Shown: positions 1 to 16,300 of the stretch, piece by piece
Position numbering within the stretch: position 1 is the first letter of the stretch
How the letters are laid out: each line of letters starts with the position of its first letter
Source of the DNA: a virus
Length of the DNA stretch: 16,300 bases
Direction: 5' to 3' (one strand)
UHGV virus genome: UHGV-1567883
Notes under the pieces: model-generated
What the model was told of the DNA's origin: nothing
Databases searched by the model: none
Seen by the model: only the letters and a program-made list of their open reading frames with translations
Program-made: the position numbers and the translations under genes

Positions 1-70
1 ACACCCGTTGTTAACTTATCCATGGATTTCATAACCCCACCTCGCAGATGCGGGTGCTGTGTAATGGAAA

Positions 71-93
71 TAAAAAGGCCACCTGACGTGGCC
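71..93 (-). terminator. Intrinsic terminator downstream of the DPPY methyltransferase gene
   Basis: Hairpin GGCCAC-ctgac-GTGGCC (77-93) followed on the minus strand by a U-run (plus-strand A-run 71-76), directly after the stop codon at 100-102. Confidence 0.6.
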
Positions 94-99
94 ACCAGA

Positions 100-1152
100 T
101 TATTTCCCCACCAGCTCGTTTATCTCTTTCACTGTCTGGTTAAACCGCTCTGACTCAAGCTCAACACCTAAGGCCCGACGCCCCAGCGCCATTGCTGCTT
201 TTATTGTGGAACCGGATCCCATAAAAAAATCAGCAACCAGATCACCAGGTCGACTACTGGCATTGATTATTTGCCTGAGCATATCCGCCGGTTTCTCACA
301 CGGATGTTTACCCGGGTAGAACTGAACGGGTTTATGCATCCAGACATCGGTATAAGGCACGGAGACTGATACGGAGAAATAGCGCCGGAGAGATTTAAAC
401 TCATCCAGCAATTCAGAATATTTGCGATTCAGTGAATCATAAGATGCCACCAGCTGGTGGTGTGGTTGTTCCAGTTGTTGTTCCTGAAACTTCTCTGCCG
501 CTATACGGGAAAACAGTGCCTGTAACTTCCGATAGTCAGCCTCATTCGGCAACTGCCACTGACTGGCACCAAACCAGTGGGAAACCATATTTTTCTTACC
601 TGTGGCTTCGGCAATTTGTTTTGCCGTTATACCCAGTTCGGCACGAGCATCCCTGAAATACGATATCAGCGGTGCCATTATGTGCTGTTTGAGTTCCCTT
701 TCTTTTGCCGCATAGCCGTCACTTTTGCCGCGATATGGCCCCTGGTAATGTTCAGCAAACAGAACGCGCTCTGTGGCAGGAAAATATGCGCGCAGACTTT
801 CTTTATTACACCCATTCCAACGTCCGGACGGCTTCGCCCAGATGATATGGTTAAGCACGTTGAAACGTTCACGCATCATGATCTCAATATCAGATGCCAG
901 GCGATGCCCACAGAACAGGTAAAGGCTTCCGGCAGGTTTTAACACCCGCCAGAACTGGGCCAGACAGTGGTCCAGCCACTTAAGGTAATCTTCGTCCCCT
1001 TTCCACTGATTGTCCCAACCGTTGGGTTTCACCTTGAAGTACGGCGGATCGGTAACAATCAGGTCAATGGAATCATCAGGCAGGGACTGAATAAAATGCA
1101 GGCAATCAGCGTTGATTAAATCAACACTGTTTATTTTTACAGTATTTTTCAT
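100..1152 (-). CDS. DNA methyltransferase, beta-class N6-adenine/N4-cytosine type (DPPY motif)
   Basis: 350 aa. SIDLIVTDPPY catalytic motif near the N-terminus and a C-terminal FMGSGST SAM-binding motif, the motif order of PF01555-type MTases (compare E. coli YhdJ). Central insertion of about 100 aa. Confidence 0.8.
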   Translation of the reverse strand: MKNTVKINSVDLINADCLHFIQSLPDDSIDLIVTDPPYFKVKPNGWDNQWKGDEDYLKWLDHCLAQFWRVLKPAGSLYLFCGHRLASDIEIMMRERFNVLNHIIWAKPSGRWNGCNKESLRAYFPATERVLFAEHYQGPYRGKSDGYAAKERELKQHIMAPLISYFRDARAELGITAKQIAEATGKKNMVSHWFGASQWQLPNEADYRKLQALFSRIAAEKFQEQQLEQPHHQLVASYDSLNRKYSELLDEFKSLRRYFSVSVSVPYTDVWMHKPVQFYPGKHPCEKPADMLRQIINASSRPGDLVADFFMGSGSTIKAAMALGRRALGVELESERFNQTVKEINELVGK

Positions 1153-1302
1153 GGATCAGTAAGCGTAACTCTGGTAGGCTCACTCTGCTTTTGCGCTAAA
1201 GCAGTGGGCCGTGGTTCGCTTGTGACCAGTAAGCATGAGCGAATGGCTGGCAGGTGCTACCAACACCCACCAGCCGCCCATTTTCACAGCAGGAAACCGC
1301 CA

Positions 1303-1521
1303 TTACTGGCAGCGTCTGAATTTATTCCCGTTATCCTTCGCCAGACCCGCCAGAACTAACTGAGTCAGTATTAACTGGCACCGGGCTTCGCTTACTCCGG
1401 TAGTTCTCGTCATCATGCGTGGCGTTACCCACTTGTCAGCAGGTAAGAAATGAAGGACTGCGGCGGCGGTTTCTGTCATATCTTGCTGTTTTAGCATGTC
1501 TTTTTCCCTTCTGGTTAACAT
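1303..1521 (-). CDS. Small hypothetical phage protein, possibly winged-helix; real start may be the internal ATG at 1497
   Basis: 72 aa ORF; the internal Met9 is preceded by AAGGGA at SD distance. First gene after the candidate late promoter/terminator. No recognisable catalytic motif. Confidence 0.4.
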   Translation of the reverse strand: MLTRREKDMLKQQDMTETAAAVLHFLPADKWVTPRMMTRTTGVSEARCQLILTQLVLAGLAKDNGNKFRRCQ

Positions 1522-1619
1522 GACATACCAATAACTCTTGTCTAAAAAGCCAGCAAGATAAAAGGTCAGTATTCACGACCACCAGCGTGTTTACTGTACT
1601 GCACCAAGTTTACAGGTAC

Positions 1620-1640
1620 AAAAAAACCGCTCAGCGGCGG
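1620..1640 (-). terminator. Candidate minus-strand intrinsic terminator (possible tR'-like)
   Basis: Minus strand reads CCGC-tga-GCGG followed by seven U (plus-strand A-run 1620-1626). The stem is short, so this is marginal. Confidence 0.3.
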
Positions 1641-1674
1641 GTTTAAGTTGTGTGGCGAAGTAACCACTCTTAAC

Positions 1675-1702
1675 AGCATATTTGATTTTTTACGATTGTA
1701 AA
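1675..1702 (-). promoter_or_regulatory. Candidate sigma70 promoter on the minus strand (possible late PR'-like)
   Basis: Minus strand TTTACA (1702..1697), 16-nt spacer, TATGCT (1680..1675); would start a roughly 50-nt transcript ending at the 1620-1640 hairpin. Confidence 0.25.
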
Positions 1703-1767
1703 CGGTTGATTATTCATCTCCAATAAAAATAATTGTGTAGGTATGCCCTTAACAATGGATAAGAAAC

Positions 1768-2214
1768 ATGAATAAAATGACTGTACTATTACTTAGCGCA
1801 ACTATCATTTCAGGTTGTACTTCTTCCGTACCATTGATAAAAAAAACTCAATCAGGAAAACCTGAGGGGGTTTATCAAAATACGACAAAAGATAAAGTCA
1901 AAGATGCCCTTGTGAATTACTGCAATAGTAGAGGGTTGATAATTTACAACGCTGATAACAGCAGTGTTATATGTGGTAAAGAACTGGAAGGCGGGTCTGC
2001 TGTTTTTGGACAAATGTTAATCGGCAATGCCTATTCAACAACCCCGGTATCAAAAGTCAGATTTACTATCGCTCAAGTTAATAACGATACAAAAGTGTGG
2101 GCCGATATGTGGATGGAAACTCAAATGGCAATGGGGCAAGTACAACAAATGGCTATAACAGACAACGCAAGCAAAAACACTATCCAACAACGTCTTGATG
2201 AATTAAAACCTTAA
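1768..2214 (+). CDS. Lipoprotein (signal peptide plus lipobox), AT-rich moron
   Basis: 148 aa; N-terminal MNKMTVLLLSATIISGC with lipobox ISGC; the gene is visibly AT-rich relative to its neighbours and convergent with Q. Confidence 0.7.
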   Translation: MNKMTVLLLSATIISGCTSSVPLIKKTQSGKPEGVYQNTTKDKVKDALVNYCNSRGLIIYNADNSSVICGKELEGGSAVFGQMLIGNAYSTTPVSKVRFTIAQVNNDTKVWADMWMETQMAMGQVQQMAITDNASKNTIQQRLDELKP

Positions 2215-2234
2215 GTAAATTAATTAAATAAAAT

Positions 2235-2256
2235 GGGGAGAATAAATCGACTCCCC
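2235..2256. terminator. Hairpin terminator between the convergent Q and lipoprotein genes
   Basis: GGGGAG-aataaatcga-CTCCCC with an A/T-rich tract on the 2221-2234 side (U-run for the minus-strand transcript). Confidence 0.5.
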
Positions 2257-2298
2257 ACACATTAAACTGATTCAATTACCCCCTCAATAAGAGGTCTT

Positions 2299-2664
2299 CT
2301 AACGATCCATCTCTAGCTCAATTTCTAACATCATTAACATGCCATCAACTACACCTTCAGCCTTTTGCAATAAACGCCCAACCCAGCAATCAGAACGCCC
2401 ATGTTTACGGGCAAGCGCCATAAACGTCATACCACCTACATAATAATCCACTAATAAATCGTGCAAATCGCTGTTGTTCTTTTTCAGGCGAGCCATGCAC
2501 CCACAAATGATCATCGCATCATCGTCACAACATTGCGGGCGGGATTTTACTTTTGAAGGGATTAGTCCTTTAAATCCTGCAGCAATAGACGACCAGGTGA
2601 CATCCTCGTGATTATTTGCCACCCATGCCCCCCAACGTTCAAGAACCATTTGAATATCACGCAT
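2299..2664 (-). CDS. Antitermination protein Q (phage 82 / QuuD-like family)
   Basis: Protein [14 protein letters not shown]...[19 protein letters not shown] matches my recollection of E. coli DLP12 QuuD. The ORF track starts at a TTG at 2679; the ATG at 2664 has GGAGAA 5-6 nt upstream. Confidence 0.75.
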
Positions 2665-2681
2665 CAACGTTCTCCACAAAA

Positions 2682-3677
2682 TCAGGCCAGCACGCCAATT
2701 GCCAGCGCACGATCGATAAAACGAAATATCAGCTCCAGCTGGGAGCCATACTTCTCTTCAAATGCCACGGTATCCGCATGCAGCTCGTCGTGATGCTTTC
2801 TGCACAAAGGCAACACAAAGAGGTCATGCGCTTTTGTACCCATTCCCCCCTGACCGTGGCCTATCAGGTGGTGGGGATCATCAGCAGGCTTTCCACAACA
2901 TGCACACGGCTGTGTCTTAACCCAGCGTGTGTACTTTTCATTAACCCAGCGGCGACGTTTTGGGCGTAACATAAAAGACTCCGGCGACTCCGGATCCACT
3001 TTCAGCGCCAGCACCTTTTTCGCCTTATCCTGGATGATGCTGGTGGCAGGAACCGAAGGCACAAGGTCACTTTCCCGGGTGACAGACGGCACAACAGGCT
3101 TCGGTAATCTCAGTGCCTTACGGGCTGCACTTTCCGGTAAGGCATCCGCCAAGTCATTACGAATCAGCCACCAGCACAGTTCCGGCATTGTCACAACGTG
3201 ACTGTCATCAAAACCGAGATCCCGACGCACAACAGACAACACCCAGCGGGCACAGTTATCCGTTGCCATTGATTCCAGCCGTTCCGTGAACTGATCGCGC
3301 AGCTGGTTATCGCAGTGCCAGCACAGACGGATTGCGCCCGGCGCGTGTCGCATTGTTGTCATGTTCTCGCTGTGCCAGTCGGAATGAGGCCACTGGCAGC
3401 CTTTTTCACGAAGTAACCAGCTTTCAAGACATTCCACGCCACCAGCACGACGGATCACTTCCTCATTGCGGAACACGGCCCGAACGGCAGGATCATCCGC
3501 CAGCGGTTGTGATGCCGCCGGAACGGCACCACTGGCGAAAGATGAATAACGTTCCGGCTCAGGCTCCAGCAGGACACGCCCCTGCATAAACAGGGGCATC
3601 AGCTCTGAACCTGGCCTGAACAATACGATCCCCATACGCGGGGCAATTTCAGGGGTCAGTAGTGCTCTCACGGTCAC
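2682..3677 (-). CDS. DUF968-type phage protein with C-terminal HNH-like Cys/His motif
   Basis: 331 aa; C-terminal [28 protein letters not shown]...[11 protein letters not shown] (CxxC ... HH ... C..HH). Position equivalent to nin-region nuclease genes. Confidence 0.65.
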
Positions 3678-3678
3678 C

Positions 3679-4488
3679 TCAATGAACGGTATCGAGCAGC
3701 TTTAACAGCTCAGGGAATCGGGATTCGAAGAAATGCGGCTGCGTCTCGCGCGGATTTGCGGGACTGGTGATGTTCTTGCCGAACATGCAACCTTTCGCTG
3801 TCAGCGACCAGAATTTTTTGATGTTGTTAATCGCGGTACGGCTGTATCGTTCGCGTTGTTCAACGATCCCCAGCTTCGCCATCTGGTGATATGCCTGATT
3901 AGCCGTAAGGCGGATACCATACTGTTTCAGCAGTGCACTCAGCGACAGCGTAGGACGACTTGAGCCATCAGGCGCGTCAGCAGGAGCATCAATGGCATAG
4001 CGCGGTGCCAGATTCGGTAAGCCAACAGCCTCCTGGAGTTTCTGACAGGCACCAAGCACTGAAGAGTTAGACAGGTTTAATTCCCGGCGCATAAAGTCCA
4101 GCAGAATCACACCAGCCTGCATCTTGTCAGCAGCCTGTCCGGATAATTTTTCCGGTGCGCTGGTTACCATGTCGAAAGTACGGATCACCTTCAGATGGAA
4201 TGACGGGCTGATCCACATTGCATAGGCATACACCAGTTCCTTGCAGACATACGTTCCCCGTTCATTTCCCCCATGAATCACACTCACCGGGTCAACACCC
4301 AAATTCTGGGTGTTGGTCAATTCATGAACAAGCTCAACAGTTTGTTGGCTGGAAAGAAACTTTCCTGGCTCCTTGGTTCTGGCATTTGCACCAGATGCTA
4401 CTGCTGCGCGATGCAGATCGTTCAGGCTGTAACGCCCATAAGCATCACGACGAACTTCAATACCATCAATGACCATCAGATTATTCAT
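3679..4488 (-). CDS. KilA-N domain protein (antirepressor-like N-terminal DNA-binding domain)
   Basis: 269 aa; N-terminal IDGIEVRRDAYGRYSLNDLHRAA ... KELVYAYAMWISPSFHLKVIR is characteristic of KilA-N. The C-terminal half is unassigned. Confidence 0.7.
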   Translation of the reverse strand: MNNLMVIDGIEVRRDAYGRYSLNDLHRAAVASGANARTKEPGKFLSSQQTVELVHELTNTQNLGVDPVSVIHGGNERGTYVCKELVYAYAMWISPSFHLKVIRTFDMVTSAPEKLSGQAADKMQAGVILLDFMRRELNLSNSSVLGACQKLQEAVGLPNLAPRYAIDAPADAPDGSSRPTLSLSALLKQYGIRLTANQAYHQMAKLGIVEQRERYSRTAINNIKKFWSLTAKGCMFGKNITSPANPRETQPHFFESRFPELLKLLDTVH

Positions 4489-4507
4489 ACTTCGTTTCTC
4501 CTCTTAA

Positions 4508-4897
4508 TCAGGCGGCTGCACCCGCCGGTTTCTCATACTTACTGATAGTGATCTCGACCTTCCCTTTCGGGATAACCGGTCCCCACTCCACCAGCATTCT
4601 TTTCACCTGTCTGTCGTCTTCCCACACACCCGCGTGGGTCAGGGCGTCAAACAGCGCCTTGTTATAGTTGTCCAGATCGCGGATCCGGTTATCCGGAGGA
4701 AACAACACGATCTCCACTGAAGCAGGTGCCGACGTTGGTTTCGGCAGACGACGTAACTGCTCAACTATTGCTGCGCACGCCGCGCTCTGAAATTTTCGCC
4801 CCGCCTCGCTTATCAGGCTCTTACCAGCAAATGCCCCTTTGTTGGGGTGTCGCCAGTACGTGTTCACACTGGGCGGGAAAGGCAGGATCAACTTCAT
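4508..4897 (-). CDS. rusA: Holliday-junction resolvase RusA
   Basis: 129 aa; LPFPPSVNTYWRH ... RDLDNYNKALFDALT ... DD.QV matches RusA signature residues. Start overlaps the upstream stop (ATGA). Confidence 0.85.
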   Translation of the reverse strand: MKLILPFPPSVNTYWRHPNKGAFAGKSLISEAGRKFQSAACAAIVEQLRRLPKPTSAPASVEIVLFPPDNRIRDLDNYNKALFDALTHAGVWEDDRQVKRMLVEWGPVIPKGKVEITISKYEKPAGAAA

Positions 4898-5220
4898 ACT
4901 TTCAGGCCCCTCTCATGTAACCAGTGGGCTGCACGCAGCCTGGCGTTCTCCTCACCGGCAAGCAGTGCGCGGATGATACCGACCGCTTCGCTGTCGTCGT
5001 CCTTCACTGCGGTATGAAGCGTTATCCCCCGGGCCACGCCACGCTTTATCGTGATGACGCCTTTTTTCTCCAGTGCGCGAAGATGCTCCACCGCTGCATT
5101 CACCGAACGGTATCCCAGCATGGTTGCCACCTCCTGATTGGTTGGCGGAAAGCCACGCTCTTGCTGGTAAGAAATCAGCATATCCAGCACCTGCTGCTGG
5201 CATTGAGTTAACGTCGTCAT
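4894..5220 (-). CDS. LexA N-terminal DNA-binding-domain homologue lacking the S24 peptidase domain
   Basis: 108 aa; LTQCQQQVLDMLISYQQERGFPPTNQEVATMLGYRSVNAAVEHLRALEKKGVITIKRGVARGITL aligns motif-for-motif with the LexA winged-helix domain. No Ser/Lys catalytic domain. Translationally coupled (ATGA) to dam upstream and rusA downstream. Confidence 0.7.
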   Translation of the reverse strand: MTTLTQCQQQVLDMLISYQQERGFPPTNQEVATMLGYRSVNAAVEHLRALEKKGVITIKRGVARGITLHTAVKDDDSEAVGIIRALLAGEENARLRAAHWLHERGLKV

Positions 5221-5870
5221 GCCGCCATCTCCCTGACAAGTTTTTCTGCCTGCTGGCGAACCTGCGCCAGAAACGCCTCACCACATGCCTCAAGTTCATC
5301 GCGCCCGATGTAGCTGATTGCCGGTCCCTTCCAGGTCTTGTCGAAAACAGCAATAGCACCAGCGAAGAAAGCGCCTGTCGGCACCTGCTTCTCATCCTTC
5401 GGGATAAACCAGGCAGGCAGTTCAAAACCAATACGCCCGCGAATAAAAGCAATATGGTCCGCATCTTCCGGCCACCACACTTCGCTGGTGGCAGCTTTGA
5501 TCAGGAAAACATAGCGCCCGCCCTTATCACGCATGGCACTGGCATGTTTCATGATGTAACGCATGCCGGTGATGTATTGCCCCTCATGCTGACTGGCGCG
5601 GCTGTATGGGGGATTACCAAAGGCAGCACCTTTAAGCTCCGCAAGACGTTCTGACCAGTCATGCGCCAGCGCGTTGTCTTCCGCCGTGTAATACGCGGCA
5701 CATTTGGCGTTATCACCGTCAGTGAACAGATCCAGAACAAACGGACCAAACAAGGTGTTAATTCCCCAGAAAATGTTGTCCGGCGTGCGCCACTGATCGC
5801 CCACTTCCTTCAGTTCATGGGCTGGTTTGTTCCGCAGTTCTACCAGCGCCTGGCAATATTTATTACTCAT
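5217..5870 (-). CDS. Phage-type DNA N6-adenine methyltransferase (small Dam-like family)
   Basis: 217 aa; FGNPPY catalytic motif; size and layout of the phage N-6-adenine methyltransferase family (compare CPS-53 yfdM). Confidence 0.8.
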   Translation of the reverse strand: MSNKYCQALVELRNKPAHELKEVGDQWRTPDNIFWGINTLFGPFVLDLFTDGDNAKCAAYYTAEDNALAHDWSERLAELKGAAFGNPPYSRASQHEGQYITGMRYIMKHASAMRDKGGRYVFLIKAATSEVWWPEDADHIAFIRGRIGFELPAWFIPKDEKQVPTGAFFAGAIAVFDKTWKGPAISYIGRDELEACGEAFLAQVRQQAEKLVREMAA

Positions 5871-5962
5871 TAAGCCCCCACGTAAAAAGCATCCGCAATG
5901 TCTCCGGAAGTACAGCCCGGATGGGCTTCAATGAATTTCTGAACGTCATTTAACAGACTCAT
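5870..5962 (-). CDS. Unannotated 30-codon ORF translationally coupled between the replication gene and dam
   Basis: ATG at 5962..5960 lies 2 nt after the O-like stop with GGGGG upstream; its TAA overlaps the dam ATG by 1 nt. Peptide MSLLNDVQKFIEAHPGCTSGDIADAFYVGA. Confidence 0.3.
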   Translation of the reverse strand: MSLLNDVQKFIEAHPGCTSGDIADAFYVGA

Positions 5963-5964
5963 GA

Positions 5965-6957
5965 TCACCCCCTGAATCCTGCCGGGATCTGGCTGTAGTC
6001 CACGTTGTCGTAACTGGCTTTGAAGTACGGGTCTTCACGTTTTTCTGTGTGCGTGCTGACGGACGGCGATAAGCGCAGGGAAAGCTCATCCCATTTTTCC
6101 CGCAACTTCGACGGGCTGAGCACGTTACGGCACCAGAACGGATCGCGGCTGACGCGGCTGTACATCTCGCAGATTTGTTTGTGAGTACGACCATCCTGCA
6201 CACACATCAGGCGAATTTCGTTTGCCCATGCTGTCCAGTTCGGTTCTTTGGGACGAACCACCTCGCCGTCACATTCGGCGGCCTGCTCGTACAGGGCGAT
6301 GATTTTTTTCCAGAGCCACTGTGCGCAGGTCAAATCATCCTGCGTTCCCCACTGGCGCTTTTTAGGGCTGAATACAACCGCATCAGGATGGCGAGTTAAA
6401 AACTCCTGTTCAGCCGTTTGCGTGTCCGGTTGCGAAGCGTCCGGACGAGAAGAGGTTTTATTCTCTGTAGTAATCTCTGTTGTATTCTCTGTAAGATCAT
6501 TGGGCCATTTTGACCCGATGACAGCGTGTCGTTTTGAACCAATGGATCGTGTCATTTTGCGCCCATCCATCAGGTCACTTTGACCCGATGGAGAAGTGCA
6601 TTTTGACCTGATGGATTCGTTCACTTTGACCTCTTCTAAAAGCTCACTTTCATAGTTGATCGTGTAGAAGTTGGTCATGTCACGCTTCGATTTATTGAGT
6701 TGCTCGCGACGCAAAACCCCAAGTGATTTCAGGCTTGCAAATGTGCGTTTCAGAGTGGACTCTGACCAGAACGGAAACTGCTCCAGCCACTGTTCTGTCG
6801 TGTTATAAACCCAGCGAATTCCGCCATGCTCAGTGCCTGAATTCGTTTCATTCAGCCAGTAATGAAGCTGCTGCAACACAATTGCCTCATTCAGACCAAT
6901 ACGGCATGCAAGATCACGATTTATCACAATGGGCTGGGATGTCATTAACAGGCTCAT
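5965..6957 (-). CDS. Replication initiator (lambda O-like role) with DnaT-like C-terminal domain; origin iterons inside the coding sequence
   Basis: 330 aa; N-terminal wHTH-like region; internal iterons encode repeated IGSK; the C-terminus ...YSQIPAGFRG resembles the E. coli DnaT C-terminus (...SQIPPGFRG, from recollection). SD GAGG 7 nt upstream of the ATG. Confidence 0.65.
   Translation of the reverse strand: MSLLMTSQPIVINRDLACRIGLNEAIVLQQLHYWLNETNSGTEHGGIRWVYNTTEQWLEQFPFWSESTLKRTFASLKSLGVLRREQLNKSKRDMTNFYTINYESELLEEVKVNESIRSKCTSPSGQSDLMDGRKMTRSIGSKRHAVIGSKWPNDLTENTTEITTENKTSSRPDASQPDTQTAEQEFLTRHPDAVVFSPKKRQWGTQDDLTCAQWLWKKIIALYEQAAECDGEVVRPKEPNWTAWANEIRLMCVQDGRTHKQICEMYSRVSRDPFWCRNVLSPSKLREKWDELSLRLSPSVSTHTEKREDPYFKASYDNVDYSQIPAGFRG
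6457..6494. repeat. Three tandem 12-bp AT-rich repeats (TTCTCTGTA-type) beside the iterons; candidate DNA unwinding element
   Basis: TTCTCTGTA at 6461, ATCTCTGTT at 6473, TTCTCTGTA at 6485 (12-bp period), inside the O-like gene. Confidence 0.55.
6506..6660. repeat. Iteron array (candidate phage origin of replication): 6-7 direct repeats, 23-24 bp period
   Basis: CATTTTGACCCGATGA 6506, CGTTTTGAACCAATGGA 6530, CATTTTGCGCCCATCCA 6553, CACTTTGACCCGATGGA 6576, CATTTTGACCTGATGGA 6599, CACTTTGACCTC 6622, degenerate CACTTTCAT 6645. Confidence 0.7.
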
Positions 6958-7126
6958 GACCGACCTCTATTTCCCTGAATTTACGACGAAACTGTTCGAG
7001 CGGACTGAAGCATTCATGTTCATAGCCTTCACGGAGGTAGATAACCCGTTGTGTTTCCGGCTCCCAACGAATGACTCTGACGGGCACTCCGTAGTGATCT
7101 TTGAACCAGCGGTTAACTTGTCGCAA
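6914..7126 (-). CDS. Small phage protein, DUF4222-like; TTG start with strong SD
   Basis: 70 aa; AAGGAG 8 nt upstream of the TTG; ...[30 protein letters not shown]... resembles DUF4222 proteins (recollection). Overlaps the O start by 44 nt and the 6967..7305 ORF in another frame. Confidence 0.45.
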
Positions 7127-7305
7127 AGGACTGTCTCCTTCTGCCGGTTGAAATCACCCACAGCCCACTCTGCAAAGCTGTGGGTTACAATTTCCCTGTC
7201 ACCTGGTACATTCACTGCATAGCAATACTCCACCTTCGCTTTTCCACCCGGTACAGGAAGCGCAATCAGTTGCGAGCGACGGTAGTGTGTTGTTAAACTG
7301 TTCAT
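6967..7305 (-). CDS. Hypothetical protein; conflicts with the overlapping 70-aa ORF
   Basis: 112 aa; ATG overlaps the upstream stop (ATGA) and its stop sits just before the O-gene SD, which is good operon geometry, but 160 nt overlap the 6914..7126 ORF. Confidence 0.4.
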
Positions 7306-7886
7306 GCGTTAGTTTCTCCACAACCAGAAGCAATCGACGCCACGACGCCCGGAGCTGCACACTCGCGGGCGTTACTCTTTTCCGGCGCACAAAAAACACG
7401 AAATAACAGTGTTAAATGCTCCTGCCACTTCGCCATTACTTGGTAGCTGTTCTCTTCGATTTGCTCACGCTCAGCCTGGTCAATAACTCCATCAGCAGTT
7501 GCCTTGCGTAAGTACTGGGAATGCTTGCCAATCCATTCTATTGACTCCATCAGCCGCTGATTAATGTCACCATTGTCAATGTCATCAATGACCACCAGCG
7601 GCACAAACACCCCATTACTACGACGGGCTATTGCATCTGTTACATGCCTGGTACCACTGGCATCCTGTAAAACCATGGCCCACTCAAGTGGAAAAATTTG
7701 ATCCCCACCGCTACGCAGTCTGTTATGCAATTGATCTTTTGCTGGGGTGATATCATCAGATTTATACAAACCAAGAATTTCTGCTGCTTCCTCATAGCCA
7801 TGAGGTAAATCAGCAATCGTTCTTCGTATTGCTGCCACCAGCCATGCTGGTTGTTTATCAACTTTCCATTCAGGTTCTTTACCCAC
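7302..7886 (-). CDS. Regulatory protein at the cII position (CII/CP76-like or YdaT-like; family uncertain)
   Basis: 194 aa; GTG start with GAGGAA 8 nt upstream; immediately downstream of the cro-like gene. Confidence 0.45.
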
Positions 7887-7913
7887 GGTTAATTCCTCAT
7901 TTCTGTGGTGTTT

Positions 7914-8111
7914 TTATGCCGCAGCACTGTTAGTCTTTTGATATAAAGACACGTCAACTTTCAGTTTCCCGTTAGTAATTTTTTCTAACTGGTACGCTCG
8001 GCCTTCAGGAATAATCTCAGGCCACTCTGAAACAGACGGATGCTTAATACCTAGGGCTTCGGCGGTTTTACAAACTCCGCCGAAATAATTAATCACGTCG
8101 GATTTCCGCAT
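7914..8111 (-). CDS. Cro-like repressor (YdaS/Cro family)
   Basis: 65 aa, divergent from the cI-like gene; GGGAGA SD upstream of the ATG; first gene of the minus-strand operon from the PR-like promoter. Confidence 0.7.
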   Translation of the reverse strand: MRKSDVINYFGGVCKTAEALGIKHPSVSEWPEIIPEGRAYQLEKITNGKLKVDVSLYQKTNSAAA

Positions 8112-8142
8112 TTCTGTCTCCCGTTAAATTACGTCAAGCAGG

Positions 8143-8208
8143 AATGTAGGATATCCAACATGCCAATGTCAAGAATCCTACATTGGCATGTGGTAGGATT
8201 GCCTACAT
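8143..8208. promoter_or_regulatory. OR-like region: three 18-bp operator repeats plus PR-like promoter
   Basis: ATGTAGGATATCCAACAT 8144-8161; degenerate site 8166-8183 with perfect right half ATCCTACAT; TGGTAGGATTGCCTACAT 8191-8208. Minus-strand TTGACA (8172..8167), 18-nt spacer, TACATT (8148..8143) reading toward cro. Confidence 0.6.
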
Positions 8209-8860
8209 GATGAACATGAGTGATCGTATTCGCCAAAGGCGAAAAGAACTGAACCTGACACAACAAGCACTGGCTGATTTGACTGGTGTGAACCGTGTCA
8301 CGGTTACTGGATGGGAAAAGGACGACTACCAACCAAATGGAGCCAACCTTCAAGCCCTAGCCAACGCACTTAAATGCGATCCTCTGTGGCTTGTTAGCGG
8401 AAAAGGCTCGCCTGAACCAAAGATAAATCTAAAACCTGAAATATTCGCAGTTAAAAAAGTCCCCCTCATCTCGTGGGTTCAGGCGGGTTCATGGACAATG
8501 ACGGAGCCTGGTGTCAGGAAAGAAGATGCTGAAGAGTGGGTTTATACTACCGCCCTTGTATCAGAAATGGCATTTGCACTACGGGTCCGTGGTGATTCAA
8601 TGACCAATCCCCTCGGCTCACCATCGATACCAGAAGGTTCTATCGTTATCGTAGAGCCAGATATTATTGATACAGAGTGTATTAACGGAAAAATCGTTGT
8701 TGCCCATATCAATGGTGGGCAAGAAGCGACACTCAAAAAATTTGTTGAGGACTGGCCGAACAGGTATCTCGTCCCACTAAATCCTAACTATAAAACTATT
8801 GAATGCGGTGAGAACTGCAGAATAGTTGGTCTTGTCAAACAAGTAATAATGGATTTTTGA
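8207..8860 (+). CDS. CI-like prophage repressor (HTH_XRE N-terminus, S24 LexA-like autopeptidase C-terminus)
   Basis: HTH LNLTQQALADLTGVNRVTVTGWE; Ala-Gly cleavage site in VQAGSW; catalytic Ser in GDSM and Lys in ATLKK. The track start at 8183 is probably too long; ATGs at 8207/8210/8216 follow AGGA. Confidence 0.85.
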   Translation: MMNMSDRIRQRRKELNLTQQALADLTGVNRVTVTGWEKDDYQPNGANLQALANALKCDPLWLVSGKGSPEPKINLKPEIFAVKKVPLISWVQAGSWTMTEPGVRKEDAEEWVYTTALVSEMAFALRVRGDSMTNPLGSPSIPEGSIVIVEPDIIDTECINGKIVVAHINGGQEATLKKFVEDWPNRYLVPLNPNYKTIECGENCRIVGLVKQVIMDF

Positions 8861-8884
8861 CACATCTTCCTTACTATCGCAAAA

Positions 8885-8907
8885 CCGGGGTATCCCCGGT
8901 TTTTTTA
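8885..8907 (+). terminator. Intrinsic terminator after the cI-like gene
   Basis: CCGGGG-tat-CCCCGG followed by an 8-T run. Confidence 0.75.
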
Positions 8908-8922
8908 TGAGCCTATCTTTTT

Positions 8923-8976
8923 ATGTAGGATAACCAACATAAACTCTTGACACCTACATGTTGGATATCCTACATT
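8923..8976. promoter_or_regulatory. OL-like region: two operator repeats plus PL-like promoter
   Basis: ATGTAGGATAACCAACAT 8923-8940 and ATGTTGGATATCCTACAT 8958-8975 (exact reverse complement of the OR site at 8144-8161). Plus-strand TTGACA 8947-8952, 18-nt spacer, TACATT 8971-8976. Confidence 0.6.
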
Positions 8977-9134
8977 TGTTTTTAGAGTTGTGGTGAATGC
9001 GCAGGCTGATGCGCGAAAGACATTGCAGCTATTGCGGAAAAGAGCTGTTCGGCGGGGCAATTAAACGCCCGTGAGAGTCTGAAATAACCGCAAGCCGGAG
9101 ATCAGCACCGGTCACCACAACAGCCACTGCTTTG

Positions 9135-9269
9135 GCGGTACCAGTTTGTACACTTGCTTCCGGCTGGTACCGCTCTTTTTACAAAACAGAGAAGAGCATC
9201 ACCGGACGACGGGCTCATAACCCAATCCATCCGGGCGGCTGCCACCGCAGGTGTTCTTCTCTGTTTTGT
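9135..9269 (+). promoter_or_regulatory. Structured leader of the early-left operon: terminator-like hairpin plus a long-range 15-bp inverted repeat
   Basis: GCGGTACCAG (9135-9144) / CTGGTACCGC (9164-9173) followed by a T-run 9176-9180; ACAAAACAGAGAAGA (9181-9195) pairs with TCTTCTCTGTTTTGT (9255-9269). Confidence 0.35.
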
Positions 9270-9317
9270 GGAGAAACTAACCGACCTTGCAGGGTCGATA
9301 TGATGAGGAGCAGCAAA

Positions 9318-9680
9318 ATGGCTAGCGAACGCAGTACTGATGTGCAGGCATTTATCGGGGAGCTGGACGGCGGCGTATTTGAAACCAAAATCGGCGCAGT
9401 TCTCAGTGAAGTCGCTTCCGGTGTGATGAACACGAAAACCAAAGGTAAGGTCTCACTCAATCTGGAAATCGAACCGTTTGATGAGAACCGAGTGAAAATC
9501 AAACACAAACTCTCATATGTTCGCCCGACTAACCGCGGGAAAATTTCCGAAGAAGACACCACCGAAACGCCGATGTATGTCAATCGCGGTGGTCGCCTGA
9601 CTATTCTGCAGGAAGACCAGGGACAATTACTGACTCTTGCCGGTGAACCTGACGGAAAACTCCGCGCAGCAGGTCGTTAA
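9318..9680 (+). CDS. YfdP-like hypothetical phage protein
   Basis: The 120-aa version starts at the ATG at 9318 preceded by GAGGAG; the longer track ORF from 9132 lacks an SD. Gene order and sizes match CPS-53 yfdP/Q/R/S (recollection). Confidence 0.55.
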   Translation: MASERSTDVQAFIGELDGGVFETKIGAVLSEVASGVMNTKTKGKVSLNLEIEPFDENRVKIKHKLSYVRPTNRGKISEEDTTETPMYVNRGGRLTILQEDQGQLLTLAGEPDGKLRAAGR

Positions 9681-9745
9681 TATCGTTTTTAATAAACTGA
9701 TTATTTATCTCATCACTGAATATCTTTATATAGTGAGGACTTATT

Positions 9746-10570
9746 ATGTCTCAGAACTTAGACGCAACCGCAATTAATCAAATCCATGCCCTTATTTCTG
9801 CTCAGGGTGTTAATGAAATTATCAGTAAGATTGGTGCCGATGCTGTGGCATTGCCTGAGAACTTCCGCATTCATGATCTGGAAAAATTTAATTTAAATCG
9901 CTTCCGTTTCCGTGGTGCGCTTTCCACTGCCAGCATCGATGACTTTACCCGTTATTCTAAAGATCTTGCAAATGAAGGCACCCGCTGCTTTATTGATGCC
10001 GATAATATGCGTGCCGTCAGTGTGCTTAACCTGGGTACTATTGATGAACCAGGTCACGCAGATAACACCGCCACTCTCAAACTGAAAAAGACAGCACCGT
10101 TCTCTGCTCTGTTGTCTGTTAACGGCGAGCGTAACTCCCAGAAGTCACTGGCAGAATGGATTGAAGACTGGGCCGACTACCTTGTAGGCTTTGATGCTAA
10201 TGGTGACGCTATTCAGGCAACAAAAGCGGCTGCGGCTGTCCGTAAAATCACGATTGAAGCAAACCAGACCGCTGATTTTGAAGATAATGACTTCAGCGGA
10301 AAACGCTCCCTGATGGAGTCTGTCGAAGCGAAGACCAAAGATATTATGCCAGTGGCATTTGAATTTAAATGCGTTCCGTTTGAAGGTCTGAAAGAACGTC
10401 CGTTTAAATTACGCCTCAGCATTATCACTGGCGATCGTCCTGTACTGGTTCTGCGCATTATTCAGTTGGAAGCAGTCCAGGAAGAAATGGCTAACGAATT
10501 TCGTGATCTGCTTGTTGAGAAATTCAAAGACAGCAAAGTAGAAACCTTTATTGGTACTTTCACCGCCTGA
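9746..10570 (+). CDS. YfdQ-like phage protein (DUF2303-type)
   Basis: 274 aa, the same length as E. coli YfdQ; position between the yfdP-like and yfdR-like genes. Family assignment from recollection. Confidence 0.55.
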
Positions 10571-10697
10571 TTTCATTGCTGCAAATGCCCCTGCGGGGGC
10601 ATTTATGGAAACGTAATTGACTCAACAATCGCCTGATGGCGAGGGCTTCCTTTTACCCGAATTCAGCGCGGTGCAGCGCATATACGTGGAGAACAAA

Positions 10698-11234
10698 ATG
10701 TCATTTATTAAAACTTTTTCCGGGAAGCATTTTTACTATGACAAGATAAATAAAGACGACATCGTGATTAACGATATCGCGGTTTCCCTTTCAAATATCT
10801 GCCGCTTTGCCGGTCATCTTTCTCACTTCTACAGCGTCGCCCAACATGCGGTGCTTTGCAGCCAGCTGGTGCCGCAGGAATTTGCTTTTGAAGCGTTAAT
10901 GCATGATGCAACAGAAGCGTATTGCCAGGACATCCCCGCACCACTGAAACGCCTTCTTCCTGACTATAAACGGATGGAAGAAAAAATAGACGCAGTAATC
11001 CGTGAGAAATACGAGTTGCCCCCGGTTATGAGTACGCCTGTGAAATATGCCGATCTAATCATGCTGGCAACCGAACGCCGTGATCTCGGGCTTGATGATG
11101 GCTCTTTCTGGCCTGTACTGGAAGGCATCCCGGCAACAGAGATGTTCAACGTGATTCCACTGGCACCGGGCCACGCCTACGGGATGTTTATGGAACGTTT
11201 TAACGAGTTATCGGAGTTACGCAAATGCGCATGA
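10698..11234 (+). CDS. yfdR: HD-domain phosphohydrolase, YfdR-like 5'-deoxynucleotidase
   Basis: 178 aa from the ATG at 10698 (GTGGAGA SD 5 nt upstream); HD motif H...HD in AQHAVLCSQL ... EALMHDATEAY. Confidence 0.7.
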   Translation: MSFIKTFSGKHFYYDKINKDDIVINDIAVSLSNICRFAGHLSHFYSVAQHAVLCSQLVPQEFAFEALMHDATEAYCQDIPAPLKRLLPDYKRMEEKIDAVIREKYELPPVMSTPVKYADLIMLATERRDLGLDDGSFWPVLEGIPATEMFNVIPLAPGHAYGMFMERFNELSELRKCA

Positions 11235-11587
11235 ATGTTTTCGAAATGGAAGGGTTTCTTCGCGGGAAATGTGTACCGCGAGATCTGAAAGTGAACGAAA
11301 CAAATGCTGAGTACCTGGTACGTAAATTCGACGCGCTTGAAGCTAAATGTGCGGCACTGGAAAACAAAATAATACCAGTGTCAGCTGAACTGCCACCAGC
11401 AAATGAAAGTGTTCTGTTATTTGATGCTAACGGAGAAGGCTGGCTGATTGGCTGGCGTTCTCTCTGGTACACCTGGGAACAAAAAGAAACCGGAGAATGG
11501 CAGTGGACATTTCAGGTCGGGGACCTTGAAAACGTCAATATCACTCACTGGGCAGTAATGCCGAAAGCACCAGAGACTAAGAAATGA
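11225..11587 (+). CDS. DUF551-type phage protein (YfdS-like)
   Basis: 120 aa; Trp-rich C-terminus ...WQWTFQVGDLENVNITHWAVMPKAPE typical of DUF551; GGAG 8 nt upstream of the ATG. Confidence 0.55.
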   Translation: MRMNVFEMEGFLRGKCVPRDLKVNETNAEYLVRKFDALEAKCAALENKIIPVSAELPPANESVLLFDANGEGWLIGWRSLWYTWEQKETGEWQWTFQVGDLENVNITHWAVMPKAPETKK

Positions 11588-11799
11588 GCGTGATAAAAAC
11601 TCATACAGGAATTGTTATCACCCGAGACGGTGAAAAGCGGATGAAATTACATTCCACTGAAACGTCCTGGGTTGCCGGACGTTGTGAATCCTACGACAAA
11701 AAGACTGGTTACCGTTGGGGTGCACCAAACATGCGTCGCCGTCTGCTACTGGACAGCATCAGGCCAATAAAACAGGTAGCAACCAGGGAACAAAATTAA
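11584..11799 (+). CDS. Small hypothetical phage protein
   Basis: 71 aa; start overlaps the upstream stop (ATGA). Confidence 0.45.
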   Translation: MSVIKTHTGIVITRDGEKRMKLHSTETSWVAGRCESYDKKTGYRWGAPNMRRRLLLDSIRPIKQVATREQN

Positions 11800-11858
11800 T
11801 TATCAGGACTGGAATTTGATATTACTGCCCGTGTGCAGCGGGCTAAGTGGAGAAACAT

Positions 11859-12065
11859 ATGCTGAACCTCGATTGCGTTCCAATCTCAACTTATTGCAAA
11901 GAAACTGGCGAAACTCCTGAAGCAATAAACAAACGTGTACAGCGCGGTGTTTGGCGTGAAGGTGTTCAGGTTTTAAAGGTTGAAGGCGTTAAGGAGAGGT
12001 GGATTGATCTTAGTGAGGTTGCAAAATGGGCCAGACAAAACTGCTCAAACTACCGCGCGGCGTAA
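11859..12065 (+). CDS. xis: Excisionase (Xis-like winged helix)
   Basis: 68 aa from the ATG at 11859 (GTGGAGA SD); directly upstream of and overlapping int by 40 nt, as in lambda xis-int. Confidence 0.6.
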   Translation: MLNLDCVPISTYCKETGETPEAINKRVQRGVWREGVQVLKVEGVKERWIDLSEVAKWARQNCSNYRAA

Positions 12066-13192
12066 CAATCAGGAAACACCGCCAGGGCGAAACGATCAAT
12101 ATAACTTTCACCTACAAAGGAGTTAAATGTCGTGAGCCTCTTTCCAATCTGGAAGTAACACCAAAGAACATTAAATACGCCGAGCGCACACTCGGCGAAA
12201 TTCATAATAAGATCGAAAGGGGAACATTCATTTATGCGGAATATTTTCCCCGTTCTGCTCGTTTGAAAATTTTTGGTAATGCTGCTGCAGGCAAAACGGT
12301 AAAAATGTACCTGGACGAATACCTTGAAATCTGCGAAACGAGAAAACTTTCACCCTCTACGATTGGTGGTTATAAAAAATGCCGTAGTGCGTTAGCCTCA
12401 CTCCACATTTGCCCTGCAAGTGAATTAACACCAGCAATCCTGAAAGCGTGGATTCAAAGCCAGAAAACGACCTTAAAAACAATTCGCAACCAGTTATCTT
12501 TCCTGCGGTCAGCACTTGATGAAGCCGTAACCGATGGGGTACTTCAAATTAACCCCGTATCGTTGGTAACTGCTTCGCGCTACCAAAGTGATAAGTCAGA
12601 AGCAGAAAGCAGCTACGTGGTTGATCCGCTATCACCAGCAGAAGTTGATGCATTACTAACAGCAGCCGGAAACAAACAATGGGAGAATCTGTTCCGGTTC
12701 GCTATACATACAGGCCTGCGTAGTTCTGAATTATGTGCCCTTCGATGGCGTGATATCGACTTTGTTGGAAAAACTGCCCATGTCCAGAGCGCAAGTGTTG
12801 TCGGTGTTATCAAAGGAACAAAGACAAAAGCCGGTACTCGTAAAGTTGAACTGACAGAAGATGCAATGTTGGCGCTGATAAATCAGAAGCCATTTACATT
12901 CATGAAGGATGCTACTGTCTTTGAAGATCCAAAGACCAATAAGCCCTGGGCAAGTGCTGATGCAATCAGGAAAAAAGCATGGGTGCCAACATTGCGAAAA
13001 GCAGGTATTCGTTACAGAAATCCATATCAAACCAGGCATACATTCGCCACCCGCCATATCAGCCGGGGAGCAAACCTGTTTTGGCTTGCAGCTCAAATGG
13101 GGCATAAAGGGCCGGAGATGCTTTTCAGGCACTATGGCTCATATCTGAAGGAATATGATGGACAAACAAGCTTGAAGAAGATAACAATATAA
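12026..13192 (+). CDS. int: Tyrosine integrase (lambda Int family with N-terminal arm-binding domain)
   Basis: 388 aa; catalytic R in TGLRSSEL, H/R in QTRHTFATRH, Tyr in LFRHYGSY; GAGG SD 7 nt upstream. Confidence 0.9.
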   Translation: MGQTKLLKLPRGVTIRKHRQGETINITFTYKGVKCREPLSNLEVTPKNIKYAERTLGEIHNKIERGTFIYAEYFPRSARLKIFGNAAAGKTVKMYLDEYLEICETRKLSPSTIGGYKKCRSALASLHICPASELTPAILKAWIQSQKTTLKTIRNQLSFLRSALDEAVTDGVLQINPVSLVTASRYQSDKSEAESSYVVDPLSPAEVDALLTAAGNKQWENLFRFAIHTGLRSSELCALRWRDIDFVGKTAHVQSASVVGVIKGTKTKAGTRKVELTEDAMLALINQKPFTFMKDATVFEDPKTNKPWASADAIRKKAWVPTLRKAGIRYRNPYQTRHTFATRHISRGANLFWLAAQMGHKGPEMLFRHYGSYLKEYDGQTSLKKITI

Positions 13193-13250
13193 TCCAAGCA
13201 TGAAACTATTGGCCACAATTTGTGGCCATTTTACGGAGCAAGATAGAAAC

Positions 13251-14984
13251 ATGGCAAATCAAATTACCAAACTAAAAAATATAAATGTTGTGAAGTTTCG
13301 CGGACTGAAAAATATAAACATCGAGTTTGGTTCTCGCCTAACTGTTATTTGTGGTAAAAATGGCACATCTAAATCCACAATTCTTGGCATTATCGCCCAA
13401 ATATTTAGCTTTACAAAGGACTTTACCAAAAACCCTGAGACTGATTTAACACAATATAAAACATTAACAAATGGCAGCTTCAAGTCAGCTTTCAGCGAAC
13501 ATTTTAGGCTTTCAGAACAATTTGATGTTCCTGGTTCAATGGACGTCAAAATTAGTGTCTATGATGGTGCATCGAACAAACATCTTGAAAAACTAACATT
13601 AGGTTTATACAGCTACAGTGACAGAGATAAATCTAGGCCTGTAGTCAGGGGAAATGATTCAATACCGGAAAAAAACCAAAGTAGAAACGTTACTCATCCT
13701 GTTATTTTTTTAAGCTTAGCACGACTTCTTCCTATTACATTAAGGACTGATTACTCAACACGGGATGTTCAGTACATCAATGAAAATTCTGATGAAATCA
13801 GAATGATGAGTAACCAACTCTTACTAAAAAACAATGGAAGCTCAGTAACAGCAACAAAAGGTACTATCGATTCAATGGTTGTCCATGGTGACAATTATGA
13901 TCACCAATCAGTATCTGTTGGTGAAGATAATGTTGGACAATTAATCCAGGCAATTTTTTCATTTAAAAGATTGAAGGAAACTTATTCTGATTATCATGGC
14001 GGAATATTGTTAATTGATGAAGCCGATGCAGGTCTTTTCCCTGCGGCACAGTTAGAGCTAATTAATATTCTAACTAAAGCAGCAAAACAATACGATCTGC
14101 AAATAATCATGACCTCGCACTCTCCATTAATAATAGAGGATATCTATAATCGTTCAAAACAAGATAGTGATAGCTTTAAAACAATATATCTTACAGACAC
14201 ATATGGAGATATTAAAACAAAGAATAATCTTTCATGGACAGATATCCACGCTGATTTACATGTTGAAACTGTAAAAATTAATGATGACATTTGTCTTCCA
14301 AAGGCAAATGTATATTTTGAAGACAAAGAAGGTTTCGACTTTTTCAAACAATTGATAACAGATCGAAAAATAAATAAAATATTAAATCCATTAGGAAATA
14401 TAAATATTAGCTGCTCTGCCATGCTTGACTTAATGGCAAGAAAAATACCAGAATTTACAGCTAAAAGCTTGATCGTCTTAGACGGTGATGTTGTTCACGA
14501 CAACAGTGCTAATGCAAAAAAAGCCAAAAAAGAAAAAAACTTATGTTTGCTTCCAAGCACCTTACCTCCAGACCAAATGATTTTTGAGTTTTTATATAAT
14601 TTACCACCTGATGATGCATATTGGGAAAATAAAAATAAATTTACAAAAGCTGTTTTTATGAAAACAGCTAAAGACATAATTGCAACGCTAAAGATTGGTA
14701 ACGCTCCGATTGATTTAAAAATCCTTATAGATAATTATAAAAAAGTTAACAAAAACCATGGAGGGAGAGTTAGAAAACTGTTTAAAGATTTTGCACATAC
14801 GACTCAATTTCAGGCCCAAGTCAAAGGAAGAGTTAAAGATAACCCATATCGATATTGGGTCGAGAAAAATCCTGTTCAATCGGATAGCTTCAAGAATGAA
14901 CTAATAAAGAGTCTTAAAGTTATTATGATAAGTGGACATGGTGTCGATTCTGCTACCATCTCATCATATCTGTCAGATAACTAA
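13251..14984 (+). CDS. OLD-family-like nuclease candidate: N-terminal ABC-type ATPase plus C-terminal TOPRIM-like domain
   Basis: Walker A CGKNGTSKST (nt 13350-13379), Walker B/D-loop ILLIDEAD (14014-14028), H-loop TSHSP (14112-14126), TOPRIM-like EGFD (14328-14339) and LIVLDGD (DxD at 14481-14489). The gene is visibly AT-rich. Alternative start at 13200. Confidence 0.7.
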   Translation: MANQITKLKNINVVKFRGLKNINIEFGSRLTVICGKNGTSKSTILGIIAQIFSFTKDFTKNPETDLTQYKTLTNGSFKSAFSEHFRLSEQFDVPGSMDVKISVYDGASNKHLEKLTLGLYSYSDRDKSRPVVRGNDSIPEKNQSRNVTHPVIFLSLARLLPITLRTDYSTRDVQYINENSDEIRMMSNQLLLKNNGSSVTATKGTIDSMVVHGDNYDHQSVSVGEDNVGQLIQAIFSFKRLKETYSDYHGGILLIDEADAGLFPAAQLELINILTKAAKQYDLQIIMTSHSPLIIEDIYNRSKQDSDSFKTIYLTDTYGDIKTKNNLSWTDIHADLHVETVKINDDICLPKANVYFEDKEGFDFFKQLITDRKINKILNPLGNINISCSAMLDLMARKIPEFTAKSLIVLDGDVVHDNSANAKKAKKEKNLCLLPSTLPPDQMIFEFLYNLPPDDAYWENKNKFTKAVFMKTAKDIIATLKIGNAPIDLKILIDNYKKVNKNHGGRVRKLFKDFAHTTQFQAQVKGRVKDNPYRYWVEKNPVQSDSFKNELIKSLKVIMISGHGVDSATISSYLSDN

Positions 14985-14996
14985 TTGATTAAAAAA

Positions 14997-15030
14997 GGGT
15001 TTTATGTGATGGCCATAAAGCCCTTTTTTT
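14997..15030 (+). terminator. Strong intrinsic terminator between the OLD-like gene and the Dam-family MTase gene
   Basis: 10-bp stem GGGTTTTATG / CATAAAGCCC (one G-U pair), 7-nt loop, then a 7-T run. Confidence 0.75.
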
Positions 15031-15064
15031 GATATACTTTAGATCTGACATTTAGAGGTATCAT
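15029..15064 (+). promoter_or_regulatory. Candidate extended -10 promoter and SD of the Dam-family MTase gene, overlapping a GATC
   Basis: TGaTATACT extended -10 (15030-15038); AGATCT with GATC at 15042-15045 near the predicted start; SD AGAGG 15054-15058; ATG 15065. Confidence 0.35.
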
Positions 15065-15964
15065 ATGCGTTTTAACACCCCACTTCGCTATCCTGGCGGT
15101 AAAGGCAAGCTTGCAAATTTCATGCTTCGGATTATTGAAGAAAATAATCTTTCGCCTATACATTATGCCGAACCATATGCTGGGGGTGCTGGTTTAGCAT
15201 TGAAACTGTTACATCTAAATGCAGCTGAAAAAATCATCCTTAATGATATTAATATTTCTGTTTATGCTTTTTGGCACAGTGTATTAAATCATGCAGATCA
15301 ATTATGTTCTTTAATTGAAAGAACAGAAGTTACAATGGATGAATGGTTTAGGCAGAAAGATATAATTAATAATCCTAAAGACCATGATCTTTTAACAATT
15401 GGTTTCTCAACCTTTTTTCTCAATAGAACAAATCGTTCTGGAATATTAAAAGGTGGAGTAATTGGCGGTAAAAATCAAGAAGGGAAATGGAAGCTTGACG
15501 CTCGCTATAATAAGAGTGATTTGATTTCTCGAATCCATAAAATATCAGAAAATCGTCACAGAATAGATTTATATAACATGGATGCAATTGATTTCATTAA
15601 AAAAATAGTTACTCAATTGCCACAAAACTCATTAACATATTTGGATCCACCTTATTACATAAAAGGTAAAGGTTTATATATCAACCATTATGATCATGAT
15701 GATCATGTTAGGGTTGCAAAAGTCGTACAGAATAATATTAAAACACCTTGGATTGTTTCTTACGATAACACTCCTGAGATCCAAGCTATGTATAAGACAT
15801 CATCATTAGTATATGGAATAAACTACAGTGCTCAAGATCGGTACAAAGGATCTGAGGTAATGTTCTTCAGTGAACGATTGAAAATCTTTAAAACAGATGA
15901 TCCAACTAAGGTAAAAGCGCCTGTATTTAAAAGAGGATGTGTTGACGACCACATCCAGACATAA
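15065..15964 (+). CDS. Dam-family (D12 class) DNA N6-adenine methyltransferase
   Basis: 299 aa; aligns by motif to E. coli Dam: PGGK near the N-terminus, SAM motif EPYAGGAG, NRTNRSG region, catalytic DPPY. AT-rich. Confidence 0.85.
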   Translation: MRFNTPLRYPGGKGKLANFMLRIIEENNLSPIHYAEPYAGGAGLALKLLHLNAAEKIILNDINISVYAFWHSVLNHADQLCSLIERTEVTMDEWFRQKDIINNPKDHDLLTIGFSTFFLNRTNRSGILKGGVIGGKNQEGKWKLDARYNKSDLISRIHKISENRHRIDLYNMDAIDFIKKIVTQLPQNSLTYLDPPYYIKGKGLYINHYDHDDHVRVAKVVQNNIKTPWIVSYDNTPEIQAMYKTSSLVYGINYSAQDRYKGSEVMFFSERLKIFKTDDPTKVKAPVFKRGCVDDHIQT

Positions 15965-16036
15965 AAGGAGCCGCAAAAGATCCGCAGAATAAAATGGTTA
16001 GTATTAATCGTTTTATTTCAGCTAATTATAAAAATA

Positions 16037-16075
16037 CGGACTCGGGTTCAACTCCCGCCAGCCAATCATGATTGG
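16037..16075 (+). other. tmRNA (ssrA) 3'-end-like fragment plus 14-bp perfect palindrome: candidate att core
   Basis: CGGACTCGGGTTCAACTCCCGCCAGC (16037-16062) matches my recollection of the E. coli ssrA 3' T-arm/acceptor region except one base and lacks the terminal TCCACCA; followed by CCAATCATGATTGG (16062-16075). Confidence 0.4.
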
Positions 16076-16194
16076 ACGGTGTAAGGACTACACCAACAAA
16101 AACAGGAAGTTATAAGTCTCAGCAGGACACCGACCAGACGGTGAGGAGACAAAAAAGGATACGCAACGGAGTCGCGACTCCCTATGACATTAAA

Positions 16195-16216
16195 GCCCGC
16201 TGATGCGGGCTTTTTT
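16195..16216 (+). terminator. Intrinsic terminator
   Basis: GCCCGC-tgat-GCGGGC followed by a 6-T run. Confidence 0.6.
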
Positions 16217-16300
16217 ATTGGTCCTGACCCGCCCTGAATAGAATTGTAAGCGACTCGTCAGAACCGTATTGATATTTACTGAGAGCTCAGATCAACTTTC

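Follow-up and report, generated by a model that had tools for sequence, protein, structure and literature searches.

The DNA analyzed here (the window) is a stretch of 16,300 nucleotides of the virus genome UHGV-1567883. The window is best explained as the early and late-regulatory half of a lambdoid (mEp460/cdtI-like) E. coli prophage in ssrA, together with its integration end. It contains three complete adenine methyltransferase (MTase) reading frames, all uninterrupted and with intact catalytic and SAM-binding motifs, and the presence of three such genes within 16 kb is a genuine local enrichment. The relevant features are as follows:

100..1152, minus strand: MTase 1, a beta-class N6-adenine MTase of 350 aa (PF01555 N6_N4_Mtase, E = 2.2e-42)
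1626..1722, minus strand: candidate pR' (1722-1675) and candidate tR' (1638-1626) between Q and MTase 1, from consensus scans only
2299..2679, minus strand: Q-like antiterminator, lying transcriptionally upstream of MTase 1 (phrog_79 'anti-termination protein Q-like', E = 1.9e-51)
5217..5870, minus strand: MTase 2, a small phage N6-adenine MTase of 217 aa in the nin region (PF05869 Dam, E = 9.7e-46; TIGR01712)
12026..13192, plus strand: tyrosine integrase of the prophage (PF12167 Arm-DNA-bind_2, E = 5e-23; PF00589, E = 3.4e-16)
13251..14984, plus strand: OLD-like ABC ATPase with a Toprim-like domain, 577 aa, the partner of MTase 3
15065..15964, plus strand: MTase 3, an alpha-class (D12) N6-adenine MTase of 299 aa (PF02086 D12 class, E = 1.8e-19)
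16036..16095, plus strand: attR, a duplicated ssrA (tmRNA) 3' end plus about 35 nt, without the CTCCA of the CCA end

The attR site is the prophage boundary, as it aligns with the intact 3' end of ssrA found at the opposite end of the same prophage in JJ1886; its 18-mer core occurs once in the window (0.01 occurrences expected). The ssrA/attR boundaries enclose the ATPase gene and the MTase 3 gene, here termed the cassette. After the integrase, the GC content falls to 0.30-0.35 in a patch of cargo DNA in which MTase 3 sits, with the integrase on one side and attR on the other, outside the lytic operons. An RnlAB toxin-antitoxin pair is found at the other end of the prophage in JJ1886. The initial annotation had already placed the three genes correctly. 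MTase 1 follows Q on the late side, MTase 2 lies between an O-like replication gene and RusA/Q, and MTase 3 is in the 30-35% GC patch. The span under which it filed them (100-5870) takes in MTases 1 and 2 only; MTase 3 lies at 15065-15964, as its text says.

MTase 1 has the beta-class motif order, with DPPY at residues 35-38 followed by FxGxG (FMGSG) at residues 310-314, and the PF01555 match spans residues 29-341. The protein also matches the PADLOC model MTase_II PDLC03265 (E = 3e-152). It belongs to the M.EcoGI/GII family and is predicted to carry out non-specific m6A methylation. Over the full length, 281 of 349 residues (81%) are identical to M.EcoGII (E = 0), the reference being the machine-read sequence in the supplement of PMC11551740, in which a few mismatches may be OCR errors. 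Like MTase 1, M.EcoGII and M.EcoGI (from prophages of E. coli O104:H4) combine a beta-class architecture and a similar length (349 versus 350 aa) with a lambdoid-prophage host element; however, 19% of the residues differ between M.EcoGII and MTase 1, and the non-specificity of the latter is a prediction. REBASE-derived tables give the JJ1886 homolog (M.Eco1886ORF14455P in REBASE-style naming) without a specificity, unlike the non-specific M.EcoGI/GII. Table S2 of Forde 2015 lists a gene of 1053 nt. Enzymes of this family are non-specific, are toxic when constitutive, and block 12+ restriction enzymes on expression, and their homologs occur in prophages and are not transcribed in lysogens (PMC5778455). 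The EC958 homolog likewise lacks transcription, and no motif was detected for it (PMC4659465). Between Q and MTase 1, two promoter-like sites are followed by a GC-rich hairpin and then a T-run, so that the candidate pR' and tR' are located where a lambdoid late operon under Q control would have them. The MTase 1 gene in JJ1886 lies immediately upstream of the holin gene.

MTase 2 scores 255.6 bits against TIGR01712 (equivalog cut-off 97.05) and 156 bits against PF05869 (cut-off 28.1). Its catalytic motif is NPPY (residues 86-89), and its stop codon overlaps with the beginning of the gene for a LexA-family repressor (4894-5220). Copies that are 99.5% identical are present in phages 1720a-02 and Stx2a_WGPS2. 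The prophage Dam homologs M.EcoVT2Dam and M.EcoGV are given as GATC enzymes (PMC6602927). The first of these, from VT2-Sakai, shares with MTase 2 both NPPY and a position in the nin region, but VT2-Sakai orf32 is 31% identical to MTase 2, which is about 40 aa longer. A search for close relatives of MTase 2 with a measured motif found none, and a GATC-type specificity is predicted at the level of the family only. MTases 1 and 2 are a standard pair in lambdoid phages of the mEp460/cdtI/1720a-02 type; among complete E. coli genomes, MTase 1 is present in 23% and MTase 2 in 39%. Because both genes are placed in cI/Q-controlled operons, neither would probably give a signal in a comparison of the methylomes of a lysogen and a cured strain, and this comparison, which the initial annotation had proposed, would mislead for M.EcoGII-like and phage-Dam genes.

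MTase 3 shows the alpha-class order of motifs, the SAM motif (E36-P-Y-A-G-G-A-G43) preceding DPPY at residues 194-197. It matches the PADLOC model PD-Lambda-5_B at E = 2e-124 over profile positions 1-282 of 291, as strongly as a canonical member does (E = 1.4e-121). PD-λ-5 is a validated, broad anti-phage system from an ECOR7 prophage and has been described as a “compacted” prophage RM+Abi (Vassallo et al. 2022, PMC9519451). The MTase of a canonical ParB+MTase PD-λ-5 locus shares 51% identity with MTase 3, and another ATPase-linked copy shares 58%. Within its family, DPPY is present in all 81 members and the SAM motif is kept in at least 97%. In REBASE-style naming the enzyme is M.Eco1886ORF14565P; its RefSeq label is simply “DNA adenine methylase.” Orthodox Dam was considered and rejected as an identity, since MTase 3, though D12-class, scores 56.6 bits against TIGR00571, for which the cut-off is 114.85. 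GATC specificity and the DpnI/MboI assays are therefore not to be assumed. The earlier description of this gene as a Dam-family cargo enzyme standing by itself is not supported: MTase 3 is the conserved partner of an OLD-like ATPase and putative nuclease, and it belongs to the MTase clade of PD-λ-5. That the three enzymes differ in specificity is nevertheless very likely (predicted non-specific A, GATC-type, and a third motif, respectively).

The ATPase gene ends 80 nt upstream of MTase 3. Its product consists of an ABC ATPase (residues 1 to about 340, class AAA_15/21), a Toprim-like domain (about 345-450), and a helical C-terminal domain of about 130 aa. Walker A, a signature-like motif, Walker B, and the H-loop are all present in the ATPase domain, and the Toprim-like region has invariant E357 and D411xD413, although the Toprim match itself is weak. 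The best full-length Foldseek matches are GajA and TsOLD, whereas at the sequence level the ATPase resembles the OLD family in the P-loop and Walker B regions only. PD-Lambda-5_A models are absent from the 25 best PADLOC matches of the ATPase (the best, at E = 3.8e-20, is PtuA), whereas the partner at a canonical locus (L003) matches PD-Lambda-5_A at E = 5.9e-168. Searches for a methylation-reader or TRD domain in the ATPase found neither.

The linkage of the two genes is obligate on the ATPase side. An MTase accompanies the ATPase at 78 of 80 loci, the two exceptions being contig ends, and at about 70 loci it follows the ATPase gene immediately on the same strand, at a distance of 41-133 nt. 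Both partners have conserved catalytic motifs. These loci span Proteobacteria, Bacteroidota, Mycobacterium, Listeria, and Acidobacteria, and most are chromosomal and not obviously phage. Overall, the pair has over a thousand homologs in many phyla; about 85 complete E. coli genomes carry it, ST131 clade C strains among them. The same pair is found at the int/att end of another E. coli prophage (e14-like, at icd), with 47% and 58% identity. In viral contigs, the neighbor of MTases that are at least 38% identical to MTase 3 is either the ATPase (about 21 cases) or a ParB-like protein (about 30), and neither neighbor was found beside generic D12 MTases. Co-occurrence is asymmetric: the ATPase never appeared alone, but the MTase clade is also paired with other partners.

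The preferred explanation, to which we assign an overall probability of about 0.62, is that the prophage carries two self-protection MTases and one defense-system MTase. MTase 1 would be transcribed late and in a Q-dependent manner, its gene lying between Q and the lysis genes, and MTase 2 would be part of the nin region of the pR transcript; both would be silent in the lysogen and made only after induction or infection. At that stage they would methylate replicating phage DNA before packaging, allowing the progeny to escape adenine-methylation-sensitive restriction in the next host. MTase 3, by this explanation, is the second gene of a low-GC cargo operon of two genes that lies between int and attR, the ATPase gene being the first. 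The cassette would be expressed in the lysogen and would work like a restriction-modification (R-M) system; promoter scans around it performed no better than chance (13 found, 15.2 expected). By methylating its motif, MTase 3 would label the DNA of host and prophage, leaving incoming unlabeled DNA open to attack by the ATPase-nuclease; an abortive component, as has been proposed for PD-λ-5, is possible. The most likely role of MTase 3 would be to mark self DNA for a prophage-borne defense nuclease.

The simplest alternative, that all three MTases are phage anti-restriction devices and that the ATPase beside MTase 3 is unrelated cargo, would fit the presence of three intact adenine MTases, the plain RefSeq name of MTase 3, and the wide view of orphan MTases of phages and prophages as anti-restriction tools (PMC5778455). 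We consider it quite improbable. Anti-restriction does not require an MTase to have a conserved nuclease-like partner, and yet the linkage holds at 78 of 80 loci across phyla, mostly on chromosomes; MTase 3 itself lies beyond int, outside the lytic operons, and matches a defense-system HMM as strongly as a canonical member. The “layered anti-restriction” of the initial annotation accordingly stands for MTases 1 and 2, where it agrees with the published families, but not for MTase 3, given its ATPase partner and its place in the PD-λ-5 clade. Even less probable is a mainly selfish addiction (post-segregational killing) module that stabilizes the prophage or island and has little role in phage defense. 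Type II R-M-like gene pairs do act as addiction modules, the cassette sits at the prophage end by int/att in two different prophages, and RnlAB occupies the opposite end in JJ1886; however, PD-λ-5, to which the cassette is related, protects strongly and broadly against phages once cloned, and addiction and defense are not mutually exclusive.

A less remote alternative, though still unlikely, is a PARIS-like abortive-infection sensor, in which the ATPase senses a phage trigger (e.g., an anti-restriction protein or a DNA end), the Toprim nuclease hits host tRNA or DNA, and the MTase serves as a regulator, an antitoxin, or a decoy for phage anti-methylase or anti-restriction factors. The nearest structural and HMM relatives (AriA/AriB, GajA, PtuA, and retron OLDs) are all trigger-activated abortive infection systems (PMC12839542, PMC10568477), and the lack of a detectable methylation-reading domain in the ATPase points the same way. 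PD-λ-5, termed “RM+Abi” by Vassallo et al., also works against T-even phages, which evade ordinary R-M (PMC9519451). The best protection by PD-λ-5 is in fact against these phages, whose DNA is hypermodified. This is atypical of simple R-M and is a point against an R-M reading of the cassette, and the MTase may therefore have a role other than self-marking. On the other hand, catalytic and SAM motifs are kept across 81 MTases, which argues that methyl transfer itself is needed, and the absence of the ATPase without the MTase is the pattern classically seen with a nuclease that depends on protective modification. Moreover, the host used for cloning PD-λ-5 lacked the mrr region (PMC9519451), which hints at active non-Dam methylation by that system.

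If the preferred explanation is correct, counts of MTase genes overstate “anti-restriction capacity,” because some MTases belong to defense systems with which the lysogen resists other phages. Nothing is unusual about the M.EcoGII-like and phage-Dam genes; the ATPase-MTase pair is the useful lead. It would be missed by defense-finder rules that demand a ParB/HEPN partner, and it raises the question of how an OLD-type nuclease is coupled to DNA methylation. In the E. coli genomes that carry it, including ST131 clade C, the pair may influence how susceptible the strain is to phages, a point of interest for phage therapy, and may add a strain-specific m6A motif.

Among known systems, PD-λ-5 shares with the cassette the same MTase clade and the same layout, with an effector gene upstream, the MTase about 70-80 nt downstream, and a location in a prophage accessory hot spot. 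The effector of PD-λ-5 is a ParB/HEPN protein, whereas that of the cassette is an OLD-like ABC-ATPase/Toprim protein, and anti-phage activity is known for the ECOR7 ParB/HEPN version only. From these comparisons, the cassette is best explained as an effector-swapped, widespread variant of PD-λ-5. Members of the OLD family (P2 Old, T. scotoductus OLD, GajA of Gabija, and the retron-Eco8 OLD) and PARIS AriA/AriB resemble the ATPase in having an N-terminal ABC ATPase into which a beta-rich domain is inserted and, probably, a C-terminal Toprim-like domain with an invariant Glu and DxD, but they differ from it in the extra helical C-terminal domain and in the obligate D12 MTase context. A 2023 review of OLD proteins describes single-gene, UvrD helicase, and retron contexts, mentions class 4 in passing, and never mentions a methyltransferase (PMC10568477). 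The ATPase-MTase context matches none of the described OLD contexts (single gene, UvrD helicase, retron, or AriA/AriB split). OLD-family nucleases are not known to sense methylation, which is a further point against an R-M-like role of the cassette. Type II R-M systems share with the cassette adjoining nuclease-like and MTase genes and a nuclease that never occurs without its MTase; the classical restriction endonuclease, however, is of the PD-(D/E)XK or HNH type, whereas the putative nuclease of the cassette is ATP-dependent and OLD-like. A more tentative proposal, possible although the odds are against it, is that the cassette represents a further, widespread class of the OLD family, in which an ATP-dependent Toprim nuclease would be restrained on self DNA by m6A from a dedicated D12 MTase. 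Such a class would in effect be a new ATP-dependent type of R-M, module-interchangeable with the ParB/HEPN effector of PD-λ-5 and located at the int-att end in E. coli prophages, among them those of pandemic ST131 strains.

The presence of three DNA methyltransferases, as posed by the initial annotation, is largely ordinary; it leads to a widespread, putative defence cassette in which the effector has been swapped. All three genes are complete and uninterrupted, with intact catalytic motifs and at the coordinates that the initial annotation had claimed; the SAM-binding motifs are intact as well, and the products represent three different families of DNA N6-adenine methyltransferases:

100-1152, minus strand: methyltransferase 1, 350 aa; PF01555 (N6_N4_Mtase), E = 2.2e-42
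5217-5870, minus strand: methyltransferase 2, 217 aa; PF05869 ("Dam"), E = 9.7e-46; NPPY at residues 86-89
15065-15964, plus strand: methyltransferase 3, 299 aa; PF02086 (D12 class), E = 1.8e-19

Motif order assigns methyltransferase 1 to the beta class (DPPY at 35-38 precedes FxGxG at 310-314) and methyltransferase 3 to the alpha class (the SAM motif at 36-43 precedes DPPY at 194-197). Methyltransferases 1 and 2 are of already-known kinds that are common in E. coli, and lambdoid and Stx prophages have been documented to carry several methyltransferases together (PMC6602927, PMC4659465). For methyltransferase 3 an orthodox Dam is ruled out: it scores 56.6 bits against the Dam-subfamily model TIGR00571, under the cut-off of 114.85.

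The gene order of the window matches that of a lambdoid prophage. The minus strand encodes a Q-like antiterminator, DUF968/HNH, KilA-N and RusA proteins, a LexA-like repressor, methyltransferase 2, an O-like replication protein and a cII-like protein; the plus strand carries the cI-side genes, YfdQ/YfdR-like genes and a tyrosine integrase. By megablast, the phages mEp460, cdtI, vB_EcoM-720R4 and several Stx2c phages give 47-61% coverage at 96-98% identity, ending at about position 11,600. From the integrase to the window end, E. coli MS21324 matches at 100% identity and the ST131 strains JJ1886 and JJ1887 at 99.8%. In JJ1886, the prophage is situated between ssrA and glaH, and alignment of the window with the ssrA end of this same prophage identifies the attachment site. 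The attR copy (16036-16095) repeats the 3' end of ssrA and about 35 nt past the tmRNA gene; compared with the JJ1886 attL copy, it lacks CTCCA (the CCA end) and is mismatched at three more positions. Scans of the window for tRNA/tmRNA genes and Rfam families returned no matches. Given the location of attR, the stretch up to about 16,036 is prophage, including the low-GC tail (GC 0.30-0.35 from 13,200). That the cassette, consisting of methyltransferase 3 and an upstream ATPase gene (13251-14984, plus strand), forms a separate island outside the prophage is ruled out, because attR lies past it.

Several further features accompany this layout. At the other, ssrA end of the JJ1886 prophage (L085), an RnlA/RnlB toxin-antitoxin pair at 9139-10564 adjoins ssrA/attL. 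RnlA/RnlB is a known anti-phage system, so defence cargo lies at both prophage ends. A 148-aa open reading frame at 1768-2214 (plus strand) matches phrog_3152, a phrog of unknown function (E = 1e-104), and has no Pfam, NCBIfam or PADLOC match; it looks like a moron, since it occupies a low-GC (0.38) patch between Q and methyltransferase 1 on the strand opposite the late operon. Between the nin region and Q, at 2682-4488 (minus strand), are genes for a DUF968/HNHc_6 protein (331 aa) and a KilA-N protein (269 aa). In the otherwise similar JJ1886 prophage, the Q gene encodes another antiterminator and is longer (753 nt), which indicates mosaicism at this point.

Methyltransferase 1 and M.EcoGII share 81% identity (281/349, without large gaps); the M.EcoGII sequence was taken from the machine-read supplement of PMC11551740, so that a few mismatches may be OCR errors. 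M.EcoGII and the 95%-identical M.EcoGI, both of the beta class and encoded by prophages, methylate adenine regardless of sequence context and block all adenine-sensitive restriction enzymes tested; constitutive production is toxic, and they are unexpressed in the lysogen (PMC5778455). Their authors proposed that they are turned on as the prophage enters the lytic cycle, countering host restriction (PMC5778455). The M.EcoGI homolog of EC958 (ST131) is untranscribed and leaves no methylation motif (PMC4659465). On the minus strand near methyltransferase 1 are promoter-like sites (1722-1675) and a hairpin with a T-run (1638-1626), and in JJ1886 a holin gene is directly downstream; together with Q upstream, these features place the gene in a putative Q-dependent late operon. 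The JJ1886 copy, M.Eco1886ORF14455P, is listed without a specificity in REBASE-derived tables. Of 5426 complete E. coli genomes, 1255 contain a similar gene.

Judged by its sequence, methyltransferase 2, located in the nin region, clearly belongs to the family of small N6-adenine methyltransferases of phages, scoring 255.6 bits against the NCBIfam equivalog TIGR01712 ("phage N-6-adenine-methyltransferase"; cut-off 97). Its stop and the start of a LexA-family "transcriptional repressor" gene (4894-5220, minus strand; 108 aa, phrog_362) share 4 nt, and the two are annotated together under the match in E. coli genomes, which suggests translational coupling. Phage 1720a-02 and one Stx2a phage have near-identical copies, Salmonella phage ST64B has one at 70% identity, and 2102 of 5426 E. 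coli genomes contain a similar gene. For prophage "Dam homologs", M.EcoVT2Dam among them, the listed specificity is GATC (PMC6602927). A search for a closer characterised homolog yielded VT2-Sakai orf32, a nin-region methylase, at only 31% identity, so GATC specificity is a family-level prediction; the literature on M.EcoGV gave neither sequence nor length. Since several related phages carry both methyltransferase 1-like and 2-like genes, the pair is standard for this phage group rather than peculiar to the window.

Methyltransferase 3 matches the PADLOC model PD-Lambda-5_B with E = 2e-124. PD-λ-5, recovered from ECOR7 by functional selection, consists of two genes ("ParB/HEPN + methyltransferase"), protects unusually broadly and was cloned in MG1655 without the mrr region (PMC9519451). 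Methyltransferase 3 of the window is instead preceded, at a distance of 80 nt, by the gene for a 577-aa ABC ATPase (AAA_15/AAA_21/SMC_N), whose best defence-model matches are PtuA, AriA and GajA. Its identity with PD-Lambda-5_A is ruled out: that model is absent from its best 25 matches, whereas at a canonical PD-λ-5 locus, situated in a hot spot of a P2-like prophage, the partner matches it with E = 5.9e-168. The methyltransferase of that locus is 51% identical to methyltransferase 3, with the same score on the B model. An e14-like E. coli prophage at icd carries an ATPase-methyltransferase pair at its int/att end, 47% and 58% identical, respectively, to the window proteins over their full length. 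In an Stx-type phage locus of E. coli O121 2015C-3107 (L004, 4901-7205), a PD-λ-5_B-like methyltransferase lies directly after Q, convergent with a ParB/Srx gene; this clade thus also occupies the late-operon moron site, the place of methyltransferase 1 in the window.

Across 28 homologs, the ATPase has an invariant P-loop (G35-K-N-G-T-S-K41-S42), signature-like motif (S222xGEDN227), Walker B (D256-E257) and H-loop (H290), and in the C-terminal half E357-D358, D411xD413 and P440-D-Q442. The invariant Glu and DxD are located at the ends of beta-strands, as in Toprim domains. Pfam scans of this half, with the single sequence or 18 homologs, gave no match (E ≤ 1), and when PDB sequences were searched with a profile, the matches were confined to the P-loop and Walker B regions. 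The protein is described as an OLD-like ATPase with a predicted, divergent Toprim-like nuclease domain, assigned with moderate confidence, and an extra helical tail. This tail (residues ~450-577; window 14600-14984, plus strand) is all-helical, with invariant R508, F511, K512, G526, N531, P532 and W536 and no family match, and is a candidate surface for interaction with the methyltransferase or DNA.

Database searches give more than 1100 matches for the ATPase family, some named "ATP-dependent nuclease". A scan of one genome per species yielded 80 loci in Gamma- and Betaproteobacteria, Geobacter, Bacteroidota, Mycobacterium, Listeria and Acidobacteria. A PD-λ-5_B-like methyltransferase is nearby in 78, and the other two stop at a contig edge; in about 70 it is directly downstream on the same strand, after a gap of 41-133 nt. 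The linkage is obligate and ancient. DPPY is kept in 81/81 methyltransferases, and the SAM-binding residues are conserved in at least 97%. In the reverse search of viral contigs, methyltransferases at least 38% identical to methyltransferase 3 have an ATPase-like neighbour in about 21 cases and a ParB-like one in about 30; more distant D12 methyltransferases have neither. The clade thus behaves as a module moving with one of at least two effector types. Two viral contigs (L096, 828-4825; L097, 2944-6183) have both neighbours and may be three-gene versions joining both effector types.

The proposal of layered anti-restriction protection fits methyltransferases 1 and 2, whose operons would be repressed in the lysogen and which most likely act in lytic growth, methylating progeny DNA; it is not supported for methyltransferase 3, given its PD-λ-5_B clade and ATPase partner. 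The cassette lies outside the lysogen-repressed operons, beyond int, a classic moron position, and its most likely beneficiary is the lysogen. Scans for promoters and terminators near it performed no better than on shuffled sequence and are uninformative on expression in the lysogen.

We infer that the cassette combines self-marking and a nuclease in a manner like restriction-modification: resident DNA would carry the mark of methyltransferase 3, and invaders lacking it would be subject to ATP-dependent attack by the OLD-like nuclease, perhaps with an abortive component. This logic is supported by the asymmetric co-occurrence (the nuclease is never without the methyltransferase), the strictly conserved methyltransferase active site and the use of an mrr-region-deleted host in PD-λ-5 cloning. 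Counting against it, OLD nucleases are not known to read methylation, a methylation-reader domain was not found in the ATPase, and PD-λ-5 is most effective on T-even phages (PMC9519451). The main rival, a PARIS-like abortive system sensing a trigger, is considered unlikely.

Literature searches found neither methylome or strain papers for MS21324 nor an "AAA ATPase + DNA adenine methylase" prophage defence pair. The ABC ATPase classification of Krishnan et al. (2020) reportedly includes "RM-like systems", and earlier comparative-genomic notice of methyltransferase-linked OLD-ABC dyads is possible. The cassette falls outside the OLD classes of a 2023 review, in which a methyltransferase is never mentioned. 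With PD-λ-5 it has the methyltransferase clade in common, but the whole system is not a member, component A having been replaced.

Follow-up and report, generated by a model that had tools for sequence, protein, structure and literature searches.

In E. coli, LexA joins a winged-helix DNA-binding domain to an S24 protease/dimerisation domain that holds the Ser119/Lys156 dyad. Its base-contacting residues are S39, N41, A42, E44 and E45 (PMC3091678). The DNA-binding domain represses sulA only if it is fused to a dimerising partner, as in the two-hybrid system of Dmitrova (PMC7160566). Repressors of the lambda cI type, which are phage-encoded, combine a Cro/C1-type HTH with an S24 autoprotease, are inactivated by RecA* and are linked to the SOS response. 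The engineered LexA fusions carry a dimerising module at the C-terminal end of an N-terminal fragment of about 87 residues; the fragment used by Dmitrova et al. in 1998 reportedly comprised residues 1-87. It is common for phages to encode a LexA DNA-binding domain that lacks the protease half, and many such proteins are found in BFVD at lengths of 70-150 aa. The closest characterised analogue of the protein described below is gp6 of GIL01, a truncated LexA homologue of 66 aa that a Bacillus tectivirus expresses, once SOS is induced, from an early operon (Fornelos et al. 2018, PMC6182141). [quoted passage not shown]

The gene under study lies in a window of 16,300 nucleotides (UHGV-1567883; the whole stretch of DNA that was analysed), which is a lambdoid prophage of the E. 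coli chromosome and is 99.9% identical to several human isolates. It occupies positions 4894..5220 of the minus strand, starts with ATG and encodes 108 aa followed by a stop codon (RefSeq WP_000210187.1), a product 100% identical to gp48 of phage cdtI. The minus-strand order is cro, a cII-like gene, a small ORF, a replication protein gene, dam, the lexA-like gene and rusA, followed by KilA-N, DUF968/HNH-like, Q, a late-region N6_N4 methylase and holin genes. The neighbour upstream encodes a phage Dam methyltransferase (5217..5870, minus strand; PF05869, E=1e-45) and the one downstream a RusA Holliday-junction resolvase (4508..4897, minus strand; PF05866, E=1e-14). Both junctions are ATGA overlaps on the minus strand, the dam stop with the lexA-like start at 5217..5220 and the lexA-like stop with the rusA start at 4894..4897, in agreement with the translational coupling inside the dam-rusA block that an earlier note on this DNA had described. 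The same note credited the prophage with an intact self-cleaving repressor, and this also holds: cI (8183-8860, plus strand) comprises HTH_3 and Peptidase_S24 domains (S24 E=4e-25), and its VQAGSW, GDSM and LKKF motifs fit the Ala-Gly, Ser and Lys of the apparatus.

A promoter scan places a site of the form TTGACA-18-TACATT upstream of cro on the minus strand (8143..8172), presumably pR, and no further promoter-like site from about 7300, where the cII-like gene ends, to the lexA-like gene. A terminator scan of the minus strand is likewise empty over this interval; its three terminator-like matches all fall within the cII-like ORF. From these scans, in which no promoter- or minus-strand terminator-like site intervenes between the cII-like gene and the lexA-like gene, we infer that the latter belongs to the pR early-right operon. 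By gene order, it would be expressed on induction or infection and silent in the lysogen.

Codons 1-68 (5017..5220, minus strand) encode a LexA-type winged helix-turn-helix DNA-binding domain, as delimited by Pfam, AlphaFold2, Foldseek and pN/pS. Residues 1-65 cover positions 1-65 of the 65-position LexA_DNA_bind model (PF01726, E=2.6e-19) at 69.2 bits, the gathering threshold being 23.7 bits. The closest solved structure is the E. coli LexA DNA-binding domain 1lea (HMMER, E=6e-16), with full-length LexA structures also among the best solved relatives (E about 1e-15). Identity to residues 2-70 of E. coli LexA is 49% (34 of 69 aligned positions), and the LexA motifs are present as GFPPT at 23-27, RSVNAAVEHLRALEKKGVI at 38-56 and RGI at 64-66, with a small deviation at L15/I16, where LexA has I15. 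An AlphaFold2 monomer model built from 17 family members (mean pLDDT 83.7) shows helices at 6-22, 28-35 and 40-52 and wing strands at 56-58 and 66-68, with block-mean pLDDT of 80-90 over residues 1-68. Foldseek superposes this model on DNA-bound E. coli LexA (3jso) with an rmsd of 1.0 Å at 50-51% identity. K53 and the R64-G65-I66 wing are common to both proteins. The recognition helix, RSVNAAVEHL (codons 38-47; 5080..5109, minus strand), is identical to the LexA helix RSPNAAEEHL at 8 of 10 positions. The equivalents of the five base-contacting residues are S, N, A, V and E, so that four are kept and the Glu at 44 is replaced by Val.

The protein is phage-encoded, a presumed product of the early-right operon, and ends at residue 108, whereas E. 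coli LexA continues into its S24 domain with Ser119/Lys156. Neither Pfam nor NCBIfam finds an S24 domain, and the lexA equivalog model TIGR00498 is matched only at profile positions 1-91 of 203, with 70.3 bits against a cut-off of 110.95. By these profiles it lies outside LexA proper. Thus the earlier reading of the gene as encoding the LexA DNA-binding domain only, with the LexA motifs but no autopeptidase and no capacity for self-cleavage, is borne out by the profile search that it had proposed and by the alignment. In contrast to lambda-type cI, the DNA-binding part is a LexA-type winged helix and there is no protease. The likeness to gp6 is that both are phage-encoded LexA DNA-binding domains without a protease domain, but gp6 is shorter, has no helical tail and comes from a phage of Gram-positive hosts. 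No BLASTP alignment between the two was obtained at E<=100, for which reason they were probably captured from their hosts independently; judged by sequence, the protein is of the same kind as gp6 and not its homologue in the narrow sense.

What sets the protein apart from a bare LexA domain is its C-terminal tail. A flexible linker of low confidence (codons 69-74; 4999..5016, minus strand; pLDDT below 50 at residues 71-74) leads into a predicted two-helix hairpin of 34 residues (codons 75-108; 4897..4998, minus strand), delimited by AlphaFold2, alignment and pN/pS. Structure prediction of this part, also suggested earlier, yields helices at 75-88 and 93-103 in the AlphaFold2 monomer. Residues 71-90 align with the LexA linker and cleavage-site region (HMMER). 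LLAGE at 86-90 stands opposite VAAGE at 82-86 of LexA, and A88-G89 takes the position of A84-G85, up to which homology with LexA extends through the linker. The protein looks like LexA 1-86, or some 87 residues, followed by about 18 new residues. The family consensus for the tail is EAVxIIRALLAGEENARxRAxxWLHERG, and the hairpin is 40-50% identical across prophages of Cronobacter, Kosakonia, Enterobacter, Cedecea, Klebsiella and Salmonella. In distant members Ala-Gly is not conserved and the hydrophobic pattern of both helices is kept. Cleavage of A88-G89 in trans, by an S24 domain of the host or of cI, was considered as a conserved feature and set aside, Ala-Gly being missing in the distant members. 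The hydrophobic moments of the two helices (0.18-0.22) are uninformative.

Other phage proteins attach different C-terminal parts to the same domain. In Klebsiella phage Kp4866-6 this is a domain of about 90 residues, in P0182 a zinc ribbon, in P0128 and P0135 a tandem duplicate of the domain itself, and in one case (P0154) a DUF968 C-terminal domain. This variety would fit a need for two DNA-binding domains per DNA site. Together with the dependence of the LexA domain on a dimerising partner for the repression of sulA, it suggests that the hairpin is most likely a dimerisation module. The layout would then be that of the engineered LexA fusions, here in a natural protein whose tail is a helical hairpin.

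LLAGE at the position of the LexA cleavage site looks vestigial, and the loss of Ala-Gly in distant members could be taken in the same sense, namely that the gene is a decaying and functionless remnant of a captured lexA. This is extremely improbable. Over 52 distinct alleles pN/pS is 0.03 in the DNA-binding domain, 0.12 in the tail and 0.02 in the linker, and the gene is thus under strong purifying selection, which effectively excludes a remnant. Length and hairpin motif are also kept across at least ten enterobacterial genera, and, of 5426 complete E. coli genomes, 2233 (41%) carry the gene. Hosts of the hairpin subfamily are Escherichia/Shigella, Citrobacter, Salmonella, Hafnia, Cronobacter, Kosakonia, Enterobacter, Cedecea and Klebsiella, all through prophages. 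Proteins 95-98% identical are encoded by SfII (SfII_44), SfIV, SfV, mEp460 and many Stx2a, Stx2c and Stx2k phages.

As a gene it is already widely annotated and is not new. The RefSeq entry is named 'LexA family transcriptional regulator', relatives are labelled 'LexA-like protein', 'LexA family transcriptional regulator' or 'LexA DNA binding domain protein', and PHROG 362 ('transcriptional repressor') matches over the full length (E=2.6e-59, residues 1-108 on profile positions 1-106 of 106). A comparison of Stx phages places a pfam01726 family, 'pham 237', among the lysis-lysogeny genes without functional work (PMC8136144); we equate this pham with the present family by the Pfam label alone. 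In another Stx-phage comparison the annotation name is applied to phage repressors. No functional study of the family was found in the open-access literature, a search that could miss work in subscription journals. As it stands, the finding restates existing database annotation and adds a reasonable hypothesis. New here are the conserved C-terminal hairpin, the purifying selection, the linkage to rusA, and the loss of E44 with lineage differences at positions 44/45. A search for anti-phage defence membership with PADLOC gave none, the only match being a marginal one to CARF3--CARF (E=4.7e-4, 17.9 bits).

The DNA target can be approached from the recognition helix, whose 8 of 10 identities with LexA favour a CTGT-like half-site. 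This resemblance makes it possible, if on balance unlikely, that the protein is a RecA-proof SOS repressor, in line with the LexA mimic raised in the earlier note, which would sit as a dimer on CTGT-N8-ACAG boxes and, while the prophage is being induced or the phage infects, silence LexA-controlled genes again despite active RecA*. Its targets would be the SOS genes of the host, antirepressors that LexA controls in rival prophages, and genes of the phage itself that carry SOS boxes. The 49% identity to the LexA N-terminal domain, the retention of S39, N41, A42 and E45 and the 1.0 Å superposition on DNA-bound LexA all point this way, as do a span equal to LexA 1-86 and the repression of sulA by a LexA DNA-binding fragment with a dimerising partner (PMC7160566). 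The family record points the other way. No member of the hairpin subfamily has Glu at position 44 (the residues there are V, T, F, F, A, A, A, L, F), and the Cronobacter, Klebsiella and Salmonella types have lost E45 as well, whereas 12 of 14 sampled full-length LexAs keep E44. To our knowledge, the hosts of all hairpin-subfamily prophages share one SOS box. Because E44 is never kept and positions 44/45 vary among lineages whose hosts have the same box, the comparison is a mild argument against canonical SOS-box specificity as a conserved trait. Nor does gp6, the precedent that has been characterised, bind LexA boxes.

In related phages, strong SOS boxes at dinI, in the late-region methylase and inside SfII-type cI genes would offer an SOS repressor sites to bind; a further SOS box lies upstream of a DUF4065 gene. 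However, a strong box is missing within 8 kb in 38 of the 80 related IMG/VR loci. The only strong box in the window, TACTGTAAAAATAAACAGTG (1125-1144), covers codons 4-9 of the late-region methylase gene and recurs in 27 close phage relatives, apparently the same records as the gene carriers. Citrobacter phiNP and Morganella IME1369_02 retain its CTGT...ACAG ends, the Morganella phage with a different spacer, and the lexA-like gene was undetected in the stretches of these two phages that were examined. The methylase box is best read as a site for host LexA, since it occurs in phage stretches that lack the lexA-like gene. A specific link between gene and SOS box was rejected for this reason and for the boxless loci. 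The idea of an SOS mimic is thus plausible but unproven. In its strongest form, a natural RecA-resistant LexA that after induction or infection would re-occupy SOS boxes and shut the SOS regulon down, we regard it as doubtful, more so than simple repression at such boxes.

Two scans looked for operators of other kinds. CTGT/ACAG half-sites at spacings of N=0-20 were compared with shuffled sequences in the window and three related whole phage genomes. Canonical N8 boxes are in excess in cdtI (4 observed, 0.56 expected) and in the Stx2k phage (6 observed, 0.62 expected), and occur once each in the window and in SfII; apart from N8 in two of the three whole genomes, no spacing from 0 to 20 shows a consistent excess. 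A weak excess at N=14 was rejected as an operator, its sites being unrelated and mostly intragenic. An inverted-repeat scan of positions 2200-8300 returned the cI/Cro operators and scattered intragenic pairs, and no candidate operator.

In the 80 IMG/VR loci that carry the close lexA-like family, rusA lies directly downstream in all 80 and dam directly upstream in 57, and KilA-N and DUF968 are found in 77 and 71, respectively. Five lineages that have diverged to 43-66% identity also have rusA one or two genes downstream, and the upstream neighbour is a replication protein, Dam, C5 methylase or hypothetical gene. The lexA-like gene therefore travels with the rusA-to-Q block, so its DNA target could lie within the block or it could have a functional tie with RusA. 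The latter would make it a DNA-binding accessory of the RusA module, which could target RusA to DNA or, as a speculation, hold down the SOS-inducible host ruvAB genes so that RusA gains access to junctions. Such a role is in keeping with the constancy of rusA behind a variable upstream neighbour and with the overlapping start and stop codons. We nevertheless consider it improbable. The fold is a sequence-reading winged helix with the LexA base-contact residues under strong purifying selection, RusA is described as an independently acting homodimer (PMC10956419), and the examined stretch of Morganella phage IME1369_02 has rusA and no detected lexA-like gene. Nor is the overlap special to the rusA junction, because the junction with dam overlaps likewise.

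The preferred reading, a small phage transcription regulator that derives from the N-terminal part of lexA and reads a phage-specific operator, is one that we hold with not quite even confidence. Between an operator particular to the phage lineage and the canonical SOS boxes of the host, we judge the former slightly more likely, for three reasons: E44 is never kept and positions 44/45 vary by lineage while the hosts share one SOS box, the gp6 precedent binds its own palindrome, and the linkage to rusA and the genes downstream is complete (80/80) with a variable upstream neighbour. By analogy the target would parallel that of gp6, and the operator would probably lie inside the linked lexA-like/rusA/kilA-N/DUF968/Q block. 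Two observations count against a phage-specific operator, namely the lack of a candidate operator in the scans and a helix that in the E. coli lineage is 8/10 identical to that of LexA.

The best-supported description is a regulator of the early-lytic programme that derives from LexA, is dimerised by its hairpin and is insensitive to RecA. Its gene would share a transcript from pR with the replication, dam, rusA, kilA-N, DUF968 and Q genes, so that the protein would be made only after cI ceases to repress, or when the phage infects a cell. It would dimerise through its hairpin, and the dimer would bind a palindromic operator with LexA-like (CTGT-related) half-sites. As the Ser/Lys dyad is missing, RecA* could not switch it off.

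The consequences differ with the target. [quoted passage not shown] A RecA-resistant LexA, if real, would affect host SOS genes, possibly including ruvAB (which would favour RusA), the antirepressors of rival prophages under LexA control and the SOS-boxed genes of the phage itself. It would amount to a widespread phage brake on SOS mutagenesis, prophage cross-induction and the timing of toxin release, with a reach of about 41% of complete E. coli genomes, including those with Stx-, Cdt- and serotype-converting phages. If the protein has its own operator instead, as in the reading preferred here, it would add a level of regulation, as yet uncharacterised, to the early operon of a large group of lambdoid prophages, with a tight tie to rusA.

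The late-region N6_N4 DNA methylase, encoded between Q and the holin gene on the minus strand (100-1152), carries a strong LexA box, TACTGTAAAAATAAACAGTG, at 1125-1144 of the window. It has the CTGT-N8-ACAG form with a spacer composed entirely of A/T and lies within codons 4-9 of the methylase gene. An identical copy is present in Citrobacter phage phiNP. The methylase box of Morganella phage IME1369_02 retains the CTGT/ACAG ends with a different spacer, and that of Klebsiella phage Kp4866-6 has one half-site changed. The enzyme looks like a phage methylase under the control of host LexA.

LexA boxes also occur at other positions in related phages. A near-consensus box, TACTGTTTTTA[CT]ATACAGTA, matching at 17-18 of 20 positions, is found in phage SfII (L002, 29167-29186), in the Stx2k phage (L004, 7725-7744) and in 23 of the 80 IMG/VR loci that carry the close family of the LexA-like gene. 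This box is intragenic, lying about 70 codons past the start of the SfII-type cI repressor gene, and thus falls between the HTH and S24 domains. The window encodes another type of cI, in which this box is absent. Clusters of two or three boxes are located upstream of a DUF4065 gene and dinI-like genes in the Stx2k phage (167-290 and 45311-45358) and in phage cdtI (L003, 26720-26767). Both phages also carry the LexA-like gene, so they already have several host-LexA-controlled loci.

The LexA-type DNA-binding domain is found in other protein contexts. In P0154 (240 aa, from a single ENA contig of 401 kb) it is joined directly to a C-terminal DUF968/HNH-like domain, which in the window is encoded by a separate gene (2682-3677) three genes downstream of the LexA-like gene. 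P0154 represents a link of the Rosetta-stone type or, alternatively, a fusion created by a deletion. The LexA-type gene of Kp4866-6 (L011, 10416-10919, minus strand) overlaps the start of rusA, as in the window, and has a large methylase-like ORF upstream. Its product is 66% identical in the LexA-type domain (residues 1-68) and has a different C-terminal domain of about 90 residues. P0128, P0135, P0141, P0144, P0148 and others contain two tandem LexA_DNA_bind domains per chain, an arrangement that may take the place of dimerisation.

A 30-codon minus-strand ORF (MSLLNDVQKFIEAHPGCTSGDIADAFYVGA, 5869-5961) is located between the replication gene and dam, and its stop overlaps the dam start. RefSeq labels it a truncated pseudogene, and related phages have a PerC/YfdN-family gene in its place. 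Just upstream of the replication gene, an unknown ORF (6967-7305) contains a perfect 9-nt inverted repeat, ACCCACAGC-N12-GCTGTGGGT (7156-7185), also present in SfII around 30418. The repeat includes ACAG/CTGT in the orientation opposite to that of an SOS box.

The window encodes three DNA methyltransferases: the N6_N4 methylase, Dam (5217-5870) and a D12-class Dam methylase. The last lies in a plus-strand segment (12026-15964) in which the integrase (12026-13192) comes first, then a 594-aa AAA_15/AAA_21 ATPase and then this methylase; the Pfam description of AAA_21 names a putative AbiEii toxin. This segment, at the end of the prophage, may be a module for defence or cargo. A 148-aa ORF on the opposite, plus strand (1768-2214), situated between Q and the late genes, has no match in Pfam or PADLOC. 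It bears a lipoprotein-type signal (LLLSATIISGC) and looks like a moron.

Follow-up and report, generated by a model that had tools for sequence, protein, structure and literature searches.

Among the described systems closest to the replication protein considered here is lambda O, an origin-binding initiator which, like the protein at this locus, has its iterons inside its own gene, in the segment coding for the linker. The C-terminal domains of the two proteins are homologous, and both genes follow cII in the early-right operon. The locus differs from lambda in that the initiator has a DnaT-type tail in place of the NTDW tail of lambda O, and in that there is no P gene.

The second protein to which this initiator must be compared is DnaT of E. 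coli (primosomal protein i). DnaT contacts PriA via its three-helix C-terminal domain and PriB via an acidic linker (PMC13377028), and the tail of DnaT is highly flexible (PMC5778457). Models of the preprimosome used a DnaT unit comprising residues 84–153, taken from 4OU7 (PMC13377028); thus, the tail is outside the built model and plausibly free to bind the next factor. According to the 2026 preprimosome paper, the recruitment of DnaB/DnaC “remains unknown” (PMC13377028); a PriA paper of September 2026 has nothing further on this recruitment, and no contact between DnaT and DnaC has ever been documented (PMC5778457, PMC11087952). Both DnaT and the initiator described here are placed in DnaB loading, and their last 9–12 residues are nearly identical. 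However, the initiator has no counterpart of the N-terminal domain, the acidic linker or the three-helix single-stranded DNA (ssDNA)-binding domain of DnaT, and it is targeted by sequence-specific origin binding, whereas DnaT is targeted by PriA/PriB.

Third, there are modules in which an initiator with the same IPxGFRG tail has a DnaC homologue encoded directly downstream: Rac YdaU–YdaV, Gifsy-2 O–DnaC-like, and Shigella phage 75/02 gp15–gp16. The module described here is without such a gene and has to make use of host DnaC. As an analogy only, SSB's C-terminal tail (DDDIPF) is a short, flexible, acidic-then-hydrophobic docking tag for partners in replication and repair; the two sequences differ, and IPxGFRG is not always at the very C-terminus.

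The initiator gene and its surroundings

The stretch of DNA analysed (the window) is 16,300 nucleotides of virus genome UHGV-1567883 and is a lambdoid prophage. Its gene order is int, xis and early-left genes (plus strand); cI, cro and a cII-like gene; two small open reading frames (ORFs); the initiator; a 32-codon ORF; and dam onward, followed by genes for a protein with a LexA DNA-binding domain, RusA, a KilA-N protein, DUF968/HNH and Q. The positions of the features are given in Table 1.

Table 1. Features of the replication region and its flanks, with positions in the window (aa, amino acid residues of the initiator; AF2, AlphaFold2 model).
Feature	Position	Strand	Basis
Replication initiator gene, lambda-O-type, 330 codons	5965..6957	minus	ORF list, PHROG 391, megablast
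N-terminal winged-helix domain, predicted to bind the origin, aa 14–118	6604..6918	minus	AF2
C-terminal domain, lambda-O-type by homology, aa 179–297, helical with one beta hairpin	6067..6423	minus	phmmer, AF2
C-terminal tail REDPYFKASYDNVDYSQIPAGFRG, aa 307–330	5968..6039	minus	BLASTP against DnaT, conservation of DnaT tail, recurrence on other bodies, AF2
DYSQIPAGFRG core of the tail	5968..6000	minus	
Origin iterons, five to six direct 23-bp repeats, core CAyTTTGACCyGATG	6498..6636		Repeat search, sequence reading
Short repeat GTTkTATTCTCTGTA (TTCTCTGTA), occurring twice, 24 bp apart, beside the iterons	6455..6493		Repeat family D4
32-codon ORF, yfdN/PerC-like remnant	5870..5968	minus	Pairwise alignment with mEp460_4F5, PF06069
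dam, Dam-type N6-adenine methyltransferase, next intact gene	5217..5870	minus	PF05869 (E 1e-45)
Control region (immunity, early-right), upstream of the initiator	7302..8860		Pfam and PHROG matches
cII-like gene	7302..7886	minus	Pfam/PHROG
cro	7914..8111	minus	Pfam/PHROG
cI	8183..8860	plus	Pfam/PHROG

The whole length of the initiator is matched by PHROG 391 (“replication initiation O-like”; E 1e-101), and sequence searches of Pfam, NCBIfam and PDB with the protein gave no significant match. By megablast, the gene is 98% identical in nucleotide sequence to the “Primosomal protein I” gene of phage mEp460_4F5, and 1057 of 5426 complete E. coli genomes carry it at a coverage of at least 80%. “Primosomal protein I” is a RAST-style label, and elsewhere the gene is called “replication protein O”; the gene itself is a known, annotated type and not new.

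In the AlphaFold2 (AF2) model (88-sequence alignment, mean pLDDT 79), the initiator comprises four parts: an N-terminal domain, a linker, a C-terminal domain and a tail. The linker (aa 120–175) is predicted to be disordered, with pLDDT below 50 for aa 120–160; the C-terminal domain is modelled with pLDDT above 92; and aa 300–330 form a low-confidence tail (pLDDT about 55 for aa 300–320), consistent with disorder. The DNA-binding domain at the N-terminus of Phage_rep_O (PF04492) was tested for in the initiator and is absent. With aa 186–330 as query, phmmer found 2695 relatives at E ≤ 1e-3 among 1.84 billion cluster representatives. Among the relatives of the C-terminal domain is P0164 (E 1e-23), which matches Pfam Phage_rep_O and is followed by a Phage_lambda_P gene. 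By homology, the folded C-terminal domain is assigned to that of lambda O and not to the three-helix domain of DnaT, with which hhalign detected no similarity. The original prediction had given the initiator a DnaT-like C-terminus: this description holds for about the last 20 residues and fails for the folded domain.

The repeat search gave five copies of the iteron (families D1 and D2 and the inverted pair I3), and a sixth, at 6614–6636, was found in register by eye. All lie within the initiator ORF, in the segment coding for the disordered linker (aa about 107–153), as had been expected from the earlier reading that the iterons are internal to the replication gene, in the manner of lambda O. 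By analogy with the lambda origin, the short repeat beside the iterons is a candidate unwinding region.

The genes that come next had been described as a short ORF and dam, without a P- or DnaC-like loader, and this was confirmed. The Dam-type methyltransferase is not a replication-loading factor. The 32-codon ORF was considered as a small replication factor and ruled out, as alignment with mEp460_4F5 identifies it as the remnant of a 163/164-aa yfdN/PerC-like gene after an in-frame deletion of 396 bp. The intact yfdN-like protein matches PF06069 (PerC), and its gene starts within a few bases of the initiator stop codon and is translationally coupled. The full gene is retained in 65 of 80 related loci, and four of the 80 have the same remnant as the window. 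In some genomes, PGAP calls the gene after a window-type initiator yfdN or PerC family; the yfdO/yfdN region of CPS-53 (KpLE1) in E. coli K-12 is probably a remnant of the same type of module.

When the substantial ORFs of the window were scanned against Pfam and PHROG, no lambda P (PF06992), DnaC/IstB (PF01695) or DnaB-like protein was found, nor any loader or helicase gene between cro and Q. These scans also gave no helicase loader hidden elsewhere in the window, and the discovery of a loader gene elsewhere in the replication module, which had been named beforehand as telling against the original prediction, did not occur. Since the module is without a helicase-loader gene, the initiator must use a host loading route; the best explanation of the initiator is that it is the single replication protein of this lambdoid prophage.

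A DnaT-type tail on unrelated replication proteins

The initiator ends ...YDNVDYSQIPAGFRG, and the core of its tail is a DnaT-type motif. BLASTP of the initiator against DnaT of E. coli K-12 (NC_000913) aligned SQIPAGFRG with SQIPPGFRG (eight of nine residues identical, pairwise E 0.008) at the exact C-terminus of both proteins. Thus, the resemblance of the ending ...YSQIPAGFRG to that of DnaT was upheld, and the DnaT ending stated beforehand, SQIPPGFRG, agrees with the dnaT sequence of E. coli K-12. The BLASTP comparison gave no similarity beyond the tail, i.e., neither the N-terminal oligomerisation domain of DnaT nor its acidic PriB-binding linker, and the three-helix ssDNA-binding C-terminal domain (PF17948) was tested for in the initiator and is absent. 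As judged by these comparisons, the resemblance to DnaT is confined to a tail of roughly 20 residues.

Across the Enterobacteriaceae the tail of DnaT is nearly invariant, [KR]RD[VIL]NxxS[EQ]PDxxIPxGFRG. An HMM of DnaT tails (54 distinct enterobacterial sequences) was compared with all 377 six-frame ORFs of the window, and the initiator ORF was the sole match (E 0.001; next best 3.4). The similarity to DnaT, whose absence on alignment would have spoken against the original prediction, is present. The tail variant of the window is RED...DYSQIPAGFRG. Homologues of the window body in HannyBb and mEp460_ev081 end ...VNHISEPDTEIPPGFRG, with 13 of 17 positions matching the DnaT tail, and there are forms intermediate between the window type and the DnaT type (e.g., REDPMFKSKYECDTRIPEGFRG and KHDPMKFGPVDTKIPEGFRG); through such phage intermediates, the tails of about 20 residues can be aligned. 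The class proposed here, initiators with a putative docking tail for a DnaC-type loader, is characterised in sequence by IPxGFRG at most three residues from the C-terminus, after a disordered linker. The window initiator has these sequence features, and its tail is of the flexible DnaT type, ...PDxxIPxGFRG.

The same ending was found by tblastn, with tails as queries, on further replication proteins of phages and plasmids. The bodies that bear it are: the window-type initiator; SfIV gp41 (HTH_36 and a lambda-O C-terminal domain; the N-terminal domain differs from that of the window initiator and the C-terminal half is the same); the SfV, Stx2a_1447 and ST64B type (HTH_36 and a different C-terminal domain); Shigella phage 75/02 gp15; mEp390 gp42 (Phg_2220_C); the Gifsy-2 O homologue (Phage_rep_O); Rac YdaU; SPN1S gp46, which has a complete DnaT domain (PF17948); a Rep3-family initiator of a Serratia plasmid; and RepA of an IncX6 plasmid (PF10134). 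The “O” proteins of Stx2a_1447, SfV and ST64B are unrelated to the window initiator except in their last 25 residues. From these alignments, the tail is best described as a portable short linear motif: at least ten initiator architectures unrelated to each other carry it, two of them Rep families of plasmids. Some variants run past the motif (GFRGAK, GFRGANS), i.e., the motif need not be at the very C-terminus.

When each bacterial species was represented by one genome and scanned for the motif, all tails that end sizeable ORFs were in Enterobacterales, bar two on oddly assigned MAG contigs, which are probably mis-binned; the other approximately 13 matches were tiny ORFs, in a number of the order expected by chance. 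The Enterobacterales include E. coli, with its dnaT–dnaC operon. A profile search of a 5.8-billion-protein database with 44-residue C-termini yielded gene fragments for the most part, and none of the architectures was informative.

Tail type and loader type

In an unbiased scan of viral contigs at the DNA level, the pattern D-[S/T]-x-I-P-x-G-F-R-G-stop was present at 120 loci, in 117 of which the match was a real ORF end; these fall into 12 body clusters. Among the loci with enough downstream sequence, the gene after the tail-bearing initiator was DnaC-like in 52 of 101, neither type of loader in 49 of 101, and lambda P in 0 of 101, counts that include many near-identical prophages and are phylogenetically non-independent. 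Lambda-P-like sequence was found nowhere in the 120 tail-bearing loci. The genes that were neither include those for Ren/DUF977-like, DUF1064, DUF1627 and yfdN-like proteins (seed matches). The remaining unmatched downstream genes were considered as possible helicases and rejected: when read by eye, their sequences resemble Dam-type and other methylases, a RuvC-like resolvase, and small HTH proteins.

Viewed from the other side, none of 74 genes directly upstream of lambda-P homologues ends with the IPxGFRG tail, and about 72 of the 74 end ...D[FLW]xNTDW[IA]xG[VL].. instead. The same relation holds among proteins that share the lambda-O C-terminal domain, sampled from different 50%-identity clusters: those without the tail are all followed by Phage_lambda_P (4/4; P0164, P0135, P0146, P0185), and those with the tail never are (0/3; P0141, P0167, P0183). 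The module of P0135 is otherwise much like that of the window, but has the tail “HWNSAEAWENTL” and a P gene. The simplest account is that the helicase loader of an O-type initiator is specified by its C-terminal tail, an adaptor that can be exchanged: NTDW with lambda P, and IPxGFRG with the DnaC type, whether from phage or host.

The order tail-bearing initiator, then DnaC-like gene, which is that of host dnaT–dnaC, is seen in Rac ydaU–ydaV, Gifsy-2, Shigella phage 75/02, SPN3UB and vB_EcoS-683R6. In the isolated phages mEp390, SfV, SfIV, ST64B, SPN1S, HannyBb and Tritos, the initiator bears the tail and no loader gene is annotated. The phage DnaC-like proteins encoded beside tail-bearing initiators have 48–50% identity to E. 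coli DnaC, and A84 of DnaC is invariant among them; A84 is the residue affected in dnaC1331, an allele with a specific block in the PriA/PriB pathway (PMC11087952). All modules in which the variant of the window, RED...DYSQIPAGFRG, was found are without a loader, and almost all have a yfdN/PerC-like gene beside it; hence, its link to DnaC rests on the shared core motif and the intermediate forms of the tail.

Proposed role of the tail

The following mechanism is proposed. The winged-helix N-terminal domain of the initiator would bind the 23-bp iterons within its own coding sequence, and the tails of the initiator assembled on the origin would capture the host DnaB6–DnaC6 complex; where a relative has a phage DnaC homologue of its own, the tails would capture that homologue instead. 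Loading of the helicase onto the unwound origin would then need no phage loader and none of PriA, PriB and DnaT, and the initiator would be an origin-specific mimic of the recruiting end of DnaT. The binding partner in this proposal is inferred from co-occurrence, and on balance we hold it probable that the initiator mimics DnaT in this way, by a docking tail for host DnaB–DnaC at the origin, as opposed to recruiting PriA/PriB/DnaT. With considerable confidence, we put forward the lesser claim that the peptide serves to dock a replication factor of the host, whichever that may be. The partner contacted could be DnaB rather than DnaC, as the data fit both. Counting against a role of the tail is the view of the authors of the preprimosome structure, who favour the N-terminal domain of DnaT as the recruiter of DnaB/DnaC (PMC13377028).

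It had originally been proposed that the initiator directly recruits the PriA/PriB/DnaT primosome. The observations behind that proposal have stood (the tail resembles that of DnaT, does so beyond chance, and the module has no loader gene), but recruitment itself is not supported, as the surfaces by which DnaT contacts PriA (its C-terminal domain) and PriB (its acidic linker) are absent from the initiator (PMC13377028). In its more general form, in which the tail binds PriA or PriB, or co-assembles with DnaT, and the host restart machinery then loads DnaB, the idea has attractions: the tail is DnaT's own; DnaT 1–161 forms dimers rather than trimers, so that the C-terminal end aids self-association and a tail placed on another protein could engage DnaT (PMC5778457); and some plasmids, e.g., pBR322, need DnaT (PMC4129139). 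However, the tail is outside the built PriA/PriB/DnaT model, and neither the tight adjacency of DnaC homologues nor the exclusion of lambda P is predicted by recruitment of the restart primosome, which we therefore regard as unlikely. That the tail adjoins phage DnaC homologues and never occurs with lambda P fits imitation of DnaT better than recruitment of DnaT.

There is a smaller chance that the tail is a nucleic-acid-binding or self-association element, raising the co-operativity of ssDNA binding or the oligomerisation of the domain to which it is attached. DnaT 84–153 does bind dT30 approximately two-fold more weakly, and less co-operatively, than DnaT 84–179 (PMC4132743), but the tail is acidic just ahead of its core (EPD, DNVD) and is carried by at least ten unrelated folds, and its either/or relation with the lambda-P-associated tail is hard to obtain from generic DNA binding.

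Slighter again is the prospect that the dedicated partner of the tail is the translationally coupled yfdN/PerC-like protein, in which case the prophage of the window, with 32 codons of that gene left, would be replication-defective. All 80 close relatives have a yfdN-like gene or a remnant of it directly after the initiator, and the few bases between the yfdN-like start and the initiator stop point the same way. Against this, the tail occurs without a yfdN-like gene in mEp390, HannyBb, SPN1S, Tritos, the DnaC-linked modules and the two plasmids; the family matched by the yfdN-like protein, PF06069, is one of transcription activators; and many E. coli strains, isolated from different hosts, share the deleted form at 100% identity. 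Chance likeness of a few terminal residues without function, for which one could cite the pairwise E of only 0.008 over nine residues, appears effectively refuted by the recurrence of the motif at the exact C-terminus of many unrelated initiators, by the initiator being the only match in the window to the DnaT-tail HMM, and by 117 of the 120 viral-contig matches being real ORF ends with coherent upstream sequence.

Returning to the tail as a docking peptide for DnaB–DnaC, what appears to be new here is the portability of the tail and its strict tie to the type of loader. Literature searches for the IPxGFRG motif, the function of the DnaT tail, YdaU/YdaV and initiator-only lambdoid modules found nothing relevant, and work on the “Eru” replication types of Stx phages states no knowledge of the proteins that replicate those phages. 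A broader proposal, which we hold tentatively and a little short of probable, is that the DnaT tail (...PDxxIPxGFRG) is the missing element of the restart preprimosome that recruits DnaB–DnaC, and that initiators of Enterobacterales phages and plasmids have repeatedly acquired this peptide as a helicase-loading tag, NTDW serving lambda P. A peptide of 10–20 residues, common to DnaT and unrelated initiators of mobile elements and tied to loading of the DnaC type, is both a precise, cheaply testable hypothesis and a reagent. If the proposal is true, the element by which DnaT recruits DnaB/DnaC is pinpointed and an open mechanistic question becomes a direct experiment. It would likewise account for the replication of initiator-only lambdoid modules, which are very common (those with the window gene, in about one-fifth of complete E. 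coli genomes; SfV-like phages; several Stx phages), and for the way in which the host helicase is engaged by some Rep3-family and IncX6 plasmids.

A speculative corollary concerns the origin of the host genes. The dnaC gene is thought to be derived from a phage (PMC5109545, in which dnaT is not mentioned). Taken together with phage initiators that have a DnaT domain as well as the tail (SPN1S gp46) and with cassettes of a tail-bearing initiator and a DnaC-like gene, this raises the possibility that the host dnaT–dnaC operon may have been domesticated as a unit from a phage cassette comprising a fragment of a tail-bearing initiator and a DnaC-like loader.

DnaT-type tails in phage and plasmid initiators

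The DnaT-type tail (C-terminal motif IPxGFRG) is common to two plasmid initiators that are unrelated to each other, one of the Rep3 family and the other a RepA (PF10134). In each plasmid, the initiator gene is followed by one for a membrane-type protein of about 150 amino acids, and these two proteins are homologous to one another and begin M..IYQFPQG. In a Salmonella phage, SPN1S, the initiator has a full DnaT domain in addition to the tail. The order of the genes in the host dnaT-dnaC operon is the same as that in phage cassettes in which a tail-bearing initiator precedes a DnaC-like helicase loader (L099, L100 and L102), which suggests that dnaT-dnaC itself could have begun as such a cassette in a phage and been domesticated by the host.

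Features of the window and of related loci
Feature	Location	Strand	Description
Serratia plasmid initiator	L103:1625-3025		Rep3 family; DnaT-type tail
IncX6 pGN2-KPC RepA	L104:1-1486		PF10134; DnaT-type tail
SPN1S gp46	L101:2248-3063		Initiator; full DnaT domain (PF17948) and tail
32-codon ORF	window 5870-5968	-	yfdN/PerC-like gene, in-frame internal deletion
ORF 5′ of initiator	window 6914-7126	-	Overlaps next ORF, different frame
ORF 5′ of initiator	window 6967-7305	-	Overlaps previous ORF, different frame
108-aa protein	window 4894-5220	-	LexA DNA-binding domain alone
594-aa AAA_15/AAA_21 ATPase and D12-class adenine methyltransferase	window 13200-15964	+	Just past integrase

P0187, a protein with the lambda O C-terminal domain, has two copies of the motif in its tail (…YSIPKGFRG…ETEIPHGFRG). 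Two tail-bearing initiators of the enterobacterial phage type lie on contigs assigned to a Bacillota MAG (L352) and a Geobacteraceae MAG (L374), assignments that are likely to reflect mis-binning or contamination. Among the 120 tail-bearing viral loci, 46 had tblastn matches to DUF1627 (YdaW-like), and in these loci, as in L092, L093, L099 and L102, this gene often lies 3′ of the DnaC-like gene or of the tail-bearing initiator.

The tail of lambda-P-linked initiators

Where the initiator gene lies upstream of a lambda P homologue (loci L229-L308), a different, conserved ending, …D[FLW]xNTDW[IA]xG[VL].., is found in about 72 of the 74 proteins. This NTDW tail is a candidate for the P-docking peptide of lambda O, a role of which no description was found in the literature searched.

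Genes around the initiator

An intact yfdN/PerC-like gene (163/164 codons), starting within a few bases of the initiator stop codon, directly follows the initiator in 65 of 80 related loci. The window has a remnant lacking 396 bp in frame, and the same form occurs in 4 of the 80. The two ORFs just 5′ of the initiator overlap by about 160 nt, yet each matches a protein family strongly: one DUF4222 (PF13973, E 1.5e-18), the other phrog_1170 (E 1e-69). The LexA-like protein, which has no peptidase domain, is kept in the nin-like region of SfV, mEp460 and Stx phages. The ATPase and methyltransferase may be cargo carried at the end of the prophage, either for defence or as a moron.

Follow-up and report, generated by a model that had tools for sequence, protein, structure and literature searches.

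What does a tandem array of short direct repeats do inside the coding sequence of a gene that passes in databases as a hypothetical protein? The gene lies on the minus strand of a 16,300-nucleotide stretch of virus genome UHGV-1567883 (hereafter, the window) and was delimited from the list of open reading frames and their translations. Its 330-residue product matches phrog_391 ('replication initiation O-like', E = 1e-101) and shares 100% identity with P0001, an entry listed by NCBI as 'hypothetical protein'; none of the Pfam or NCBIfam models scored above its threshold on this initiator, and searching PDB sequences did not assign it to a family. The original prediction, made from the sequence, was that the repeats form a lambda-like origin of replication, and we assessed this reading through the anatomy of the locus, its relatives and the constraint acting on its DNA.

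The array comprises six good 23-bp iterons between 6500 and 6634, spaced by 23, 23, 23, 23 and 24 bp, plus a weak seventh copy, and occupies codons 108-167, between the N-terminal and C-terminal domains of the protein (Table 1). On the plus strand, the iteron core TCAYTTTGAMC is found at 6505, 6529, 6552, 6575, 6598 and 6621 and constitutes a short dyad, GGTCA-AAA-TGACC, around an A-tract; the seventh copy lies 23 bp from the 6621 core, retains 7 of the 11 core bases and overlaps the end of the N-domain coding sequence. Tandem Repeats Finder detected two arrays, of period 23 (6575-6632) and of period 12 (6462-6493), and a repeat search returned five 23-nt copies (spacing 24, 23, 23 and 23 bp) together with three 12-mers at 6459-6470, 6471-6482 and 6483-6494. 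These results bear out the six or seven iterons of 23-bp period predicted inside a replication gene. The 17-mer proposed as their repeat unit, CAYTTTGACCNGATGGA, matches five times at up to 3 mismatches, always within 6506-6615, against 0.31 matches expected, and none of 200 shuffles reached a count of five; it is, however, exact in two copies only, and one of its matches (iteron 3) is inverted. The array had also been traced from 6506 to about 6660, and repeats are indeed present there, but the solid array ends near 6634. When the array was folded as a single strand, only the palindromic iteron 3 formed a hairpin (12 bp), the 12-mers being unstructured. DnaA boxes were not enriched and none lay near the array, and neither an Rfam nor a tRNA scan of the window gave a match.

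Table 1. Coordinates of the initiator gene, its domains, the repeats and neighbouring features in the window; iterons are numbered along the coding strand.
Feature	Position	Strand	Sequence or remark
O-like replication initiator gene	5965..6957	-	330 aa; hosts the whole array
N-terminal winged-helix domain	6637..6957	-	aa 1-107; presumed iteron-binding domain
Inter-domain linker	6424..6636	-	aa 108-178; its DNA carries the candidate origin
C-terminal domain, lambda-O-homologous	6070..6423	-	BLASTP aa 147-294 vs lambda O 135-270: 33% identity over 148 aa, E = 1e-26
C-terminal tail	5968..6069	-	aa 297-330, ending IPAGFRG; not in lambda O; low pLDDT
Weak in-phase seventh copy	6644..6654	-	TCACTTTCATA on the plus strand; read directly from the sequence
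Iteron 1	6616..6634	-	agaggtCAAAGTGaacgaa
Iteron 2	6593..6611	-	tcaggtCAAAATGcacttc
Iteron 3	6566..6592	.	27-bp near-palindrome TCCATCAGGTCA-CTT-TGACCCGATGGA; inverted repeat and minus-strand 17-mer match
Iteron 4	6547..6565	-	tgggcgCAAAATGacacga; left arm most degenerate of all
Iteron 5	6524..6542	-	ttggttCAAAACGacacgc
Iteron 6	6500..6518	-	tcgggtCAAAATGgcccaa; adjoins the 12-mer block
Three tandem 12-mers	6459..6494	-	TTACAGAGAATA / CAACAGAGATTA / CTACAGAGAATA (coding strand); candidate unwinding element
Mosaic junction	6457..6467	.	NEB5-alpha F'Iq copy matches window 5900-6467
Predicted pR-like promoter	8143..8172	-	TTGACA-18-TACATT; consensus scan and gene order only

The second component of the locus had been described as three AT-rich repeats of 12 bp. 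Three 12-mers are present and their block (6459-6496) has 30% GC over about 40 bp, but they carry a conserved motif, CAGAGAnTA, and are not merely AT-rich; their coding strand is 50% A. This short block has the lowest duplex stability of any 36-50-bp segment in the gene (rank 1 of about 950), and over the whole window it ranks in the top 3-5% only for instability. HannyBb, in which the gene as a whole matches at 78% DNA identity, has the same 36 nt of 12-mers (100% identity), and CAGAGAnTA is conserved, wobble positions included, in phages of 34-60% GC. A comparison of GAG and GAA glutamate codons on blocks defined by CAGAGA proved partly circular and was replaced by peptide-defined blocks and by the out-of-frame spacing seen in a Bacillus phage: in peptide-defined TExT blocks Glu is always GAG, even in phages of 58-60% GC, and TP21-L, the Bacillus phage in question, has its CAGAGA units at spacings of 11 and 10 bp, where they are read in different frames.

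The encoded protein has a three-part organization. A full-length AlphaFold2 model built from a shallow alignment was poor (pLDDT 53) and was used for the pattern of order and disorder only. The N-domain ends near residue 107 and the ordered C-domain begins near residue 180, and the intervening linker, at a pLDDT of about 25 in this model, is predicted to be disordered. The N-domain is without a Pfam model, and its computed fold is a winged helix closest to staphylococcal RepA and the DnaD/DnaB primosome class; a profile of this domain run against PDB sequences returned weak winged-helix regulators only (E of at least 0.03). At ~97% DNA identity, the part encoding the C-terminal half matches the O-family genes found in SfII, SfIV and further E. 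coli prophages that have a neighbouring gene annotated as yfdN.

The initiator gene sits in a lambdoid immunity/replication region of order cI-cro-cII-O (cII-like, O-like). The predicted pR-like promoter would transcribe cro, the cII-like gene, the gene at 6967-7305 and the initiator gene, crossing the candidate origin. The initiator gene is followed downstream by dam, a LexA-DBD-like gene, rusA, a KilA-N gene, a DUF968 gene and Q, and the left arm ends at int. The locus resembles lambda in several respects. The lambda origin, too, is located centrally within the gene for its initiator, its iterons spanning codons 117-145 of 299 and preceding an A-rich tract in the lambda annotation, with which the predicted order of iterons followed by AT-rich sequence on the coding strand agrees. 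In both, the low-stability A-rich tract is on the downstream side in the direction of gene transcription, the module is read from pR (here, from the predicted pR-like promoter), and the N-domain and origin form a type-specific cassette joined to a homologous C-domain of O. Lambda and other lambdoids (Stx phages have six iterons) carry 4-6 dyad iterons around an A-tract, with a spacing of 20-24 bp in lambda, and a published description of lambdoid origins agrees with the array layout found here (PMC7466680). The locus also differs from lambda: the N-domain is unrelated in sequence (no Phage_rep_O match even at E <= 10, hhalign probability 0.2), the iterons differ in sequence (GGTCAAAATGAC against TCCCTCAAAACGAGGGA), the tract is built from three 12-mers whose motif is conserved across phyla, and the initiator bears an extra tail and is not followed by a P gene. 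Lambda O works through P. Phage SPP1 offers a likeness in layout, its oriL being located within gene 38 and made up of direct repeats together with an AT-rich unwinding element (PMC6316719).

Together with the DNA constraint, conservation and cassette replacement described below, gene context and element order support the origin interpretation computationally. We consider it likely, on these computational grounds, that 6459-6634 is a theta-type, lambda-like origin of the prophage, placed within the stretch of its own initiator gene that encodes the linker. Points that weigh against it are the shortness of the AT-rich block and its modest instability rank in the window, a window in which no helicase or loader gene was detected beside a C-domain of the lambda O type, and the lack of DnaA boxes close by. 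An origin inside the initiator gene is a textbook layout; here, it occurs in a poorly annotated initiator family.

The iterons could also bind the initiator for purposes of control (autoregulation, titration or handcuffing, superinfection exclusion), with replication starting elsewhere. Plasmid iterons have such double roles (PMC3401445), and lambda origin DNA, when cloned, is inhibitory to phages that share its replication type (PMC3349717, PMC4488673); moreover, the window contains no gene to which helicase loading could be assigned, no P-, DnaC- or DnaB-like loader or helicase gene giving a family match anywhere in it. A purely regulatory array is nonetheless unlikely, since a conserved low-stability repeat block directly follows the array in every relative examined, which is the anatomy of an initiation site, since 17-mer and core scans detected no second iteron cluster in the 16.3-kb window, and since, in the analogues that have been studied (lambda, pSK41 and SPP1 oriL), such an intragenic array constitutes the origin.

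The distribution of the module among relatives bears on which protein reads the repeats. Diverse relatives were taken by tblastn against phage records, a scan of viral contigs having yielded mostly identical copies. Relatives at 71-81% identity keep both the iteron and the 12-mer arrays, and N-domain relatives at 29-63% identity, from 10 other host genera, all present an array at the equivalent position; nearly all N-domain relatives have a best period of 21-24 bp, and their neighbouring genes are completely different. The repeats are thus conserved in homologous prophages and phages, a point on which the original prediction could have failed. The same architecture is found in phages of Escherichia, Klebsiella, Pantoea, Erwinia, Pseudomonas, Staphylococcus, Bacillus and Lactobacillus. 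Within this set, the DnaD-like proteins of Staphylococcus phages 96, 42E and phiIPLA88, Bacillus phage TP21-L and Lactobacillus phage mv4 (ORF292) have the same N-domain (43-46% identity by alignment, 44-51% by tblastn) and 22-23-bp iterons of the form nnnCAAAWTGnnn followed by CAGAGAnTA repeats. They differ in that their N-domain precedes a DnaD/DnaB_2 C-domain and, next, genes for a helicase loader and a DnaB-like helicase, whereas the protein described here has a lambda-O-like C-domain and no loader gene; the DnaD/DnaB_2 domain (PF07261 / TIGR01446) is absent from the window protein and present in the Staphylococcus phage 96 homologue. A literature search, with subscription journals outside its coverage, returned no paper describing this origin type and none on an origin in these DnaD-like Staphylococcus, Bacillus and Lactobacillus phages.

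In SfII, by contrast, the ~97% identical C-terminal half is joined to another N-domain (HTH_36); the iterons differ, recurring every 15 bp, and a CAGAGA block is absent. As judged from these sequences, the N-domain and the array are inherited together and, in SfII-type relatives, replaced together. Comparable behaviour is known from the RepA_N plasmids (pSK41 and similar), in which a winged-helix N-terminal domain binds repeats central in its own gene, the origin-encoded segment is the linker and the C-terminal domain is specific for the host machinery; swapping of cassettes made of N-terminal domain and origin is documented among them, and pPR9 carries a phage-type HTH_36 N-terminal domain (PMC5703833). 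HTH_36 is also the Pfam family of the SfII N-domain. The initiator studied here shares with these plasmid proteins the three-part architecture and a winged-helix domain of the DnaD/RepA class, which presumably binds the repeats central in its own gene. The resemblance stops short of sequence (9% identity in the structural alignment, no RepA_N (PF06970) Pfam match and no PDB sequence match to RepA), and it contrasts with the plasmid setting, DnaG-binding helical C-terminal domain and antisense RNA control of RepA_N systems, the phage module having a lambda-O-type C-domain in a lambdoid immunity region. At the level of individual residues, residue 67 (S, D, R or N) agrees with the base preceding CAAAWTG (T, G, A or C) in all 16 phage loci. 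A one-residue recognition code met counter-examples, such as P0172, among protein-level proxies from database matches, many of them frameshifted, and was dropped as unreliable.

It is very unlikely, in light of this distribution, that the repeats serve a host factor or another phage protein (the cII-like, DUF4222 or KilA-N product) in place of the initiator. The N-domain encoded just upstream is the only constant neighbour of the array in phages of Escherichia, Pseudomonas, Staphylococcus, Bacillus, Lactobacillus, Vibrio and Bacteroides, and the array changes when the N-domain changes, even if the CAGAGAnTA 12-mers, which stay conserved from host to host as the iterons vary, would be compatible with a partner distinct from the specificity determinant by which the iterons are read.

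The 12-mer block coincides with a mosaic boundary. Downstream of it, towards lower coordinates, the window matches prophage copies of SfII type and of K-12 derivation at ~97% identity; upstream of the junction the N-domain and origin cassette differs, and the protein alignment diverges upstream of SRPDASQPD. Of 5426 complete genomes, 157 contain the full-length type and 3592 contain parts of it; E. coli 13E0780 has a copy at 100% identity. Across relatives, the type of C-terminal domain (lambda-O-like, Phg_2220_C or DnaD/DnaB_2) switches right after the 12-mers. This switch, and the onset of SfII-type and K-12-derived homology at about 6457-6467, could suggest that the block is mainly a recombination linker joining N-domain-plus-iteron cassettes to various C-domains and not an unwinding element. 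Such a reading leaves unexplained the 10-12-bp tandem repetition, the low duplex stability and the strand asymmetry of the block, as well as its fixed place beside the iterons in phages unable to exchange DNA (Staphylococcus versus Pseudomonas), and SfII-type genes join the same C-domain without it; we regard it as decidedly improbable as the main role, although recombination and unwinding roles are not mutually exclusive.

Conservation within the gene points to constraint on the DNA itself. Relative to the N-domain, the linker shows lower conservation of amino acids and higher conservation of synonymous sites: conserved residues number 28 of 59 in the origin region versus 76 of 108 in the N-domain, and synonymous third positions are invariant in 23 of 27 codons versus 21 of 70 (Fisher p = 9e-7; six genes), a statistic that recombination history could inflate, given that the six genes are related. 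Conservation tracks the phase of the iterons, with core and arm conserved and spacer variable, which argues weakly against such inflation (p = 0.05). Because a 23-bp period places the copies in all three frames, the array is not a peptide repeat: the IGSK repeat noted in the original prediction holds for the same-frame copies, while the other two frames read PSGQSD, DGRKMT and EEVKVN. By the same token, the loss or gain of a single iteron frameshifts the initiator gene. These patterns of sequence comparison show that the repeats are constrained as DNA. That the repeats were selected as a flexible protein linker, or arose by neutral replication slippage, is scarcely credible, in spite of the disordered, low-complexity linker that the segment encodes and of copy-number variation among strains (L064 has a 23-bp deletion and L070 a 15-nt insertion), because the nucleotides are read in three frames and are more conserved than the amino acids, the TP21-L units are out of frame, the TExT glutamates are invariably GAG and slippage that frameshifts the gene would be costly.

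The candidate origin suggests the following mode of action, in which we infer initiator binding, melting and helicase recruitment, the analysis itself having shown the anatomy, the constraint on the DNA, the joint inheritance of N-domain and array and the N-domain fold. Transcription from the pR-like promoter would both produce the 330-residue initiator and traverse the candidate origin. The N-terminal winged helix would then bind the six or seven iterons, probably as dimers, and the resulting nucleoprotein complex may bend or wrap the DNA and so destabilize the adjacent 12-mers as unwinding element. Once single-stranded, the CAGAGAnTA motif may also be contacted sequence-specifically, and the lambda-O-like C-terminal domain, with or without the extra tail, would bring in the host helicase.

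Short tandem repeats in a low-stability region beside iterons are likewise a feature of RK2 oriV with TrfA, of the F 13-mers with RepE and of oriC, although the repeats here are 12-mers of a different sequence, and a single winged-helix domain plus linker stands against two such domains in TrfA and RepE. In RK2 oriV, all repeats are needed both for the binding of one melted strand of the unwinding element by the winged-helix Rep protein and for origin activity (PMC4081077), which, by analogy, provides a plausible model for the sequence conservation of the 12-mers. A tentative extension of this analogy, which we hold to be possible and on balance doubtful, is that the 12-mers constitute a sequence-specific CAGAGAnTA element, recurring every 10-12 bp, that has travelled with a DnaD/RepA-like winged helix through phages of Proteobacteria and Firmicutes and is read on one strand after melting, in the manner of DnaA-trios or the RK2 13-mers, either by the initiator or by a universally conserved host replication factor. 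If true, this could explain how a loader-less, one-gene module melts DNA and passes it on to the host's helicase.

These results locate the candidate origin and specificity cassette of a common E. coli prophage type whose initiator is named as a hypothetical protein, and they delineate a broad initiator-plus-origin module common to phages of Gram-negative and Gram-positive hosts, of use in annotation, in replication typing and in predicting origins. They also provide two experimental handles, the conserved 12-mer motif in the putative unwinding region and a lambda-O-type C-domain that would work without a P gene. Finally, the frameshifts that follow from iteron gain or loss may be a common route to replication-dead prophages.

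The window contains a lambdoid prophage's region for immunity and replication; the nearest phage record is mEp460_4F5 (98% identity), and E. coli 13E0780 carries a 100% identical copy. The whole repeat array is contained within the gene for the 330-aa replication initiator. An origin in which iterons and a low-stability tract are embedded in the gene of the initiator itself is textbook, and 6459-6634 is quite likely the replication origin of this prophage. Tandem Repeats Finder and a second repeat finder both detected a period-23 and a period-12 array, bearing out the original prediction of iterons beside three 12-bp repeats, the latter occupying 6459-6494. Six copies of the iteron core, TCAYTTTGAMC, are located at 6505, 6529, 6552, 6575, 6598 and 6621, with a degenerate in-phase copy at 6644; good copies stop at ~6634, short of the ~6660 first proposed. 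With up to three mismatches, the predicted 17-mer has five matches, all within 6506-6615, against 0.31 expected, a count reached in 0 of 200 shuffles. One 17-mer match is inverted and makes iteron 3 a 27-bp near-palindrome (6566-6592); each unit is best seen as a short GGTCA-AAA-TGACC dyad, one side of which bears a longer TCCATC arm. Three of the window's 68 GATC sites lie in or beside the origin segment (6495, 6545, 6658), and no DnaA boxes were found near the array.

Four agreeing results point to constraint acting on the DNA. The 23-bp period places consecutive copies in different reading frames, so that the previously noted IGSK peptide repeat reflects just those copies of a DNA repeat that share a frame: on the coding strand the iterons translate as EEVKVN, SIRSKC, PSGQSD, DGRKMT, SIGSKR and VIGSKW. 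Six representative genes, those of the window, HannyBb, Kp4882-3 and three IMG/VR types, were aligned codon by codon. Where the amino acid was invariant, the third codon position was invariant too at 23/27 sites in the origin segment vs 21/70 in the N-domain (aa 1-107; Fisher p=9e-7), whereas amino-acid conservation was lower in the origin segment (28/59 vs 76/108). Conservation tracks iteron phase, the CAAA.TGA core and TCCA arm being nearly invariant and spacer phases 14-18 variable, and the repeat-encoded linker (aa 108-178) is predicted to be disordered (pLDDT ~25). With constraint placed on the DNA, a pure peptide or slippage repeat becomes a very improbable reading.

Variant arrays were also observed among related loci: L064 carries an exact 23-bp deletion of one iteron (119-aa product), L063 lacks one A from the A-run of iteron 4 (134-aa product) and L070 has a 15-nt insertion. 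Because of the 23-bp period, losing one unit frameshifts the initiator; many family members in databases are cut short or have their 12-mers translated in frame +1 (LQRIQQRLLQR). Frameshift by iteron loss may thus be a frequent route to replication loss in such prophages.

The repeats are kept in homologous prophages, as the original prediction required. The iterons are in register in HannyBb and mEp460_ev081 (71% protein identity) and in the Klebsiella and IMG/VR types (81-83% identity in the N-domain), and the 36-nt 12-mer block of HannyBb is 100% identical to that of the window. Among other E. coli and Shigella phages, SfII, SfIV and the prophage copies in K-12-derived strains share ~97% DNA identity in the C-terminal half and align to the window gene in two pieces only. 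Their N-terminal domain belongs to a different family, HTH_36; at the equivalent position in SfII stands another array, GATTTTGACGGGTCA, repeating every 15 bp, and its initiator gene is without CAGAGA 12-mers. Since homology breaks at ~6457-6467, just beyond the 12-mers, N-domain, iterons and 12-mers travel as one cassette. That the 12-mer block serves mainly as a recombination linker is improbable.

No other 36-50-bp segment of the gene is less stable than the 12-mer block (30% GC, 50% A on the coding strand), which ranks in the top 3-5% window-wide for instability. This fits a candidate unwinding element; iterons serving control only, next to such a tract, seem to us a poor prospect. The repeats had been called AT-rich, which is correct but incomplete, as they also bear a conserved motif. 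Two to four copies of CAGAGAnTA, 10-12 bp apart, occur in phages of Escherichia, Klebsiella, Pantoea, Erwinia, Pseudomonas (58-60% GC), Bacillus and Lactobacillus, and Staphylococcus phage 96 (34% GC) has one exact and one degenerate copy. In blocks defined by the TExT peptide, every Glu codon is GAG and Thr is ACA/ACT even where the gene otherwise uses ACC/ACG almost exclusively (ACA/ACT to ACC/ACG in PEp14, 8:0 inside the block vs 0:14 elsewhere). The CAGAGA units of Bacillus phage TP21-L, 11 and 10 bp apart, lie in different reading frames, and more distant N-domains are followed by CCAGAT or ACAGAT 12-mers at the same position. [quoted passage not shown]

Using the N-domain alone as tblastn query, we retrieved 123 phage records and examined 13 (hosts Klebsiella, Pantoea, Erwinia, Pseudomonas, Staphylococcus, Bacillus, Listeria, Lactobacillus, Stenotrophomonas, Burkholderia, Vibrio and Bacteroides). 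Their N-domains are 29-81% identical to that of the window. Although their flanking genes are wholly unlike, all 13 carry a repeat array straight after the N-domain, with a best period of 21-24 bp except in Pseudomonas phage AF and, in most, the iteron form nnnCAAAWTGnnn. The N-domain is the array's only constant partner, which leaves little likelihood that the repeats are sites for another protein. Across 16 phage loci, the residue opening the predicted recognition helix (S/D/R/N in S-x-X-T) appears to track the base before CAAAWTG (T/G/A/C); protein-proxy checks turned up exceptions among database matches, and the correlation is no more than a lead.

The initiator, named 'hypothetical protein' by NCBI, falls outside every Pfam and NCBIfam model. 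Its C-terminal half is clearly homologous to that of lambda O (33% identity, E=1e-26) and runs on for 35 further residues, a tail with the terminus IPAGFRG, whereas the N-domains are unrelated in sequence. The protein is thus a chimera in which a lambda-O-type effector domain follows a putative DNA-binding domain of the DnaD/RepA class, the latter accompanied by its cognate origin; in other family members the same cassette is joined to Phg_2220_C or DnaD/DnaB_2 domains. This modular logic matches that of pSK41, in which the NTD binds Rep boxes placed centrally in rep, the central segment encoded by the origin is a linker that can be dispensed with, and the CTD is host-specific; a swap of NTD plus origin in pPR9 is a further parallel (PMC5703833). 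The layout likewise matches that of lambda (PMC7466680) and of SPP1, with oriL inside gene 38 (PMC6316719).

In the proposed mechanism, the N-domain would bind the iterons, the complex would melt the 12-mers, and recruitment of the host helicase would fall to the C-terminal domain. The analysis shows the anatomy, the constraint on the DNA, the co-inheritance and the fold of the N-domain, whereas binding, melting and recruitment are inferred. Helicase delivery is the main gap in this model: no P-, DnaC- or DnaB-like gene was found in the window, or beside the initiator gene in SfII, HannyBb or mEp460. The protein termini would be relevant to this absence of a helicase-loader gene. Enterobacterial family members end in (I/V)PxGFR(G/S), whichever their C-terminal domain (lambda-O-like, or Phg_2220_C in L004), and Lactobacillus mv4 ORF292 ends in DDDLPF, resembling an SSB tail; such tails may act as short linear motifs that engage a replication partner from the host.

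A PerC/yfdN-like gene (~160 aa) separates the initiator gene from dam in mEp460_4F5 and SfII; it is apparently deleted in the window, where just 94 bp (5871-5964) remain. Three DNA methyltransferases are encoded in the 16.3-kb window: N6_N4_Mtase, a phage Dam and an enzyme of the D12 class. The last forms, with an ATPase, an AT-rich gene pair immediately past the integrase (13200-15964), probably a PD-lambda-5-type defence system at the prophage end. Two mechanical ORFs, each lying over a real gene in another frame or on the opposite strand, are probably spurious.

Features of the window and of related loci
Feature	Coordinates	Strand	Remarks
N6_N4_Mtase	100-1152
Mechanical ORF, 170 aa	4952-5464	-	overlaps dam; no family matches
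Phage Dam	5217-5870	-	past initiator gene
LexA-DBD-like, RusA, KilA-N, DUF968/HNH, Q		-	past initiator gene
'Replication initiation O-like' gene, 330 aa	5965-6957	-	phrog_391, E=1e-101
Tail (I/V)PxGFR(G/S)	5968-6069		aa 297-330; also L004, L008 and, among IMG/VR loci, L067-L091
Mechanical ORF, 111 aa	6248-6583	+	antisense to origin region
Residues compared with iteron cores	~6754-6765		initiator aa 65-68
Small conserved gene	6967-7305	-
cII-like gene	7302-7886	-
P22-Cro-like gene	7914-8111	-
cI-like repressor	8183-8860	+
Integrase	12026-13192		terminates other arm
AAA_15 / PtuA-like ATPase, 594 aa	13200-14984
D12-class N6-adenine methyltransferase	15065-15964		PADLOC PD-Lambda-5_B, E=2e-124
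Array variants (related loci)	L064:1798-1960; L063:1798-2020; L070:1798-2035		proteins P0124-P0155

We found no description of this origin type in the searchable literature, which is weak evidence, as subscription journals fall outside its coverage. Beyond the original prediction, the analysis places the putative DNA-binding domain in an unannotated family within the structural class of DnaD/RepA rather than that of lambda O, reveals a conserved sequence motif in the 12-mers, and establishes that phages of Gram-negative and Gram-positive hosts alike conserve the whole cassette of N-domain, iterons and 12-mers.

Follow-up and report, generated by a model that had tools for sequence, protein, structure and literature searches.

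Genes and sites at the locus

The window analysed here is a 16,300-nt stretch of the virus genome UHGV-1567883, and the region of interest, at 8143–8976, consists of a repressor gene, cI, with promoters and 18-bp pseudo-palindromic sites on both sides of it (Table 1). The N-terminal domain of the repressor is homologous to that of P22 c2 (3.9e-14) and its C-terminal domain to that of lambda cI (7e-25), with VQAG, GDSM and KK aligning with the cleavage site and catalytic residues of lambda cI; in the proposed model this lambda-cI-like domain is self-cleaving and oligomerising. On the other strand lie a cro gene, whose product is homologous to P22 Cro and whose ATG follows the Shine–Dalgarno sequence GGGAGA by 7 nt, and a gene for a CII-like activator. 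An intrinsic terminator follows cI, and relatives also have a hairpin and T-run at this place, with different stem sequences.

Table 1 Positions of the genes, promoters and proposed operator sites in the window
Feature	Position	Strand	Sequence	Mismatches to palindrome	Matrix score (bits)	Details
CII-like activator gene (194 aa)	7302–7886	−				second gene of PR operon; Phage_CP76 1.3e-6; PHROG 101 3.4e-62
cro (65 aa)	7914–8111	−				Pfam P22_Cro 7.6e-22; PDB 1rzs P22 Cro 7.3e-12
PR	8143–8172	−				−35 TTGACA 8172–8167, 18-nt spacer, −10 TACATT 8148–8143; inferred +1 near 8136
OR1	8144–8161		ATGTAGGATATCCAACAT	1	28.9	over PR spacer/−10
12-bp perfect inverted repeat	8158–8191		ACATGCCAATGT / ACATTGGCATGT			centred on OR2; lineage-specific
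OR2 (weak)	8166–8183		ATGTCAAGAATCCTACAT	5	10.5	left half = PR −35; right half = perfect half-site
OR3	8191–8208		TGGTAGGATTGCCTACAT	4	16.6	2-nt overlap with cI start codon
Candidate PRM	8191–8207	+				extended −10 TGgTAGGAT (8191–8199); predicted +1 A8207 = A of cI ATG
cI repressor gene (217 aa)	8207–8860	+				Pfam HTH_3 1.1e-15, Peptidase_S24 3.7e-25
Intrinsic terminator after cI	8881–8909	+				10-bp stem, 3-nt loop, T7; fold −15.2 kcal/mol
OL2	8923–8940		ATGTAGGATAACCAACAT	2	26.3	ends 6 nt upstream of PL −35
PL	8947–8976	+				TTGACA 8947–8952, 18-nt spacer, TACATT 8971–8976; predicted +1 near 8984
OL1	8958–8975		ATGTTGGATATCCTACAT	1	29.1	exact reverse complement of OR1; over PL spacer/−10
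PL leader	8984–9317	+				~335 nt, without N-like gene; then yfdP ATG at 9318

Proposed operator sites and promoters

The original prediction started from an 18-mer at 8144–8161 that reappears as its exact reverse complement at 8958–8975, each copy sitting within the spacer/−10 of a TTGACA-N18-TACATT promoter. Our promoter scan bears this out: the pattern is found on the + strand at 8947–8976 and on the − strand at 8172–8143, both with 10 of 12 hexamer positions matched, and these are the two best results between 7850 and 9400. The proposed operators overlie the only two strong sigma-70-like promoters of the region. The similarity of the two mirror-image arms spans 32 nt (8143–8174 versus 8945–8976, 88% complementary). 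The layout of sites was also as described, with three at OR starting at 8144, 8166 and 8191 (spacings of 22 and 25 bp) and two at OL starting at 8923 and 8958 (35 bp). The promoters had been said to fire leftward into cro and rightward into the early-left operon; the directions hold, but the latter operon has no N-type gene.

A motif search with the idealised palindrome ATGTAGGATATCCTACAT, allowing up to three mismatches, gave hits at 8144, 8923 and 8958 only in the 16.3 kb, where none is expected by chance (200 shuffles). With a scoring matrix trained solely on the OR1, OL1 and OL2 sites of relatives, the five proposed sites are the top five scores in the window and again the top five across the 50 kb of phage Lys8385Vzw, and the scan detected no further operator clusters in either. 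Maxima from shuffled sequence had a median of 8.2 bits and a 95th percentile of 14.1 bits; OR1, OL1 and OL2 score 26–29 bits and OR3 16.6 bits, and OR2, at 10.5 bits, lies inside the range of the shuffle maxima. A half-site in the PL spacer, CACCTACAT (8951–8959), was considered as a third OL site and rejected because it varies even among the E. coli copies.

The promoter of cI itself is less distinct. The cI mRNA may be leaderless and start from a PRM with the extended −10 TGgTAGGAT, for which no recognisable −35 was found; each of the 53 distinct OR regions from the survey described below has the T preceding GGTAGGAT. In lambda PRM gives a leaderless cI mRNA. Two other candidates were dropped: TTGGCA-N17-CATGAT (8183–8211) relies on a variable spacer and would start past the first ATGs, and TACATT at 8179–8184, as a −10 for cI, is not kept in relatives. 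The conserved TGgTAGGAT is thus preferred. Whether the repressor would stimulate its own synthesis is uncertain, because OR2 would overlie the −35 region of this putative PRM rather than lie upstream of the −35 as it does in lambda.

Conservation among relatives

Relatives from Enterobacter, Pantoea and Erwinia and those of mEp390 type, whose cI proteins are 60–90% identical to that of the window, share as invariant columns the half-sites and the promoter hexamers, and differ in the spacers. The relatives from Enterobacter, Pantoea and Erwinia have the OR1 of the window unchanged, the PR hexamers are kept, and so are the PL hexamers TTGAC(A/C) and TACATT; among E. coli copies the substitutions again fall in the spacers. 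A survey of IMG/VR yielded 53 distinct OR regions, all with the three-site layout, and 62 distinct OL regions; in 60 of the latter there are exactly two sites, at a constant spacing of 35 bp and with the position of OL2 unchanged. Throughout both sets the half-sites and the promoter hexamers are kept and the spacers between sites are hypervariable. For the OR columns we used the profile of the mEp390-type regions together with visual inspection, the entropy of the window-type regions being blurred by length variants of 1 nt. The search pattern for OR consisted of OR3 plus ATG, so conservation of OR3 in the IMG/VR set is a matter of ascertainment; OR3 is identical in the relatives found via their proteins. 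The 45 distinct repressors are 59–100% identical, and the recognition helix GVNRVT(V/I)TGWE is present in 44 of them. Conservation of this kind does not by itself separate binding by cI from binding by Cro.

The middle OR site, OR2, has the backing of its position and conservation, but its sequence is a weak half-site match and its score lends no support. In the 53 OR regions its position and most of its sequence are kept, with the right half degenerating in some lineages. It is conceivable, though unlikely, that OR is effectively bipartite, OR1 and OR3 being the only true sites and OR2 simply the −35 of PR beside a fortuitous or vestigial half-site. Such an arrangement would account for a score below the 95th percentile of the shuffle maxima, for the fact that all the mismatches (5 of 18) fall in the left half, and for a right half that in the lineages of Pantoea and Erwinia reads CTTACCT. 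Against it, the window and Enterobacter both have a perfect right half, CCTACAT, as do most of the 33 OR regions of mEp390 type, and it is kept between spacers that are saturated with substitutions. The position moreover matches the OR2 spacing of P22, and in lambda, 434 and P22 weak OR2 sites are as a rule filled through cooperativity (PMC3317979).

OR2 is also the centre of an inverted repeat, which had been predicted as a separate element of 10 bp at 8159–8190. The repeat is real and in fact longer, comprising 12 perfect bp (8158–8169 and 8180–8191), but the notion of a separate conserved element does not survive, the bases specific to it being the most variable positions of the region. Its non-operator bases (8162–8165 and 8184–8190) are the polymorphic positions among E. 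coli copies. Since the repeat varies within E. coli and is lacking in other genera, it is probably not functional. A function of its own, either as a site for another regulator (Cro, the CII-like protein or a host factor) or as a new cI promoter, the TTGGCA-N17-CATGAT mentioned above, seems to us very unlikely. A perfect repeat does need eight matching non-operator bases, for which we calculate a chance of ~1.5e-5, the promoter scores 9/12 in the scan and the commonest E. coli variant retains 11 of the 12 bp; yet the E. coli copies differ exactly at the repeat-specific bases without compensating changes, most variants have lost TTGGCA, and the repeat is missing from the Enterobacter, Pantoea, Erwinia and mEp390-type regions. 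A repeat of this kind, with no function attached, could arise by template switching at the palindromic OR2 (“quasi-palindrome correction”).

That the 32-bp mirror arms, 88% complementary with one gene between them, bound a mobile or invertible cI cassette as its terminal inverted repeats or recombination sites is hardly credible and was rejected: there is no transposase or invertase between or beside them, in relatives their similarity shrinks to operator and promoter hexamers with the 5-nt spacers differing, cI keeps its orientation towards cro in all loci examined, and the pattern is the signature of two promoters under one protein, as with OR1/PR and OL1/PL of lambda.

The probable immunity switch

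Gene content, the placement of the sites and the phylogenetic footprint across dozens of diverged relatives support the reading of the two modules as PR and PL with their operators, the footprint being the strongest support. The region shows what is expected of a lambdoid cI/Cro locus, namely a helix–turn–helix repressor with a self-cleaving S24 (LexA-like) domain, a divergent small gene of Cro type with a CII-type activator behind it, several pseudo-palindromic sites between cI and cro over PR and the putative cI promoter (OR2 being weak), and, past the 3′ end of the repressor gene, a second operator over PL. In lambda, P22 and 21 the PL operon begins with a nut site and a gene for an N-type antiterminator; these were not found here. 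The geometry is that of P22-type operators: 18-bp sites, 22 and 25 bp apart at OR and 35 bp apart at OL, with the cI ATG overlapping OR3 by 2 nt. Judged from sequence, 8143–8976 very probably serves a lambdoid E. coli prophage as its immunity switch between lysis and lysogeny and follows the plan of P22. As such it is an ordinary immunity region of the standard P22 type, and it leaves the current understanding of phage switches unchanged, with no new principle.

On this plan, dimeric cI would bind 18-bp pseudo-palindromes with the consensus ATGTAGGAT|ATCCTACAT. In the lysogen, repressor at OR1, on the spacer/−10 of PR, and perhaps at OR2, on its −35, would silence PR and with it cro, the cII-like gene and the replication genes; repressor at OL1, on the spacer/−10 of PL, and perhaps at OL2, just upstream of the −35, would silence PL from yfdP onward to int. 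OR3, the third of the sites between the divergent cro and cI, would cover the proposed PRM and the cI start codon, and surplus repressor there would switch off cI itself. DNA damage would lead to RecA-stimulated self-cleavage of cI at its Ala-Gly site and so to induction. A P22-type Cro would be expected at the same sites with the preference reversed. We infer the order of affinity among the sites, and likewise a cooperativity between OL1 and OL2, whose 35-bp spacing exceeds the 22–25 bp of OR by about one helical turn.

Comparison with known switches

The closest plan is that of P22. In the P22-like locus L003 the sites are also of 18 bp, OL1 lies on the spacer/−10 of PL, and OL2, at a distance of 35 bp, directly precedes the −35, all as in the window; the OR spacings are 23 and 25 bp rather than 22 and 25 bp, and the c2 ATG abuts OR3 instead of overlapping it. 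PR of the window is a mirror copy of PL with its −10 at the cro-proximal edge of OR1, whereas the P22-like PR hexamers appear to lie one operator further in. P22 has a gene-24/N-type antiterminator after PL, which the window does not. The overall identity between P22 c2 and the window cI is only ~44%. Neither the half-site ATTTAAG nor the c2 recognition helix, which would mark the immunity specificity of P22 or phage 21, is present; the half-site is ATGTAGG, and NRVTVTG replaces the SNVAISQ of the c2 helix GVSNVAISQWE. These differences imply a different specificity, one apparently undescribed to date. Our literature search turned up no binding or transcription-start data for these operators, the operator strings matched unrelated primers only, and the papers that name the carrier phages do not describe the operators.

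Lambda and the window share divergent cI and cro genes, a tripartite OR, an operator over PL downstream of cI, near-identical OR1 and OL1 sites in near-identical promoters, and a homologous C-terminal repressor domain in which the motifs for self-cleavage (Ala-Gly, Ser and Lys) are found. The sites of lambda are, however, 17 bp long and unrelated in sequence, its OL has three of them rather than two, and its rexAB, N and nutL were not seen in the window. The immunity region of the Stx phage 933W likewise has three sites at OR and two at OL, but the cI genes of 933W-like Stx phages are only ~34–36% identical to that of the window and the operator sequence is unrelated. For 933W, 10 half-sites have been described, with OL1 and OL2 named, and the repressor has been reported to be non-cooperative (PMC3317979). 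Phage mEp390, whose region is uncharacterised, has the five-site architecture, OR3, the 35-bp OL spacing and the recognition helix in common with the window, although its cI is only 60% identical; its OR1 is TAGTAGGATATCTTACAT, OR1 and OR2 are 23 bp apart, the PR hexamers are TTGACC and TACTAT, and the leader and first gene behind PL are other than those of the window.

The leader of the early-left operon

Between PL and yfdP there is no ORF, and no family match, for an N-type antiterminator, and yfdP, the first gene of the operon, has no Pfam match. An N-type gene is not universal among lambdoid phages, HK022 being without one. The leader instead contains a structured block (8987–9122), a terminator-like hairpin (9135–9173) followed by TCTTTTT, and a long, widely conserved hairpin (9181–9269), and folds with z = −5.2. 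Where yfdP homologues stand behind cI genes of other types, the 3′ half of the leader is kept upstream of them and shows 6 compensatory pairs. The version found in E. coli has a mosaic joint with other phages at about +1 of the leader.

HK022 and the window are alike in that a PL operon lacking an N-type gene opens with structured RNA. In HK022 early transcription does without N by means of the put RNA, with which the PL transcript opens (PMC9378689). An RNA of put type, with ~70 nt and two stem-loops just downstream of PL, is not present in the window; comparison of the leader with the PL and PR regions of HK022 (blastn-short, putL and putR from NC_002166) gave chance matches of 8–9 nt only, so there is no sequence similarity, and the structures differ in size. 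Rfam gave nothing at gathering thresholds in the whole window and noise only, at E < 5, in 8900–9400.

A wider proposal would be that the uncharacterised specificity (ATGTAGG, NRVTVTG) is common to the ~60%-identical repressors of the window and mEp390 types and that, across a large group of prophages of enterobacteria, the N-less ~335-nt leader is a new RNA element that controls the early-left operon in cis, by antitermination or attenuation. Taken together, we consider this improbable. If the specificity were shared in this way, phages that seem heteroimmune by cI sequence would actually cross-repress.

Distribution

Among complete E. coli genomes, 141 of 5,426 carry the module; well over 100 viral contigs of IMG/VR have it too, as do Stx1- and Stx2c-converting phages. 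It would therefore control the induction of prophages that matter clinically. Its natural variants, which number in the dozens, separate constrained bases (half-sites, hexamers and the exact 35-bp OL spacing) from free ones, and the set could be used to study the co-evolution of operator and repressor in a P22-type system. The Stx1 phage Lys8385Vzw has been described as being without CI, Cro and CII, and N is also stated to be absent (PMC7946995). It carries the immunity region of the window at 99.3% identity, which points to a conventional SOS-inducible switch in this phage, and the published description needs correcting in this respect.

Predicted operator sites and promoters flanking cI

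The 18-mer ATGTAGGATATCCAACAT at OR1 and its exact reverse complement at OL1 were both located as first described, on mirror arms that extend to 32 nt (8143–8174 against 8945–8976) with 88% complementarity. An idealised palindrome, ATGTAGGATATCCTACAT, allowed up to three mismatches, occurs in the 16.3-kb window only at the starts of OR1, OL2 and OL1, and 200 shuffles gave an expectation of no match by chance. The OR sites start 22 and 25 bp apart, the spacing that had been claimed, and the two OL sites 35 bp apart. The promoter TTGACA-N18-TACATT was found twice, once on each strand; both copies (10/12) are the top matches within 7850–9400. The right half of OR2, ATCCTACAT, is perfect and its left half is the −35 of PR. 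An extra half-site, CACCTACAT, lies at 8951–8959 within the PL spacer, sharing 2 bp with OL1; it varies between E. coli copies, is missing in other lineages and is probably fortuitous as an operator.

A symmetrised weight matrix built from the OR1, OL1 and OL2 sites of relatives only placed the five proposed sites as the top five 18-mers of the window. The next best scored 8.6 bits, and the shuffle maxima had a median of 8.2 and a 95th percentile of 14.1. The same five sites rank top in the 50 kb of Stx1 phage Lys8385Vzw, where all else scores 6.6 bits or less, so that the prophage-wide motif search suggested with the original prediction puts them first in both sequences.

Features of the immunity region and its surroundings
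Feature	Position	Strand	Matrix score (bits)	Mismatches to palindrome	Remarks
N6_N4 methyltransferase	100–1152				
Dam-like methyltransferase	5217–5870				in PR operon
CII-like gene	7302–7886	−			
cro	7914–8111	−			65 aa, P22-type Cro; Pfam 7.6e-22, PDB 1rzs 7.3e-12
PR	8172–8143	−			
OR1	8144–8161		28.9	1	
Inverted repeat	8158–8169, 8180–8191				12 perfect bp
OR2	from 8166		10.5	5	
OR3	from 8191		16.6	4	
Candidate PRM extended −10	8191–8199				TGgTAGGAT
cI	8207–8860	+			217 aa; HTH_3 1.1e-15, Peptidase_S24 3.7e-25
Terminator after cI	8881–8909				10-bp stem
OL2	from 8923		26.3	2	
PL	8947–8976	+			
OL1	8958–8975		29.1	1	
PL leader, first block	8987–9122				closed by 10-bp helix
Candidate leader ORF	8997–9074				25 codons, MRRLMRERHCSYCGKELFGGAIKRP
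PL leader, terminator-like hairpin	9135–9173				then TCTTTTT
PL leader, long hairpin	9181–9269				inner motif CGACGGGCTCATWACCCAATCCAYCCGG almost invariant
Integrase	12026–13192				
D12-class methyltransferase	15065–15964				beyond integrase

Conservation in relatives

The region 7900–9400 is 100% identical to prophages of several E. coli chromosomes, and Stx2c-converting phages and Lys8385Vzw match the window at 99% identity. Searches with cI as query, by tblastn and by a scan of genomes, brought up relatives with 60–90% identity: phage mEp390, Enterobacter soli, Pantoea brenneri, Erwinia tracheiphila and a mEp390-like E. coli prophage. Each of them carries three sites in the cro–cI interval and a further two past the cI terminator. 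Aligned with MAFFT, these regions are invariant at the operator half-sites, at TTGACA and at TACATT, and the 4–8-nt stretches between them differ in each lineage. Among five E. coli copies (95–98% identical) nearly all substitutions fall in the spacers 8162–8165 and 8184–8190 and in the PL spacer. The Erwinia tracheiphila cI (1501–2150 of its locus) is interrupted, running for 167 aa and then out of frame, with the five sites and both promoters intact despite this; it probably belongs to a decaying prophage.

A survey of IMG/VR with OR3 plus the ATG as query pattern matched at least 120 stretches, and the analysis rests on the 80 loci listed among them; conservation of OR3 in this set is by construction, and the other four sites (OR1, OR2, OL1 and OL2) do not depend on the pattern. 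Among the matches listed there are 53 distinct OR regions of two subtypes, that of the window (ATGTAGGATATCCAACAT-N4-ATGTCAAGAATCCTACAT) and that of mEp390 (TAGTAGGATATCTTACAT-N5-GGTCAAGGATTCCTACAT). Of the 62 distinct OL regions listed, 60 have exactly two sites (≥12 bits), whose starts are invariably 35 bp apart, in the order OL2, 6 nt, TTGAC(A/C), 5 nt, OL1 running into TACATT; the exceptions are a rearranged locus and the Erwinia copy with the frameshift. Among the distinct repressors listed, 45 in number, identity to the window cI is 59–100% and all but one keep GVNRVT(V/I)TGWE, for which P22 c2 has GVSNVAISQWE.

The inverted repeat around OR2

The inverted repeat described as a separate 10-bp element is real and longer, at 12 perfect bp, and is centred exactly on OR2. 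It is too good for pure chance. At the ends of each arm, four bases belong to the adjoining operators, as their ACAT and ATGT termini. The bases specific to the repeat are the two spacers, which vary more between E. coli copies than any other positions. There the left spacer reads GCCA, GTCA, GACA, ATCA or ACAA and the right TGGC, GGAC, GGGC or GAGC, and the changes do not compensate one another; the commonest variant among the IMG/VR matches listed, GCCA with GGGC, is an 11/12 repeat. The repeat is absent from the other genera compared. It would be explained, with no need for a function, by templated "quasi-palindrome correction" around OR2, itself palindromic. On these grounds we regard the repeat as lineage-specific and probably non-functional, rather than as an element separate from the operators.

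Proposed regulation and comparison with known systems

The original observation is thus confirmed and its interpretation supported: we hold it very probable that this is an immunity region on the P22 plan. Judged from sequence, its architecture is that of P22. The P22-like locus examined has 18-bp OR sites with start-to-start distances of 23 and 25 bp, and its OR3 directly adjoins the ATG of c2; OL2 and OL1, whose starts are 35 bp apart, flank the PL −35, and OL1 covers the spacer and −10. The window differs in its half-site (ATGTAGG against ATTTAAG in P22) and recognition helices, and in PR, which mirrors PL instead of keeping the P22 register. Residues 1–66 of cI match the N-terminal domain of P22 c2 (3.9e-14) and the remainder matches lambda cI (7e-25); VQAG, GDSM and KK align with the lambda cleavage site and the catalytic Ser and Lys. 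These conserved motifs suggest induction through RecA-stimulated self-cleavage. The logic is shared with lambda, with differences in site length, sequence and number of OL sites.

On the analogy of P22, repressor dimers bound at OR1 and OL1 would block the −10 and spacer at both early promoters, PR and PL. OR2, a half-site over the PR −35, is rather likely to be a genuine site, probably filled cooperatively. The 35 bp from OL2 to OL1 is about one helical turn beyond the 22–25 bp of OR and would offer a comparable face for pairwise cooperativity, for which at OL we consider the odds even. OR3 would cover the cI start. The sole conserved candidate for PRM is the extended −10, whose TG has its T in 53 of 53 OR variants listed, though outside the query pattern. 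Transcription is predicted to begin at A8207, the first base of the cI start codon, and the mRNA would then be leaderless. The lambda PRM transcript of cI is also leaderless. Since the candidate has no good −35 and OR2 would cover that region, we give a leaderless PRM an even chance. The TAGGA within the candidate −10, 8 nt ahead of the ATG, may double as a Shine–Dalgarno sequence on transcripts reading through from farther upstream.

Stx phage 933W is a precedent for three OR and two OL sites (PMC3317979), with a distant repressor: 933W-like Stx-phage cI proteins are ~34–36% identical to the window cI. We found no published description of this operator or specificity in the literature searched, and the region appears to be a new specificity within a thoroughly known kind of system. 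According to the Lys8385Vzw genome paper, that phage lacks CI, Cro, CII, CIII and N (PMC7946995). Contrary to this, its sequence MT225100.1 carries the present immunity region at 32572–33633 (99.3% identity), with CI-, Cro- and CII-like genes labelled "LexA family repressor", "hypothetical" and "DNA-binding protein".

The PL leader and flanking genes

Unlike in P22, PL is not followed by gene 24/N, and the leader (8984–9317) has no N-like gene. N-less, highly structured and widely conserved, this leader adjoins the region first noted and is the most interesting loose end. It is predicted to fold strongly (338 nt, −135 kcal/mol, z = −5.2); it matches no Rfam family and has no similarity to HK022 put. 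Behind different cI types, its 3′ part is kept 5′ of yfdP/sb37 homologues in SfV, ST64B, phiNP, Kp4866-6, Eeyore and mEp460, and RNAalifold shows compensatory changes there at six pairs. Homology to phages of other immunity (mEp460, Stx2a_1447, PhiR63_1 and others) starts at 8984–8987, a few bases from the predicted PL start, which places a mosaic joint between immunity and early-left modules at about +1. The first block has a counterpart of 98.5% identity near plp in the P1-like phages RCS47 and JL22, and in IME207, a phage whose recorded host is Klebsiella pneumoniae; the first ~37 nt of the block also occur in several Klebsiella phages. The block contains a candidate 25-codon ORF and a predicted hairpin, GCGCA-GGCTGA-TGCGC, that loosely recalls P22 boxB.

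Replication-type genes, Dam, RusA, KilA-N and DUF968 follow on the PR side, and yfdP, yfdQ and yfdR-like genes on the PL side, up to the integrase. Three DNA methyltransferase genes lie within 16 kb. Directly past the integrase (13200–15964 region) are a 594-aa AAA ATPase, which matches PtuA, GajA and AriA-type models, and the D12-class adenine methyltransferase, a PADLOC PD-Lambda-5_B match (2e-124); together they probably make up a PD-lambda-5-like defence pair, sited at the end of the prophage or at its attachment site.

Follow-up and report, generated by a model that had tools for sequence, protein, structure and literature searches.

In phage lambda, the early-left operon is headed by the N leader, a structured RNA that includes a duplex of RNase III size, and the 6S RNA made between PR' and tR' is a short promoter-to-terminator transcript of about 194 nt. 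DicF, from the dicB operon of prophage Qin, is a small RNA located inside a repressor-controlled prophage early operon; it is processed by RNase III and RNase E, and its 3' ends arise both from termination and from RNase III cleavage. The lambdoid phages HK022 and HK639 lack N and carry just downstream of PL a non-coding RNA, put, of about 70 nt with two stem-loops; put RNAs suppress terminators in cis, with dependence on the beta' zinc-binding domain. Closest to the locus described here is sRNA-17 of Escherichia coli K1 RS218, a 193-nt RNA mapped by RACE, verified by Northern blot and located in an mEp460-like prophage upstream of yfdP, which has been presented as an ArcA-regulated, trans-acting regulator of virulence (Front Microbiol 2020, PMC7719688). 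STnc100 and its relative PasD, the latter found by Hfq RIL-seq, are likewise prophage small RNAs (PMC13192938).

We analyzed the leader of the early-left operon in the virus genome UHGV-1567883; the whole stretch of 16,300 nt is referred to below as the window. As the preliminary description had proposed, a PL-like promoter precedes the leader on the plus strand: the sigma-70 promoter at 8947-8976 reads TTGACA-18-TACATT, agrees with the consensus at 10 of 12 positions and mirrors PR (8172-8143). It is bracketed by two 18-bp palindromic operators, each an inverted repeat (8923-8940 and 8958-8975), and a third copy lies on the mirror-image PR (8144-8161); the operator scan gave five matches where 0.01 would be expected. 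The gene for an S24-type repressor (8183-8860) is located upstream, and 8947-8976 is a CI-controlled PL that shares its operator with PR. Transcription is predicted to start at about 8983-8986. The first gene with a Shine-Dalgarno sequence begins where it had been placed, with GAGGAG at 9305-9310 and the ATG at 9318-9320. This gene (9318-9680, plus strand) encodes a 120-aa homolog of YfdP, is annotated as yfdP in E. coli genomes, and opens the operon yfdP-yfdQ-yfdR...xis-int.

The leader of about 340 nt between PL and yfdP consists of four modules, designated A, B, C, and D. It had been viewed as one structured element lacking an N gene; all of the features listed for it are present in the sequence at their coordinates, and both the structure and the lack of N hold, but the leader is not a single unit, being instead a mosaic of RNA modules that are exchanged separately. 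Folding of the complete leader gave z-scores of -6.4 and -6.75, with none of 100 and none of 200 shuffled sequences folding as well; the first 194 nt alone (A and B) are not unusually stable (z = -1.68). We consider it moderately likely that the leader comprises a PL-driven small RNA, a terminator by which the operon is attenuated, and behind these a conserved 5'-UTR structure, and that it contains no antitermination site.

Module A, the linker behind it and module B (8986-9179, plus strand) together form a homolog of sRNA-17. All ten published sRNA-17 oligonucleotides (full-length, RACE, Northern, and deletion) match the window exactly; those for 5' RACE and Northern detection are antisense to the plus strand and those for 3' RACE are sense, and together they define a plus-strand RNA running from 8986/8987 to 9179. 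Compared with sRNA-17-carrying phages, the window shows 98-100% identity, mEp460 matching at 99.4% from 8984 onward. A small RNA was one of the options raised at the outset, and the RS218 data support it, the RNA, its strand, its ends and its terminator being the same as those of A and B. The existence, strand and ends of the ~193-nt RNA have been shown in this near-identical homolog and would be expected to hold for the copy in the window. The promoter region differs in RS218, whereas the copy described here is driven by an operator-flanked PL of another immunity type. The sRNA-17 paper, whose supplement includes substitution variants of module A, notes neither a terminator or attenuator role, nor an RNA family, nor module C (PMC7719688).

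Module B (9134-9180, plus strand) is the intrinsic terminator. The terminator-like hairpin noted previously, with arms at 9135-9144 and 9164-9173 that are complementary at 10 of 10 positions and followed by C and TTTTT (9176-9180), is part of a 13-bp stem, G.U pairs included (9134-9146 with 9162-9174). The 15-nt loop is outside the 3-8 nt usual for terminators, which is why B is not listed by a standard terminator scan. Relatives keep a GC-rich hairpin and a U-run at this position with compensating changes in the arms (GGUACC/GGUACC, GGCGCC/GGCGCC, GGCGUC/GACGCC, GGCAUC/GAUGCC), and this covariation establishes the structure. In the near-identical RS218 homolog, the published 3' RACE end of sRNA-17 corresponds to 9179, within the U-run of B. 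This end supports the attenuator that had been proposed as another option, and suggests that B attenuates the operon in the phage of the window. A deletion in RS218 equivalent to 9012-9129 raised yfdP read counts about 95-fold, and those of yfdR also increased (PMC7719688). The effect of the deletion is consistent with action in cis on the operon; the ~95-fold rise could also reflect polarity caused by the resistance cassette, and it does not prove attenuation.

Module A (8987-9121, plus strand; 135-136 nt) is a three-way junction. Its helices are P1 (8987-8995 with 9113-9121), P2 (8999-9003 with 9010-9014, loop GGCUGA at 9004-9009), and P3 (9095-9098 with 9108-9111, loop AGAUCAGCA at 9099-9107), and its middle domain (9016-9094) is variable. 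All three helices covary. Among 58 distinct sequences, the pair types in P1 are UA32/GC18, GC37/AU8/UA8, UA46/GC7/CG3, and GC53/AU5, and those in P3 are CG52/AU3/UA1; a scan anchored on the 3' side recovered compensatory variants of P2 (GCGUA/UACGC, GCGAA/UUCGC, GCCCG/CGGGC, GCACA/UGUGC) in which the loop is kept. Pairing in the module amounts to 84.7%, compared to 25-45% in slid controls, and the observed score was reached by none of 500 shuffles. The P2 and P3 loops are complementary (GCUGA with UCAGC) and in the modeled fold may form kissing loops.

The module A family is widespread: its members come from over 140 phage records, over 120 viral contigs, and 30 species genomes, and about 50 nt of it are near-invariant across proteobacterial classes. 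The combination of A and B is already published as sRNA-17 (PMC7719688). The module A family is absent from Rfam 15, and a full-text literature search for the invariant sequences found no paper. A strict intrinsic terminator follows within 150 nt in 20 of 66 distinct family members. In HK620, module A lies in the interval between qut and the late terminator tQ, which it precedes by about 55 nt; a search of the window's own late leader downstream of Q (1480-2310, minus strand) found no A- or C-like modules. Larger A-containing RNAs, in HK620 and the Klebsiella phages 6991 and Magnus, carry an ORF resembling a tmRNA tag (ANEEMYLAVA, then a stop). We considered and rejected a tmRNA for the leader: the Rfam tmRNA matches of these larger RNAs are weak (E 0.04-0.5), ARAGORN made no call on them, and the tag-ORF part is absent from the window.

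A scan of the window against Rfam 15 at gathering scores returned no matches, and at E-value thresholds the intervals 8800-9500 and 8960-9190 gave chance-level matches only (Guanidine-I, rydB, and others). One chance-level match, Termite-leu, falls on the cI terminator. Modules A and B of the window match neither STnc100 (RF02076) nor DicF, even at E <= 10. The corresponding alleles of e14 and ST64B give full-length alignments to STnc100 at 29.2 and 35.1 bits, below its gathering score of 47 bits. STnc100 has an architecture in common with A and B: a closing helix of the form ...GGUGAAU / CACCA..., a hairpin immediately after GGUGAAU, a CCGG-loop-CCGG hairpin just before CACC, and then a terminator; its consensus differs from the invariant P2 and P3 loops of A. 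Both STnc100 and PasD are prophage-borne and often located in Q or late-leader regions, as is module A in HK620. The Pas small RNAs were rejected as a match for the leader, being located in other prophage regions (PMC13192938). Against DicF (RF00039), B of e14 gives an alignment of 28.5 bits (E 2.5e-4), short of the gathering score of 48. The two resemble each other at the 3' end, which in DicF consists of GGCGGUAUCAG...CUGCCGCC and a U-run terminator, and like A and B, DicF belongs to a repressor-controlled early operon. DicF is 53 nt long and located mid-operon, and its ftsZ-pairing 5' region is absent here.

Module C (9181-9269, plus strand) corresponds to the long inverted repeat of the preliminary description, which is real and longer than the 15 bp claimed, with arms at 9181-9205 and 9245-9269. 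In the fold, 9181-9200 pairs with 9250-9269 (20 bp), and the stem extends to 25 bp when the U-run (9176-9180) pairs with GGAGA (9270-9274). Within it are an inner arm (9202-9206 with 9230-9234, 9208-9209 with 9226-9227, and 9211-9213 with 9221-9223) that ends in the loop CUCAUAA (9214-9220), and a side hairpin (9235-9238 with 9245-9248). Covariation again establishes the structure: across 25 distinct sequences, 96.6% of cells are paired, compared to 42-50% in slid controls, 10 pairs are changed on both sides, and the length of the stem is kept. A U.G pair present in 25 of 25 sequences points to an RNA of the plus strand. The apical 35 nt are almost invariant, unpaired bases included. The tip, CGGGCTCATAACCC (9210-9223), is identical at 14 of 14 positions to the initiator-tRNA anticodon stem-loop of E. 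coli (positions 28-41 of initiator tRNA-Met, a gene present in four copies), with its three G-C pairs and CUCAUAA loop, and is invariant in 22 of the 25 distinct relatives. The e14 copy has the loop UUAAUAA instead, and the CAU triplet is therefore not essential; the ST64B copy is also altered. Module C is not a tRNA: it has no D or T arms, a 20-bp stem takes the place of the acceptor stem, and in the window ARAGORN detected no tRNA or tmRNA genes and no Rfam tRNA model matched. Module D, the last of the four, is a GC hairpin (CGACCU/GGGUCG, 9282-9297, plus strand) just upstream of the yfdP ribosome-binding site; relatives have other GC hairpins at this position, and its minus strand is flagged as terminator-like.

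Among phages, A, the B+C cassette and the downstream genes are exchanged as separate modules. Many lambdoid prophages have the B+C cassette at the head of the early-left operon, with varying partners on either side; N-less lambdoid prophages with such leaders include mEp460, SfV, cdtI, Stx2c phages, e14, and ST64B. Parts of the leader region are found in 2892 of 5426 complete E. coli genomes. In e14, the cassette directly precedes xisE-intE and is annotated in K-12 as the protein "YmfH"; the K-12 ymfH gene is probably a mis-annotated non-coding cassette.

These features suggest how an attenuated leader would operate. The CI-repressed PL transcript would begin at about 8984-8986 and run straight into module A, with its two complementary hairpin loops, and about 55 nt past A the RNA polymerase would meet terminator B. 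Transcripts that stop at B (3' end at about 9179) would constitute the ~193-nt sRNA-17, and B would act as a constitutive attenuator or insulator, limiting the PL transcription that reaches yfdP-yfdQ-yfdR...xis-int. Read-through of B is presumably passive leakage and not factor-driven. In the read-through RNA, C would draw the U-run of the terminator into its 25-bp duplex, which is of a length that would suit RNase III, and its tip would present the copy of the initiator-tRNA anticodon arm, with hairpin D and the yfdP ribosome-binding site next in line. C may be processed or bound by a host factor, and the small RNA may have a target in trans.

Compatible with the attenuated leader, and in our view possible rather than probable, is that C serves mainly as an RNase III or processing site and as an element of mRNA stability. 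By analogy with the RNase III hairpin of the lambda N leader or the RNase III route of DicF, cleavage at C would detach the small RNA from the mRNA and would determine how stable the yfdP mRNA is and how well it is translated. Only the read-through RNA can form the near-perfect duplex of 20-25 bp that incorporates the U-run, the covarying stem conserves its length, and the resemblance of the e14 copy of B to the DicF terminator points the same way. The cleavage itself is a prediction, however, and a plain RNase III stem would have no need for 35 near-invariant apical nucleotides.

We think it rather unlikely that A and C act in trans on the host, as RNAs that normally accompany phage tRNA genes, with the PL leader merely providing early expression. 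Such RNAs could be decoys or inhibitors for tRNA-targeting defenses, or could bind factors of translation initiation or tRNA processing. Consistent with a host-directed function, prophages of Beta- and Gammaproteobacteria share an identical copy of the invariant block of A, and this block is the target of a CRISPR spacer. Moreover, tRNA genes of like orientation lie within 600 nt of A in 14 of the 66 distinct family members, the orientation of A always agreeing with that of the neighboring tRNA genes. These genes are frequently tRNA-Met (in other phages, genuine phage tRNA-Met genes are often located behind module A), and A sometimes encloses a tRNA-like insert. The core of C is found directly 3' of tRNA genes in Klebsiella late leaders, where an acceptor-like stem and then ACCA are present, and its tip copies the initiator-tRNA anticodon stem-loop at 14 of 14 positions. 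In an overexpression screen, a clone of e14 'ymfH' (A'+B+C) triggered the retron-Sen2 toxin, an effect that was attributed to a protein. The host partner is nevertheless hypothetical, the e14 loop indicates that CAU is dispensable, and C of classes 1 and 2 is always tied to a terminator and the head of an operon, suggesting a role in cis. The near-invariant unpaired bases and tRNA-like tip of C, together with the ~50 near-invariant nucleotides of A, suggest a specific partner, and the attenuated leader that we favor leaves both unaccounted for. With similar reserve, we raise the doubtful prospect that the leader holds members of two undescribed, widespread phage RNA families, A and C, that act in trans on conserved host machinery; candidate targets could include tRNA-targeting defense nucleases (VapC-type toxins), MetRS, initiation factors, and retron-type sensors.

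It is very unlikely that module A is a put-like RNA that acts in cis, replacing N by modifying RNA polymerase to pass B and later terminators. The put-like element suggested in the preliminary description was not borne out. A covariance model trained on six putL sequences recovered the untrained control, HK022 putR, at 36.6 bits (E 1e-8) and gave no match in 8977-9317 or in nine related leaders, the best match elsewhere having an E-value of 0.27; BLAST between put RNAs and the leader found no link in either direction. We reject the put hypothesis on these two results. In its placement, A does resemble HK022 putL, starting at about +3 of the PL transcript of an N-less phage. In addition, the yfdP-type leaders of ST64B, phiNP, and LLS hold several terminator-like hairpins, and put-like antitermination was a speculation of the authors who described phage LLS, in which a copy of C is present. 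However, the three-way junction of A is unlike the two stem-loops of put and has a different sequence, phiEt88 carries a genuine putL and module A at separate sites, A-carrying RNAs end at B, as in sRNA-17, and autonomous antitermination between qut and tQ in HK620 would bypass control by Q. A nut-type system was rejected as well, the boxA-like string being unconserved and the N gene absent. The boxA-like CGCUCUUUUUACAA (9171-9184) varies with the terminator arm in relatives and so is not a conserved boxA, and the leader lacks any 5-bp hairpin of boxB type capped by a GAAAA-type loop; compared to the lambda nutL/N leader, that of the window is thus without both N and boxB. The previous observation that no N-like ORF of plausible size is present was correct: leader ORFs are 24-49 aa long, the one exception being an upstream extension of the yfdP frame that starts at a TTG (9132) and is not conserved. 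N, an Arg-rich protein of about 100 aa, has no counterpart among the leader ORFs or, by Pfam, in either early operon. YmfJ, an upstream ORF in e14 and SfV, is not Arg-rich.

It is highly improbable that A functions at the DNA level, for example as a MITE bounded by 10-bp terminal inverted repeats or as a recombination or att site, or that the leader is a riboswitch-type attenuator with alternative structures. The inverted repeats at the ends of module A are perfect, its boundaries (8984/8987 and 9122) are mosaic, and its spread resembles that of a mobile element; its arms nonetheless covary rather than stay conserved, its G.U pairs are specific to one strand, and its orientation matches that of adjacent tRNA genes. 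As for a riboswitch, the alternative pairings of 9161-9177 with 9192-9208 and of 9038-9048 with 9169-9179 are short or 3' of the terminator and are not kept in relatives with other middle domains, and the window contains no Rfam riboswitch match.

The 25-codon Arg-rich ORF pointed out in the preliminary description (MRRLMRERH..., 8997-9074, plus strand) exists, but we judge it non-coding. Among 66 relatives its length varies between 7 and >60 codons, and only its first six codons are conserved, because the invariant RNA block fixes them; its ATG is 1 nt after GGUGA, within P1/P2. The ORF is a by-product of that block. That the region encodes a protein, whether this ORF, the YfdP extension from the TTG at 9132, a YmfH-like protein or a minus-strand 47-aa ORF that overlies the leader and is annotated in mEp460 and cdtI, can be dismissed as scarcely credible: such ORFs do exist, and depositors annotated mEp460 gp36, cdtI gp40, and K-12 ymfH over these sequences, but the 25-codon ORF is unconserved, loop lengths in C that differ by 6, 7, 8, 9, 14, and >27 nt break any reading frame, the B+C cassette is joined to varying downstream genes, substitutions in the RNA helices are compensatory, and the window does not keep the ymfH frame open.

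In a large group of N-less lambdoid prophages, the position of N is thus taken by a module of small RNA and terminator together with a conserved structured 5'-UTR. On this reading, sRNA-17, published as a virulence regulator, is what a prophage PL (or leader) transcript yields on termination, and it belongs to a broad family of phage RNAs; the strongest of its "targets", yfdP and yfdR, sit directly downstream in cis. If two RNA families do act in trans, the K-12 'YmfH' would be an RNA, and it would be an RNA that triggers the retron-Sen2 toxin. The copy of the initiator-tRNA anticodon arm and the RNA block shared across proteobacterial classes are now defined well enough for tests of host partners.

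The window carries the immunity and early region of a lambdoid prophage. On the minus strand lie Q (2299-2679), cro (7914-8111), a CII-like gene, replication genes, Dam and RusA; on the plus strand, an S24-type cI (8183-8860) ends at a terminator (8881-8903), and beyond the leader (8977-9317) come yfdP (9318-9680), yfdQ/DUF2303, an HD phosphatase, DUF551, small ORFs and an integrase (12026-13192). The leader is preceded by a promoter, TTGACA-18-TACATT (8947-8976), with a mirror image, PR, at 8172-8143. An 18-bp palindromic operator has three sites (8144-8161, 8923-8940 and 8958-8975), with five operator matches against 0.01 expected. Because of the mirror-image PR and the operator common to both, the promoter is the repressor-controlled PL, and the distance of about 340 nt to the first gene with a Shine-Dalgarno (SD) sequence (yfdP, ATG at 9318) is correct. 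Elsewhere in the prophage, a 594-aa AAA_15/AAA_21 (AbiEii/OLD-like) ATPase (13200-14984) and a D12-class adenine methyltransferase (15065-15964) are encoded just past the integrase, possibly as defence or moron cargo at the prophage end. A 108-aa protein of the early right operon (4894-5220, minus strand) is a LexA DNA-binding domain alone, without the S24 peptidase domain. The late leader, between Q and the lysis genes, contains an AT-rich ORF of 148 aa (1768-2214, plus strand) that runs against the late operon and looks like a moron; inspection of the late leader around it found no RNA module like A or C of the early-left leader.

The long structured leader without an N gene is a real feature. 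Its terminator-like hairpin (9135-9144 with 9164-9173) is complementary at 10 of 10 positions, or 13 bp with G.U pairs, followed by C and UUUUU (9176-9180). The arms of the long inverted repeat are 9181-9205 and 9245-9269. As a whole, the leader is far more stable than its shuffles (z -6.4 and -6.75), an excess owed mostly to the long hairpin; taken alone, the first 194 nt give z -1.68. BLAST against phage genomes revealed a mosaic with sharp joints between shared segments. The whole leader is common to Lys8385Vzw and two Stx2c phages, while sharing begins at 8984, exactly the transcription start, in mEp460, 1720a-02 and Stx2a phages, at 9113 in cdtI, 2H10 and most Stx2c phages, and at 9133 in SfV, SfII and SfIV. 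Klebsiella phage IME207 carries 8987-9122 alone (98.5% identity), and ST64B, phiNP, Kp4866-6 and LLS share the long hairpin only (~84% identity). Accordingly, we treat the leader as four modules: A, a three-way-junction RNA (8987-9121); B, an intrinsic terminator (9134-9180); C, a long stem (9181-9269, or 9176-9274 counting U-run pairing); and D, a small hairpin (9282-9297). Parts of 8984-9318 are found in 2892 of 5426 complete E. coli genomes, 585 of which have at least 80% of it. The PL-to-yfdP leaders of ST64B (L233 560-1340), phiNP (L234 470-1410) and LLS (L236 790-1368; all comparison loci in their own coordinates) are 600-950 nt of non-coding sequence, with several structured modules, including T-arm-like and extra terminator-like hairpins, 5' of the same B+C cassette.

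A full-text search on yfdP plus sRNA located a study of E. coli K1 RS218 in which sRNA-17, a 193-nt RNA from an mEp460-like prophage, was mapped by 5'/3' RACE and Northern blotting (PMC7719688). Its primer table maps exactly onto the window: the "full-length" primers span 8987-9018 and 9148-9179, the 3' RACE primers read in the plus-strand sense, and the Northern probe is complementary to that strand, as are all three 5' RACE primers. sRNA-17 is therefore the plus-strand transcript 8986/8987-9179, which begins at the PL start and stops in the U-run of hairpin B. The mapped end in this near-identical homologue is direct evidence of B functioning as a 3'-end-forming element. Deletion of sRNA-17, corresponding to window 9012-9129, up-regulated yfdP (~95-fold by read counts) and yfdR above all other genes, and both were treated as regulatory targets (PMC7719688). 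They are the genes immediately downstream of the leader, and we read their rise as a cis effect, caused by partial loss of the leader, by outward transcription from the inserted cassette, or by both.

Module A belongs to a large family and is a true structured RNA. More than 140 records from widely differing phages, including Klebsiella siphoviruses, 157-kb Klebsiella myoviruses, Aeromonas phages, Erwinia phiEt88, HK620, HK629 and CUS-3, contain both ends of the module at 93-100% identity, with a middle domain that ranges from ~40 to 180 nt. The 23-nt 5' block occurs in at least 120 contigs of an IMG/VR scan, and the exact 23-mer in 30 species-representative genomes (Janthinobacterium, Massilia, Achromobacter, Variovorax, Pandoraea, Serratia, Rahnella, Aeromonas and Pseudomonas among them). 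In 58 distinct sequences, compensatory change is abundant in the closing helix P1 (UA32/GC18, GC37/AU8/UA8, UA46/GC7/CG3, GC53/AU5), slightly biased by choosing its 3' partner partly by complementarity (at least 6 of 9), and is present in hairpin P3 (CG52/AU3/UA1/UG2). The observed values exceed those of all 500 shuffles, and pairing is 84.7% against 25-45% in slid controls. Since the first search pattern fixed hairpin P2, a second scan was anchored on the 3' side; it recovered the P2 variants GCGUA/UACGC, GCGAA/UUCGC, GCCCG/CGGGC, GCCGG/CCGGC and GCACA/UGUGC, with the loop GGCUGA kept. CAGY is always retained in the P3 loop and complements the P2 loop (GCUGA with UCAGC), pointing to a possible kissing contact between the two loops, both too nearly invariant for covariation to bear on it. 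In the window-type middle domain, one variant carries a compensatory change of CGGGGC...GCCCG to CAGGGC...GCCUG. An Rfam 15 search returned no family for module A. A strict intrinsic terminator follows within 150 nt in 20 of 66 distinct members, tRNA genes of the same orientation lie within 600 nt in 14 (often tRNA-Met just after), and one member encloses a predicted tRNA. AGUGCUCUUUCC precedes A in 17 of the 66 and pairs with an upstream GGUAAGAGCA in larger RNAs. In HK620, A is positioned between qut and the late terminator tQ.

The invariant 5' block (AGAAATTGGTGAATGCGCAGGCTGATGCGCGT) is also a CRISPR spacer, with repeat TCTCTTGGCCGCCTACGCGGCGGTGAAC, on a Candidatus Magnetaquicoccus inordinatus contig (L343, ~2335-2400); thus, a host targets this conserved phage RNA gene. 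In L009 (1215-1670), HK620 (L010, 1190-1600) and L011 (1200-1735), A is the 3' part of a ~400-500-nt non-coding RNA holding a tmRNA-tag-like frame, GCAAACGAAGAAATGTATCTGGCAGTAGCCTAA (ANEEMYLAVA*), with ...AUAAAU before it; these RNAs give sub-threshold Rfam tmRNA matches and no ARAGORN call. Two Janthinobacterium loci (L326, L329) have ARAGORN tRNA-like genes with 4-base anticodons, (aact) and (cact), ~130-160 nt downstream of A, candidates for aberrant or frameshift-suppressor-type tRNAs. In viral contigs L181, L200 and L156, A is followed in tandem by another, related module (GGUGAGAGC...GCUCUC, GUUGUGGUGA and a different interior), suggesting arrays of such RNAs. In the window, AAAAGAGCUGU (9038-9048, middle domain of A) is complementary at 10 of 11 positions to 9169-9179, the B 3' arm and U-tail; the pairing could mask the 3' U-tail of the small RNA, and is absent from relatives with other middle domains.

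The architecture of the leader matches known prophage small RNAs. The e14-type variant of A (A') plus B matches the Rfam STnc100 model from one end to the other (29.2 bits, E 1e-4; gathering 47, E-value thresholds used), ST64B scores 35.1 bits against the same model (gathering 47), and the e14 linker plus B scores 28.5 bits against DicF (gathering 48). A+B is laid out like the STnc100 consensus: ...GGUGAAU and a hairpin, ..., CCGGG-AGGCA-CCCGG and CACCA, then a terminator. Both STnc100 and PasD, a proposed relative identified by Hfq RIL-seq, are prophage small RNAs (PMC13192938). The window's own A+B matches neither STnc100 nor DicF, and we class it as a related variant, not a member.

In K-12 derivatives, the leader match is annotated "ymfH", in prophage e14 (L232 2363-2674). 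This 103-codon CDS, immediately 5' of xisE-intE, takes in B, a variant C and an A'-type module that shares P1 but differs in its interior; because the reading frame is closed in the window, ymfH very probably does not encode a protein. A clone of ymfH was reported to trigger the retron-Sen2 RcaT toxin (bioRxiv 10.1101/2020.06.22.160242), which may be an RNA effect. The 25-codon Arg-rich ORF of the preliminary description (from 8997) is present, and no N-sized ORF is. We reject the former as a gene: it lacks a usable SD, and its sequence and length diverge after codon 6 (7 to >60 codons among relatives). Its start falls inside the invariant block of A, so that MRRLMR is conserved for RNA reasons.

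The core of module C has three contexts among the matches listed. In class 1 (window-like), B is followed by C and the match ends near 9282 (GGAGAAACUAA), with yfdP, an ATGAAATTACC... gene or others downstream. In class 2 and in ST64B, phiNP, Kp4866-6 and LLS, C, with stem changes, follows other terminator hairpins, all GC-rich with a run of 5-7 U and compensating arms. In class 3, the Klebsiella late leaders downstream of Q, the core comes directly after tRNA-Arg, tRNA-Asn or other tRNA genes, closed by GGCCUG/CAGGCC and then ACCA or GCCA. Covariation bears out the stem: among class 1 and 2 members (25 distinct sequences), pairing holds in 96.6% of cells (slid controls, 42-50%) and 10 pairs change on both sides (e.g., AU14/CG8, GC18/CG6, AU23/GC2, AU12/GC5/GU5). 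A U.G pair occurs in 25 of 25 and G.U in 11; read from the opposite strand, these would be A.C mismatches, so selection acts on the plus-strand RNA. The apical 35 nt are almost invariant, bulged and looped bases included, and 9210-9223 (CGGGCUCAUAACCC) is identical to the anticodon stem-loop of the initiator tRNA-Met that E. coli encodes in four copies (tRNA sequence verified against all 5426 genomes). Despite this identity, C is not a tRNA (Rfam and ARAGORN negative). The loop is UUAAUAA in e14 and CUCAUUA in ST64B and Kp4866-6; the variants retain three G-C pairs and the loop geometry, and CAU is not strictly kept. In Pantoea phage PA-1 (L237 1195-1300), the core lies between GGUAAGGG and GUGCUCUUUCC, immediately 5' of a GUUGUGGUGA module, and hence C-type and A-type modules can belong to one RNA.

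Of the readings first offered, small RNA and attenuator are upheld by the mapped end of sRNA-17 at B. The most likely model, which we hold with reasonable but incomplete confidence, is that PL transcripts fold A and a fraction of them terminate at B, which would yield a 194-nt small RNA and thereby attenuate the operon. Read-through RNAs, which may arise by leakage at the large-loop terminator or through some factor, would carry C and D 5' of the yfdP ribosome-binding site. A role for C as an RNase III or processing and stability element is compatible with this model, and we propose it only tentatively. That A and C have trans-acting, tRNA-related host targets seems rather unlikely. A put-like antiterminator role for module A is not supported: RNAs containing it stop at B, and in HK620 it lies 5' of a Q-controlled terminator. 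A covariance model of six putL sites, which recovers the untrained control HK022 putR (36.6 bits, E 1e-8), finds nothing in the window leader or in the mEp460, SfV, cdtI, e14, ST64B, phiNP, Kp4866-6, LLS and HK620 loci. No phage carrying the window's leader belongs to the HK022 putL BLAST family (HK75, O276, UPF_BP1, phiEt88, CobraSix, S9-5, HK639), and phiEt88 has putL and module A at separate sites. Antitermination by nut/N is rejected likewise, as the N gene is absent and a boxA-like string in the B tail changes with the hairpin arm; in e14 and SfV, the cassette is preceded by an ORF of N size, YmfJ, which lacks an Arg-rich motif.

A simple attenuator model explains neither the extreme conservation of A nor why C mimics the initiator tRNA. 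As sRNA-17, half of the element has been published before; the breadth of the module A family and the tRNA-mimic hairpin appear to be undescribed.

Follow-up and report, generated by a model that had tools for sequence, protein, structure and literature searches.

A two-gene cargo block of an E. coli lambdoid prophage encodes a putative effector, an ABC ATPase with a TOPRIM-like C-terminal domain, followed on the same strand by a D12-class adenine methyltransferase, and the two genes are kept side by side across bacterial phyla. The methylase is akin to that of PD-lambda-5, and the pair is most likely a previously undescribed sibling of that system. On balance, and by a modest degree of confidence, we favour the view that the two genes, cargo of the prophage, work together as a single anti-phage module of a restriction-modification-like kind.

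The cargo slot and its two genes

The window, that is, the whole stretch of DNA analysed (16,300 nucleotides of the UHGV virus genome UHGV-1567883), carries the block in the variable slot between int and the att core (Table 1). A sequence-only reading had placed two adjoining same-strand genes there, in an AT-rich block, and both points were borne out: the genes (13251-14984 and 15065-15964) lie on the plus strand, and the GC content is 0.32-0.35 over 13501-16000 versus ∼0.43-0.57 in the prophage backbone. The integrase gene was found in 412 E. coli genomes; in those with a different cargo, homology is lost shortly ahead of the integrase stop codon. The att core, which we take to be the E. coli ssrA 3′ end, gave a weak Rfam tmRNA match (16043-16057, model positions 348-362 of 374); ARAGORN found neither a complete tRNA nor a complete tmRNA, and no RNA gene was detected by it or by Rfam at the gathering threshold. 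In a 100%-identical E. coli MS21324 record, chromosomal glaH/lhgO/gabD lie to the right of the att core. An O103:H2 strain carries AbiLi/AbiLii instead in the same slot, which is a variable cargo hotspot.

Table 1. Features of the cargo slot (window positions)
Feature	Position	Strand	Basis or remark
Prophage tyrosine integrase	12026..13192	+	Pfam Arm-DNA-bind_2 5e-23, Phage_integrase 3e-16; left edge of cargo slot
Gene 1, ABC ATPase-TOPRIM-like putative effector, 577 aa	13251..14984	+	Start of RefSeq WP_001596855.1 and of homologues
ABC ATPase domain, residues 1 to ∼335	13251..14255	+	Pfam AAA_15 3.8e-15, AAA_21 4e-12, both above cut-offs
TOPRIM-like core, residues ∼345-450	14283..14600	+	E357-D358 at 14319-14324; D411xD413 at 14481-14489
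C-terminal all-helical domain, residues 466-577	14646..14981	+	AF2 secondary structure; no family match
Hairpin then U-run, intrinsic-terminator-like	14988..15033	+	RNA fold -18 kcal/mol, z = -4.17
Promoter-like match TGGCCA-17-TATACT, extended TG, weak	15010..15038	+	9/12 consensus
Gene 2, D12-class N6-adenine DNA methyltransferase, PD-Lambda-5_B family, 299 aa	15065..15964	+	Pfam MethyltransfD12 1.8e-19
att core, right prophage edge	16040..16065	+	Duplicated 3′ end, presumably of ssrA (tmRNA); GGACTCGGGTTCAACTCCCGCCAGC

Gene 1 had been read as an open reading frame of 594 aa at 13200-14984. Its extent stands, but its start was moved to the conserved ATG at 13251 (MANQITKL), because the RefSeq protein and the homologues begin there. 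The protein has 1109 full-length homologues of ∼575 aa, matches phrog_3940 (6e-201), and gave an AF2 model with a pLDDT of 87.7. The ATPase domain carries a Walker A (G35-K36), Q50, a signature motif (S220-N227), a Walker B (D256-E257) and an H-loop (H290); the GKNGTSKST, LLIDEAD and TSHSP motifs noticed earlier are present, and invariant across 29 homologues. The domain also holds a conserved Arg/His/Asn-rich insert, with H84, R86, R129, R133, S144-P150, R158 and R165 invariant. Foldseek matched the domain to GajA, OLD, PtuA and Rad50, and the full-length model had its best PDB matches in GajA and Thermus OLD, with alignments that span its entire length, in agreement with the OLD/GajA-type architecture proposed from the sequence. 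No classical restriction nuclease fold or SF2 helicase domain was found among the structure matches of gene 1.

The structural model lends modest support to a TOPRIM-like fold in the C-terminal half. In the putative core, strand 1 ends in E357-D358 and strand 3 in D411xD413, and all of these residues are invariant. Of the EGxD and DxD motifs that had been proposed, the latter was recovered (D411xD413, in 'LDGDV'), but the former was not, since E360, G361 and D363 are variable; the conserved acidic pair sits instead in 'YFED' (29 homologues). The best matches of the C-terminal model were OLD-type TOPRIM domains, weak statistically, and the closest folds include AriB and a retron TOPRIM protein. 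By sequence, the C-terminal half gave no matches in Pfam, in NCBIfam or in a PDB sequence search, and ten distant ATPase partners showed by Pfam the ATPase families alone, with no TOPRIM. Sequence homology to P2 Old was considered and discarded: hhalign of the family profile aligned the Walker B region alone. The helical domain has the invariant residues R508, F511, K512, N531, P532 and W536, and a role in docking or DNA binding would be a guess.

Gene 2 encodes a D12 methyltransferase that is complete, as had been claimed: besides the Pfam match, motif I (EPYAGGAG, 15170-15193) and motif IV (DPPY, 15644-15655) are intact, and invariant in 14 sequences. The PADLOC PD-Lambda-5_B model matched residues 1-282 over 283 of its 291 positions (2e-124, 412.6 bits), the MTase_II model matched at 1.8e-107, and the closest solved relative is 7m6b. 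With the methylase of a canonical P2-hotspot PD-lambda-5 locus, the protein shares 51% identity. No hypervariable target-recognition region was seen among the 14 sequences. The ST131 and ST101 methylome papers assign no recognition motif to gene 2; M.EcoMIV (P423_04965), a D12 methylase treated in these papers, lies at a different genome position. The window contains two further methylases.

The terminator-like hairpin between the two genes, which counts against reading the pair in the window as a single module, was equalled in folding by 1 of 200 shuffles, and was missed by a simple terminator scan. The earlier claim that the methylase has its own promoter was not upheld: the candidate is a 9/12 match, and the region has 11 such sites versus 13.0 ± 3.5 by chance in shuffled sequence.

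Linkage of the pair and exchange of effectors

Gene 1 loci were collected by a genome scan in which each species was represented by one genome, and 80 loci were obtained. Co-occurrence of the two genes, proposed as a check, was found in 78 of these species-level loci, where the methylase adjoins the ATPase; the other two end at a contig edge. In 74 loci the methylase lies directly downstream of the ATPase and on its strand, the aligned segments being 41-172 nt apart, and in other loci the adjacency survives a changed gene order or orientation. The linked pair was seen in Proteobacteria, Bacteroidota, Mycobacterium, Listeria and Acidobacteria, and in the Symbiopectobacterium and Listeria loci both genes are apparently broken together. 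Apart from the two contig-edge loci, no ATPase without the methylase was found among the 80, which is expected if the effector is harmful in the absence of modification.

No third gene recurs in the flanks of the 80 loci; the ATPase and the methylase alone do so. The candidates for a third conserved gene, an HKD-Snf2 helicase and a Type III methylase, are present in just 17-21 of the 80, and flank the pair in ∼20 loci. Likewise, the earlier statement that a UvrD/GajB-type helicase partner is missing holds both in the window, where int lies upstream and the methylase downstream, and in the flanks of the 80 loci, where none recurs. Most of the scanned loci are chromosomal islands, not phages. 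The pair family is common: 85 complete E. coli genomes out of 5426 carry it, and its related loci are spread over several phyla, in at least 80 species.

When viral contigs were examined from the side of the methylase, 29 of 61 loci had a ParB/PD-Lambda-5_A-like neighbour, 21 an ABC ATPase neighbour, and 11, some of them at contig ends, neither known partner. The partner types are intermixed in the methylase tree, and in six loci the ATPase, the ParB protein and the methylase occur together. PD-lambda-5 (ParB/HEPN plus methylase) has been validated by experiment as a broad-range system, is called a compacted 'RM+Abi' by its authors (Vassallo et al. 2022, PMC9519451), and protects against T-even phages better than against lambda or T7 (PMC9519451). 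Like the pair studied here, it consists of two genes borne by a prophage, its methylase belongs to the same family, and its effector gene lies immediately upstream on the same strand; the effector there is, however, a ParB/HEPN protein, and here an ABC ATPase with a TOPRIM-like domain. Gene 1 compared with a true PD-Lambda-5_A gave a BLASTP E value of 2.7, and no PD-Lambda-5_A model was among its best 25 PADLOC matches; on true partners these models score 558 and 248 bits.

Known systems and the possible function of the pair

The nearest validated relative of gene 1 is HEC-04 (Payne et al. 2024), which combines an ABC ATPase and a C-terminal TOPRIM in one polypeptide, as gene 1 seems to do. 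Some 20 of the loci related to the pair also resemble HEC-04 in their setting between a helicase and a methylase. Its E319/D375/D377 metal site corresponds to E357/D411/D413 (E...DxD) in gene 1, and, judged from the alignment, K36, E357, D411 and D413 appear to be conserved as the Walker A lysine and E/D/D site of HEC-04. Mutants of HEC-04 in the Walker A or the E/D/D TOPRIM site lose defence; its single gene suffices for defence, with no methylase, and is toxic on induction (10.1101/2024.01.29.577857). The relationship is remote: the PADLOC HEC-04 model matched the whole of gene 1 at 2e-16 (57.7 bits), mostly via the ATPase motifs, and against the C-terminal half it matched six of 16 family members (best 8.4e-5), but not the window protein. 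Gene 1 proteins are ∼80 residues longer and have an extra helical domain, and HEC-04 stands alone, whereas gene 1 has an obligate D12 methylase neighbour (78 of 80 loci).

The OLD nucleases (P2 Old, Thermus and Burkholderia OLD, Gabija GajA) have an N-terminal ABC ATPase and a C-terminal TOPRIM, an architecture that gene 1 probably shares, and P2 Old is also prophage cargo; they show, however, no detectable sequence homology to gene 1 in the TOPRIM half. PARIS (AriA/AriB) and AbiL (AbiLi/AbiLii) differ in consisting of two split proteins with no methylase. The PADLOC AriA/AriAB models covered the ATPase motifs of gene 1 alone, and DUF4435, the AriB-type TOPRIM, had no Pfam match in it; AriB has been reported to be a tRNA-cleaving abortive-infection effector (PMC12839542). 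Type II and III restriction-modification systems resemble the pair in that a methylase with intact catalytic motifs lies beside a putative nuclease and the effector is not found apart from a methylase, and in Type III Res/Mod systems the effector adjoining the methylase is, in addition, ATP-dependent. They differ from the pair in that gene 1 is devoid of a classical restriction nuclease fold or SF2 helicase and the methylase of target-recognition variability.

As a restriction-modification-like module, the pair would work as follows. The D12 methyltransferase would mark the DNA of the lysogen with N6-methyladenine and thereby protect it, and the ABC ATPase-TOPRIM protein, as an ATP-dependent effector and presumptive nuclease, would attack DNA free of the mark, or be unleashed by it. 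The methylase may in addition be the partner that recognises the DNA, in the manner of Mod in Type III systems, which would imply a physical complex of the two proteins. Around one highly conserved methylase, unrelated effectors (ParB/HEPN, ATPase-TOPRIM) are exchanged and in some loci combined, so that the methylase probably supplies a common self/non-self signal. Extending this, we tentatively raise a new class of restriction-modification, to which we give rather less than even credence, where a D12 methylase hub marks self and recruits or licenses interchangeable, unrelated effectors (an OLD/HEC-04-like TOPRIM nuclease, ParB/HEPN, or both). Discrimination based on adenine could allow such a hub system to act even on the cytosine-modified DNA of T-even phages.

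Several observations speak against a restriction-modification-like role: the HEC-04 gene works alone, the C-terminal fold resembles AriB, the methylase has no target-recognition variability, and PD-lambda-5 favours T-even phages, a stronger protection than against lambda or T7 being unusual for classical restriction. It follows from defence by HEC-04 without a methylase that ATPase-TOPRIM effectors do not intrinsically need a methylation mark. The pair could possibly be, though we hold this for the less probable case, an abortive-infection or guard module, in which an ATPase-TOPRIM sensor-effector like HEC-04, P2 Old or PARIS responds to a phage factor by degrading tRNA or host DNA, the methylase being a regulator, an antitoxin or the monitored component (e.g., against anti-restriction proteins). 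The toxicity of induced HEC-04 would fit this, as would the retron TOPRIM protein and AriB being the closest folds, the 'RM+Abi' interpretation of PD-lambda-5, the report that related ABC ATPase systems are triggered by phage anti-defence proteins, and the triple loci, readable as PD-lambda-5 with an added guard. But the methylase is the sole partner in 74 of 78 loci, so that a guard would have no restriction component to watch over; a merely regulatory methylase leaves its invariant catalytic motifs unexplained; and the absence of methylase-free ATPases fits self-protection by modification at least equally well.

That the block combines two independent morons, a class 1 OLD-like exclusion nuclease lying by chance beside an orphan Dam-like methylase, is hardly credible. 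The terminator-like hairpin and the promoter-like site between the genes would agree with it, orphan methylases are frequent in prophages (two more are found in the window), and viral methylase loci with neither known partner exist (11, some contig-end). It is contradicted by the apparent joint breakage of the two genes in Symbiopectobacterium and Listeria and by their adjacency across phyla, rearranged orders included; because 78 of 80 species-level loci keep this adjacency, we reject independence and favour a linked, methylation-related module. A phage role outside defence, with the methylase protecting or regulating phage DNA and the ATPase as an SMC/RecF/Rad50-like recombination, repair or replication factor, is quite unlikely. 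Gene 1 does give weak SMC_N, RecF and Rad50 matches in Pfam and NCBIfam, but these are limited to the P-loop region and lie far below the curated cut-offs. Moreover, gene 1 is placed outside the phage replication module, a sister prophage has AbiL in the same slot, and the loci are mostly chromosomal islands, ∼20 of them inside helicase-methylase defence islands.

Prior descriptions and implications

We know of no described OLD class with a methylase partner, and the literature searches gave no system in which an OLD-type nuclease has a dedicated methyltransferase, as the sequence-only reading had supposed. A bioinformatic mention is possible in the ABC ATPase classification of Krishnan et al. 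2020, which may treat ABC-ATPase-anchored RM-like operons. The accessions of genes 1 and 2 are absent from the DefensePredictor paper and its supplements, and a BREX survey that touches on OLD-ABC/TOPRIM modules does not have the ATPase-methylase pair. The pair is not a named system in RefSeq, PHROGs or PADLOC; RefSeq labels gene 1 'AAA family ATPase', PHROGs gives it as 'unknown function', and PADLOC has no model for it.

If the restriction-modification-like reading is true, the ABC ATPase-TOPRIM nuclease would join the short list of restriction effector types, and PD-lambda-5 would belong to a larger plug-and-play family that centres on a single methylase. If the hub reading is true, the TOPRIM fold would be a bona fide restriction nuclease fold. 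The pair would offer a tractable E. coli prophage example for methylation gating of an OLD-like nuclease, with a bearing on phage therapy and on barriers to transformation in ST131 and similar clinical lineages. Methylome studies that call such methylases orphan may miss the adjoining effector gene. The JJ1886 genome carries, besides the pair, an Mrr_cat protein distinct from K-12 Mrr.

The prophage and its AT-rich block

The window corresponds to the right arm of a lambdoid prophage of E. coli. Over the region of interest it matches E. coli MS21324 at 100% identity, and the record of that strain runs from lysis genes, Q, replication and immunity genes, yfdPQR, int, gene 1 and gene 2 to the chromosomal glaH/lhgO/gabD genes. 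The ORFs, this record and the GC content (0.32-0.35 across 13501-16000 vs roughly 0.43-0.57 in the prophage backbone) bear out the AT-rich two-gene block between int and an att-like core that the sequence-only reading had proposed. In sequence the core is similar to the 3′ terminus of ssrA in E. coli. It gave a weak tmRNA match in Rfam (model positions 348-362), and no complete tRNA or tmRNA gene was found there by ARAGORN; both results are compatible with an attR core. The strong terminator-like hairpin beyond it (9 pairs, 6 of them G-C, then a T-run) is probably the native ssrA-locus terminator, displaced by prophage insertion.

A second AT-rich patch was observed at 1501-2500 (GC 0.37-0.40). 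An ORF annotated as hypothetical lies there, flanked by the Q antiterminator and a methylase gene and oriented against its neighbours; it has no PADLOC match and may be another moron. Two further methyltransferase genes, labelled by RefSeq in the matching record as 'DNA-methyltransferase' and 'phage N-6-adenine-methyltransferase', bring the methylases within 16 kb to three, gene 2 included.

Coordinates of features in the window and in other loci (L-numbers)
Feature	Position	Strand	Remark
Gene 1, longest ORF	13200-14984	+	ORF call
Gene 2, ORF	15065-15964	+	ORF call
att core GGACTCGGGTTCAACTCCCGCCAGC	about 16040-16065		downstream of gene 2
Terminator-like hairpin	16192-16213	+	just past att core
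Hypothetical ORF	1768-2214	+	148 aa
Further methyltransferase gene	100-1152	-	
Further methyltransferase gene	5217-5870	-	
Pair, Symbiopectobacterium sp.	L002 6001-8664		
Pair, Listeria rocourtiae	L078 6001-8515		
Second module copy, E. coli L65	L082 3976-6615		
Three-gene loci	L003 3237-7683; L009 6001-10502; L032 3050-7641; L076 6001-9995; L094 795-4825; L095 2944-6420		
Mrr_cat protein, E. coli JJ1886	L169 29467-30633		NC_022648.1 5074467-5075633
Slot, E. coli IHE3034	L165 6165-8035		
Slot, strain R13	L166 6215-6994		
Slot, O103:H2 strain	L167 6388-8339		
Helicase-flanked example	L070 1888-5094 and 8615-10564		also L018, L027, L030, L033-L035, L041, L053, L065

The two genes and their linkage

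The start of gene 1, previously placed at 13200, is corrected to a conserved start at 13251. Its Pfam matches were to ABC-type ATPase families only (AAA_15, AAA_21 and AAA_23; residues 25-313), NCBIfam matches were all far under the cut-offs, and PHROGs placed the full protein in phrog_3940, of unknown function. With PADLOC, many partial ATPase matches were obtained (PtuA, AriA, GajA and the single-gene defence protein HEC-04), and one ATPase-Toprim model reached residue 452. The family (1109 matches) is conserved in length around 575 aa. An alignment of 29 diverse members shows no variation at the Walker A, Q-loop, signature, Walker B and H-loop residues, in a PPDQ..FE motif, at several residues of the C-terminal helical domain, or at E357, D358, D411 and D413; these acidic residues, as E357-D358 and D411xD413, replace the 'EGxD' motif read there before.

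The AlphaFold model from the 29-member alignment was confident (pLDDT 87.7). Its best PDB matches, over the whole length, were Gabija GajA and the Thermus OLD nuclease; PtuA and Rad50 aligned over the ATPase only. For the C-terminal half, nothing was found by Pfam (16 family members and ten distant relatives), by a PDB profile search, or by hhalign against P2 Old. Only one sequence link recurs: the PADLOC HEC-04 model matched this half in 6 of the 16 members (best 8.4e-5). HEC-04 no longer defends when Walker A or E319/D375/D377 is mutated, and it is toxic when induced (10.1101/2024.01.29.577857); the spacing of these acidic residues nearly equals that of E357 and D411xD413. Gene 1 codes for an OLD/HEC-04-like ATPase with a divergent, probable TOPRIM nuclease domain. 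The ATPase and the OLD/GajA-type architecture proposed earlier stand on Pfam and the model; the protein is OLD-like, and at most a candidate member of the OLD family itself.

Gene 2 codes for a complete D12-class adenine methyltransferase (Pfam 1.8e-19), as had been read from its sequence. It scored under the NCBIfam Dam cut-off, and hence by that measure is not a GATC Dam orthologue; PADLOC placed it in PD-Lambda-5_B (2e-124). Its family is conserved over the entire length, with motifs I and IV invariant and no hypervariable target-recognition segment in the alignment. The promoter of its own ascribed to gene 2 is a consensus match that does not exceed chance expectation, and a strong hairpin with a U-run lies between the two genes.

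A species-level scan (one genome per species) returned 80 ATPase loci, spanning Gamma- and Betaproteobacteria, Bacteroidota, Mycobacterium, Listeria, Acidobacteria and others. The methylase adjoins the ATPase in 78, and in the other two the contig ends right after the ATPase. In 74 loci the methylase follows the ATPase immediately on the same strand; four have a changed order or orientation, with adjacency kept. The ATPase and methylase were the only universal genes among the clustered flanking ORFs, and the pair is present in 85 of 5426 complete E. coli genomes. The two genes are linked, and they co-occur beyond this locus, a point that the sequence-only reading had left to be checked.

Two independent morons, a further proposal of that reading, are ruled out because the linkage holds across loci, in adjacency and in universality, and pairs recur in E. 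coli.

In the Symbiopectobacterium sp. and L. rocourtiae loci both genes align split or frame-shifted, which suggests that they decayed together. E. coli L65 carries a second, divergent module copy (ATPase 47% and methylase 58% identical) at the equivalent position of an e14-like prophage, with the att flank at icd on one side and an int interrupted by IS1 on the other.

Exchangeable partners and the proposed role of the methylase

PD-lambda-5, a system recovered from E. coli in a functional selection, pairs a 'ParB/HEPN' protein with a methyltransferase. It gave protection from nearly every phage in the test set, with the strongest effect on T-even phages, and required an mrr-deleted host for cloning; its authors call it a compacted prophage 'RM+Abi' system (PMC9519451). 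The gene 2 methylase family is common to PD-lambda-5 and our pair, whereas the partner here is an ABC ATPase. In an E. coli P2 hotspot and a Stx-like prophage, this methylase family lies beside ParB-domain proteins that are bona fide PD-Lambda-5_A (558 and 248 bits), to which gene 1 showed no similarity. Among 61 viral-contig loci whose methylase shares 38% or more identity with gene 2, the neighbour was of ParB type in 29 and an ABC ATPase in 21 (close relatives down to 24-32% identical); 11 had neither, some at contig edges. On a neighbour-joining tree built from the methylases, ATPase and ParB partners are interspersed, and six loci hold an ATPase, a ParB protein and one methylase together; hence the methylase is the fixed element, around which effectors can be exchanged and stacked.

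The three-gene loci show four different orders of the ATPase, PD-Lambda-5_A-like and D12 methylase genes, and are exactly the genome loci in which the methylase is not directly downstream of the ATPase. E. coli JJ1886 has, besides the pair, a restriction endonuclease of 388 aa with an Mrr_cat domain, encoded at the mrr position next to a Type I system. Cloning of PD-lambda-5, by contrast, needed a K-12 host lacking mrr; in JJ1886 this Mrr variant may tolerate the mark, or the methylase may be silent in lysogens.

A functional link of some kind between the two genes, for defence, is very probable. The best-supported reading, to which we give a modest preference, is a restriction-modification-like module, in which the methylase would mark self DNA and the ATPase-TOPRIM protein would be an ATP-dependent effector against unmarked DNA. 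Since unrelated effectors are swapped and stacked around one invariant methylase, the latter appears to supply a common signal and perhaps DNA recognition. Less probable is the chief alternative, in which the pair would work by abortive infection or as a guard, in the manner of HEC-04, PARIS or P2 Old, with the methylase as regulator; it draws on HEC-04 working without a methylase (10.1101/2024.01.29.577857), on a gene 1 fold near AriB, and on the strength of PD-lambda-5 against T-even phages (PMC9519451). Nuclease activity, a methylation motif, a complex of any kind and phage protection are all inferences.

The component kinds are already known, as ATPase-TOPRIM defence proteins (OLD, GajA, HEC-04) and PD-lambda-5-type methylases; what appears new is their obligate pairing. 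It is unnamed in the matching PADLOC models, PHROGs and NCBIfam, and was not found in the searchable literature, though earlier comparative work may mention it.

Other cargo and surrounding defence genes

Among E. coli genomes, 412 have the integrase but only 85 the pair. In sister prophages the int-att slot carries other cargo; that of IHE3034 holds three unknown opposite-strand genes, one with a STAS-like domain; the trio has no PADLOC match and may be an undescribed defence system. A single unknown gene (259 aa) occupies the slot of strain R13, and that of an O103:H2 strain carries AbiLi/AbiLii, a known ATPase and TOPRIM-type defence system. In about 20 non-enteric loci, mostly from betaproteobacteria and Bacteroidota, the pair sits between an HKD-Snf2 helicase (PADLOC C3a139 match; DrmD and HmaA matches weaker) and a Type III-like methylase. 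This pattern is one defence system embedded in another; HEC-04 was discovered through 'embedding' of this kind (10.1101/2024.01.29.577857).

Follow-up and report, generated by a model that had tools for sequence, protein, structure and literature searches.

A displaced ssrA 3' end beside an ATPase/methyltransferase pair: the very probable attR of a phiNP-like prophage in Escherichia coli and its five-nucleotide deletion

Integration genes, cargo and the ssrA-like stretch

The window, that is, the whole stretch of 16,300 nucleotides analysed here, carries the integration genes of a phage, two further genes and a stretch resembling the 3' end of ssrA, all read on the plus strand. The integrase gene (int, 12026-13192) codes for a tyrosine integrase of the ssrA-specific type with an arm-binding N-terminal domain, as seen from its matches to the Pfam families Arm-DNA-bind_2, Phage_int_SAM_5 and Phage_integrase. 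The protein is 93% identical to the Int of phiNP and 87% identical to that of phage LLS, while the identical protein, WP_001596854.1, is annotated in strains MS21324, JJ1886 and Ec-042. The start of int is overlapped by a putative excisionase gene (xis, 72 aa, 11847-12065). No Pfam match was found for this open reading frame, which owes its name solely to annotation and to its position, the same as that of xis in phiNP and of the putative excisionase gene in LLS.

Downstream of int lie a gene for an ATPase of 594 aa (13200-14984, AAA_15/AAA_21 by Pfam) and a gene for a D12-class N6-adenine DNA methyltransferase, or MTase (15065-15964, Pfam MethyltransfD12), which are 87% identical to the ATPase of phiNP and 89% identical to an unannotated open reading frame of the same phage, respectively. 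When compared with PADLOC, the ATPase is PtuA/AriA/GajA-like, its 25 best matches being of this type and PD-Lambda-5_A not being among those 25, and the MTase matches PD-Lambda-5_B over its full length (E=2e-124). PD-lambda-5 has been described as a compacted prophage system uniting RM and Abi (PMC9519451). Judging from these matches, the pair (13200-15964) apparently resembles a compact defence module, with an MTase close to PD-lambda-5 B. A C-terminal portion of the ATPase, of about 250 aa, carries no domain assignment. In phiNP-like prophages, the slot between int and the P arm (13193-15964 in the window) is a variable cargo hotspot: in UTI89, ATCC 11775 and ZJ3920 it holds a three-gene block on the reverse strand with a STAS-like protein (about 3980-5850 of loci L010, L012 and L013), in 0H18 a DUF6977 and DarT-family pair (2553-3869 of L024), and in phage LLS a single unrelated gene (2190-3005 of L004).

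The MTase gene is followed by an AT-rich segment (15965-16036, plus strand) which has no counterpart at ssrA or at empty sites and is taken as the phage-derived P arm of attR. Just past the stop codon of the MTase gene, it contains two GAKCCGC repeats (15968-15974 and 15979-15985), at distances of -77 and -66 from the core. The P arms of UTI89, phiNP and the locus L016, otherwise divergent, carry the motif at about -66 as well, and that of JJ1886 has it at -77/-66 too. Moreover, an inverted pair of the same motif occurs at +129/+134 in all phage P' arms examined, which in the attL of MS21324 corresponds to about 18943-18956 of locus L002. By their position and conservation, these copies qualify as candidate arm-type sites, at which the Arm-DNA-bind_2 domain of Int may bind. 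At 16168-16181 of the window, the B2 host flank has a variant palindrome, GGAGTCGCGACTCC.

The ssrA-like stretch itself (16037-16062, plus strand) reads CGGACTCGGGTTCAACTCCCGCCAGC and is 25/26 identical to the 3' sequence of E. coli ssrA, CGGACGCGGGTTCAACTCCCGCCAGC, the sole mismatch being a phage-specific T at 16042 where ssrA has G; the reference 3' end (...CGGACGCGGGTTCAACTCCCGCCAGCTCCACCA) was taken from strain MS21324. Allowing up to three mismatches, this is the single match in the whole window, and none of 200 shuffles gave one. ARAGORN reported no tmRNA or tRNA gene in the window, and Rfam gave no match at gathering scores. In a permissive Rfam scan, positions 348-362 alone of the tmRNA model could be aligned, to the T-arm at 16043-16057 and with 9 bits, whereas an ssrA gene would have the complete tRNA-like domain (both acceptor strands, T-arm and CCA end), a tag reading frame and pseudoknots. 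Other permissive matches in 15800-16300 (Leu leader, tymovirus tRNA-like and others) were discarded, all being below gathering scores and traceable to either the terminator hairpin or the T-arm.

Homology with the ssrA locus covers about 190 nt rather than 26, since it continues for about 165 nt more, past a 14-bp palindrome, to a terminator at 16192-16216. In fact, barring T16042 and a deletion of 5 nt at 16061-16063, the segment 16037-16245 is the sequence that follows ssrA in strains with an empty site (97.2% identity over 214 nt). Alignment to these sites and a terminator scan characterise 16063-16245 (plus strand) as a displaced host ssrA trailer with the native ssrA terminator (hairpin 16192-16213 and T-run), followed by host DNA towards glaH. 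The preliminary description had reported a 26-nt match to the 3' region of ssrA without the rest of tmRNA. The alignment and the ARAGORN and Rfam searches bear this out as far as the gene is concerned, but the extent given was too short for the locus and the copy lacks 5 nt.

Prophage ends and the site of strand exchange

Nucleotides 1-16245 of the window are 99.9% identical to four complete E. coli chromosomes, MS21324 among them. No second att repeat was found inside the window, which holds one copy only, and the left end of the prophage, lying outside it, was located in these near-identical complete genomes and not in the source genome. In MS21324, the gene order is smpB, ssrA, a lambda-like prophage of about 44 kb (tail genes, head genes, terminase, lysis genes, Q, replication genes, cI/cro, yfdPQR, xis and int), AAA ATPase, DNA adenine methylase, the ssrA-like fragment and glaH. 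The intact ssrA (18470-18832 of L002, plus strand) lies about 44 kb upstream of the fragment and in the same orientation. It provides, outside the window, the matching direct repeat expected at the far end of the prophage. The tail genes come directly after this intact gene in MS21324 and in three other complete genomes, and the fragment adjoins glaH.

Empty sites were found in the ST131 isolate 86 and in strain 95-3322, where smpB-ssrA is followed, after about 680 nt and with no prophage, by glaH, and the ST131 strain JJ1886 carries the same prophage at the ssrA site. When attB, attL and attR were aligned, the sequence to the left of 16037 proved to be phage-only and 16063-16245 to be the flank of the empty sites; the right side of attL is a diverged copy of the trailer with its own terminator, 88-91% identical to the host flank. 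The element thus shows an intact and co-oriented target gene at its other end, an uninterrupted site in related genomes and a tyrosine integrase within it; a regenerated target gene together with a displaced fragment are the end marks of tDNA-integrated islands (PMC4383910). We conclude that 16037-16245 is very probably the attR of a phiNP-like lambdoid prophage integrated in the 3' end of ssrA, in keeping with the earlier suggestion of an att repeat left by an ssrA-integrating element. The further suggestion, that the ATPase and the MTase are phage cargo and not host DNA, is upheld as well. The pair falls inside the prophage, because empty-site strains of the order smpB-ssrA-glaH have no such genes between ssrA and glaH, and it is phage cargo, because phiNP, a viable phage with a homologous block, has the same order of xis, int, ATPase, methylase and ssrA fragment. 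The prophage boundary is fixed by this result, and the pair is therefore mobile with the phage.

The closest known system is that of phiNP (OR565852; Magaziner et al. 2019), which produces viable particles and can establish lysogeny in E. coli K-12. Its attP/attB has been experimentally defined as a 25-bp ssrA 3' end, GGTTCAACTCCCGCCAGCTCCACCA, with excision between the two repeats also demonstrated (PMC6456863). The window carries a closely related integrase and the same order of modules, xis-int-AAA ATPase-D12 MTase-ssrA 3' fragment, at the identities given above for Int, ATPase and MTase. Across its core, phiNP likewise carries an ssrA trailer and terminator copy of its own, with GAGCCGC at -66 and the inverted pair at +129/+134. 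The differences are that phiNP is a myovirus of Citrobacter rodentium, whereas the structural genes of the window prophage are lambda-like and siphoviral, that its repeat has the full 25 bp ending in CCA, the window copy being 5 bases short and carrying T16042, and that its P' arm lacks the palindrome found on the right side of the window. A second parallel is phage LLS (PQ299149), a free Escherichia phage with the 87% identical Int, in whose annotation a tmRNA pseudogene and an attP occupy the same position. Its order, xis-int-cargo-tmRNA pseudogene-palindrome-trailer copy-terminator, is that of the window, from which it differs in its one unrelated cargo gene and in an intact CTCCACCA end.

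In a wider context, displaced tDNA fragments of the Islander type (PMC4383910; bioRxiv 10.1101/2020.11.02.365908) have in common with the window an integrase inside the element, a regenerated target, a co-oriented 3' fragment and a likely crossover in a symmetric T-arm. Unlike in that type, the integrase of the window stands at the fragment end, with 2.8 kb of cargo between integrase and core, and the homology between both ends of the prophage continues for about 165 nt past the gene, owing to the phage's mimic of the ssrA trailer and terminator. The deleted attR allele aside, the fragment is an ordinary att site of known type. What is new here is the homology of about 190 nt to the ssrA locus and the attR allele with 5 nt deleted.

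The proposed recombination would start from a phage attP made up of a pseudo-copy of the ssrA 3' end and a copy of the ssrA trailer and terminator. The tyrosine integrase would have recombined this attP with ssrA, the crossover lying inside the last 27-28 nt of ssrA and most likely in the T-loop (16047-16053), between the symmetric halves of the T-stem. The ssrA gene at the far (left) end would have been completed by phage sequence, and the host 3' end of ssrA with its terminator would have been pushed about 44 kb downstream, now standing beside the phage P arm (15965-16036). Everything between both ends, including xis, int and the ATPase/MTase pair, belongs to the prophage. Finally, the displaced host ssrA 3' end has lost 5 nt in this lineage.

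The position of the strand exchange can be narrowed by means of polymorphisms. The attR of JJ1886 combines the phage T, at the position of 16042, with the ST131 host-type CCACCAAATAATG (flank AAATAATG), and its attL combines the host G with the phage-type CCACC-AATCATG; therefore, strand exchange took place within CGGGTTCAACTCCCGCCAGCTCCACCAA, which belongs to ssrA and lies left of the palindrome. The T-arm (16043-16057, plus strand) consists of CGGG (16043-16046), TTCAACT (16047-16053) and CCCG (16054-16057), a putative core-type inverted repeat with a 7-nt overlap, and falls within the experimentally defined 25-bp attP of phiNP. A T-loop with flanking symmetry is a known integration sublocation, favoured by integrase subfamilies (bioRxiv 10.1101/2020.11.02.365908). 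The core and crossover probably correspond to this T-arm, as suggested by its symmetry, the JJ1886 interval and the sublocation preference, from which we infer the cleavage positions.

The five-nucleotide deletion of attR

In the alignments to ssrA, the deletion (CTCCA or TCCAC, at 16061-16063) takes away most of the 3' strand of the acceptor together with the CCA end. The attR of the window reads ...CCCGCCAG|CCAATCATG..., and ssrA and the intact copies of attR read ...CCCGCCAGCTCCACCAATCATG.... The full 25-bp repeat defined in phiNP is absent from the window, where GGTTCAACTCCCGCCAG is followed by CCA with 5 nt missing, so that the copy keeps 20 of the 25 bases of the phiNP core; the full repeat is present in the same prophage of JJ1886, Ec-042 and 20AR1039.

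Of 5,426 complete E. coli genomes, 149 contain a 41-mer across the deletion, in one copy each, and among the matches listed it never falls under an annotated ssrA. Most of these 149 genomes carry the UTI89/ATCC 11775 prophage, which is myoviral and has only parts of the early region in common with the window prophage. An origin of the latter by module swap in a resident prophage of the UTI89 type was considered and rejected on this account. Between MS21324 and UTI89, the host alleles are identical on both sides, with 100% identity from GGACT rightwards. The deleted allele was also found beside the relative with DarT cargo in 0H18, beside a P2-like prophage with a different integrase and in five IMG/VR contigs; a search of the phage database for the deletion gave none. 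The carriers, in addition to the window, are the loci L010, L012-L014, L016-L020, L024 and L025. Among them, the identical deletion is seen on at least three right-flank haplotypes, including a host flank of the ypjA type, and beside phage left arms of at least five kinds, with two integrase families. In every locus examined the deletion is at attR, and the attL, attB and attP copies are all intact.

Two other views of this distribution were abandoned. The deletion is not an obligatory companion of the flank with the perfect palindrome, since 20AR1039 has a P arm of the window type, an intact CTCCA and the palindrome. Neither is it recurrent across species, as a scan of one genome per species gave three unrelated matches (Streptomyces and alphaproteobacteria) attributable to chance only. 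Most simply, the 5 nt would have been lost from the host side of the crossover, a change that is neutral for as long as a prophage provides ssrA with its 3' end, and the deleted allele would have persisted through prophage replacement. Inheritance on the host side accounts for the varied left arms, but not for the several flank haplotypes.

As regards the consequences, the product of a precise excision was modelled by joining the 5' part of ssrA to the right side of the window. ARAGORN sees no tmRNA gene in this product, whereas the wild-type attB is recognised, and precise excision is predicted probably to leave a defective ssrA. A comparable situation has been described for CP4So of Shewanella oneidensis, where attR and attL differ by one nucleotide and excision leaves ssrA 1 nt short, which abolishes tmRNA function (Zeng et al. 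2016, PMC5148205). Both cases involve a small deletion between attR and attL in the 3' tRNA-like domain of ssrA, with the functional 3' end coming from the prophage. Nevertheless, CP4So is a cryptic P4-like element with a 1-nt difference of experimentally established effect, whereas here 5 nt are missing beside full-size lambdoid, myoviral and P2-like prophages and the consequence is a prediction.

It is conceivable, albeit doubtful, that attR is by now a dead scar, a view compatible with its identity as attR: the deletion would have destroyed recognition by Int and locked the prophage in place, with no precise excision. Because the deletion leaves 20 of the 25 core bases, this attR may not be a working substrate. 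The five bases taken out belong to the core defined experimentally in phiNP, and the allele is fixed in 149 genomes, as would be the case for a stably retained prophage end. On the other hand, the symmetric T-arm core (16043-16057) is intact. Moreover, at least five phage left arms occur in combination with the deleted right side, the homology starting at about GGAC, and this is most simply understood if core exchange still occurs on the deleted site. A literature search on excision of the ssrA prophage of UTI89 and ST131 yielded nothing specific.

A tentative proposal, towards which we are ourselves rather sceptical, goes further. With the host ssrA 3' end broken, tmRNA function would depend on whichever ssrA-targeting prophage occupies the site, a ratchet of prophage addiction in pathogenic E. 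coli of group B2, for example UTI89 and ATCC 11775. If so, excision would yield a defective ssrA, and cured cells would be selected against or rescued by re-lysogenisation, which would explain the occurrence of one deleted flank beside siphoviral, myoviral and P2-like prophages that are unrelated and differ in cargo. Should the deleted attR still excise, tmRNA would be inactivated and the fitness of the host tied to prophage occupancy, with a bearing on the stability and turnover of prophages in extraintestinal pathogenic E. coli.

The palindrome and the flanks of the site

The perfect 14-bp palindrome CCAATCATGATTGG (16062-16075) shares C16062 with the ssrA-like stretch and, as the alignment to empty sites indicates, belongs to the host-derived part of attR, being the sequence natively found right behind ssrA. 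In the empty site of 95-3322, it follows the intact ssrA and overlaps its CCA end, and it is also found in the attL of MS21324, JJ1886 and UTI89 and in the attP of LLS. It is imperfect in the attB of ST131 and absent from the attP/P' arm of phiNP, from the attB of K-12 and from the Ec-042 site, where the sequence after the phage P arm and core, CTCCACCAAATATTGATG..., belongs to a second integrase island. As a single occurrence CCAATCATGATTGG is statistically unremarkable. The preliminary description had proposed the palindrome as a core-type binding site of the integrase, and this proposal is not supported. A site of that kind would be present in both attP and attB and would flank the strand exchange, but the palindrome stands on the host side, the same Int has recombined with sites devoid of it, and strand exchange took place to the left of it. 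Since in ST131 the palindrome is imperfect and other functional partner sites do without it, it is not a required Int site, and by these comparisons it is to be regarded as part of the ssrA trailer and of its phage mimic.

That the palindrome is nonetheless the integrase core and crossover, the ssrA-like stretch and the 5-nt gap being phage-borne and to the left of it, seems very improbable. From MS21324 alone, a crossover there would be possible, since 27 nt (CCAATCATGATTGGACGGTGTAAGGAC) are the same in attL and attR; likewise, conservation of the palindrome extends to the P' arms of several phages and to the attP of LLS, and the deleted allele has been seen linked to phage left arms only, i.e. 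in attR. Nevertheless, the same Int, WP_001596854.1, left JJ1886 with host-type sequence at the palindrome in attR and phage-type sequence in attL, which places the crossover to the left of it. At the Ec-042 junction, homology stops at CCACCAAAT, the CCA end, and phiNP attP and K-12 attB have no palindrome. From phiNP in K-12 it is already implied that Int can do without attB sequence past the CCA end. Moreover, unrelated prophages in hosts with the same flank have the 5-nt deletion in common, the P2-like one with its different integrase being among them, and this fits an allele of the host side better. Finally, three perfect 14-nt palindromes are observed in the window, against about one expected by chance.

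A phage-borne deletion with the crossover to its right had also been considered because in the IMG/VR contigs L017, L018 and L020 phage-type sequence seemed to come after the deleted site, which made them look attP-like. Their right arms, however, are host ypjA plus flank, a second host haplotype, and the contigs are therefore attR junctions; a phage-borne deletion with a crossover in the palindrome block also conflicts with the JJ1886 and Ec-042 junctions of the identical Int.

The preliminary description had further named, as the outcome that would speak against a boundary at the fragment, a junction next to int near 13200, and the comparisons show otherwise: that the prophage ends there, leaving the ATPase/MTase pair and the ssrA fragment as the remnant of a separate older island or as host DNA, is extremely improbable, for although the cargo slot is mosaic, with entirely different genes between int and fragment in relatives and hence an exchangeable block, this block is absent from empty-site strains, the unit int-ATPase-MTase-P arm-core is contiguous in phiNP (viable and able to lysogenise K-12) and in the three host contexts of JJ1886, Ec-042 and MS21324, neither a second recombinase nor flanking repeats are found around the block, and the candidate arm-type motifs lie downstream of the MTase gene and not beside int.

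With attR extending from the core to the host flank, as preferred here, some further features of the surroundings can be described. At 16246 the sequence leaves all attB and attR flanks, starting with GTAAGCG (GTAAGCGACTCG...), and 16246-16300 is the end of an IS66-family (ISCro1-like) element, 93% identical to ISCro1-family copies, situated in the host flank and outside the att site. This junction was found in none of the complete E. coli genomes searched, the closest of which read CATCCAATTACAG... towards glaH. About 160 nt of ssrA trailer and terminator (16063-16225 of the window against 18833-18990 of L002) are conserved at about 88-91% between the host flanks, of glaH and ypjA type, and the phage P' arms, namely those of phiNP, LLS and the JJ1886-, MS21324- and UTI89-type phages; some alleles, as in L018 and 0H18, look mosaic. 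This pattern suggests exchange or co-evolution between the trailer copies of phage and host. In Ec-042-T20-MAC, the same prophage is directly followed by the second integrase island, with recombinase and ParB-like genes (6221-7450 of L011), a tandem arrangement at ssrA.

Elsewhere in the window, three copies of an 18-nt near-palindrome, ATGTAGGATATCCAACAT, occur at 8143-8174, 8923-8940 and 8945-8976, where they flank the divergent cro-like (7914-8111, minus strand) and cI/LexA-family (8183-8860, plus strand) genes. These copies are probably the operators of the immunity region.
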